Part shown: positions 1-32,000 of the stretch, in pieces
Layout: the number at the start of each line of letters is the position of its first letter
How positions within the stretch are numbered: position 1 is the first letter of the stretch
Assembly: GCA_016432445.1 (NCBI GenBank)
Contig: CP066689.1
Location: forward strand, 780,001 to 812,000
Length of the DNA stretch: 32,000 nucleotides
DNA from: Candidatus Saccharimonadota bacterium
GTDB taxonomy: Bacteria; Patescibacteriota; Microgenomatia; UBA1406; GWC2-37-13
Direction of reading: 5' to 3'
Translations under genes and position numbers: made by a program
Notes under the pieces: model-generated
What the model saw: only the letters and a program-made list of their open reading frames with translations
Told to the model about the DNA's origin: nothing
Database searches by the model: none

Positions 1-390
1 TAAAATTTGCTTTAAACTTGTTGTCATATTTGCTTTTTCGGCAGCTGAACCATAAACATCTGGATCCCTATCTCTGAAAGATTCCATACCTCTAGTTTCA
101 AAAAATTCGTAACAGGGATCAATACATAGCGTATGAACTGCATCGAAAAAAGCGATGGCTCTAAGAACTGTTCTACTGGCTGCTAAATCAACAACGTATG
201 ACTGAGCCCCTCTTAGCTCTGCCTGCAATCTGATTAACCCTTCATGTCCTAACTCTCTAGCGAGATGCCTATCAATTGCATTAATAGCTTCAAAATCAGT
301 TAACTCTTTGGATGACCTATAATGTCTCTCAAGCCTAACTTTATCAATAAAATTTCTCGCTCCATTTTCAACCCGCCTGAGCTTTTCCAT
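1..390 (-). CDS. hypothetical protein, first 130 codons (ORF runs off the left edge of the window)
   Basis: My own minus-strand translation: ATG at 390-388, open frame to base 1 (MEKLRRVENGARNFIDKVRLERHYRSSKELTDFEAINAIDRHLARELGHEGLIRLQAELRG...). It is missing from the ORF track because it is truncated. No motif recognised. Confidence 0.4.
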   Translation of the reverse strand, partial: MEKLRRVENGARNFIDKVRLERHYRSSKELTDFEAINAIDRHLARELGHEGLIRLQAELRGAQSYVVDLAASRTVLRAIAFFDAVHTLCIDPCYEFFETRGMESFRDRDPDVYGSAAEKANMTTSLKQIL

Positions 391-459
391 AAATATTATT
401 AAATTTATTTATCACAAAATTATAGCTTATCTTATGAAGGATTACAACTATAGGATAGT

Positions 460-945
460 TTAAATATTTTCAAGTTCAAACTCAACCATATTGTTTCCTT
501 TATCATAAACTGCTTTGTAGGAGACTACTTTATCATCGTCACTAAAAAGATAGGGGAGTACATAATGGATTTCTGATAACAAATTATCCAGTTTAGATAT
601 CTCATCAGGAAAAAGCCACACAAATTCACCATCCTCTGGATTTTGTTTTAATTCGCCACTTTCAAAATCGGCAATTACAAAATGGAAATAAAGTTCCTGG
701 TCCAAATCTTTAAGATAAGCATTACCTGTAGATTTCACACGAAGATTTTTTATTGTCAATCCGGTTTCTTCTTGAATCTCACGTCTTGCGCATTCAAACA
801 AACCTTCATTAAACTCTCTTTTGCCACCTGGAGCCATCCAAACATCTGGCATTATCTTTTTATTTTTATTGCGGTGAAGCATTAAATATTTTCCGTCTTT
901 TTTTACAAAACACTCAACTGTCACAATAATATTTCTATTAGTCAT
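460..945 (-). CDS. Nudix (MutT-family) hydrolase
   Basis: Nudix box GGKREFNEGLFECARREIQEETGL (GX5EX7REUXEEXGU). I place the start at the MTNRN Met (ATG 945-943) rather than 1005. The 5' extension is the translation of a GC-rich hairpin, and the paralog at 15400-15891 starts at the equivalent residue. Confidence 0.85.
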   Translation of the reverse strand: MTNRNIIVTVECFVKKDGKYLMLHRNKNKKIMPDVWMAPGGKREFNEGLFECARREIQEETGLTIKNLRVKSTGNAYLKDLDQELYFHFVIADFESGELKQNPEDGEFVWLFPDEISKLDNLLSEIHYVLPYLFSDDDKVVSYKAVYDKGNNMVEFELENI

Positions 946-948
946 AAT

Positions 949-1020
949 GTCATCCCGAGCAAAGTCGAGGCTATAGTCCTGAGCTCGCGAAGGAGATCCC
1001 TCCACTTCGGTCGGGATGAC
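949..1020. repeat. GC-rich 72-bp hairpin element between Nudix and gyrB
   Basis: Perfect 10-bp terminal inverted repeat GTCATCCCGA (949-958) / TCGGGATGAC (1011-1020), extendable to 17 of 20 paired positions (949-968 with 1001-1020). It is far more GC-rich than the surrounding sequence. Confidence 0.6.
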
Positions 1021-1078
1021 ATAATAATACCAGATACATTATTAAAAATGGGCTAAAATTTGCGCTAGAAATTGCTGA

Positions 1079-3042
<1,964 letters not shown>

Positions 3043-3043
<1 letters not shown>

Positions 3044-3084
3044 TTATGAGTTATGCGTCCAATGCAAAACGTCGAACACTGAAC
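3043..3084. repeat. degenerate heptamer array (GTTATGA GTTATGC GTCCAAT GCAAAAC GTCGAAC ACTGAAC)
   Basis: 7-nt periodicity read directly. It starts at the last base of the gyrB stop codon. The first two units match the GTTATGR units at 31021-31041. Confidence 0.45.
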
Positions 3085-3141
3085 GATTTATATCTGAAAA
3101 ACAGTTGAAAACTAAATTGTAACCTATATAATTATTACCAT

Positions 3142-5187
3142 ATGAATTTATCAATATTTCTATCTAACCCAACTCTCACGGCAATTGGCGCCGCCACTAT
3201 TTCAATAGTTTACGGACTCTACCTAACCTCAAGAGTACTTTCCCATCCAAAAGGAAATGAACAAATGAACAGCATCTCTGACGCTATCTCAGAAGGCGCC
3301 ACAGCTTACATGAAAAGACAGTACACAGTTGTTGCTGTAATAGGAATAATTATATTTGTGATTTTATACTTTATCTTCAATCCCGTGACTGCCGCCGGCT
3401 TTGCTATCGGAGCTATTTTTTCAGCTATTGCCGGTATTATCGGTATGAGTGTGGCCGTCAGAAGCAATATTCGCACTGCCCAAGCCGCCAAAAAAGGCTT
3501 GTCTCAAGCTTTTTCACTGGCTTTCTCAGGCGGTGCTGTAACCGGACTTATGGTTGGCGGTTTAGCTCTTCTGTCAGTCAGCGGATTCTTTTTGGTAATC
3601 TCAATGATGACTAAAACCGGCGCTCCTGATCTTCATCCATTGGTTGCTTTAGGATTTGGAGGATCTCTTATCTCTGTTTTTGCCCGTTTAGGAGGAGGAA
3701 TTTTTACTAAAAGTGCAGATGTCGGTACTGACATGGTAGGAAAAATTGAAAAAGGAATTCCTGAGGATGACCCAAGAAACCCTGGAGTCATTGCCGATTT
3801 GGTAGGAGACAATGTAGGCGATGATGCCGGTATGGCCGCGGATTTATTTGAAACTTATGTTATTACCGCTGTTGCCGCCATGATTTTAGGCCAGCTCACT
3901 TTTGCCAATAATGGAGCCGTTGTGGTTTATCCTCTTCTTATCGGCGCCATCTCAATCATAACCAGCATAATCGGTACCTGGTTTGTACGCCTTATTGGAA
4001 AAAGCATTATGGGCGCTCTTTATCAAGGTTTGGCAGTAGCTTCAATCTTAGCTATTGCAGGGTTTTATTTCTTAACTACGGCTCTTTTCCCTGCAGAATC
4101 GGCTATTAACGGATTAAGTCTTTTTTATTCCTCAATTATCGGATTGGTTGTCACCATCGGCATGGTTGCCATAACTGAGTTTTATACTTCAAAAAACTTC
4201 GGTTCAGTAAAAACCATTGCCAGTGCTTCAACCACAGGTCACGGTACTAACGTTATCGCCGGTTTGGCAGTTTCAATGAAATCAACATTACTGCCGATAT
4301 TACTTTTATCAGCCGGTATTTTTGTTGCTTATAATTTTGCTGGCCTTTTTGGTGTAGCTGTAGCCGCCATGAGCATGCTTTCATTAACTGGAATTATTGT
4401 GGCTATTGACGCTTTCGGTCCTATAACTGATAATGCTGGCGGTATTGCCGAGATGGCAGGACTTGATAAAAAAGTAAGAAACATCACTGATCCTTTAGAT
4501 GCTGTTGGCAATACTACCAAAGCAGTCACTAAAGCTTACGCTATAGGTTCAGCCGCTTTAGCTGCTTTAGTTTTGTTTGCAAGCTATACTCAGGAGCTCA
4601 TGAAATCAGAGTCAGGGACTCAAATGGCTTCCACATTTTCTCTTTCTGACCCGCTTGTCCTTATCGGTCTTTTCATCGGCGGCGCCTTGCCGTATTTCTT
4701 TGGAGCCTTAGCTATGGAGGCTGTTGGTAAAGCCAGCATGGCTATTGTTAATGAAGTCAGACGCCAATTTAAAGAAATTAAAGGTATTATGCAGGGTAAA
4801 GCTAAACCTGAATACGGCAAAGCTGTAGATATTGTTGCTAAAGCCGCTATCAAAGAGATGATTGTTCCGACTCTTATCCCAGTTTTAGCACCGATCATTG
4901 TCGGATTTTTACTTGGTCCAAAAGCTTTAGGCGGACTTTTGGTTGGAAGCATTATTACTGGTCTTTTTGTGGCTATTTCAATGACCACAGGAGGAGCCGC
5001 TTGGGATAATGCCAAAAAATATATTGAAGAAGGAGAATTTGGCGGGAAAGGAAGTTTTGCTCACCAAAGCGCAGTTACCGGTGATACCGTGGGCGATCCG
5101 TACAAAGATACTGCCGGTCCAGCCATTAACCCAATGATTAAGGTTTTGAATATTGTAGCCTTAATGATTGCTCCTTTTCTTATATAA
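3142..5187 (+). CDS. hppA: membrane-bound proton-translocating pyrophosphatase, K+-independent type
   Basis: Polytopic 681-aa ORF with the M-PPase signatures [46 protein letters not shown] and [18 protein letters not shown]. The [18 protein letters not shown] block has Lys (GNTTKA, not GNTTAA), which is the published K+-independence determinant. Confidence 0.95.
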
Positions 5188-5231
5188 GATATAACGATTA
5201 TAACCGTTATAACAATTATAATGATTATATC
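5188..5231. repeat. imperfect palindrome of about 9-bp TTATAA-centred units (GATATAAC GATTATAAC CGTTATAAC AATTATAAT GATTATATC)
   Basis: Read directly. It begins immediately after the hppA stop, and the reverse complement is near-identical to the forward sequence. Confidence 0.6.
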
Positions 5232-5239
5232 TTTCTTTT

Positions 5240-7804
5240 ATGGAAGATGAAGAAAAAAAACAAGAACAACTAATTACTCAAAACAAGAATGCGGAAATAA
5301 CTGAGATCACCTCAGAGATGAAACGGGCATATCTTGATTATGCCATGTCGGTTATTGTCTCTCGTGCTCTTCCTGATGTCCGTGATGGCCTAAAACCGGT
5401 TCACCGAAGGATTCTTTTTGCTATGCATAAAATGGGTCTCACAGCAAGCGCTCATTTCTCAAAAAGCGCCAAAGTCGTCGGTGAAGTTTTAGGTAAATAT
5501 CACCCTCACGGTGATGCTCCGGTTTATGAAGCCTTAGCCCGTATGGCTCAAGACTTTTCCATGCGCTATCTCTTGATTAAAGGTCAGGGAAACTTTGGTT
5601 CAGTAGACGGTGATCCTCCGGCCGCCATGCGTTACACCGAGGTCAAGCTTTCCAAAATTGCTGAGGAGATGCTTGTTGATATTGAAAAAGATACTGTTGA
5701 TTGGATTGATAACTTTGACGGAACCATGAAAGAACCTCTTTATCTTCCGGCCAAACTGCCTAATCTTTTACTTATGGGAGCTGAAGGTATTGCTGTTGGT
5801 ATGGCCACCAAAATCCCGACTCACAACTTGACTGAAATCGTTGATGCCATTATTCATATGATCGACAACGCCAAAATAATCAAAGATAATGGATCATCGA
5901 CAATCGATAATCGATCATCGAAGGCCGAAGATCAAAGATCTAAGATCTCAGAACTAACTTTTAACTCAACTCTTGAGGATCTTCTGCAATATGTAAAAGG
6001 TCCAGATTTCCCAACTGCCGGTATTATTTACGGCGCCTCTGACATTAAAGAAATGTATGCCACCGGACGCGGTAAAATCCTAGTCCGCGGCTTAGTTGAA
6101 AATGAAGACTTGGGCAAAGGGAAAGAAGCCATTATTGTAAACGAGCTTCCTTATCAGGTAAACAAAGCTACTTTAGTTGAAAAAATTGCCCACTTAGTCA
6201 TTGATAAAAAGATCCAAGGGATCTCCGATCTCCGGGATGAGTCTGACCGCGATGGAATAAGAATTGTTATTGAACTTAAACGCGATGCCTCCTACCGCAA
6301 AGTTTTAAATAATTTATTTAAATATACAGAACTTCAGACTAGCTTCCCTGTCAACATGGTTGCTTTGGTTGACGGCGTACCTCAAACTCTTTCCTTAAAA
6401 ACTATTCTTGAGGAATATGTAAAACATCGAGTAAATATTGTTACTAAACGCTCTGAGTATGAGCTATCGCAAGCCAAACACCGCGCGCACATTCTTGAAG
6501 GTTACTTAATTGCTCTTGATCATATTGATGAAGTTATCAAGGTTATAAGAGGATCAAAAGATGAGCCTATTGCCAAAGCCTCTCTTATGAAAAACTTCGC
6601 GTTATCTGAAATCCAAGCTCAAGCTATACTTGAGATGCAGCTTCGCCGCTTAACAGGTTTGGAAAGAGACAAGATTGAAGATGAGCTGGCAATGCTTAAG
6701 GAAACTATTGATTACCTTGAAAAACTACTCAAAGATGTTGCTAAAATTCTAAAAGTCATCAAAGACGAACTTTTGTACTTAAAAGAAAAATATGCAGATG
6801 AAAGAAAAACCAAAGTCATCAAATCCAAACCAGGAGAAATAAGCGATGAGCAATTAATTGAGAACAAAGAAGTCATTGTTGTTTTAACAAAAGAAGGATA
6901 TATCAAACAGATTCCAAGAGAAACATTTAAAGTTCAGCACCGCGGAGGCAAAGGAGTCTCAGGCATTGAGACAAAAGATACTGATAATGTTTATTACATC
7001 ACCACCGCCATGATGCACGACTATATCTTATTTTTCAGCAATCAAGGCCGCGTATTCCAGACCAGAGTCTGGGAAATACCGGTTGGATCAAGAACCTCAA
7101 AAGGAAAAGCTTTGGTTAATTTAATTACTTTGCGTCCTGATGAAAAAATAACCTCTGTCTTAACCTATGATGCCACGACTGTAACGGATAATGAGAACTT
7201 CTCAATCCTCATGATTACCAAAAAAGGTACAGTCAAGAAAACTCCTTTTAAAGATTTTGCCAATATAAGAAGCAATGGTATCATTGCCATTAAGCTTGAA
7301 TCAGGTGATGAACTTTTATGGACTCATTTTGCCAACGGCGCCAAGAACGTAATTCTCGTTGCTGAAAAAGGCAAAGCCATTGTCTTTAAAGAACAAGAAG
7401 TTAGAGCTACCGGCCGCTCTTCAATGGGAGTACGCGGCATTGAGATTGAAGCCGGCGATGAGGTTGCCGCCGCCGATGTTTTTGATGACGCAGATTTTAA
7501 GAAAGATATTTTTGTCATAGGTGAAAAAGGTATTGGTAAAAAAAGTAAACTGGCATTTTTCAAAGGCCAGCACCGAGGAGGCAAAGGAGTTAAAGTAACC
7601 TCAGTTGATGAAAAAATCGGTAAGATAGCTTTTGTTGAGATCATAAACCCCGAAGATACCACTGTCATTATGACCAGCGCTCACGGCCAGGTAGTCAAGA
7701 TTCCTCTTGAATCAATCCCTTCAAGATCACGTCAGGCCAAAGGAGTCATACTCATGCGTTTCACCAATAAGGAAGACAGAGTCACGAGCGCCACATTTAT
7801 TTAA
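5240..7804 (+). CDS. gyrA: DNA gyrase subunit A
   Basis: [33 protein letters not shown] (active-site Tyr), and a GyrA-box-like QHRGGKGV present twice in the C-terminal beta-pinwheel. Carries an extra segment of about 30 aa at 5879-5948 (see findings). Confidence 0.97.
5879..5948. repeat. in-frame degenerate heptamer array inside gyrA
   Basis: Units ATCAAAG ATAATGG ATCATCG ACAATCG ATAATCG ATCATCG AAGGCCG AAGATCA AAGATCT AAGATCT. Encodes [25 protein letters not shown] between the conserved IDN.. and [12 protein letters not shown] blocks. Confidence 0.65.
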
Positions 7805-7833
7805 AGTGTGGTATAATTGGGAATAAAATTTTT

Positions 7834-8706
7834 ATGAAATTACCTGGTCGGCTCATTGCTAAAGCAATCGAAGCTCGATTCAAAAAAGAAGTTAAAGCTC
7901 TCAAGAAAAAAGGCATAGTACCCTGTTTAGTTACCTTCCTTATCGGCGATTCTGCAGAACAGTTATCATTCGTCGCCATAAAACAAAAAACAGCTAAAAA
8001 ACTTGGAATTAAGTTTGAGTTTAGACATCTAAAAAAAACTCCATCATTTGAGGAGTTTGCCCATATTTTAAAAGAGTGTTCGCAAAATCCCAAAGTCACA
8101 GGCGTGCTTATCCAATTGCCTCTTCCACCAATGCTCGCCACAGACAGCATCTACAATTTTATTCCAATAGTCAAAGAAATCGAAGGCCATAAAGCTAAAA
8201 CCCCTTTTTTACCCCCCCTTGGACTTGCCGTTTTAACCATGATTAAATATACCTTTGGTACAGGAAAAATTAATCACGATCTGATTATTGATATGGAAAA
8301 AGACAAGATCTTTTTTAGAAATGTCTTAAAGCATAAAAAAATAATAGTTGTCGGCCGTGGTTTAACTGGAGGTCAACCAATAGGCAAAACTTTAAGTGAA
8401 CTTAAAATTAATTATTTAAGCATTAACTCGCATACCTATAGTCCGGAAGAGTATTATAAAGATGCCGATATTATCATCACTGCTGCCGGAACTACAGTTT
8501 TAAAACCTGAGTTTATCAAACCTGGAGTTATTCTTTTAAATGCAGGGCTTCATAAAGAAAATGGAACATTAGTTGGTGATTATTGCGAAAAAGAAATTGA
8601 AAAAATAGCTTCCCACTACTCAACTACACCCGGAGGCGTTGGTCCCCTTGATGTGCTTTATCTTTTCAACAACGTCATTCAAGCCGCCAAACTGCAAAAT
8701 TCTTGA
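7834..8706 (+). CDS. folD: methylenetetrahydrofolate dehydrogenase/methenyl-THF cyclohydrolase (divergent FolD)
   Basis: PCLVTFLIGDS, SFVAIKQKTAKKLGI (S..Y...K block with Phe in place of Tyr), VTGVLIQLPLP, VVGRG..GQP, TTPGGVGPLD. Length 290 aa, typical of FolD. Confidence 0.85.
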   Translation: MKLPGRLIAKAIEARFKKEVKALKKKGIVPCLVTFLIGDSAEQLSFVAIKQKTAKKLGIKFEFRHLKKTPSFEEFAHILKECSQNPKVTGVLIQLPLPPMLATDSIYNFIPIVKEIEGHKAKTPFLPPLGLAVLTMIKYTFGTGKINHDLIIDMEKDKIFFRNVLKHKKIIVVGRGLTGGQPIGKTLSELKINYLSINSHTYSPEEYYKDADIIITAAGTTVLKPEFIKPGVILLNAGLHKENGTLVGDYCEKEIEKIASHYSTTPGGVGPLDVLYLFNNVIQAAKLQNS

Positions 8707-8774
8707 TTCAAGATTCAGGATTCAAGATTTATGAATGTTATTATTCGTGAATCATGAATCGTAAATCATGAATC
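8705..8774. repeat. ten-unit heptamer array forming a long imperfect palindrome (folD stop to miaA start)
   Basis: GATTCAA GATTCAG GATTCAA GATTTAT | GAATGTT ATTATTC | GTGAATC ATGAATC GTAAATC ATGAATC. The right arm is approximately the reverse complement of the left arm, and the miaA ATG (8768) lies in the last unit. Confidence 0.75.
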
Positions 8775-9763
8775 AAAAAAAAATAATAATTATCACTGGT
8801 CAGACTGCAACTGGAAAAACCAGTCTTGCTCTTAAAAAAGCTCGCTTAGAAAATGGCGAACTGATAAGCGCTGACTCCCGCCAAGCTTATAAACACCTTG
8901 ATATCATTACCGGCAAAGATTTACCACTCGGCTCAAAGTTTCACAAAGTAGAAGAAAAGAATGGGTTTGACATTGGATATTATTTGATAAACCCAGAACC
9001 CATAACCCATAACCCAAAACTATGGCTCTACGACATTGTTGATCCTAAACAATATTTTTCATCCTTTGACTATGAATCTTTGGCTATTCCTTTAATTAAA
9101 CAAATATTAGATCAAGGAAAAACTCCAATTGTGGTGGGCGGCACTTATTTTTATCTTTACAATCTGCTTTACGATATTGACACTAATGTTCCTCCTAACT
9201 GGGAATTAAGAAAAGAACTTGATAACAAATCGGTTGAGCAACTTCAGCAAATGCTTAAAAAAATAAATCCAAAACTTTTTGAAAGTCTTAACGAAAGCGA
9301 CCGCCAAAACCCCCGACGTCTTATACGCAAGATTGAAATCTCCAAAGCGACAGAACCTCCGAGGTTGAGGAGGAGTGAAACGACGGGAGAACCTCGGAGG
9401 TTAAATGAGATAACGCTTAAAGAAAAATTAGGATTAAAAGATCTTGAGGTCGAATACATTGGACTTCGTTTTAAAAACAAAGACTCTCTTCATGAAGCTA
9501 TTAAAATTAGAGTAAAGGAGAGACTTAAAAGTGGAGCGATTGAGGAAGTAAAAAATTTACTTAAAATGGGCTATAAAGAAACCGACCCCGGCCTCAAAAC
9601 CATCGGCTACCGCGAAATCATAAAGTATCTTAAAACCCACAACCCATCACCCATAACCCATAACCAGATGTCTCAAGAATGGCAAATCCACGAACATCAA
9701 TATGCCAAACGCCAATACACTTTCATGAAAAAAGACCCGAATATTAAGTGGAAAGAAGTATAA
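8768..9763 (+). CDS. miaA: tRNA dimethylallyltransferase
   Basis: P-loop ITGQTATGKTSLA, ISADSRQAYKHLDIITGK, VVGGTYFY. Contains three repeat-derived in-frame segments (8992-9019, 9353-9402, 9636-9666). Confidence 0.9.
   Translation: MNQKKIIIITGQTATGKTSLALKKARLENGELISADSRQAYKHLDIITGKDLPLGSKFHKVEEKNGFDIGYYLINPEPITHNPKLWLYDIVDPKQYFSSFDYESLAIPLIKQILDQGKTPIVVGGTYFYLYNLLYDIDTNVPPNWELRKELDNKSVEQLQQMLKKINPKLFESLNESDRQNPRRLIRKIEISKATEPPRLRRSETTGEPRRLNEITLKEKLGLKDLEVEYIGLRFKNKDSLHEAIKIRVKERLKSGAIEEVKNLLKMGYKETDPGLKTIGYREIIKYLKTHNPSPITHNQMSQEWQIHEHQYAKRQYTFMKKDPNIKWKEV
8992..9019. repeat. in-frame heptamer array CCCAGAA CCCATAA CCCATAA CCCAAAA inside miaA
   Basis: Read directly. Encodes PEPITHNPK. It is the complement of the GTTATGG family seen at 31021-31048. 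Confidence 0.65.
9353..9402. repeat. perfect 13-bp inverted repeat inside miaA (AACCTCCGAGGTT ... AACCTCGGAGGTT)
   Basis: Arms at 9354-9366 and 9390-9402, 23-nt spacer, GC-rich. Encodes EPPRLRRSETTGEPRRL. Confidence 0.7.
9636..9666. repeat. in-frame heptamer array CCCACAA CCCATCA CCCATAA CCCATAA inside miaA
   Basis: Read directly. Encodes THNPSPITHNQ, the second PITHN peptide in the same protein. Confidence 0.65.
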
Positions 9764-9779
9764 TAATAAAACCTTATTT

Positions 9780-10079
9780 ATGAAATACAAAAAAGTAATT
9801 GCTGAGATTGTAGAAATAGAAACTGGAACTACCTGCTCCGTTGGTCACAAAGTAGGAGAGAAATTTGTATTTGATGAAAATGGATTAATTGATAAAAATG
9901 CTTGTGTGGTTATGCTTAAATCAATCATGCTTCCGGTCAAAGCCCTTCTTAAAGGACAAGAATTGCCAGGGCACACTAAAGGAGAAGAAATTTATTGGGG
10001 CTGCCATCACCCTGGAGCAGAAACTATCTACAAAGGTATTGGACGCGTCATCTTCCGCCTCACCCCAGTAACAAAATAA
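9780..10079 (+). CDS. small Cys/His-containing protein, TIGR04076-like
   Basis: 99 aa. The pattern C..GH..G..F ... C ... I..C....G..V.F.L (TCSVGHKVGEKFVF ... ACVVML ... IYWGCHHPG ... GRVIFRL) matches my memory of the TIGR04076 family. No search was possible. Confidence 0.45.
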   Translation: MKYKKVIAEIVEIETGTTCSVGHKVGEKFVFDENGLIDKNACVVMLKSIMLPVKALLKGQELPGHTKGEEIYWGCHHPGAETIYKGIGRVIFRLTPVTK

Positions 10080-10235
10080 TTCTCCCCTTTGTCATTATAA
10101 TCTGCCATCCGTCGGAGAAGAATCCGGAAGTACTTGCAAACTTCGCTGTTTATTAATATAATTACTCTCCAGTAAATCAAAGTACAAGGCTCTAGATGGT
10201 TGTTTAATAATAAGGTTTAATAGTTTACTCAAACT

Positions 10236-10817
10236 ATGAAAAAAGACGAAGATATACTGCTGGGATCAAAAATTTTAAACTTAATCCAACCTCAATGTAA
10301 AAAGAATGTTTTAAAAGATACTCCAAAAAGATATATAAAAGCTTTAAAAGAACTTACTTCTTATAATACAAATAAGGATGATATTGATAAATATTTTGTC
10401 TTTTTTTCTTCATCTAGCAAAAACGGTTTGATAATAATCAAAAACATATTTTTCTCGAGCTTGTGTGAACATCATATCCTTCCTTACTTTGGATACATTA
10501 ATATTGGATACATTCCAAACGGAAAAATATTAGGACTTTCAAAATTCAGAAGAATTATTGACTGTTTTACAAAGAGATTATCTATTCAAGAAGAATTAAC
10601 TTATCAAATATTTGATCTTTTTAATACAAAACTAAGACCAAAGGCATTAATAATTACTGTTGAAGCTAAACATACTTGCAGCTTGGTTAGAGGAGTTAAA
10701 GAACAATTACTTACTATCAAAACAGTTAAAAAAAGCGATTATTTTAATAAAAATAAGGGGAGCCAAGATGAGTTTTTTTACGCAATTTCTAGTAATCATT
10801 TACAACTGGATAAATAA
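10236..10817 (+). CDS. folE: GTP cyclohydrolase I (FolE type)
   Basis: DTPKRYIKAL, SLCEHHILPYFG (zinc/catalytic Cys-x-His-His), GLSKFRRI, SIQEELTYQI, EAKHTCSLVRGV (second zinc Cys). 193 aa. Confidence 0.85.
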   Translation: MKKDEDILLGSKILNLIQPQCKKNVLKDTPKRYIKALKELTSYNTNKDDIDKYFVFFSSSSKNGLIIIKNIFFSSLCEHHILPYFGYINIGYIPNGKILGLSKFRRIIDCFTKRLSIQEELTYQIFDLFNTKLRPKALIITVEAKHTCSLVRGVKEQLLTIKTVKKSDYFNKNKGSQDEFFYAISSNHLQLDK

Positions 10818-12151
10818 TGGAAGTAATTCATTTTTATGATGTTTCCATAGGTCAAAAAATGGCTACATTATCGGGGGAGACTATGGATGTAGTGGATCTT
10901 TCAAGAAGAAAAAAATTAGAAGACCCAGTATTGTTCGAATCTAAAGGACTAATAGAAAAATTAGATAAATACGATTTTGATCCTATAGGTATTAAGCATT
11001 CTTCAAGATGGGAAAATATAATGGCGACGATGATTTTTTCTATATCAGACCAGATACCAAATAGAGAAGAAATTAAAAGGGGTAGACAAATAATAGAAAA
11101 ATTACCAAGACATCTAAAAGCAGACATCGACAGACAATTCGTGTTAACCTTCTTGCCTTATTTATTAACTGGTTTTAATTTTCATCTGGGAAAGTCTTTC
11201 GTAGCAAATGCTAATTTGATTGATAATAGTGTAAGTTTTATTGGAGAAGTATATAGAAATCCATTAGTAAATGCCTCTTCATTTTTATGTGCTCACAGAG
11301 AATCTTTTAAAGTAAAAACGTTAAGTTTAGTCGATCATGTTCACGAAAAAAAAGTTAAAAGAGTCTTAGGCCTAGAATTAGGTTTACTAGCAAATGCTTT
11401 AATTAAAACAATAAATATCGATTGGTATCAACAGACTGCAACTCCAAAAGCTTCTTCAAATATGTTTCCCGAAATATTCATTAATTATTTAAAAACAGGA
11501 AAGATAGGCGACCTTATGAAAACCATTGAAGCACACAGAGTTGAGATAGAAGGATTGATGTCAAAATATATTGGTCCAGATACTAATTTGAATTTAAAAC
11601 CTCTTGATACTTTTACCTCTCTTGTAGAGTCTTATTTAGACAATAGATATGGAGAAACATGGAGAGAGATGCAATCCTTCAGCAATGAGAATGACGCATT
11701 GGCAAAAATTGCTTACGAAATGACTCTTCCAGAAGTAACAAGATTAATGCCATTTTTTAAACAAGCAACTGAAGCAATAGTTGAACTTAATAGATATAAA
11801 TATTCGACCGTCACAACAAATCATGAAGAACAGAACTTAATAGCCGCAGTTATCGAATGGTTCCTTAAATGTCAAAAAATGACTAAATTCGGAAAGGCAC
11901 TTTATGAAACAGCTTTTTATTATCTTTGGGGCGCTCTTTCAGGAAATAATTCAATGGTAGGCATTGGTATAGATAGGGACCACGACAATTATCAATATTA
12001 TGCTTTTAGACAAGGATACAATGACAACAGACGAGATAAGACTACCCAAGAAGATAATATTCCGTTATTATATGCAAGAAGAAATGAAGAGGAAAAGCCA
12101 AAAGGACTTCTAAAAGATATCTCTTTTAGACAATTTTGGAGAGGTGAATAA
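10817..12151 (+). CDS. hypothetical protein (444 aa, apparently all-alpha, no recognised family)
   Basis: Long uninterrupted ORF. Its start overlaps the folE stop by 1 nt (TAATG), and it is co-directional within a tightly packed operon. No catalytic motif recognised. Confidence 0.65.
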   Translation: MEVIHFYDVSIGQKMATLSGETMDVVDLSRRKKLEDPVLFESKGLIEKLDKYDFDPIGIKHSSRWENIMATMIFSISDQIPNREEIKRGRQIIEKLPRHLKADIDRQFVLTFLPYLLTGFNFHLGKSFVANANLIDNSVSFIGEVYRNPLVNASSFLCAHRESFKVKTLSLVDHVHEKKVKRVLGLELGLLANALIKTINIDWYQQTATPKASSNMFPEIFINYLKTGKIGDLMKTIEAHRVEIEGLMSKYIGPDTNLNLKPLDTFTSLVESYLDNRYGETWREMQSFSNENDALAKIAYEMTLPEVTRLMPFFKQATEAIVELNRYKYSTVTTNHEEQNLIAAVIEWFLKCQKMTKFGKALYETAFYYLWGALSGNNSMVGIGIDRDHDNYQYYAFRQGYNDNRRDKTTQEDNIPLLYARRNEEEKPKGLLKDISFRQFWRGE

Positions 12152-12169
12152 TAATTAAGATAAAGTTAT

Positions 12170-14122
12170 ATGGAAACTTTAAGAAAAGATTCAATACAGC
12201 CAAAAAATTATAATCGCTCATTACTTTCATCATTGGCAACGGAAATTAGGATGTCAGTCTTTGACACTATAATCAATGCAAAAAGTGGGCATCTTGGCGG
12301 TAATTCTTCCTCTGTTGAGCTACTCACTTGTTTATATTTTGGAGGGATTTTAAAGTTTGACGTTAATAATCCTGAAAACATTAATAGAGATAGAGTTTTA
12401 ATTAGAGGTCATGAAGGACCAGTGAGATATAAAATATTTAGCCTTATGGGCTTATTCCCTGAGGAAGAATTAAAAACATACAGACAGTTCGGTTCAATAT
12501 TACAAGGGCATGAAGACATGCATACTACCCCAGGAGTAGATATCACTCCTTCAGGTTCATTGGGAATGGTTTTATCCTATGGGGTAGGCAGTGCAATAAC
12601 AGCTAAAGAAAATGACTTAGATTATAAAACCTTTGTCTTCCTTGGAGACGGAGAAGAGCAGGAAGGAAATGTAAGCGAAGCAGCAAGACACGCATCGAAT
12701 TTAGGTTTAGACAATTTAATATGTATTCTTGATAAAAACGATAAGCAATTATCTCGACCGACTATGGAATCTGATGGGGGAGCAAATATTGCAAAAATAT
12801 GGGAAGGATATGGATGGGATGTAATGGAAATAACAGACGGACATAATGTTGATGAGATAATGCGAGCGTATTTAAAACTAGATAAGATTAAAAAACCTAC
12901 CTTAGTTATTGCCCATACAATAAAAGGTAAAGGAATTCCTTATGCTGAAGACAACTATTGCGGCTATCATACTCTCAGTGTTTGCCCTAAAGAATTTGCT
13001 GATCAAGCGTTCAAGACGTCAACTGAGGAAGTCGAAAAACACTGGGAAGAAATAAGCACAGCAAAACTATTAGCTCCTGCATTAATTGCAAAACCAAGTG
13101 ATCCAGCTATTGGTTCAGATCGTGCTTTAACTCCAGAAATCGATATTGCCGTAAATCCGGAAGATGCAGCAAACCTGGATTATTCTCAAGGTTTCTATTT
13201 TAATAAACTTAATGAGTTAAGCGATAATGGAAAAAAAATGAAATTATATGTCTTAACTCCTGATTTTATAAGAAAAGATTTGGTAGAAATGGCTGCTTTC
13301 CCAAAATTTTCTAAGTTCATTGATACTGGAATTAGAGAACAACACGCAGTTGCCATGGCTCACGGGATATCCATATCTGATCCATCAGCTCGAATTTTTA
13401 TCAACTTTGGCGATGCCTTTATTTATAGAGCAATGGATCAATTAAATGCGGCCGCACAAGGTTCTAGCAAAATGTTTATAGTCGGTGAACACAGTGGATT
13501 AACCCAAGACCGAAACGGTAAGACACACCAAACAAGTGGTCAACCAGGTGCTCTAGTTCACATTCCTGGATTAATAGTAAAAGAACCATCAGATGTACAA
13601 GATTTATATAATGTATTTAATTGGGCTTTTACTAAGAATCCTGGAATAATATATGCGAGATTACATAGAAAAAATATAACACCTCTATATAGAGAAGAGA
13701 AAGACAAAAATAACATTAAATCCTATATTACTCATGAGCCCTGTAAGAAACCCTCTTTAGTTATTGTTAGTAGCGGCTTTACTACTCATAACGCAGTTAA
13801 AGCTGCTGAAATTCTTGAATGCGAATATGATATTCCAACTAGAGTGATCAATGTAATAGGACTCAATGAGCTGGATGAAGATTTTGTTCATTTACTTGAG
13901 CCAGATGTTCCTGTATTAACGGTATACAATGGATCAGGTAAAGTATTACAATCAATGGTCAGTTCTGCTGTCATGGAATCTACTTTTTTAAGACCAAGTG
14001 TTATAAGAGGTTATGGATTTGAGTTTGGAACTTCAGGTAGTTTAGAAGATTTAGAAAAGTATTATAAACTTGATAAACAAGGTATTGCTCAAACTGCAAA
14101 AAATTTATTCACCTACAAATGA
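12170..14122 (+). CDS. transketolase-family thiamine-diphosphate enzyme (fused N-terminal and C-terminal sections)
   Basis: SGHLGGNSSSVELLTCLYF, ThDP/Mg motif LGDGEEQEGNVSEAARHASNLGLDNLICILDKND, pyrimidine-binding half FIDTGIREQHAVAMAHGIS. The architecture resembles the split transketolase subunits fused into a single 650-aa chain. Confidence 0.8.
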   Translation: METLRKDSIQPKNYNRSLLSSLATEIRMSVFDTIINAKSGHLGGNSSSVELLTCLYFGGILKFDVNNPENINRDRVLIRGHEGPVRYKIFSLMGLFPEEELKTYRQFGSILQGHEDMHTTPGVDITPSGSLGMVLSYGVGSAITAKENDLDYKTFVFLGDGEEQEGNVSEAARHASNLGLDNLICILDKNDKQLSRPTMESDGGANIAKIWEGYGWDVMEITDGHNVDEIMRAYLKLDKIKKPTLVIAHTIKGKGIPYAEDNYCGYHTLSVCPKEFADQAFKTSTEEVEKHWEEISTAKLLAPALIAKPSDPAIGSDRALTPEIDIAVNPEDAANLDYSQGFYFNKLNELSDNGKKMKLYVLTPDFIRKDLVEMAAFPKFSKFIDTGIREQHAVAMAHGISISDPSARIFINFGDAFIYRAMDQLNAAAQGSSKMFIVGEHSGLTQDRNGKTHQTSGQPGALVHIPGLIVKEPSDVQDLYNVFNWAFTKNPGIIYARLHRKNITPLYREEKDKNNIKSYITHEPCKKPSLVIVSSGFTTHNAVKAAEILECEYDIPTRVINVIGLNELDEDFVHLLEPDVPVLTVYNGSGKVLQSMVSSAVMESTFLRPSVIRGYGFEFGTSGSLEDLEKYYKLDKQGIAQTAKNLFTYK

Positions 14123-14793
14123 AAAAAAAAGTCTTAATTATCGGAGGAAACTCAAAAATTGCCCGTACTTTTATTAAAAAATATAAAAACAAATATGATA
14201 TTGATGTCACGATACATGATGATAAGGAAGAACTTGTTAAAAATATAAATTACTTTTATCTAAACTTGGCAAACGTAACTGCTATCAAAAACTTAACTAT
14301 TAAATTGAAAAAATATAATTACGATGGAGTTTTATTCTTTGCTAGTGTTTATTCTATGAATGCCAATTATAAACAAGCCGAGTTCTTGAAGATTATTAAG
14401 ATTAATTTCTTAAGTTGTCTTAATTTAATCAGTAATTTAAAATTAAATAAAAATTCAAAGATAATTTTTTTTACGGATGAAGGTATAACTCAACCTAAAA
14501 ATAAACATTTTTTCTATTCTTTTTCAAAAGCGCTATTAGAAAACTACATTAGAATCTTGGCCGTAGATTTTGCACCACATACTTCTATAATTGGCATTGG
14601 CTTAGGTCCGATTATGACTGATAAAGATACTCTTTTAAAAAAAAAGTTTTATCTGAAAAGTCTTATTTCTATAAAAAATCCTTGCTCTGGTCTTATCAAG
14701 TTTATAAATTTTATACTCTCTGAAAAAAATTTTTATTTAACTGGAAAGATTATTCCTTTTGACGGCGGAGCATATATTAACAGATTAAATTGA
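14119..14793 (+). CDS. short-chain dehydrogenase/reductase family protein
   Basis: N-terminal Rossmann turn KVLIIGGNSKIARTF, catalytic YSFSK (YxxxK), then IGIGLGPIMT (resembles the PG motif region). The ATGA start overlaps the preceding stop. Confidence 0.6.
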   Translation: MKKKVLIIGGNSKIARTFIKKYKNKYDIDVTIHDDKEELVKNINYFYLNLANVTAIKNLTIKLKKYNYDGVLFFASVYSMNANYKQAEFLKIIKINFLSCLNLISNLKLNKNSKIIFFTDEGITQPKNKHFFYSFSKALLENYIRILAVDFAPHTSIIGIGLGPIMTDKDTLLKKKFYLKSLISIKNPCSGLIKFINFILSEKNFYLTGKIIPFDGGAYINRLN

Positions 14794-14794
14794 T

Positions 14795-15403
14795 ATGAGA
14801 AATAATTTATTCTTAATCCCGGGTTTAACAACGCATGCGAAAAATTTTCTTGTAAATGCACTTAATGATTACTATTCTAAATATGACAATTATCACTATA
14901 TATTGTTAAGCTTTCATAAAAAAAATAGACATCCTTCAAACAAACTCAAAACCGAATGTATAGAATTAGCTAAGAAAATAAAGCTCGTATCAAGTACCAA
15001 TGAAAAAAATATAGTAATTGCAAAATCGTTGGGAGGAGTCATAGCAACTACGGCGTTAAAATTGAGCAAAACAATACAAATAGATAAATTAATCATACTA
15101 GGGTTACCTATAGTTTTAGGCTATCCTCCCAATATTAATTTACTGAAAGATAACTCTCCTTTTTCAAATTATGTTAGTGAATACATTGATTTATTCAAGA
15201 ATCTTAAAAATAAAGAAATTCATATTATTCAAGGTAACGAAGACGATTTATGTCCAATAGATGATTTATTAAAAATCACCTTAGATTATAAGAACATAAA
15301 AATACATGTTATCAAAGGTGGAAATCATGATTTTGATTGTTGTAAAAAAACAGAATATAAAAATTTATTTAAGATCATTGAAGATAAAATCAATCTAATA
15401 TGA
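14795..15403 (+). CDS. alpha/beta-fold hydrolase
   Basis: Nucleophile elbow IAKSLGG, acidic IIQGNEDDLCP, C-terminal GGNHDF. These fit a Ser-Asp-His triad in the usual order. 202 aa. Confidence 0.5.
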   Translation: MRNNLFLIPGLTTHAKNFLVNALNDYYSKYDNYHYILLSFHKKNRHPSNKLKTECIELAKKIKLVSSTNEKNIVIAKSLGGVIATTALKLSKTIQIDKLIILGLPIVLGYPPNINLLKDNSPFSNYVSEYIDLFKNLKNKEIHIIQGNEDDLCPIDDLLKITLDYKNIKIHVIKGGNHDFDCCKKTEYKNLFKIIEDKINLI

Positions 15404-15891
15404 GTAAAAGAAATATTGTGTTAAGTCTAGAATGCTTCGTTCAAAAAAATGGCAAATACTTGATGCTTCACCGCAATAAAAATAAAAAAATAATGCCAGG
15501 AGTGTGGATGGCTCCTGGTGGAAAAAGAGAATTTAACGAAGGATTATTTGAAGCAGCAAGAAGAGAAATTAAAGAAGAAACAGGCCTTGAAATAAAAAAT
15601 CTGAGAATTAAAGCTACAGGGAATGCATATCTTAAGGATGTAAATCAAGAACTATACTTTCATTTCATTTTTGCAGACTACGCTGGCGGCAAAGTTAAAC
15701 AAAATTCTGAAGAGGATGGTACGCTGGTTTGGATGTTTCCTGAAGATATAGTTAAACTAGATAATTTACTTTCAGAAATAAAAGAGATATATCGTTATAT
15801 TTTTACCAAAAATAATAAAGTAATTTCTTATAAAGCAGTATACGAAAAAGGTAATAAAATGGTTTTTTTTGAATTAGAGAAACCATTATAA
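15400..15891 (+). CDS. Nudix (MutT-family) hydrolase, paralog of 460-945
   Basis: Nudix box GGKREFNEGLFEAARREIKEETGL. By my hand alignment about 70% aa identity to the ORF at 460-945 over the full length. The ATGA start overlaps the preceding stop. Confidence 0.85.
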   Translation: MSKRNIVLSLECFVQKNGKYLMLHRNKNKKIMPGVWMAPGGKREFNEGLFEAARREIKEETGLEIKNLRIKATGNAYLKDVNQELYFHFIFADYAGGKVKQNSEEDGTLVWMFPEDIVKLDNLLSEIKEIYRYIFTKNNKVISYKAVYEKGNKMVFFELEKPL

Positions 15892-15903
15892 ATTCATTTA
15901 TAA
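15886..15903. terminator. AT-only palindrome TTATAAAT-tc-ATTTATAA between convergent genes (weak bidirectional terminator candidate)
   Basis: Perfect 8-bp inverted repeat spanning the Nudix stop, 8 nt from the stop of the minus-strand 77-aa ORF. The stem contains no G or C, so it would be weak. Confidence 0.25.
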
Positions 15904-15910
15904 TGAACAC

Positions 15911-16144
15911 TTAACCTCTTTCTTTATTTCCTCCTTTAGGAGAAATATTTACTACTGTTTCACTTCTTTGAAAAATCTCAGGCGGTCTACTAATATCTAT
16001 ATCTAGCGTTTCCTTTACAATATCTCCTTGCGGTTCTAAAGGATCTTCTGGTTTTACTAGTTTTTCTGTTTGCTTCTTTGCCTCGTCACGTATCAATCTG
16101 GCTCCAATTATTGGTTTAAATGAATCATTATTAGGATCAAACAT
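15911..16144 (-). CDS. hypothetical small protein (77 aa)
   Basis: Strong Shine-Dalgarno AGGAGGTGA 7 nt upstream of the ATG, and a near-consensus promoter just upstream. No family recognised. Confidence 0.55.
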   Translation of the reverse strand: MFDPNNDSFKPIIGARLIRDEAKKQTEKLVKPEDPLEPQGDIVKETLDIDISRPPEIFQRSETVVNISPKGGNKERG

Positions 16145-16179
16145 ATAAAATCACCTCCTATTCTTAAAAAATTATCTTG

Positions 16180-16207
16180 ATTATACTACTATAATAGGAT
16201 TTTTCAA
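16180..16207 (-). promoter_or_regulatory. sigma70-like promoter TTGAAA-16 nt-TATAAT
   Basis: The minus strand reads TTGAAAaatcctattatagtagTATAAT. The -10 ends about 35 nt upstream of the ATG at 16144. Confidence 0.45.
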
Positions 16208-16270
16208 CATTTCGATTTCCGCCTGACACCGCTGACAAAATAGTTTGTATCAAAACCGAAGGATCTCAAT

Positions 16271-17008
16271 TTAACTTTCTTTTGAAGGATGGGGTTGACC
16301 TTCAATTCCTCGGGGAGGCACCCCAAGTCTGGTAATTACTTCCTTTGAAGGAAGATTGAAAAAATCGCCAATCTCTAGATCTATCTGACTACTCATTTTT
16401 TTGCCTTTTAGGATTTGAGCTACTTCCTCATCATTTGGAGCATTAACTAATCTATCGCAAAGTTCATATATTATGCTGTCTTCAATTAAGTTTCGTCTAT
16501 CCACTTTCGGATAAGACGACTCTAACCCTAAATTACTTAACCATTCCGCTCTTGGTATCACCTGCCCAGTCCTCATGCATTCTCCCAACCACAAAAGCAT
16601 GATATTGCCGTCATTCCCCTTAAACCAATATTCTCCACCCAAGTCCTGTAAATCTTTAAGATATTTTCCCTCCCCAAAATGCGGAAAATTAATTTCGTTT
16701 GATGAAACTGTTACTAGATTAAGGTTTGGAAATTCACTTTTTCTTTCAAGCAAAGACTTTGCCAACTCAAGCCCCCTTGTTTTTGAAGGAGAAGTAGTAT
16801 TATCTAAAATAACAAATGTAGGCCTGTCCATTTTTTTCTCTAAAAATTTTGCAGCAGCATCTAACTGTAGAAAATGTGTAATATTTTCTTTCGGTATCCC
16901 AATCAAATGACGCATACCCGCAATGATTTTTGGATATACGTGCACTGAATCTTCAGCATAAACAATTTGTATATCTTTTAAAGAAGCAACCGGACTAAAT
17001 TGTCTCAT
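16271..17008 (-). CDS. hypothetical protein with CheY-like receiver-type N-terminal pattern
   Basis: IQIVYAEDS ... FVILDNTTS...GLELAKSLL...NLNLVTVSS follows the beta-alpha spacing of receiver domains (acidic pair, ILD phospho-acceptor position, G-LE-L helix). The C-terminal 120 aa or so are unassigned. The domain call is tentative. Confidence 0.4.
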   Translation of the reverse strand: MRQFSPVASLKDIQIVYAEDSVHVYPKIIAGMRHLIGIPKENITHFLQLDAAAKFLEKKMDRPTFVILDNTTSPSKTRGLELAKSLLERKSEFPNLNLVTVSSNEINFPHFGEGKYLKDLQDLGGEYWFKGNDGNIMLLWLGECMRTGQVIPRAEWLSNLGLESSYPKVDRRNLIEDSIIYELCDRLVNAPNDEEVAQILKGKKMSSQIDLEIGDFFNLPSKEVITRLGVPPRGIEGQPHPSKES

Positions 17009-17030
17009 AGAATAAAGTCATTATAACAAC

Positions 17031-17279
17031 CTAATTATCGATTTTCAATTTTATGGCAGTCACTTCATGATACATAAGAACATCAACATCCAAAAATACC
17101 GGCTCAATCTCTTTTTGGGAAGAAGCCTCAATAAATTCCTGTCCTGAATTATATAAAGATTTTGGATCAGATGGGGGAGAGTCAGCATGAGCCAAACGGG
17201 GCAAATTAAGAGAAGCCATAAGCATCACCCCCGCCGCCGCATGGGCTACCTTTTTAATAACAGTCCTCTCAACATTCAT
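17031..17279 (-). CDS. hypothetical small secreted protein (82 aa)
   Basis: N-terminal signal-like segment KKVAHAAAGVMLMASLNLPRLAHA. It lies 22 nt upstream of the next minus-strand ORF, and a promoter candidate sits directly upstream. Confidence 0.45.
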   Translation of the reverse strand: MNVERTVIKKVAHAAAGVMLMASLNLPRLAHADSPPSDPKSLYNSGQEFIEASSQKEIEPVFLDVDVLMYHEVTAIKLKIDN

Positions 17280-17296
17280 AAATCAAAAGTACGGCC

Positions 17297-17325
17297 ATCT
17301 TAACCAATCCCCCTCTAAATGTCAA
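17297..17325 (-). promoter_or_regulatory. sigma70-like promoter TTGACA-17 nt-TAAGAT
   Basis: The minus strand reads TTGACAtttagagggggattggtTAAGAT. The -10 ends 17 nt before the ATG at 17279, which implies a very short leader. Confidence 0.4.
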
Positions 17326-17478
17326 ATTCCATCAGATTGAAAAAATAGACATAAGTAGTATACTTCAGATATGAAGATGTAAATTATACTCACATCTTTA
17401 TTTATTAGTTCTTTCTTCTTAGTATTAAAAAAGTGAAAATGCTACTTTTATTTGAATCAAAAACTCTAGCAAAAAAAT

Positions 17479-18918
17479 ATGAGACTTTCTGAGTACTTTA
17501 AATTAAATAAAACACAATTTGAACTTGATTTTATAGATATACCTTTAAATACAGATATACCTTTATTCGTAGATCCATACGCAATATCAACAAGAATCGA
17601 TCTATTTTCAATGGAGTGTGCTCAGATCATAATAAATTTTTTTCAAAGTGTTATTGATGATATAAAAAATAATAATGATAACAATGCTAAATATAAATTA
17701 AATTATCTTAATGAACTTAATGATACTCACTTAGGTCTTTCTCATAACAAACCTCGAGGAAAAGGGGTAAGTGGAGAACAGTCAATAGAGTTATTTGAAG
17801 CATTAAAAAAAAGTAAAGCTGCAATATCAGGGTTGCTTAACGATCTGTCGGATTGTGAATTATTAATACCAGGTATTAGTAGAGATAAAATTTCTGATAT
17901 TACAACTAATATTATAAAAACAAAGTTGATTGAATATACCCAACAGCAATGTATTACTTATAATATTCAAACTTATAAAGTTTCTTCAGGTAAACTCTGG
18001 AATCCAGTTGATGGCAAATGGGAATCTGGTCGGTATGTTGATTTGCCCATTTATAAAAATACGAGAATTATATTAATCCCTAAAGTGTTGGTAAGATATT
18101 CTTTAGTATACAATCATAAAAAGTATTACAACAATTTCGTTCTTGAATATTTACAAGAAGAAAATATTAGCACTAATACCTCTCTTGTGAGGTTATTAAA
18201 AAATGGAAAAAGTGTTGTATATAAGAAAGATTTAAAAGCCGATGATAGATATAAGCTTACTAAAGAATTCTTGTTTAATTTTTCTCTAGAACACCCCGAT
18301 ATATTAGAAAATTATACTAAATCTCTACCTAATAATTTACCTCCCTTATCAAATGAAGACATTGAAAAAAAGCAAACAGAATCAAAAAGTTTTGATTACG
18401 ATTCGCTTATAAATAAACTAAAGAGTATATCTCCTGGCACAAAAACCGCAACTGAATACCATAATCTTATGGTGGGTATATTAGAAATAATTTTCTATCC
18501 AAATTTAATAATCCCTATAAAACAAGAATTTATTCATAACGGAAGGAAAATAATCGATATTACTTATACTAATGCAGCAAAAAATGGTTTTTTTGAATAT
18601 CTCGCGAAACATATAGCTTGTCTTTTTGTAATATGTGAATGTAAAAATTATAAAGATGATCCGACGAATCCAGAACTTGATCAATTATCAGGAAGATTTT
18701 CACCGAATAGAGGAAAATTTGGTATCCTGCTCTGTAGGACAATCGAGAATAAAGATTTATTTTTTAAAAGATGTCAAGATACTGCAAATGATGATAGAGG
18801 TTTCATTATTCCTTTAGATGATGATGATATTATCAAACTACTTGAATACCGTAGCATTAATGACATTATAGCAATTGATGACTTTTTTACATTAAAATAT
18901 AAAAAATTAGTGATGTAA
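17479..18918 (+). CDS. hypothetical protein with C-terminal PD-(D/E)xK (restriction-endonuclease-like) motif
   Basis: C-terminal GRKIIDITYT ... LFVICECKNY ... ELDQLSGRF ... FGILLCRT has the D...ExK spacing and flanking hydrophobic strands typical of Mrr/restriction-endonuclease-fold cores. The N-terminal 340 aa or so (FELDFIDIPLNTDIPLFVDPYAIS...) are unassigned. Confidence 0.55.
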   Translation: MRLSEYFKLNKTQFELDFIDIPLNTDIPLFVDPYAISTRIDLFSMECAQIIINFFQSVIDDIKNNNDNNAKYKLNYLNELNDTHLGLSHNKPRGKGVSGEQSIELFEALKKSKAAISGLLNDLSDCELLIPGISRDKISDITTNIIKTKLIEYTQQQCITYNIQTYKVSSGKLWNPVDGKWESGRYVDLPIYKNTRIILIPKVLVRYSLVYNHKKYYNNFVLEYLQEENISTNTSLVRLLKNGKSVVYKKDLKADDRYKLTKEFLFNFSLEHPDILENYTKSLPNNLPPLSNEDIEKKQTESKSFDYDSLINKLKSISPGTKTATEYHNLMVGILEIIFYPNLIIPIKQEFIHNGRKIIDITYTNAAKNGFFEYLAKHIACLFVICECKNYKDDPTNPELDQLSGRFSPNRGKFGILLCRTIENKDLFFKRCQDTANDDRGFIIPLDDDDIIKLLEYRSINDIIAIDDFFTLKYKKLVM

Positions 18919-18983
18919 GTTTGAAGTAAAACACAGTGTAAAACAAGCTTTATTATCAGATCCACAAAGAGTAATATTAAATC

Positions 18984-20393
18984 ATGGAATGGCTAATACT
19001 TTTCGGAGCTGGATGGGTTATTTATACAATTGTGAATAAATTTAATGGCAAATCAGAAGCCAAAAATAATAATTACCCTCTTCCACAACATACTTATACT
19101 CCTAAACCTCGACTCAATGTAAAACACATTGATGTATCTGATATAAAACTAAGTTCTGAGCAACAAGAATTATTCAACAAACTCGAAAATACTAAGAATC
19201 ATATTTTTATAACTGGAAAAGCTGGAACAGGTAAATCATTATTACTACAATATTTCAGACAACATTCCTCTAAACGTTTAGTCGTTGTTGCTCCAACTGG
19301 TGTTGCTGCACTTAACGTAAATGGACAAACAATACACTCACTTTTTAAAATTAGGCCAGGCTTTAATTCAAAAGAAAACTTACGTATAAATTCAAAGACA
19401 GCATTACTATTAAAAAATATTGATGCAGTTGTAATTGATGAGATATCAATGGTTCGCGCCGACTTAATAGATTCCATTGATTATATTTTAAAAAGAGCTC
19501 GATTGAATGATGACCCTTTTGGAGGAGTACAAATGATTATGTTCGGAGATTTATATCAATTACCTCCTGTAGTAGAAAGTGCTGAATTACATAAGTACTT
19601 TGCAGATAATCATGGAGGTTTTTATTTTTTTAATGGACATGCTTGGAAAAATGTTCCACTTGAGATAACGGAACTAAAAACTATATTCAGACAAAAGGAC
19701 GAGGATTTTAAAAATATCCTTAACTCCATTCGTACAGGTCAAATGGATGTCAATTTACTAGACCAGCTTAATCAAAGAGTAAAAATTGAAATTCCATCTA
19801 ATGGCGTAATAACACTTGCAACCACCAATCAATCAGTTAATGAAATAAACGAGAAACAACTTTCACAACTTGAAGAAAAAATATTCGAGTATAAAGCTAC
19901 GATCATAGGAGATCTTAGACCACCTTATCCAACAGAAGAAACATTACATTTAAAGAAAGGCGCCCAAGTAATGTTAATGAAAAACGATAAAGAAAAACGC
20001 TGGGTAAATGGCACTCTTGGATATATTGAGTCTCTTGCTGATAAAGAAATTAAAGCAAATATTGATGGTATTGTATATTCTGTTCCTCAAGAAACTTGGA
20101 ACAAAATAAATTATTACTACAATAGGGAAACACGTAAAATCGAAGAAGAAGTAATAAGTTCATTTACGCAATTTCCTTTAAGACTTGCGTGGGCAATAAC
20201 AGTTCATAAATCACAAGGTCAGACATATGGTTCAGTCGTCGTTGACATGGGTGATGGAGCATTTGCTCATGGTCAAACTTATGTTGCGCTAAGCCGATGT
20301 AAAAGCTTAGATGGTCTATACCTTAAAAGAGAACTACTTCACCAAGACATAATTGTAGATCCTTCAATCATTACTTTCATGAATAAAACGTAA
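18984..20393 (+). CDS. Pif1-family SF1 helicase with hydrophobic N-terminal segment
   Basis: Walker A GKAGTGKS, Walker B VVIDEISMV, Pif1 signature block DSIDYILKRARLNDDPFGGVQMIMFGDLYQLPPV, ITVHKSQGQTY, YVALSRCKS. The first 20 aa or so (MEWLILFGAGWVIYTIVNKF) are hydrophobic. Confidence 0.85.
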   Translation: MEWLILFGAGWVIYTIVNKFNGKSEAKNNNYPLPQHTYTPKPRLNVKHIDVSDIKLSSEQQELFNKLENTKNHIFITGKAGTGKSLLLQYFRQHSSKRLVVVAPTGVAALNVNGQTIHSLFKIRPGFNSKENLRINSKTALLLKNIDAVVIDEISMVRADLIDSIDYILKRARLNDDPFGGVQMIMFGDLYQLPPVVESAELHKYFADNHGGFYFFNGHAWKNVPLEITELKTIFRQKDEDFKNILNSIRTGQMDVNLLDQLNQRVKIEIPSNGVITLATTNQSVNEINEKQLSQLEEKIFEYKATIIGDLRPPYPTEETLHLKKGAQVMLMKNDKEKRWVNGTLGYIESLADKEIKANIDGIVYSVPQETWNKINYYYNRETRKIEEEVISSFTQFPLRLAWAITVHKSQGQTYGSVVVDMGDGAFAHGQTYVALSRCKSLDGLYLKRELLHQDIIVDPSIITFMNKT

Positions 20394-20411
20394 TAGATCA
20401 AATAAAAAAAT

Positions 20412-21548
20412 CTATGAGATAGATTCTGATTTACCGATGAGGAGATTGATGTCTAAACCTGCAGTGGAGGATTGGAAGAATGTATCAATTTCATCAATCC
20501 TTTCATAAGAAAGGAAATGGACTTTTTTATCAAAATCTATCTCTCTAAAAGTTGGTCTTTTTACTTGTTCAAAAACCTTATGTTTTTTTAATTGAGGTGC
20601 AACAATAAATAGGGGATAGTTACTATTTGGAGCAACAATTTTTAAATCTGCGAATCTAAGTAGTCCTGAATAAATAGCTGTTGAATTTTCTATTTCAAAA
20701 GCAGCATCAATACGAAATTCCTCTTTCCAAACAACATCGATATTTTCAACATATTTTGCGTTAATATCAATACCTGCAGTAAATTCTTTTTCAAAATCAT
20801 TAAACTGAAATTCTTCCCTTAATTTTTTTTGATCGTTTTTTGGTACCCAGACTTTCGATCCAGTTTTAATTCCCAGCAATGCCAATTTGTGCTGCATTTT
20901 TACATGATCAGAAAGTTCTTTAATTGTTTCTTCATTTTCTTCAATTTCTTCCACTATTTTTTTTACTTCTTCAATATTTTCAATTTGTTTTTTTTCAACC
21001 TTTTCGCCCTTTTTTATTCTAAGAAGAATTTCGTAAAGATCATCATATTTTGAATAAAAATCTAAAATCCTGTCATCAGAAATGTTAGTCAAACCTCTTA
21101 GTTGCCATTCTTTTTTGTAACCAAAAAGGTCTTTTAAGATATCAAAAGGTAAACCTATTTCTACAGGATTTGCAATGAAATAAATTAACTCCCATGGCTC
21201 CATCGAATCTCCTTTTATATTTTTCCACAGTTCTTTTGAAAGATTGATATTAATATCAGTTGTTGCAATTTTACCCATCAACTTAATCGTATTTCCTTCG
21301 ATAATAAAAATATCATCGCCAGCTTTCATTTTGTCAAATTTTTGTCTATTTGCGTCGCCACCTCTTGATCCCCAAACTGCTATTGATTTTAATCCGAAAA
21401 CTCTTTTTAAATTTTCTCGAAGATTCGTATCAACATACTTAAAAATTTTCTCTTGTGAAACTTTATTCACAATTGTATCTTCATAGTGAACCAAAGCTTC
21501 ATAGTTACCTTTTGGAATATAAACAATAAATATTTTTTTTTGAAACAT
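20412..21548 (-). CDS. hypothetical two-domain protein, possible reader-domain + nuclease (type IV restriction-like)
   Basis: The N-terminal pattern IAVWGSRGG...FDKMKAGDDIFIIEGNTIKLMGKI is reminiscent of PUA-like (EVE/ASCH-type) barrels. A Glu/Lys-rich linker follows. The C-terminal HKLALLGIKTGSKVWVP ... NIDVVWKEEFRIDAAFEIENSTAIYSGLLRFADL has a D...E.E nuclease-core-like arrangement. All of this is inference from patterns. Confidence 0.4.
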   Translation of the reverse strand: MFQKKIFIVYIPKGNYEALVHYEDTIVNKVSQEKIFKYVDTNLRENLKRVFGLKSIAVWGSRGGDANRQKFDKMKAGDDIFIIEGNTIKLMGKIATTDININLSKELWKNIKGDSMEPWELIYFIANPVEIGLPFDILKDLFGYKKEWQLRGLTNISDDRILDFYSKYDDLYEILLRIKKGEKVEKKQIENIEEVKKIVEEIEENEETIKELSDHVKMQHKLALLGIKTGSKVWVPKNDQKKLREEFQFNDFEKEFTAGIDINAKYVENIDVVWKEEFRIDAAFEIENSTAIYSGLLRFADLKIVAPNSNYPLFIVAPQLKKHKVFEQVKRPTFREIDFDKKVHFLSYERIDEIDTFFQSSTAGLDINLLIGKSESIS

Positions 21549-21605
21549 AGCCTTATTCTATCAGATACTTGACTTTTGTTGAGGATTATAGTCTACTTAT
21601 ATCAG

Positions 21606-21890
21606 ATGAAAAAAATAATTTTGGCCTTTCTTTTCTTAATAGTTTCTACATTTTTAGTCTCAAACGTCAATGTAGAAGCACGAAACACAACTATTCGTTC
21701 TTATTCGAGTTCATCCCGCAATGTATACAAATACACAACTCCAAGGAACCAAATTTATGTACCCAAAACTCAAACTGTTAAACCATACTTCAAAAGTAAT
21801 GGCACTTACGTTCCCAGTTATCAGAGAGCTCCTTACGGTAGTTTAAAACCTTACTACGCACCTGGCTATCCTCAAAAAAAAATCAAATAA
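21606..21890 (+). CDS. hypothetical small secreted Tyr/Pro-rich protein
   Basis: Start moved to MKKIILAFLFLIVSTFLVSNVNVEA (signal-peptide-like). The mature part is rich in Y, P, K and S. Confidence 0.5.
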   Translation: MKKIILAFLFLIVSTFLVSNVNVEARNTTIRSYSSSSRNVYKYTTPRNQIYVPKTQTVKPYFKSNGTYVPSYQRAPYGSLKPYYAPGYPQKKIK

Positions 21891-21931
21891 ATTTTTCTTT
21901 AAGTTGATATGTTGATTAAAAATCTTCAACT

Positions 21932-21986
21932 TTGTTGTCTATAATCTACTGACAAATGGGGTGTGATGGAGGATACTTAAAATGTG
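21932..21986 (+). promoter_or_regulatory. 55-bp conserved leader, copy A (upstream of rhuM)
   Basis: TTGTTGTCTATAATCTACTGACAAATGGGGTGTGATGGAGGATACTTAAAATGTG. TATAAT (21940-21945) is nested in TTGTC-N11-GACAA. The GGAGGA SD sits 10 nt before the GTG start. 51/55 identical to 22962-23016. Confidence 0.6.
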
Positions 21987-22931
21987 AAAAATATAAATAA
22001 AAAAACACAATCAGAAATAATCCTTTATAAATCTCTCGATGGCTCCACTAAAATAGATGTTATCTTGGAAAATGAAACCGTATGGTTGAGTCAAGATCAA
22101 ATGGCAAAATTATTTCAAAAAAGCAGATCAACAATCAGCGAACATATAAAGCATATTTATGAGGAAAAAGAGCTCGAAGAGTATCAAACTATGACTAAAT
22201 TCGGGAATTCCGAAAATAGCCTCACAAAGCCTATTTATTACTACAATCTTGACGTAATAATCTCCGTTGGCTACAGAGTAAAATCTCTCAGAGGCACACA
22301 ATTTCGCATTTGGGCAACTCAAAGACTTAGGGAGTATATTGTGAAAGGATTTGCGATAAATGATAATAAACTTGCTCTAGGAGGAAATTATTTCGACGAA
22401 TTGTTAGAACGAGTCCGAACAATCCGAACATCGGAAAAAAACTTTTATGAAAAAGTCAGAGATACTTTTGCAACGAGCGTCGATTATGATCCCAAGACTG
22501 ATTACGCGAAAGATTTCTACTCTACGGTACAAAATAAATTTCATTTTGCCATTACTGGTTTAACAGCTGCAGAATTAATATCAAACCGGATTAACTACCG
22601 AAAACCTAATTTAGGTTTAACTAATTGGCCAGGACATATTATCACCAGAAAAGAAGCGGAGATAGCCAAAAATTATTTAGCTGAAACCGAACTTAAGCAG
22701 CTAAAACTCCTCGTCGAACAGTTTTTAGCTTTTGCAGAATTACAAGTTGAAAGAAAAGTACCAATGTATATGCTCGATTGGAAAAATAGATTAAACGAAT
22801 TTTTAAAACTAAACCGTATGGAAATATTGACAACTAAAGGTAAAATGTCACACGAAGATATGCAAAAAAAAGTCAAAGCCGAATTATCCAAATTCAATAT
22901 TAAAAAGTTGAGAGTAAAAAATAGAGAATAA
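21984..22931 (+). CDS. rhuM: RhuM-family protein
   Basis: VWLSQDQMAKLFQKSRSTISEHIKHIY ... YYNLDVIISVGYRVKSLRGTQFRIWATQRLREYIVKGFAINDNKL matches the conserved RhuM N-terminal region as I remember it. GTG start at the position homologous to the kilA-N ATG. Confidence 0.85.
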   Translation: MKNINKKTQSEIILYKSLDGSTKIDVILENETVWLSQDQMAKLFQKSRSTISEHIKHIYEEKELEEYQTMTKFGNSENSLTKPIYYYNLDVIISVGYRVKSLRGTQFRIWATQRLREYIVKGFAINDNKLALGGNYFDELLERVRTIRTSEKNFYEKVRDTFATSVDYDPKTDYAKDFYSTVQNKFHFAITGLTAAELISNRINYRKPNLGLTNWPGHIITRKEAEIAKNYLAETELKQLKLLVEQFLAFAELQVERKVPMYMLDWKNRLNEFLKLNRMEILTTKGKMSHEDMQKKVKAELSKFNIKKLRVKNRE

Positions 22932-22966
22932 CTTTTATGTATTTTGAAAAAATAGTAAGGATTGTT
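22926..22966. repeat. 41-bp direct repeat, copy 1 (39/41 identical to 25207-25247)
   Basis: GAATAACTTTTATGTATTTTGAAAAAATAGTAAGGATTGT. Spans the rhuM stop and a truncated copy of the first 10 codons of the ORF at 25218. Confidence 0.85.
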
Positions 22967-23016
22967 GTCTAAAATCTACTGACAAATGGGGTGGGATGGG
23001 GGATACTTAAAATATG
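22962..23016 (+). promoter_or_regulatory. 55-bp conserved leader, copy B (upstream of kilA-N gene)
   Basis: TTGTTGTCTAAAATCTACTGACAAATGGGGTGGGATGGGGGATACTTAAAATATG. Same TTGTC-N11-GACAA inverted repeat around TAAAAT, with the ATG start at the homologous position. Confidence 0.6.
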
Positions 23017-23838
23017 AGAAATAAAGAAATTATTGTAAAAAATATACTTATTCGTTTTGTTACCGGAGATCATGATAATTTCATTTCATTAACAGATATC
23101 GCCCGTTATAAAGATACAAATGAACCAAAAGATATTGTAAAAAACTGGATGAGAACAAGAAGTACTATTGAATTCTTAGGTATATGGGAAAAAATCAACA
23201 ACCCCAATTTTAAAGGGGTCGAATTCGACGCCTTTAAAAATGACGCAGGGAGTAACACCTTCGTGCTTTCTCCACAAAAATGGATTGACGCCACAAACGC
23301 AATTGGTCTAATCTCAAAGTCAGGTAGATATGGTGGAGGGACATTTGCTCACAAGGATATTGCATTTGAATTTGCCAGCTGGATCAGTTCGGAATTCAAA
23401 TTGTTTTTGATTAAAGAATTTCAAAGATTGAAAGACGAAGAGAATAAAAGACTAGCTCTGGGTTGGGATATAAAAAGAATACTGACAAAGATAAACTATA
23501 AAATCCATACGGATGCTATAAAACAGCATATTATCCCTCCAAAAATTTCCAAACAGTCGATGAATATAATATATGCTAACGAAGCCGATGTTTTGAATAT
23601 GGCTCTTTTTGGCAAAACAGCCAAAAACTGGAGAGATGAAAATAAAAAAAACGAAGGAAATATTAGAGATTATTCAACTGTCGAACAATTAGTTGTTCTG
23701 TCAAATCTGGAAGGATTAAATGCAGAATTTATCAGACAAGGATTATCACAAAGTGAACGATTAAAAAAACTAAATGAAATTGCCATTATTCAGATAAATT
23801 CTCTTCTTGGCAATACAACAATGAAAAAATTACTTTAA
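23014..23838 (+). CDS. KilA-N domain-containing protein
   Basis: FISLTDIARYKD ... IVKNWMRTRSTIEFLGIWEKINNPNF ... GRYGGGTFAHKDIAFEFASWISSEFKLFLIKEFQRLKDEE matches the KilA-N DNA-binding domain pattern as I remember it. Confidence 0.85.
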   Translation: MRNKEIIVKNILIRFVTGDHDNFISLTDIARYKDTNEPKDIVKNWMRTRSTIEFLGIWEKINNPNFKGVEFDAFKNDAGSNTFVLSPQKWIDATNAIGLISKSGRYGGGTFAHKDIAFEFASWISSEFKLFLIKEFQRLKDEENKRLALGWDIKRILTKINYKIHTDAIKQHIIPPKISKQSMNIIYANEADVLNMALFGKTAKNWRDENKKNEGNIRDYSTVEQLVVLSNLEGLNAEFIRQGLSQSERLKKLNEIAIIQINSLLGNTTMKKLL

Positions 23839-23844
23839 AGTACA

Positions 23845-24372
23845 TCAAATATATTTAAGAATCTCGGGGAGGGTGGTGATATTAAACTCATCAATAAAGT
23901 GGCCGGCGCCTTTGACTAAAATAAATTTCCCATTTAGCCTTTTGCTCATTTGTTCAACTGTAAAAGCAGTAAAGTAAGGATCGTTATCTGATGAGAGGCA
24001 ATAAATTTCTTTCACATTTTCTTTTATTTTTTCATGATCTATTTTATTGGGCCAAAATAATTGGTGGTTTTCAAATAGGTCATCAAAATCCCAGCCCGCC
24101 ACCAAAAACATTTTTTTATATTTATGTTTTTCCGCCAGTCTCATTGCTAACAAACATCCAAGACTATGGCCAATGATAATTGTTTCTTCATCAATAGCCA
24201 AAAGATTTTCTATAAAGTTTAATTGCTCGTTCATATCAGGCAGATCAGTGTGCATGGTCGGAAGATCGGGGAGATATACTTCGTAACCTAATTTTTTAAG
24301 TTCCCCTTCAAGCCACGGATACCAATTGGCTGTTGTTTTTTGCTGCCACCCCTGCAAAATCAAAGCTTTCAT
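23845..24372 (-). CDS. YdeN/RBBP9-type serine hydrolase (alpha/beta fold)
   Basis: 175 aa. ILQGW...WYPWL, nucleophile elbow IIIGHSLGC, SSDNDPY, GAGHF: the order and spacing typical of the small Ser_hydrolase family. Confidence 0.75.
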   Translation of the reverse strand: MKALILQGWQQKTTANWYPWLEGELKKLGYEVYLPDLPTMHTDLPDMNEQLNFIENLLAIDEETIIIGHSLGCLLAMRLAEKHKYKKMFLVAGWDFDDLFENHQLFWPNKIDHEKIKENVKEIYCLSSDNDPYFTAFTVEQMSKRLNGKFILVKGAGHFIDEFNITTLPEILKYI

Positions 24373-24424
24373 AGAGATTATTATATCTGATATAAATCTT
24401 TCAAGCTCTGGAGTTGAATAGGAA

Positions 24425-24679
24425 TCAATTATAAACAGGAGTAAAAGACCATGGTTGCTTTAAATTACCAGTTTCTTCCGCTTTAACTACATTTTTACCC
24501 TCATCAATCAGTTCGTCAACTAATTGATAGTTTAATTTATTAAGTTCTTGATTAGTATGAGAAAAGATCACATAAGAATAACCTGAAAATTTCTTTAATA
24601 CATCAGGTTTCGCGATTAAATAGTTAGACAGTTTTTCTGATAAGATTATGTTTATCTTAACTTGTTGGGCTTTACTCAT
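24425..24679 (-). CDS. hypothetical small protein (84 aa)
   Basis: ORF only, co-directional with and 81 nt downstream of the 136-aa ORF. No family recognised. Confidence 0.4.
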   Translation of the reverse strand: MSKAQQVKINIILSEKLSNYLIAKPDVLKKFSGYSYVIFSHTNQELNKLNYQLVDELIDEGKNVVKAEETGNLKQPWSFTPVYN

Positions 24680-24760
24680 ATGATGATATTATAATGGCTA
24701 TATAATAAAAATGTAATGGATTAGTAATAGATTTGCAACGATTATTTACTATAATAATTT

Positions 24761-25171
24761 TTAATATTCCTCAACTTCTATATCTTTTAACAAAGGTTTA
24801 TTTAGTCTAAGAAACTTTCTTTTATACCACAGGTAATTATTTTTTATATCTTCGATAGCCCAATGCAGCAGTTTATTCCAAGTACCTTTTCTTTTAACTC
24901 TATCATAATCTACTATGTCAGCATCATCATTATAAGCAATTCTTGTATGTCTATGCAAAATACCACTATGGTGACTATCATAATAAATAATTGTTACCCA
25001 ATCATCGATAATTTTGATATCTAAAGAAACACAAATGATTTCTGTTGTATTTTTATTTGGTAAATGTTCGTAAACATAAGTAATCCTATTATTTGTTGAG
25101 AGATTATATTGAGTAAGACGTTTATCGCTGTTAACCCGGCTTTTTTGTTTCCTTTTCTTTTTTCTCATCAA
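24761..25171 (-). CDS. hypothetical protein (136 aa, basic N-terminus, His-rich core YYDSHHSGILHRHTR)
   Basis: ORF only. No family confidently recognised. Confidence 0.45.
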   Translation of the reverse strand: MMRKKKRKQKSRVNSDKRLTQYNLSTNNRITYVYEHLPNKNTTEIICVSLDIKIIDDWVTIIYYDSHHSGILHRHTRIAYNDDADIVDYDRVKRKGTWNKLLHWAIEDIKNNYLWYKRKFLRLNKPLLKDIEVEEY

Positions 25172-25206
25172 TTATGATTATAATATTTTTGTTAAAATTA
25201 TTGAAA

Positions 25207-25247
25207 GAATAACCTTTATGTATCTTGAAAAAATAGTAAGGATTGTA
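25207..25247. repeat. 41-bp direct repeat, copy 2
   Basis: GAATAACCTTTATGTATCTTGAAAAAATAGTAAGGATTGT. Contains the ATG (25218) and first 10 codons of the 77-aa ORF. Confidence 0.85.
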
Positions 25248-25451
25248 GGGAATTTTTTGTGGCGGCTCACAAATGCAATTAAATTTGCGGTTTCAGATTA
25301 TGACGCCAAACTCCGGGTGAATACTCCGCTTTGGCAAAGGATAGTTATTTGGTCTGTAGTTTTTGGAATCATGGCCGCAGTAATTGTTATTGCCGTTGTA
25401 ATCATCCTTAAATTCTTCAATCTAGTCTTCTCAGGATTTATTGGCGTATAA
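25218..25451 (+). CDS. hypothetical small membrane protein (77 aa)
   Basis: One clear TM helix (IVIWSVVFGIMAAVIVIAVVIILKFF). Its 5' end is duplicated at 22937. Confidence 0.5.
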   Translation: MYLEKIVRIVGNFLWRLTNAIKFAVSDYDAKLRVNTPLWQRIVIWSVVFGIMAAVIVIAVVIILKFFNLVFSGFIGV

Positions 25452-25502
25452 AATCTTTCGAGCTAAATGGGATTTTAGTAATCTAGTCTGATATATTTAA
25501 TC

Positions 25503-25560
25503 TATGAGTTTGAAGAAACCTTTTTTTGCTCCGCCTTCATGGTTTTTTGGAACAGCATAG
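25503..25560 (+). pseudogene. relic of a tspO 5' end (start codon + internally deleted N-terminus)
   Basis: ATGAGTTTGAAGAAACCTTTTTTTGCTCCGCCTTCATGGTTTTTTGGAACAGCATAG (MSLKKPFFAPPSWFFGTA*) versus intact tspO MRFN...LKKPFFAPPSWAFGIAWS. 26 consecutive identical nt (25513-25538 = 28798-28823), plus similarity around the ATG and just upstream. Confidence 0.6.
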
Positions 25561-25593
25561 TCTATGAAAACCTCCTATAAAATGAAATTGGTG

Positions 25594-25622
25594 TTGCATG
25601 CCTAATATTTCTTTGCTAATAT
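25594..25622 (+). promoter_or_regulatory. sigma70-like promoter TTGCAT-17 nt-TAATAT
   Basis: Read directly. The -10 ends 28 nt upstream of the ATG at 25651. Confidence 0.4.
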
Positions 25623-25650
25623 GGTTTGACTTGTTTTGAAATAAAGCCCT

Positions 25651-28416
25651 ATGAACACTCCTAAACTTTTTTCATGGATTGGGATAACCGCGGTCGTTCT
25701 GTTTTTTCTTTTTTTCTCAACCATAGTTTCATTCGTCACTGACTGGTGGTGGTTTTCCGAGGTCGGCTACACCGAAATTTTCATAAAACCCCTACTTGTC
25801 AAAACATCTCTGGGCATCGCTACAATACTTTTTGCTTCTGCTTTTCTTATAGGTAATTTTTTACTTGCCGCCCGTTCAAAAACTTCCTGGAACGCTTCTC
25901 TTCCGGAGGCTTTGGTCGGTCAACCGATACACTTAAACAAAGGAACTGTTAAAAAGATCAGTGCAATCTTAAGTCTTATCATTTCCGCATTCCTGGGCAT
26001 TATTATCGCTTATAACTGGCACGACATCCTTAAATATTTTTCGGCTATCCCGTTTGGCGAAAAGGATCCTATTTTTAATAAAGACATCTCTTTTTATGTT
26101 TTTTCCCTACCGGTTCTGCAATTATTTCAGTCGGTTTTGGGCATTCTCGCTTTTATATCCCTTTTGGGTTCCATTGCCATCTATTTTCTTCGGGGAAACC
26201 TGAGTATTATCGGTCTTGATCGTAAACCGCGGGTAATTGAATTAAATCCGTTTAAAAAAATTAAAATAGATCCTCAAATAAGAATCCATATTTCAGTTCT
26301 TCTTTTTCTATTCCTGCTGACCAGTGCTTTCGGCGCTTATATTTCCCTCTTCAAACTTCTAATTACTCAAAGTGGACCGGTATTTGGAGCCGCATATACT
26401 GACGCCGCTGTGGCTATTCCCATCATTAAGATCTCTATTGCTGTAACTTTTTTTATCGCTCTTCTGGCACTGTTTTGGGGAATCAGCGGAAAACTTCTGC
26501 CCATCGCAGGGATTATTATCCTTTATCTTCTCGTTGGAACAATCTCGGCGGCCGCTCCGGGAGTTTTTCAGAAACTGATTGTCGCTCCCAACGAACTGAA
26601 AATGGAAACCCCTTTTATCGAACGCAATATCTTAGCCACCCGCAAAGCTTACGACCTGGATAAAATTGAAGAGCGGGAAATACCGGCAGATAAGCCGTTA
26701 ACTGCAGAAGATATCGATAACAATAAACTGACAATTAAAAACGTCAGACTGTGGGACAATGAGCAACTCCTTTCCACTTTTTCCCAAATTCAGGAAATTA
26801 GGACTTATTATGAGTTTGCTTCTGTTGACAATGACCGCTATGTTATTGATGGAGAAATACGCCAGATTATGCTTTCTCCCCGTGAACTGGCGGCAGAAAG
26901 TCTGCCCAACAGAAACTGGATTAACGAAAAACTTACTTTCACCCACGGCTACGGAGTTGCTGCAGGGCCGGTAAACCAGGTCACCTCCGAAGGATTGCCT
27001 GTGCTTTTTGTCAAAGATCTGCCGCCGAAGTCCGAAAAAAAGGAATTGGAGATTACCAGACCGGAAATATATTTTGGAGAACTTACTAATGATTACGCTA
27101 TCGTTAAAACAAAATCAAAAGAATTTGATTACCCGAAAGGAGAAGAAAATGTTTATGCAAACTATCAGGGAAAAGGAGGAATACGGCTAGATTCTTTAAT
27201 AAAACGTATTTTATTTGCCATAAAATTTAATTCTCTTAAACTCTTCCTTTCAAACGATATTACCAATGAAAGCCGTATCCTTTATAATCGAAATATTAGG
27301 GAGCGGGTGGCGAAAATTGCTCCATTTCTTACTTTTGACCGAGATCCGTATATGGCAGTGGCTGACGGAAAAATTTACTGGATCTTTGACGCTTACACCA
27401 AAACAAATTTTTATCCTTATTCCCAACCGTTATCTCTCGGCAACGAAACCTTAAACTATATCAGAAACTCGGCTAAAGTCGTAGTTAACGCTTATGATGG
27501 AAAAATGTCAATTTACCAGATAGATCAAAAAGATCCCATCATCCGCACCTACGCTAAAATCTTTCCTAATGTTTTTCAGCCCCTTTCCGAAATACCTAAG
27601 AGTTTGATTCCTCATCTCCGTTATCCTGAAGATATTTTTACCCTCCAAACAAACATTTACACTACTTATCACATGGATAATTCACAGATTTTTTATAACA
27701 AAGAGGATTTGTGGGAAATACCCAATATCCCCGAAGAAAAGAAAGAGCAAATAAACGCAGATGCTGGAAGCCAGATGGATCCCCGTCATATGATTATGAA
27801 ACTTCCTGGAGAAAAAGCTGAAGAATATATTTTGATGCTGCCGTTTACTCCCCGCAACAAAGATAATCTTTCCGCATGGATGGTGGCCAGAAATGATGGA
27901 GAAAATTATGGAAAACTTATCGTTTACCGTTTCCCAAAACAGAAATTAATCTTCGGTCCCAAACAGGTGATAAGCCGTTTTAACCAGGACGCGGAAATTA
28001 GCCGCCAGATCTCCCTGTGGGATCAGCGGGGTTCTCAAGTTATTCAGGGACCGCTCATGGTTATCCCTATTGAAGAATCTCTCATTTATGTCCGTCCTTT
28101 ATACCTTAAAGCAGAAACAGGAAAAATTCCGGAACTTAAAAGAGTGATTGTTGCCTATGAGAACAAGATTGCCATGGAAAAAACCCTTGAGGAGGCTCTG
28201 GCCAGAATCTTCGGAACAAATATGGAAAACACGATAAGAAAGGAAGTTGAAGTATCGGCAGAACCGGAACCCGCCGATCAAACCTTTCAGGATATACTCA
28301 AACAATCAAATAATCTTTATGAAGAAGCTCTAAACGCCCAAAGGGAGGGTAACTGGGCGAGATACGGTGAAGCCATTCGGAAATTAGGTGAAACTCTTAA
28401 GAAAACAGCCCAATGA
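25651..28416 (+). CDS. UPF0182-family large membrane protein
   Basis: 921 aa. N-terminal multi-TM region starting with the family-typical FVTDWWWFSEVGY motif, then a large soluble C-terminal portion ending in an acidic/coiled tail. Family assignment is from memory of UPF0182/COG1615. Confidence 0.8.
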   Translation: MNTPKLFSWIGITAVVLFFLFFSTIVSFVTDWWWFSEVGYTEIFIKPLLVKTSLGIATILFASAFLIGNFLLAARSKTSWNASLPEALVGQPIHLNKGTVKKISAILSLIISAFLGIIIAYNWHDILKYFSAIPFGEKDPIFNKDISFYVFSLPVLQLFQSVLGILAFISLLGSIAIYFLRGNLSIIGLDRKPRVIELNPFKKIKIDPQIRIHISVLLFLFLLTSAFGAYISLFKLLITQSGPVFGAAYTDAAVAIPIIKISIAVTFFIALLALFWGISGKLLPIAGIIILYLLVGTISAAAPGVFQKLIVAPNELKMETPFIERNILATRKAYDLDKIEEREIPADKPLTAEDIDNNKLTIKNVRLWDNEQLLSTFSQIQEIRTYYEFASVDNDRYVIDGEIRQIMLSPRELAAESLPNRNWINEKLTFTHGYGVAAGPVNQVTSEGLPVLFVKDLPPKSEKKELEITRPEIYFGELTNDYAIVKTKSKEFDYPKGEENVYANYQGKGGIRLDSLIKRILFAIKFNSLKLFLSNDITNESRILYNRNIRERVAKIAPFLTFDRDPYMAVADGKIYWIFDAYTKTNFYPYSQPLSLGNETLNYIRNSAKVVVNAYDGKMSIYQIDQKDPIIRTYAKIFPNVFQPLSEIPKSLIPHLRYPEDIFTLQTNIYTTYHMDNSQIFYNKEDLWEIPNIPEEKKEQINADAGSQMDPRHMIMKLPGEKAEEYILMLPFTPRNKDNLSAWMVARNDGENYGKLIVYRFPKQKLIFGPKQVISRFNQDAEISRQISLWDQRGSQVIQGPLMVIPIEESLIYVRPLYLKAETGKIPELKRVIVAYENKIAMEKTLEEALARIFGTNMENTIRKEVEVSAEPEPADQTFQDILKQSNNLYEEALNAQREGNWARYGEAIRKLGETLKKTAQ

Positions 28417-28571
28417 TAATTCTTTCTCCGATTTTAAAGAAAATATTGCTATCGCTTATCCCTTTTCTTGTTATGTATTTTTTGAAATCAAACGAAAAGA
28501 AAAGTGCCAATAAAAAACCATTTATCATCGATAAAAACAATGTAAAAGAGGGAGAAATCGTGGGGAATTAG
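28413..28571 (+). CDS. possible small membrane protein (52 aa)
   Basis: My own translation: the ATG overlaps the UPF0182 stop (caATGAta). MIILSPILKKILLSLIPFLVMYFLKSNEKKSANKKPFIIDKNNVKEGEIVGN has one hydrophobic helix. It falls below the ORF-track size cutoff, and there is no homology evidence. Confidence 0.3.
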   Translation: MIILSPILKKILLSLIPFLVMYFLKSNEKKSANKKPFIIDKNNVKEGEIVGN

Positions 28572-28743
28572 CGACAAACAGAAAGCACTGCAAGCCAAGG
28601 AAATACTGGACTTTCGAAGTTCAAGGCGGCAGGGACTTTAAAGTTTATCTGAAAAGAGCCGCGAGACTTGAGGAGTTTTACGATCTCACCTGTAACTTGA
28701 AAAAGAGAATGCAAAAATAACGATAAAATGTTATATTGTTTTT

Positions 28744-29178
28744 ATGAGATTTAACTTTGTTCCACAGGAAACAACTATTCAATGGTACCTCGCTCTTAAG
28801 AAACCTTTTTTTGCTCCGCCTTCCTGGGCATTTGGAATAGCCTGGAGCATTCTTTATCCAATTATTTTCTTAAGTTTCGGTTATGTGTTTTATAGAATTT
28901 TTTTGACCAAAAAAAAGAAAAATAAAATTCCCGCCAAAGTGGCTATCCCTTTTGTTTTGAATCTTGTTTTTAATCTTGCCTTTTCTCCAATTCAGTTTGG
29001 TCTTCAGAATAATTTGTTGGCGGCGCTGGATATTACCCTAGTGATTATCACCTTAATCTGGGCTATGAAAGCTGTCTACAAATACTCAAAAGCAGTAACT
29101 TACCTTCAGATTCCTTACCTTATTTGGAGTTTATTTGCTACAGTTTTACAATTTTCCGTAACTCTTTTAAACAAATAA
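28744..29178 (+). CDS. tspO: TspO/MBR family (tryptophan-rich sensory) membrane protein
   Basis: 144 aa, five hydrophobic segments, KKPFFAPPSWAFGIAWSILYP and Trp-rich profile typical of TspO. Confidence 0.85.
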   Translation: MRFNFVPQETTIQWYLALKKPFFAPPSWAFGIAWSILYPIIFLSFGYVFYRIFLTKKKKNKIPAKVAIPFVLNLVFNLAFSPIQFGLQNNLLAALDITLVIITLIWAMKAVYKYSKAVTYLQIPYLIWSLFATVLQFSVTLLNK

Positions 29179-29180
29179 TC

Positions 29181-31016
29181 TTAGTTTTTTTTAAAAAGTT
29201 TTAGGAAGGCTTCTTTTGGAATCTCCACTTTCCCAATCATCTTCATTTTCTTTTTTCCTTCTTTCTGTTTCTCCAAAAGTTTTCTTTTTCGGCCAAAATC
29301 ACCGGCTCCAACCACTTTACTGTTTTTAATAAGGACATCTTTTCTAAAAGGAGCAATCCGCTCTGAAGCAATGATTTTTCCTTTATATCTGGCCTGAATT
29401 TTTACCTCATACTGCTGTTTATGAATTACCTCTTTTAACTTAGTTACCAGTTCTATGCCTTTTTCCTGAGCTCTCTCTGCTACAACTACCTCTGAGAATT
29501 CTTCAACCGGATCGCCATTCAAAAGTATTTCCATTTTATCGGCTTTCACCGGTTCATAACGCAAAAATTCCCAGTCAAGTGAAGCATAACCTGAACTAAC
29601 GCTTTTTAAGTTATCAAAAAAATCAGAAACCATCTCGGACAATGGCATTTCATAAATAAGTGATGTTTGATTCTTATTATCCATAGTAATAAACCGGGCC
29701 CGGTATTTTTCGCAAAGCTGCATGACATTACCCACATATTGATCTGGTGTAATAATAAAAATTTTCACATAAGGCTCATGAAATTGATTATTCTCAACCT
29801 TATACTCAACCTGGGGAGGAGTAAGCACTAAACTTAAATCAAACTCCCGCTCCAAACGCTCCCTAATAACATCAGCGTGAAGTAAACCTAAAAATCCCAC
29901 TCTTAATCCAGCACCCAAGGCCTGACTGTAAATTGAGTTAAACTCCAAAGAAGAGTCATTTAAATAAAGTTTTTCTAAAGCTTTTTTAAGATTTAAGTAA
30001 TCTGCCGTATCTGTTGTAAAGATTGATGCATACACCATGGGATTTATCTTCTTGTACCCTGAAACCACCTGGGATCTTCCTTTTTCATCAACTATGGTGT
30101 CTCCAACTCTTACCTCGTGAATATCTTTCAAGTTTGTAACCACATATCCTATCTGACCGCTGTCTAAAGTTTCAGTTGCCTGAAGCTCAGGATTAAACAT
30201 TCCCACTTCCTGGATCTCAAAATGAAGGCCATTTGAATGCAACTGGACTTTTTGGCTCTTTTTTAAACTCCCTTCAAAAACCCTTACAAATGCAATCACC
30301 CCGCGGTGAGAGTCGTAATATGAGTCAAAGATCAAAGATCGAAAATTAGCGGGTGTCGCGAGTTCAGGGCTCCCATCAGCGTGGACCCCGACGTTTTGTC
30401 GGGGGAACCCTGATGGGAAAAAACGAGCGACAGGCCCCGCTAACGGTGCGGGTATTTTCTCAAAAACAGCTTTCAAAAGCTTCTCAACATTTTCTCCAGT
30501 TTTAGCTGAGATCTCAAAGATATCTTTTTCAGGAATTCCCAGAAAATCAATTAACTGTTGCTTAGTCTTATTAACATCGGCATTAGGCAAATCTATTTTA
30601 TTGATAACCGGGATTATTACCAGATTTTTCTCCAAAGCTTTATAGGCATTAGCGATCGTCTGCGCTTGTATACCTTGGGTGGCATCAACCAATAAGATCA
30701 CCCCTTCAACACAGGCTAAAGTACGATCTACCTCATAGGAGAAATCCACATGACCAGGAGTATCAATCAGATTCAGAATAAATTCTGAATCTAAGATCTC
30801 AGATCTTAGATCTTGGATCTTCGAAGTGTATCTCATCCTCACTGGTGCCAACTTGATGGTAATGCCTCTTTCCCTTGATATTGGATTCCGGTCAAGCATC
30901 TGATCTTCATGGCCGCCAGCTTTTACCAAACCGGTTATTTCCAATAAACGATCTGCCAAGGTCGATTTTCCATGGTCAATATGGGCAATAATGGCAAAAT
31001 TACGGATGTTTGTCAT
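29181..31016 (-). CDS. lepA: translation elongation factor 4 (LepA)
   Basis: FAIIAHIDHGKSTLADRLL, NLIDTPGHVDF, NKIDL, then LepA-specific C-terminal region (...QQYEVKIQA..GKIIASERIAPFRKDV). Carries repeat-derived in-frame segments at 30349-30440 and 30770-30825. Confidence 0.95.
   Translation of the reverse strand: MTNIRNFAIIAHIDHGKSTLADRLLEITGLVKAGGHEDQMLDRNPISRERGITIKLAPVRMRYTSKIQDLRSEILDSEFILNLIDTPGHVDFSYEVDRTLACVEGVILLVDATQGIQAQTIANAYKALEKNLVIIPVINKIDLPNADVNKTKQQLIDFLGIPEKDIFEISAKTGENVEKLLKAVFEKIPAPLAGPVARFFPSGFPRQNVGVHADGSPELATPANFRSLIFDSYYDSHRGVIAFVRVFEGSLKKSQKVQLHSNGLHFEIQEVGMFNPELQATETLDSGQIGYVVTNLKDIHEVRVGDTIVDEKGRSQVVSGYKKINPMVYASIFTTDTADYLNLKKALEKLYLNDSSLEFNSIYSQALGAGLRVGFLGLLHADVIRERLEREFDLSLVLTPPQVEYKVENNQFHEPYVKIFIITPDQYVGNVMQLCEKYRARFITMDNKNQTSLIYEMPLSEMVSDFFDNLKSVSSGYASLDWEFLRYEPVKADKMEILLNGDPVEEFSEVVVAERAQEKGIELVTKLKEVIHKQQYEVKIQARYKGKIIASERIAPFRKDVLIKNSKVVGAGDFGRKRKLLEKQKEGKKKMKMIGKVEIPKEAFLKLFKKN
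30349..30440. repeat. GC-rich three-tier nested hairpin inside lepA coding sequence
   Basis: Outer stem 30349-30359 / 30427-30440 (11 bp with a 3-nt bulge). Middle stem CCCATCAG 30372-30379 / CTGATGGG 30410-30417. Inner stem CCCCGAC 30386-30392 / GTCGGGG 30398-30404 with a 5-nt loop. Encodes roughly LAGPVARFFPSGFPRQNVGVHADGSPELATPAN. Confidence 0.7.
30770..30825. repeat. perfect 10-bp inverted repeat plus heptamer array inside lepA G-domain coding sequence
   Basis: GATTCAGAAT-aa-ATTCTGAATC (30770-30791), then CTAAGAT CTCAGAT CTTAGAT CTTGGAT CTTCGAA (30791-30825). Encodes SKIQDLRSEILDSEFIL just N-terminal to NLIDTPGHVDF. Confidence 0.7.
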
Positions 31017-31020
31017 AATA

Positions 31021-31076
31021 GTTATGGGTTATGAGTTATGAGTTTTGGGCCCAAAACCCAGAACCCATCACTCATC
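31021..31076. repeat. heptamer-array palindrome in the lepA / 31136-ORF divergent spacer
   Basis: GTTATGG GTTATGA GTTATGA GTTTTGG | GCCCAAA ACCCAGA ACCCATC ACTCATC, centred on GGGCCC (31046-31051). The arms pair mostly with transition-type mismatches. It starts 5 nt upstream of the lepA start codon. Confidence 0.75.
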
Positions 31077-31135
31077 ACGCTTATAGATTATATCAATTTA
31101 TATCAAAAACGCTACCCTGATCTAATCTGGAAGAG

Positions 31136-31945
31136 TTGACAACGGAAACCAAAAAAGTTATTATTAAAATAAGTATGGAAATTTCAAAAAGTGGAGAAAA
31201 CTTAGGATTACAAAGTAGTCCTCTCGAAAGAAAAATAGCAATGGCAACAAGGTTTCTTGGTCAAATGGCAGATTTTACATCTGCGGGAATTACAGAAGAA
31301 CAAGTTATAGCCGCCGCAGAAAATGCAAAAGCAAGAATAAGACGTGAATATGAAGAAGAAGCACGCAAGGATGCTTTATTAAGAGTACAGGAAGCGTTAT
31401 TTAATTCTGCCCAGACACCAGAAGAAAGAGCCGTTGCCGGAAGATCAGCCGAGGTAATGGAAACTCAAAGAGTAAACTGGAGAAACCAGATTGAAGAAGC
31501 AAAAAAAAGATTAGGTCCGGATGCCGATTTTAACCAACTGGTTAAAAATGTAGTTGAAAGAAATCTTAGGCCAACTTTTACCTCGGATGGAGGAGTACTT
31601 TTTTATGCTATGGTTGACGCTGTTTGGAAAGATGGTCTCCCTACATTAAGACCATCTGAGGAATATCGAGAGAGAGTTTTAAAAGCGCTTGGAGTATTAG
31701 ATGAAGATCAACCAATCGATTCTTTAGTTAATCTTCCAAAAGAAGGAAAACCGCAATTTTTTTCTCAAGGAAATCGCACCGGAATTGCTAAACACTTACC
31801 TAACTTTATTGAAGATACTACAATATCGGTTTTTATTGACAGGACTTATCCAAGAATAGACTTACTAGCAAATCTTAGTGCCTTGTCAAAAATAGTCAAC
31901 TTTCACCCAGAGCCTAAAATACCTCATATTGAAGAAGCTAAGTAA
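31136..31945 (+). CDS. hypothetical protein (269 aa)
   Basis: ORF only. The track start is a TTG, and the first ATG is at 31175 (MEISKSGENL...), so the start is uncertain. No family recognised. Confidence 0.45.
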   Translation: MTTETKKVIIKISMEISKSGENLGLQSSPLERKIAMATRFLGQMADFTSAGITEEQVIAAAENAKARIRREYEEEARKDALLRVQEALFNSAQTPEERAVAGRSAEVMETQRVNWRNQIEEAKKRLGPDADFNQLVKNVVERNLRPTFTSDGGVLFYAMVDAVWKDGLPTLRPSEEYRERVLKALGVLDEDQPIDSLVNLPKEGKPQFFSQGNRTGIAKHLPNFIEDTTISVFIDRTYPRIDLLANLSALSKIVNFHPEPKIPHIEEAK

Positions 31946-32000
31946 GCTTTTCTTACCAAAAAATCATCGCTTGAAATTGAGGCTATTTTTTCTTAAAATT

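What the first reader, a model, noticed from the sequence alone, without database searches (positions are those of the whole stretch)
10236..15891. Six-gene translationally coupled operon built around GTP cyclohydrolase I but lacking every canonical downstream pterin, folate or queuosine enzyme
Seen: six co-directional ORFs with junctions TAATG (1-nt overlap, 10815-10819), an 18-nt gap (12152-12169), ATGA (14119-14122), TGAtATG (14791-14797) and ATGA (15400-15403). That arrangement is one tightly coupled operon, and its sequence is visibly more AT-rich than gyrB, gyrA or lepA. Gene 1 retains the GCH-I zinc/catalytic residues (CEHH, HTC). Established: the GCH-I product dihydroneopterin triphosphate is dephosphorylated by a Nudix enzyme (NudB) in folate synthesis, and SDRs (FolM, PTR1, sepiapterin reductase) reduce pterins. 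Inference: folE + Nudix + SDR looks like a pterin-making core. None of the usual followers (FolB/FolK/FolP, PTPS/QueD, QueC/QueE) is present in the operon or in this window. Their place is taken by a fused transketolase-type ThDP enzyme, an alpha/beta hydrolase and a 444-aa protein with no recognisable family. A ThDP enzyme that moves 2-carbon ketol units, sitting next to genes that make a pterin with a 3-carbon side chain, suggests an undescribed side-chain remodelling route or another GTP-derived small molecule. The operon adjoins a defence-type island, so a role in nucleotide or base modification cannot be excluded.
Basis: partly seen in the sequence, partly recalled or inferred. Interest (0 to 1): 0.75.

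Follow-up and report, generated by a model that had tools for sequence, protein, structure and literature searches.

The report
Undescribed pterin-making operon in Patescibacteria
A six-gene operon in a tiny-genome groundwater bacterium (Candidatus Roizmanbacteria) most likely turns GTP into a reduced pterin cofactor by an undescribed route, whose central enzyme has a confidently predicted structure unlike any solved one.

Summary
Six co-directional, overlapping or near-abutting genes lie at 10236-15891, with every junction as reported and a lower GC than the flanks (0.31 against 0.37-0.42).

The genes are:
- a catalytically intact GTP cyclohydrolase I;
- a 444-aa orphan;
- a transketolase-like ThDP enzyme;
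- an SDR;
- an α/β-hydrolase (Abhydrolase_11);
- a Nudix hydrolase.

The SDR carries the Asp-Tyr-Lys triad of pteridine reductase PTR1, conserved in 11 of 11 orthologues.

The orphan matches no sequence family. Its model is confident (pLDDT 93) yet has no structural relative (best TM about 0.25). It occurs only in Patescibacteria.

Across 19 distinct contexts it sits near GCH-I in 12 and near a pterin-type reductase in 13. The conserved core is therefore GCH-I, orphan and reductase.

TK+hydrolase is one of three interchangeable accessory modules. The TK family keeps its cofactor and catalytic residues but not the sugar-phosphate site. It is also more widespread than the orphan.

Best reading: a lineage-specific tetrahydropterin pathway with a new enzyme. 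The product and the steps catalysed by the orphan and the TK-like enzyme are unknown. I found no support for a defence role and no published description.

The parts
10134..10162 (+). Candidate operon promoter (TTGCAA-17-TATAAT), about 75 nt upstream of the first start codon
   Evidence: Consensus scan, 10 of 12 matches. This is a pattern match only, and promoter-like sites are not enriched over shuffles in this AT-rich region. No Rfam family or riboswitch matches the leader.
10236..10817 (+). GTP cyclohydrolase I (193 aa), predicted to convert GTP to 7,8-dihydroneopterin triphosphate
   Evidence: PF01227 at 2e-48, 164.6 bits. The best PDB match is Thermus GCH-I at 1e-33. C77/H80/C148 align with its zinc ligands C108/H111/C179, and the Gln-Glu pair (Q118/E119) is kept. 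It scores below the NCBIfam FolE equivalog cut-offs (144.7 against 181.6).
10817..12151 (+). Orphan enzyme (444 aa), the signature gene of the cluster, with no known family or fold
   Evidence: It has no Pfam, NCBIfam, PADLOC or PDB sequence hit. The AlphaFold model has pLDDT 93 and pTM 0.93. Foldseek finds no match at E<=1e-3 in PDB or BFVD, with best TM about 0.25. There are 126 representative relatives among 1.84 billion proteins; every member whose source is named is Patescibacterial. Across the deepest divergences C158 and R438 are invariant, and N133, P218, R309, R421, F120, Y224, Y368, Y419, D388 and E364 are nearly so.
12170..14122 (+). Transketolase-like ThDP enzyme (650 aa, fused three-domain type)
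   Evidence: It has Transketolase_N, Transket_pyr and Transketolase_C domains. Its best PDB relatives are the short human and split-chain TKs at about 1e-47. In 41 of 41 family members the cofactor and catalytic residues are invariant (H41, H81, H114, D160, N190, H267, E390, H453). The four sugar-phosphate ligands of canonical TK are not conserved, and the Asp of human D424 is an invariant Asn (N449). NCBIfam transketolase scores 288 bits against a cut-off of 488.
14119..14793 (+). PTR1/FolM-like short-chain reductase (224 aa), predicted to reduce the pterin ring
   Evidence: adh_short_C2 scores 33 bits. The two best NCBIfam hits are dihydromonapterin reductase (1.9e-13) and pteridine reductase (2.1e-12), both far below cut-off. 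D120/Y133/K137 align with PTR1 D181/Y194/K198 (the triad is documented in PMC8996148). The triad is kept in 11 of 11 orthologues. The family has only 9 clusters; the three named by a source are Patescibacterial.
14795..15403 (+). α/β-hydrolase of the Abhydrolase_11 family (202 aa), the constant partner of the TK-like gene
   Evidence: PF20408 at 7e-13. The Ser-Asp-His triad (AKSxG ... D ... H) is conserved in 9 of 9 orthologues, including those next to TK genes in loci without the orphan. It is adjacent to TK in every type-A locus and in L015 and L016.
15400..15891 (+). Nudix hydrolase (163 aa), predicted to remove pyrophosphate from dihydroneopterin triphosphate
   Evidence: PF00293 at 2e-16. 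The Nudix box GKREFNEGLFEAARREIKEETG is intact. The hit to the NudB family is weak (29 bits against a cut-off of 103). A Nudix gene also accompanies the cluster in L001. It is replaced by a His-phosphatase or a pyrophosphatase-like gene in other lineages.

Best explanation
The operon is a Patescibacteria-specific pathway that converts GTP into a reduced (tetrahydro) pterin by an undescribed route.

Steps supported by homology and intact catalytic residues:
1. GCH-I opens and re-closes GTP to give 7,8-dihydroneopterin triphosphate.
2. The Asp-Tyr-Lys SDR reduces a pterin ring with NAD(P)H, as PTR1 and FolM do.

Inferred steps:
3. The Nudix enzyme strips pyrophosphate from the triphosphate, in the manner of NudB.
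4. The 444-aa orphan acts between GCH-I and the reductase on the anionic pterin intermediate. Three invariant arginines would hold phosphate, conserved aromatic residues would stack on the ring, and the invariant Cys158 would serve as catalytic base or nucleophile. By position in the pathway it takes the place that PTPS, FolX or FolB occupy in known routes.
5. The TK-like ThDP enzyme, with its Ser-Asp-His hydrolase partner, forms an accessory tailoring module. It has lost the sugar-phosphate site. It may remove or add a two-carbon ketol unit on the three-carbon side chain, for instance by cleaving a 2'-oxo isomer to a 6-formyl or 6-hydroxymethyl pterin.

Other lineages replace this module with an M42-like or S51 hydrolase, so the side chain or conjugate probably differs between lineages.
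For: The six genes form one coupled unit.

GCH-I has its zinc ligands and substrate-binding Glu.

The SDR has the PTR1 triad by direct alignment, conserved in 11 of 11 orthologues. Its top two NCBIfam hits among 48 are both pterin reductases.

In type-C clusters the SDR is replaced by a RibD_C/DHFR-fold reductase. From established knowledge, the one substrate class that PTR1-type SDRs and DHFR-fold enzymes share is dihydropterins and folates.

The phosphatase role is filled by Nudix, a His-phosphatase or a pyrophosphatase-like gene in different lineages. That is what one expects if the role, not the protein, is conserved.

Across 19 distinct contexts the orphan is within 10 kb of GCH-I in 12 and of a reductase in 13. 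Order and strand are shuffled between Microgenomates, Parcubacteria and Gracilibacteria.

The orphan's invariant residues are Cys, three Arg, Asn and aromatics.

For the TK-like family, cofactor residues are invariant, the phosphate site is lost and Asp is replaced by an invariant Asn. It was never seen next to pentose-phosphate genes in eight contexts. A complete Microgenomates genome has separate, plural transketolase genes in an operon with aldolase (PMC7143001).

There is a precedent for pteridine genes working with a ThDP E1-like enzyme in the pepteridine cluster (PMC5384830).
Against: No step has biochemical support, and the product is unknown.

The orphan's role rests only on gene context and residue conservation. 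It could use the pterin, not make it.

The SDR, Nudix and GCH-I all score below the NCBIfam equivalog cut-offs.

The TK-like family is much larger than the orphan family (540 hits against 72), and it occurs alone among housekeeping genes. It therefore has a function independent of the pterin genes. Basic residues elsewhere in it (R368/K, R389, R497) might rebuild a phosphate site.

Orphan loci L004, L010 and L012 have no GCH-I or reductase within 8-9 kb.

An α/β-hydrolase has no obvious job in known pterin chemistry.

I could not check whether the rest of the 1.1-Mb genome encodes FolB/K/P, PTPS or any pterin-dependent enzyme.
Confidence: 0.55

Rival explanations
1. Cofactor-supply model. The orphan is itself a tetrahydropterin-dependent enzyme. 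GCH-I, Nudix and the SDR exist only to make and regenerate its cofactor (tetrahydroneopterin or tetrahydromonapterin type). The variable neighbours (TK+hydrolase, M42, S51) belong to the pathway that the orphan serves.
For: GCH-I + Nudix or phosphatase + FolM-like reductase is already enough to make a tetrahydropterin without any extra enzyme; this follows from the established E. coli tetrahydromonapterin route. The orphan's immediate downstream neighbour is always a non-pterin enzyme (TK, M42-like or S51). A long orphan relative pairs with an M42 peptidase and has no GCH-I nearby. Dihydropteridine reductase, which recycles the cofactor, is also an SDR (established knowledge).
Against: No known pterin-dependent enzyme resembles the orphan. 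It has no 2-His-1-carboxylate pattern among its invariant residues. Three invariant Arg fit a phosphorylated substrate better than a neutral cofactor. These organisms are mostly anaerobic fermenters (PMC7143001), where pterin-dependent oxygenases would be unexpected.
Confidence: 0.15
2. Non-canonical folate branch. The orphan and the TK-like enzyme replace dihydroneopterin aldolase (FolB), producing 6-hydroxymethyl-dihydropterin that feeds a folate-type one-carbon carrier. The SDR or DHFR-fold enzyme acts as the dihydrofolate or dihydropterin reductase.
For: FolD, a tetrahydrofolate-dependent enzyme, lies two genes upstream (7834-8706), so the organism uses a folate-type cofactor. No FolB/K/P is in the window. 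From established knowledge, PTR1 and FolM enzymes are known DHFR bypasses. A kinase (APH-like) accompanies the orphan in three lineages and could stand in for the FolK step. The FolB by-product is glycolaldehyde, the very unit that ThDP carries in transketolases. A TK without a phosphate site would suit non-phosphorylated substrates.
Against: No DHPS-like, FolC-like or pABA-forming gene occurs in any of the ~40 loci examined. Type-B and type-C clusters lack the TK altogether, so the orphan alone would have to do the cleavage there. The linkage to FolD is seen only in this window. Salvage of folate from a host is the usual assumption for these bacteria (my background knowledge; not checked here).
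Confidence: 0.15
3. Hitch-hiker model for the ThDP enzyme. The 650-aa protein is simply the lineage's own divergent pentose-phosphate transketolase, placed in the operon without any chemical role in the pterin route. The pterin pathway proper is then GCH-I + orphan + SDR + Nudix.
For: The family is large, about 50% identical across Patescibacterial classes including Saccharibacteria, and JGI annotates it as transketolase. It stands alone among housekeeping genes in L038-L040. All catalytic and cofactor residues are intact. The Gracilibacteria and type-C clusters work without it.
Against: The orphan-TK adjacency, often with overlapping or near-abutting reading frames, recurs in both Microgenomates and Parcubacteria (10 loci). 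The canonical phosphate ligands are not conserved, and the universally conserved Asp is an invariant Asn. It falls far below every NCBIfam transketolase cut-off, and NCBI records name members only hypothetical protein, DXS, or DXS-domain-containing protein, never transketolase. It is never next to Rpe, Rpi or Tal. A complete Microgenomates genome has separate, plural transketolase genes with aldolase.
Confidence: 0.2
4. Defence or nucleic-acid modification system. The operon makes a GTP-derived base or nucleotide analogue for DNA or RNA modification, or for antiviral signalling, as part of the adjacent low-GC defence island.
For: The operon borders a low-GC stretch (about 16-25 kb) holding a PDC-M36A-like gene, a PIF1 helicase, a type II restriction-like nuclease, RhuM and KilA-N. 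The operon itself is low in GC. The Nudix gives a generic hit to PADLOC candidate PDC-S07.
Against: There is no QueC/D/E, DpdA/TGT or other base-exchange enzyme in the window. No PADLOC model hits the other five proteins. The orphan and TK are absent from 2.9 million viral contigs. In other genomes the cluster sits among tRNA synthetases, ribosomal and other housekeeping genes, not defence genes. The PTR1-type reductase points to a free pterin.
Confidence: 0.03

Closest known systems
Tetrahydromonapterin pathway of E. coli and Pseudomonas (FolE, FolX, phosphatases, FolM)
   Same: It starts with GCH-I, needs dephosphorylation of dihydroneopterin triphosphate, and ends with an SDR-type dihydropterin reductase. 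FolM is the best NCBIfam hit of the window's SDR.
   Different: There is no FolX (a T-fold epimerase). Instead there is a 444-aa protein of unknown fold, plus a ThDP enzyme and an α/β-hydrolase that have no counterpart. The SDR scores far below the FolM cut-off (50 bits against 249).
Tetrahydrobiopterin pathway (GCH-I, 6-pyruvoyl-tetrahydropterin synthase, sepiapterin reductase)
   Same: It has the three-step logic of cyclohydrolase, side-chain-transforming enzyme and SDR reductase, exactly the gene order GCH-I, orphan..., SDR seen in Gracilibacteria. Like PTPS (as I recall, a catalytic Cys acting on a triphosphate substrate), the orphan has an invariant Cys, and its three invariant Arg would suit a phosphate group.
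   Different: The orphan is about 3.5 times the size of PTPS and unrelated in sequence and predicted fold. A true PTPS gene coexists with the orphan in one Nomurabacteria locus, so it is not a simple replacement. The SDR has the PTR1-type Asp in place of the usual Ser.
Pteridine reductase PTR1 of trypanosomatids
   Same: It is an SDR with the Asp-Tyr-Lys triad at identical spacing (D120/Y133/K137 against D181/Y194/K198).
   Different: Only the C-terminal half aligns significantly (E about 7e-4). The glycine-rich cofactor motif is atypical (GGNSKIA). PTR1 is a salvage enzyme, not part of a GTP-based operon.
Pepteridine biosynthetic cluster of Photorhabdus (plu2792-2799)
   Same: It is the one documented case where pteridine genes (GCH-I, PTPS, pteridine reductase) are clustered with a ThDP-dependent E1-like enzyme that decorates the pterin (PMC5384830).
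   Different: That system uses a pyruvate-dehydrogenase-type E1/E2 with NRPS-like T and C domains to acylate the pterin. Here the ThDP enzyme is of the transketolase type, there is no E2 or carrier protein, and PTPS and the pyrophosphokinase are absent.
Transketolase (EC 2.2.1.1), short human or split-chain type
   Same: It has the same three-domain architecture, ThDP and metal site, activating Glu and catalytic histidines.
   Different: The four sugar-phosphate ligands (human R318, S345, H416, R474) are not conserved, and D424 is an invariant Asn. It is always paired with an Abhydrolase_11 gene when clustered, and never seen with pentose-phosphate genes.

Membership tests
GTP cyclohydrolase I (FolE, PF01227) | Pfam domain above the gathering score over its full length | tested here: met
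   164.6 bits against 27, covering profile positions 7-178 of 179.
GTP cyclohydrolase I (FolE, PF01227) | Zinc ligands Cys/His/Cys and the guanine-binding Gln-Glu | tested here: met
   C77/H80/C148 align with Thermus C108/H111/C179, and Q118/E119 are kept.
GTP cyclohydrolase I (FolE, PF01227) | NCBIfam FolE equivalog cut-off | tested here: not met
   TIGR00063 scores 144.7 bits against 181.6; NF006825 scores 153.3 against 174. It is a divergent member. Orthologues in L001 and L002 score higher on Pfam (211-220 bits).
Transketolase (EC 2.2.1.1) | Three domains with the ThDP/metal motif (GDG...N), activating Glu and catalytic His residues | tested here: met
   invariant in 41 of 41 family members.
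Transketolase (EC 2.2.1.1) | Sugar-phosphate binding residues (human R318, S345, H416, R474) | tested here: not met
   The window protein has N335, K369, H441 and R500. Across the family these positions are mostly N, variable, variable, and R in 20 of 41.
Transketolase (EC 2.2.1.1) | Conserved Asp that binds the substrate C2-hydroxyl (human D424, yeast D477) | tested here: not met
   Asn in 41 of 41.
Transketolase (EC 2.2.1.1) | NCBIfam transketolase equivalog cut-off | tested here: not met
   The best model, NF004559, scores 288 bits against 488.
Pteridine reductase / dihydromonapterin reductase (PTR1, FolM) | SDR fold with Asp replacing the catalytic Ser (Asp-Tyr-Lys triad) | tested here: met
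   D120/Y133/K137 align with PTR1 D181/Y194/K198 (PMC8996148), and the triad is kept in 11 of 11 orthologues.
Pteridine reductase / dihydromonapterin reductase (PTR1, FolM) | NCBIfam equivalog cut-off | tested here: not met
   FolM scores 50.3 bits against 249; pteridine reductase scores 47.1 against 288.
Pteridine reductase / dihydromonapterin reductase (PTR1, FolM) | NADPH-dependent reduction of a dihydropterin | not testable with these tools
   This needs an enzyme assay.
NudB (dihydroneopterin triphosphate diphosphatase) | Nudix box | tested here: met
   GKREFNEGLFEAARREIKEETG at residue 41.
NudB (dihydroneopterin triphosphate diphosphatase) | NudB equivalog score | tested here: not met
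   NF006961 scores 29.3 bits against 103, and other Nudix subfamilies score higher.
Canonical folate pterin branch (FolE-FolB-FolK-FolP) | FolB, FolK and FolP genes present | tested here: not met
   None is present in the operon or the window. The rest of the genome could not be examined.
Queuosine / 7-deazaguanine pathway | QueD, QueE and QueC following FolE | tested here: not met
   None is present in the window. A PTPS/QueD-family gene lies beside the orphan only in L004.
Known anti-phage defence systems (PADLOC) | Match of the component proteins to a defence-system model | tested here: not met
   Only the Nudix hits a generic candidate model (PDC-S07); the other five have no hit. Neither the orphan nor the TK is on viral contigs.
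Pepteridine-type hybrid pteridine cluster | E1/E2 dehydrogenase-like genes fused to NRPS T and C domains, plus PTPS and a pyrophosphokinase | tested here: not met
   No E2, T, C, PTPS or HPPK domain is in the operon. Only the general idea of pteridine genes plus a ThDP enzyme is shared.

The most novel reading that the evidence does not exclude
The 444-aa protein founds a new enzyme fold that catalyses a pterin transformation not known from any organism. Together with the phosphate-site-less transketolase-like enzyme it would make a new pterin, possibly a lineage-specific cofactor of Patescibacteria or a non-canonical entry into folate-type one-carbon carriers. This would mean these minimal, supposedly cofactor-scavenging bacteria synthesise a cofactor of their own.
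Probability: 0.35. Interest if true: 0.8.

Novelty: new variant of a known kind. Interest (0 to 1): 0.68.

Why it matters
Patescibacteria (the Candidate Phyla Radiation) are a large share of bacterial diversity. They are thought to lack most cofactor biosynthesis and to depend on hosts. A conserved, multi-gene investment in turning GTP into a pterin would be an exception, and it would point to a cofactor need that is not yet understood.

The orphan is a well-defined experimental target. It has a confident structure model with no known relative, an invariant Cys and three invariant Arg, and it is always linked to pterin genes. It offers a new enzyme fold and probably new pterin chemistry.

There is also a practical consequence. 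The transketolase-like family is widespread in these genomes and is annotated as transketolase or DXS in public records, yet it lacks the sugar-phosphate site. Metabolic reconstructions that count it as the pentose-phosphate transketolase may be wrong.

Tried and rejected
1. Assigning the orphan to a family. Pfam, NCBIfam, PADLOC, phmmer against PDB, a 45-sequence profile against PDB, Foldseek against PDB and BFVD, and Pfam scans of ten distant or long relatives all came back empty. The weak Foldseek hits to tyrosyl-tRNA synthetase (probability 0.87, TM 0.24-0.31) and to TIM-barrel enzymes (TM about 0.15) are too poor to use.

2. The 513-aa gene after the TK in L016 and the 172-aa gene in L015 as hidden orphan homologues. 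hhalign rejected this. Their N-termini are Abhydrolase_11-like instead.

3. A riboswitch or other RNA in the 156-nt leader that might name the ligand. There was no Rfam hit even at E<=5, and folding was no better than for shuffled sequence.

4. A tRNA or integrase marking the low-GC stretch as an integrated island. No tRNA was found.

5. The upstream 99-aa TIGR04076-family ORF as a seventh operon member. It is not found in any related locus.

6. A viral origin. Neither the orphan nor the TK is in IMG/VR.

7. Literature. Six full-text searches found no paper that describes this cluster or links Patescibacteria with pterin synthesis.

8. Pocket analysis of the model. Model coordinates are not exposed to scripts.

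9. Checking the rest of the genome for folB/K/P, PTPS or pterin-dependent enzymes.

Full report
**What is there**

The window comes from a Candidatus Roizmanbacteria (Patescibacteria, or CPR) metagenome-assembled genome. The orphan and the TK-like protein are 100% identical to proteins HYW86_04195 and HYW86_04200, on a contig of 1.10 Mb.

Six + strand ORFs occupy 10236-15891. A sigma-70-like site (TTGCAA-17-TATAAT) lies at 10134-10162, and the next gene downstream is convergent. The six genes therefore form one unit.

Operon GC is 0.309, against 0.37-0.42 for gyrB, gyrA, folD, miaA and lepA. The operon sits at the left edge of a low-GC stretch of about 15 kb (10.2-25.2 kb) that also holds defence-type genes.

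**The five recognisable proteins all look catalytically competent**

- *Gene 1* is GTP cyclohydrolase I (PF01227, 2e-48). C77/H80/C148 align with the zinc ligands C108/H111/C179 of the Thermus enzyme, and the Gln-Glu pair is kept. It is divergent, scoring below the NCBIfam FolE cut-offs.
- *Gene 3* has all three transketolase domains and most resembles the short human and split-chain transketolases.
- *Gene 4* is an SDR. Its two best NCBIfam hits out of 48 are dihydromonapterin reductase (FolM) and pteridine reductase.
- *Gene 5* is an Abhydrolase_11 protein with a conserved Ser-Asp-His triad.
- *Gene 6* is a Nudix hydrolase with an intact Nudix box.

**The SDR is a pterin-type reductase**

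In the alignment to Leishmania PTR1 (2xox), D120, Y133 and K137 fall exactly on D181, Y194 and K198. These form the PTR1 catalytic triad, in which Asp replaces the usual SDR Ser (PMC8996148). The triad is present in all 11 orthologues I could collect, from Microgenomates to Gracilibacteria.

The family is tiny. The word-indexed search found 9 clusters; the three that a source names are Patescibacterial. It is therefore dedicated to this cluster.

**The orphan**

The 444-aa protein has no hit in Pfam, NCBIfam, PADLOC or PDB sequences, either as a single sequence or as a 45-sequence profile.

AlphaFold2 with that alignment gives a confident α/β model with pLDDT 93 and pTM 0.93. Foldseek nevertheless finds nothing at E<=1e-3 in the PDB or in BFVD, and the best TM-scores are about 0.25.

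A full HMMER scan of 1.84 billion representative proteins finds only 126 relatives. These include a long form (489-644 aa) that shares the motifs SxLCA(H/Q), DxDH and YAR. None of the ten distant or long relatives scanned has a Pfam domain.

Across the deepest divergences C158 and R438 are invariant. N133, P218, R309, R421, F120, Y224, Y368, Y419, D388 and E364 are nearly so. One cysteine, three arginines and a set of aromatic residues is what one would expect for an enzyme that holds a phosphorylated, ring-shaped substrate and uses a Cys as base or nucleophile. This is inference.

**Gene context decides the question of chance**

I collected about 40 loci and mapped 16 seed families onto 37 of them plus the window by tblastn. 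Three architectures recur.

- *Type A* (this window; Woesebacteria, Shapirobacteria and related MAGs; several Parcubacteria): Abhydrolase_11, orphan, TK-like and SDR, with GCH-I and Nudix alongside. Order and strand differ from the window. In L001 and L002, for example, the hydrolase comes first and GCH-I and Nudix are on the opposite strand.
- *Type B* (Gracilibacteria and relatives, genetic code 25): GCH-I, orphan, an M42-like protein, the same SDR and a small protein.
- *Type C*: a His-phosphatase, a RibD_C/DHFR-fold reductase, GCH-I and an APH-like kinase, divergent from the orphan and an S51 peptidase-like gene.

In 19 distinct orphan contexts, GCH-I lies within 10 kb in 12 and a reductase in 13. 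Several of the exceptions are truncated contigs. For single-copy genes in genomes of about 1000 genes this cannot be chance.

The constant set is orphan + GCH-I + reductase. The phosphatase role is filled by different proteins (Nudix, a His-phosphatase, a pyrophosphatase-like gene). The reductase role is filled either by the PTR1-type SDR or by a DHFR-fold protein. From established knowledge, PTR1 and DHFR share only dihydropterins and folates as substrates. These non-orthologous replacements argue that the roles, and hence a pterin pathway, are what is conserved.

I mapped the functional residues of human transketolase through the HMMER alignment and scored them in a 41-member family alignment.

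- Invariant: the cofactor and catalytic positions (H37, H77, H110, the GDG...N metal site, H258, E366, and the position of Q428, which here is His).
- Not conserved: the four ligands of the substrate phosphate. R318 is mostly Asn, S345 and H416 are variable, and R474 is Arg in only 20 of 41.
- Changed: the Asp that binds the substrate C2-hydroxyl (D424) is Asn in 41 of 41.

The protein also misses every NCBIfam transketolase cut-off (288 bits against 488). In the eight contexts seen it is never next to pentose-phosphate genes. A complete Microgenomates genome is reported to have plural "transketolase genes" in an operon with aldolase, which is the split housekeeping type (PMC7143001).

Against a dedicated pterin role:
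- The family is much bigger than the orphan family: 540 hits at E<1e-20, about 50% identical across classes, including Saccharibacteria.
- It occurs with Abhydrolase_11, S51 and Nudix genes but no orphan in L015 and L016.
- It stands alone among housekeeping genes in L038-L040.

My reading is that TK + Abhydrolase_11 is a semi-independent module recruited to the pterin core in Microgenomates and Parcubacteria. It is neither the heart of the pathway nor a mere bystander. I hold this with moderate confidence only.

**Most likely mechanism**

Supported by homology and residues:
1. GTP is converted to dihydroneopterin triphosphate by GCH-I.
2. A pterin ring is reduced by the Asp-Tyr-Lys SDR.

Inferred:
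3. The Nudix enzyme removes pyrophosphate, as NudB does.
4. The orphan transforms the (phospho)pterin between these steps, taking the position held by PTPS, FolX or FolB in known routes.
5. The ThDP enzyme acts on the non-phosphorylated three-carbon side chain. One chemically coherent possibility runs as follows. An internal redox and ketol shift gives a 1'-hydroxy-2'-oxo-3'-hydroxypropyl side chain. That is formally a transketolase donor (HOCH2-CO-CHOH-R). Cleavage would leave a 6-formyl-tetrahydropterin, which is the tautomer of 6-hydroxymethyl-dihydropterin. This is speculation that fits the loss of the phosphate site, and nothing here tests it.

**Rivals**

- The orphan may be a pterin-dependent enzyme whose cofactor the other genes supply.
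- The operon may be a FolB-bypass feeding a folate-type carrier. FolD lies two genes upstream.
- The TK may be a hitch-hiking housekeeping enzyme.
- A defence or base-modification role has little support. There is no PADLOC system, no deazaguanine genes, no viral copies, and the cluster sits in housekeeping neighbourhoods in other genomes.

**Comparison with known systems**

The nearest known systems are:
- the FolE-FolX-FolM tetrahydromonapterin route;
- the GCH-I-PTPS-SR tetrahydrobiopterin route;
- PTR1;
- the Photorhabdus pepteridine cluster, as the one precedent for pteridine genes working with a ThDP enzyme (PMC5384830).

The present operon fails the membership tests for each. It has no FolX, PTPS, FolB/K/P or QueC/D/E, and no E2 or NRPS parts. 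Six full-text searches found no description of this gene set, nor any paper linking Patescibacteria to pterin synthesis.

**Verdict**

- The pathway's signature is the orphan, not the transketolase.
- The defence idea is unsupported.

I rate it a new variant of a known kind: a pterin biosynthetic cluster with a new central enzyme of unknown fold and unusual accessory enzymes. The main limits are the lack of any biochemical evidence and my inability to inspect the rest of the genome.

Noticed in passing
window 7834-8706 (+): FolD (methylene-tetrahydrofolate dehydrogenase/cyclohydrolase) lies two genes upstream of the operon. The organism therefore uses a folate-type one-carbon carrier, yet no folate pterin-branch gene is in the window.
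   Followed up: partly
window 3142-5187 (+): A membrane H+-translocating pyrophosphatase (PF03030, 858 bits) is inserted between gyrB and gyrA.
   Followed up: no
window 16271-25171: This is a low-GC stretch (0.28-0.33) of accessory and defence-type genes. It holds a PDC-M36A-like protein (17479-18918; PADLOC 6.6e-49), a PIF1/RecD-like helicase (18984-20393), a type II restriction-like nuclease (20412-21548, - strand), RhuM (21984-22931), a KilA-N protein (23014-23838), a Ser_hydrolase (23845-24372, - strand) and a DUF7718 protein (24761-25171, - strand). No tRNA or integrase marks its borders.
   Followed up: partly
window 9780-10079 (+): A 99-aa Cys-rich ORF of the TIGR04076 family (38 bits against a cut-off of 33) sits between miaA and the operon. 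It is not found in any related locus, so it is probably not part of the unit.
   Followed up: yes
window 28744-29178 (+): A TspO/MBR-family protein (a tetrapyrrole-binding membrane protein in other organisms) is present, which is unexpected in a minimal-genome bacterium.
   Followed up: no
window 460-1005 (-): A second, unrelated Nudix hydrolase gene lies at the left end of the window. Nudix genes also recur near the TK-like gene in L015 and L016.
   Followed up: no
L006-L009, L013, L031, L032, L035 (e.g. L007 7394-11284): This is the type-B version of the cluster in Gracilibacteria-like genomes that read UGA as a sense codon: GCH-I, orphan, a 260-aa M42-like protein (weak; E 9e-4), the same Asp-Tyr-Lys SDR and a small unknown protein. 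It has no TK-like gene.
   Followed up: partly
L014/L022, L020 (e.g. L014 6433-11068): This is the type-C version: a His-phosphatase, a RibD_C/DHFR-fold reductase, GCH-I and an APH-like kinase, divergent from the orphan and an S51 (PepE-like) gene. The reductase's best NCBIfam hit is an archaeal riboflavin-pathway pyrimidine reductase (42 bits, far below cut-off), so a ring-opened pyrimidine substrate cannot be excluded.
   Followed up: partly
L017/L018 9001-11926: A long (644-aa) distant relative of the orphan is followed directly by a full-length Peptidase_M42 gene, with no GCH-I within 9 kb. The orphan-M42 pairing therefore extends beyond the pterin clusters.
   Followed up: partly
L016 9935-11476; L015 9977-10495: The gene after the TK-like gene is an Abhydrolase_11 homologue. 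In L016 it is fused to a C-terminal region of about 340 aa with no known domain, which is not an orphan homologue by hhalign. An S51 peptidase-like gene lies next to the TK in both loci.
   Followed up: partly
TK-like family generally (P0183-P0302; window 12170-14122): This widespread Patescibacterial family is labelled 'transketolase' by JGI and 'DXS' or 'DXS N-terminal domain-containing' by NCBI. It lacks the canonical sugar-phosphate ligands and has Asn for the conserved Asp. Pentose-phosphate pathway calls in CPR genomes that rest on this gene deserve re-examination.
   Followed up: partly
L001 (contig MEQB01000048.1): A 7.7-kb contig carrying a type-A cluster (61% identical orphan) is binned as 'Bdellovibrionales bacterium'. 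The gene content suggests a mis-binned Patescibacterial contig.
   Followed up: no
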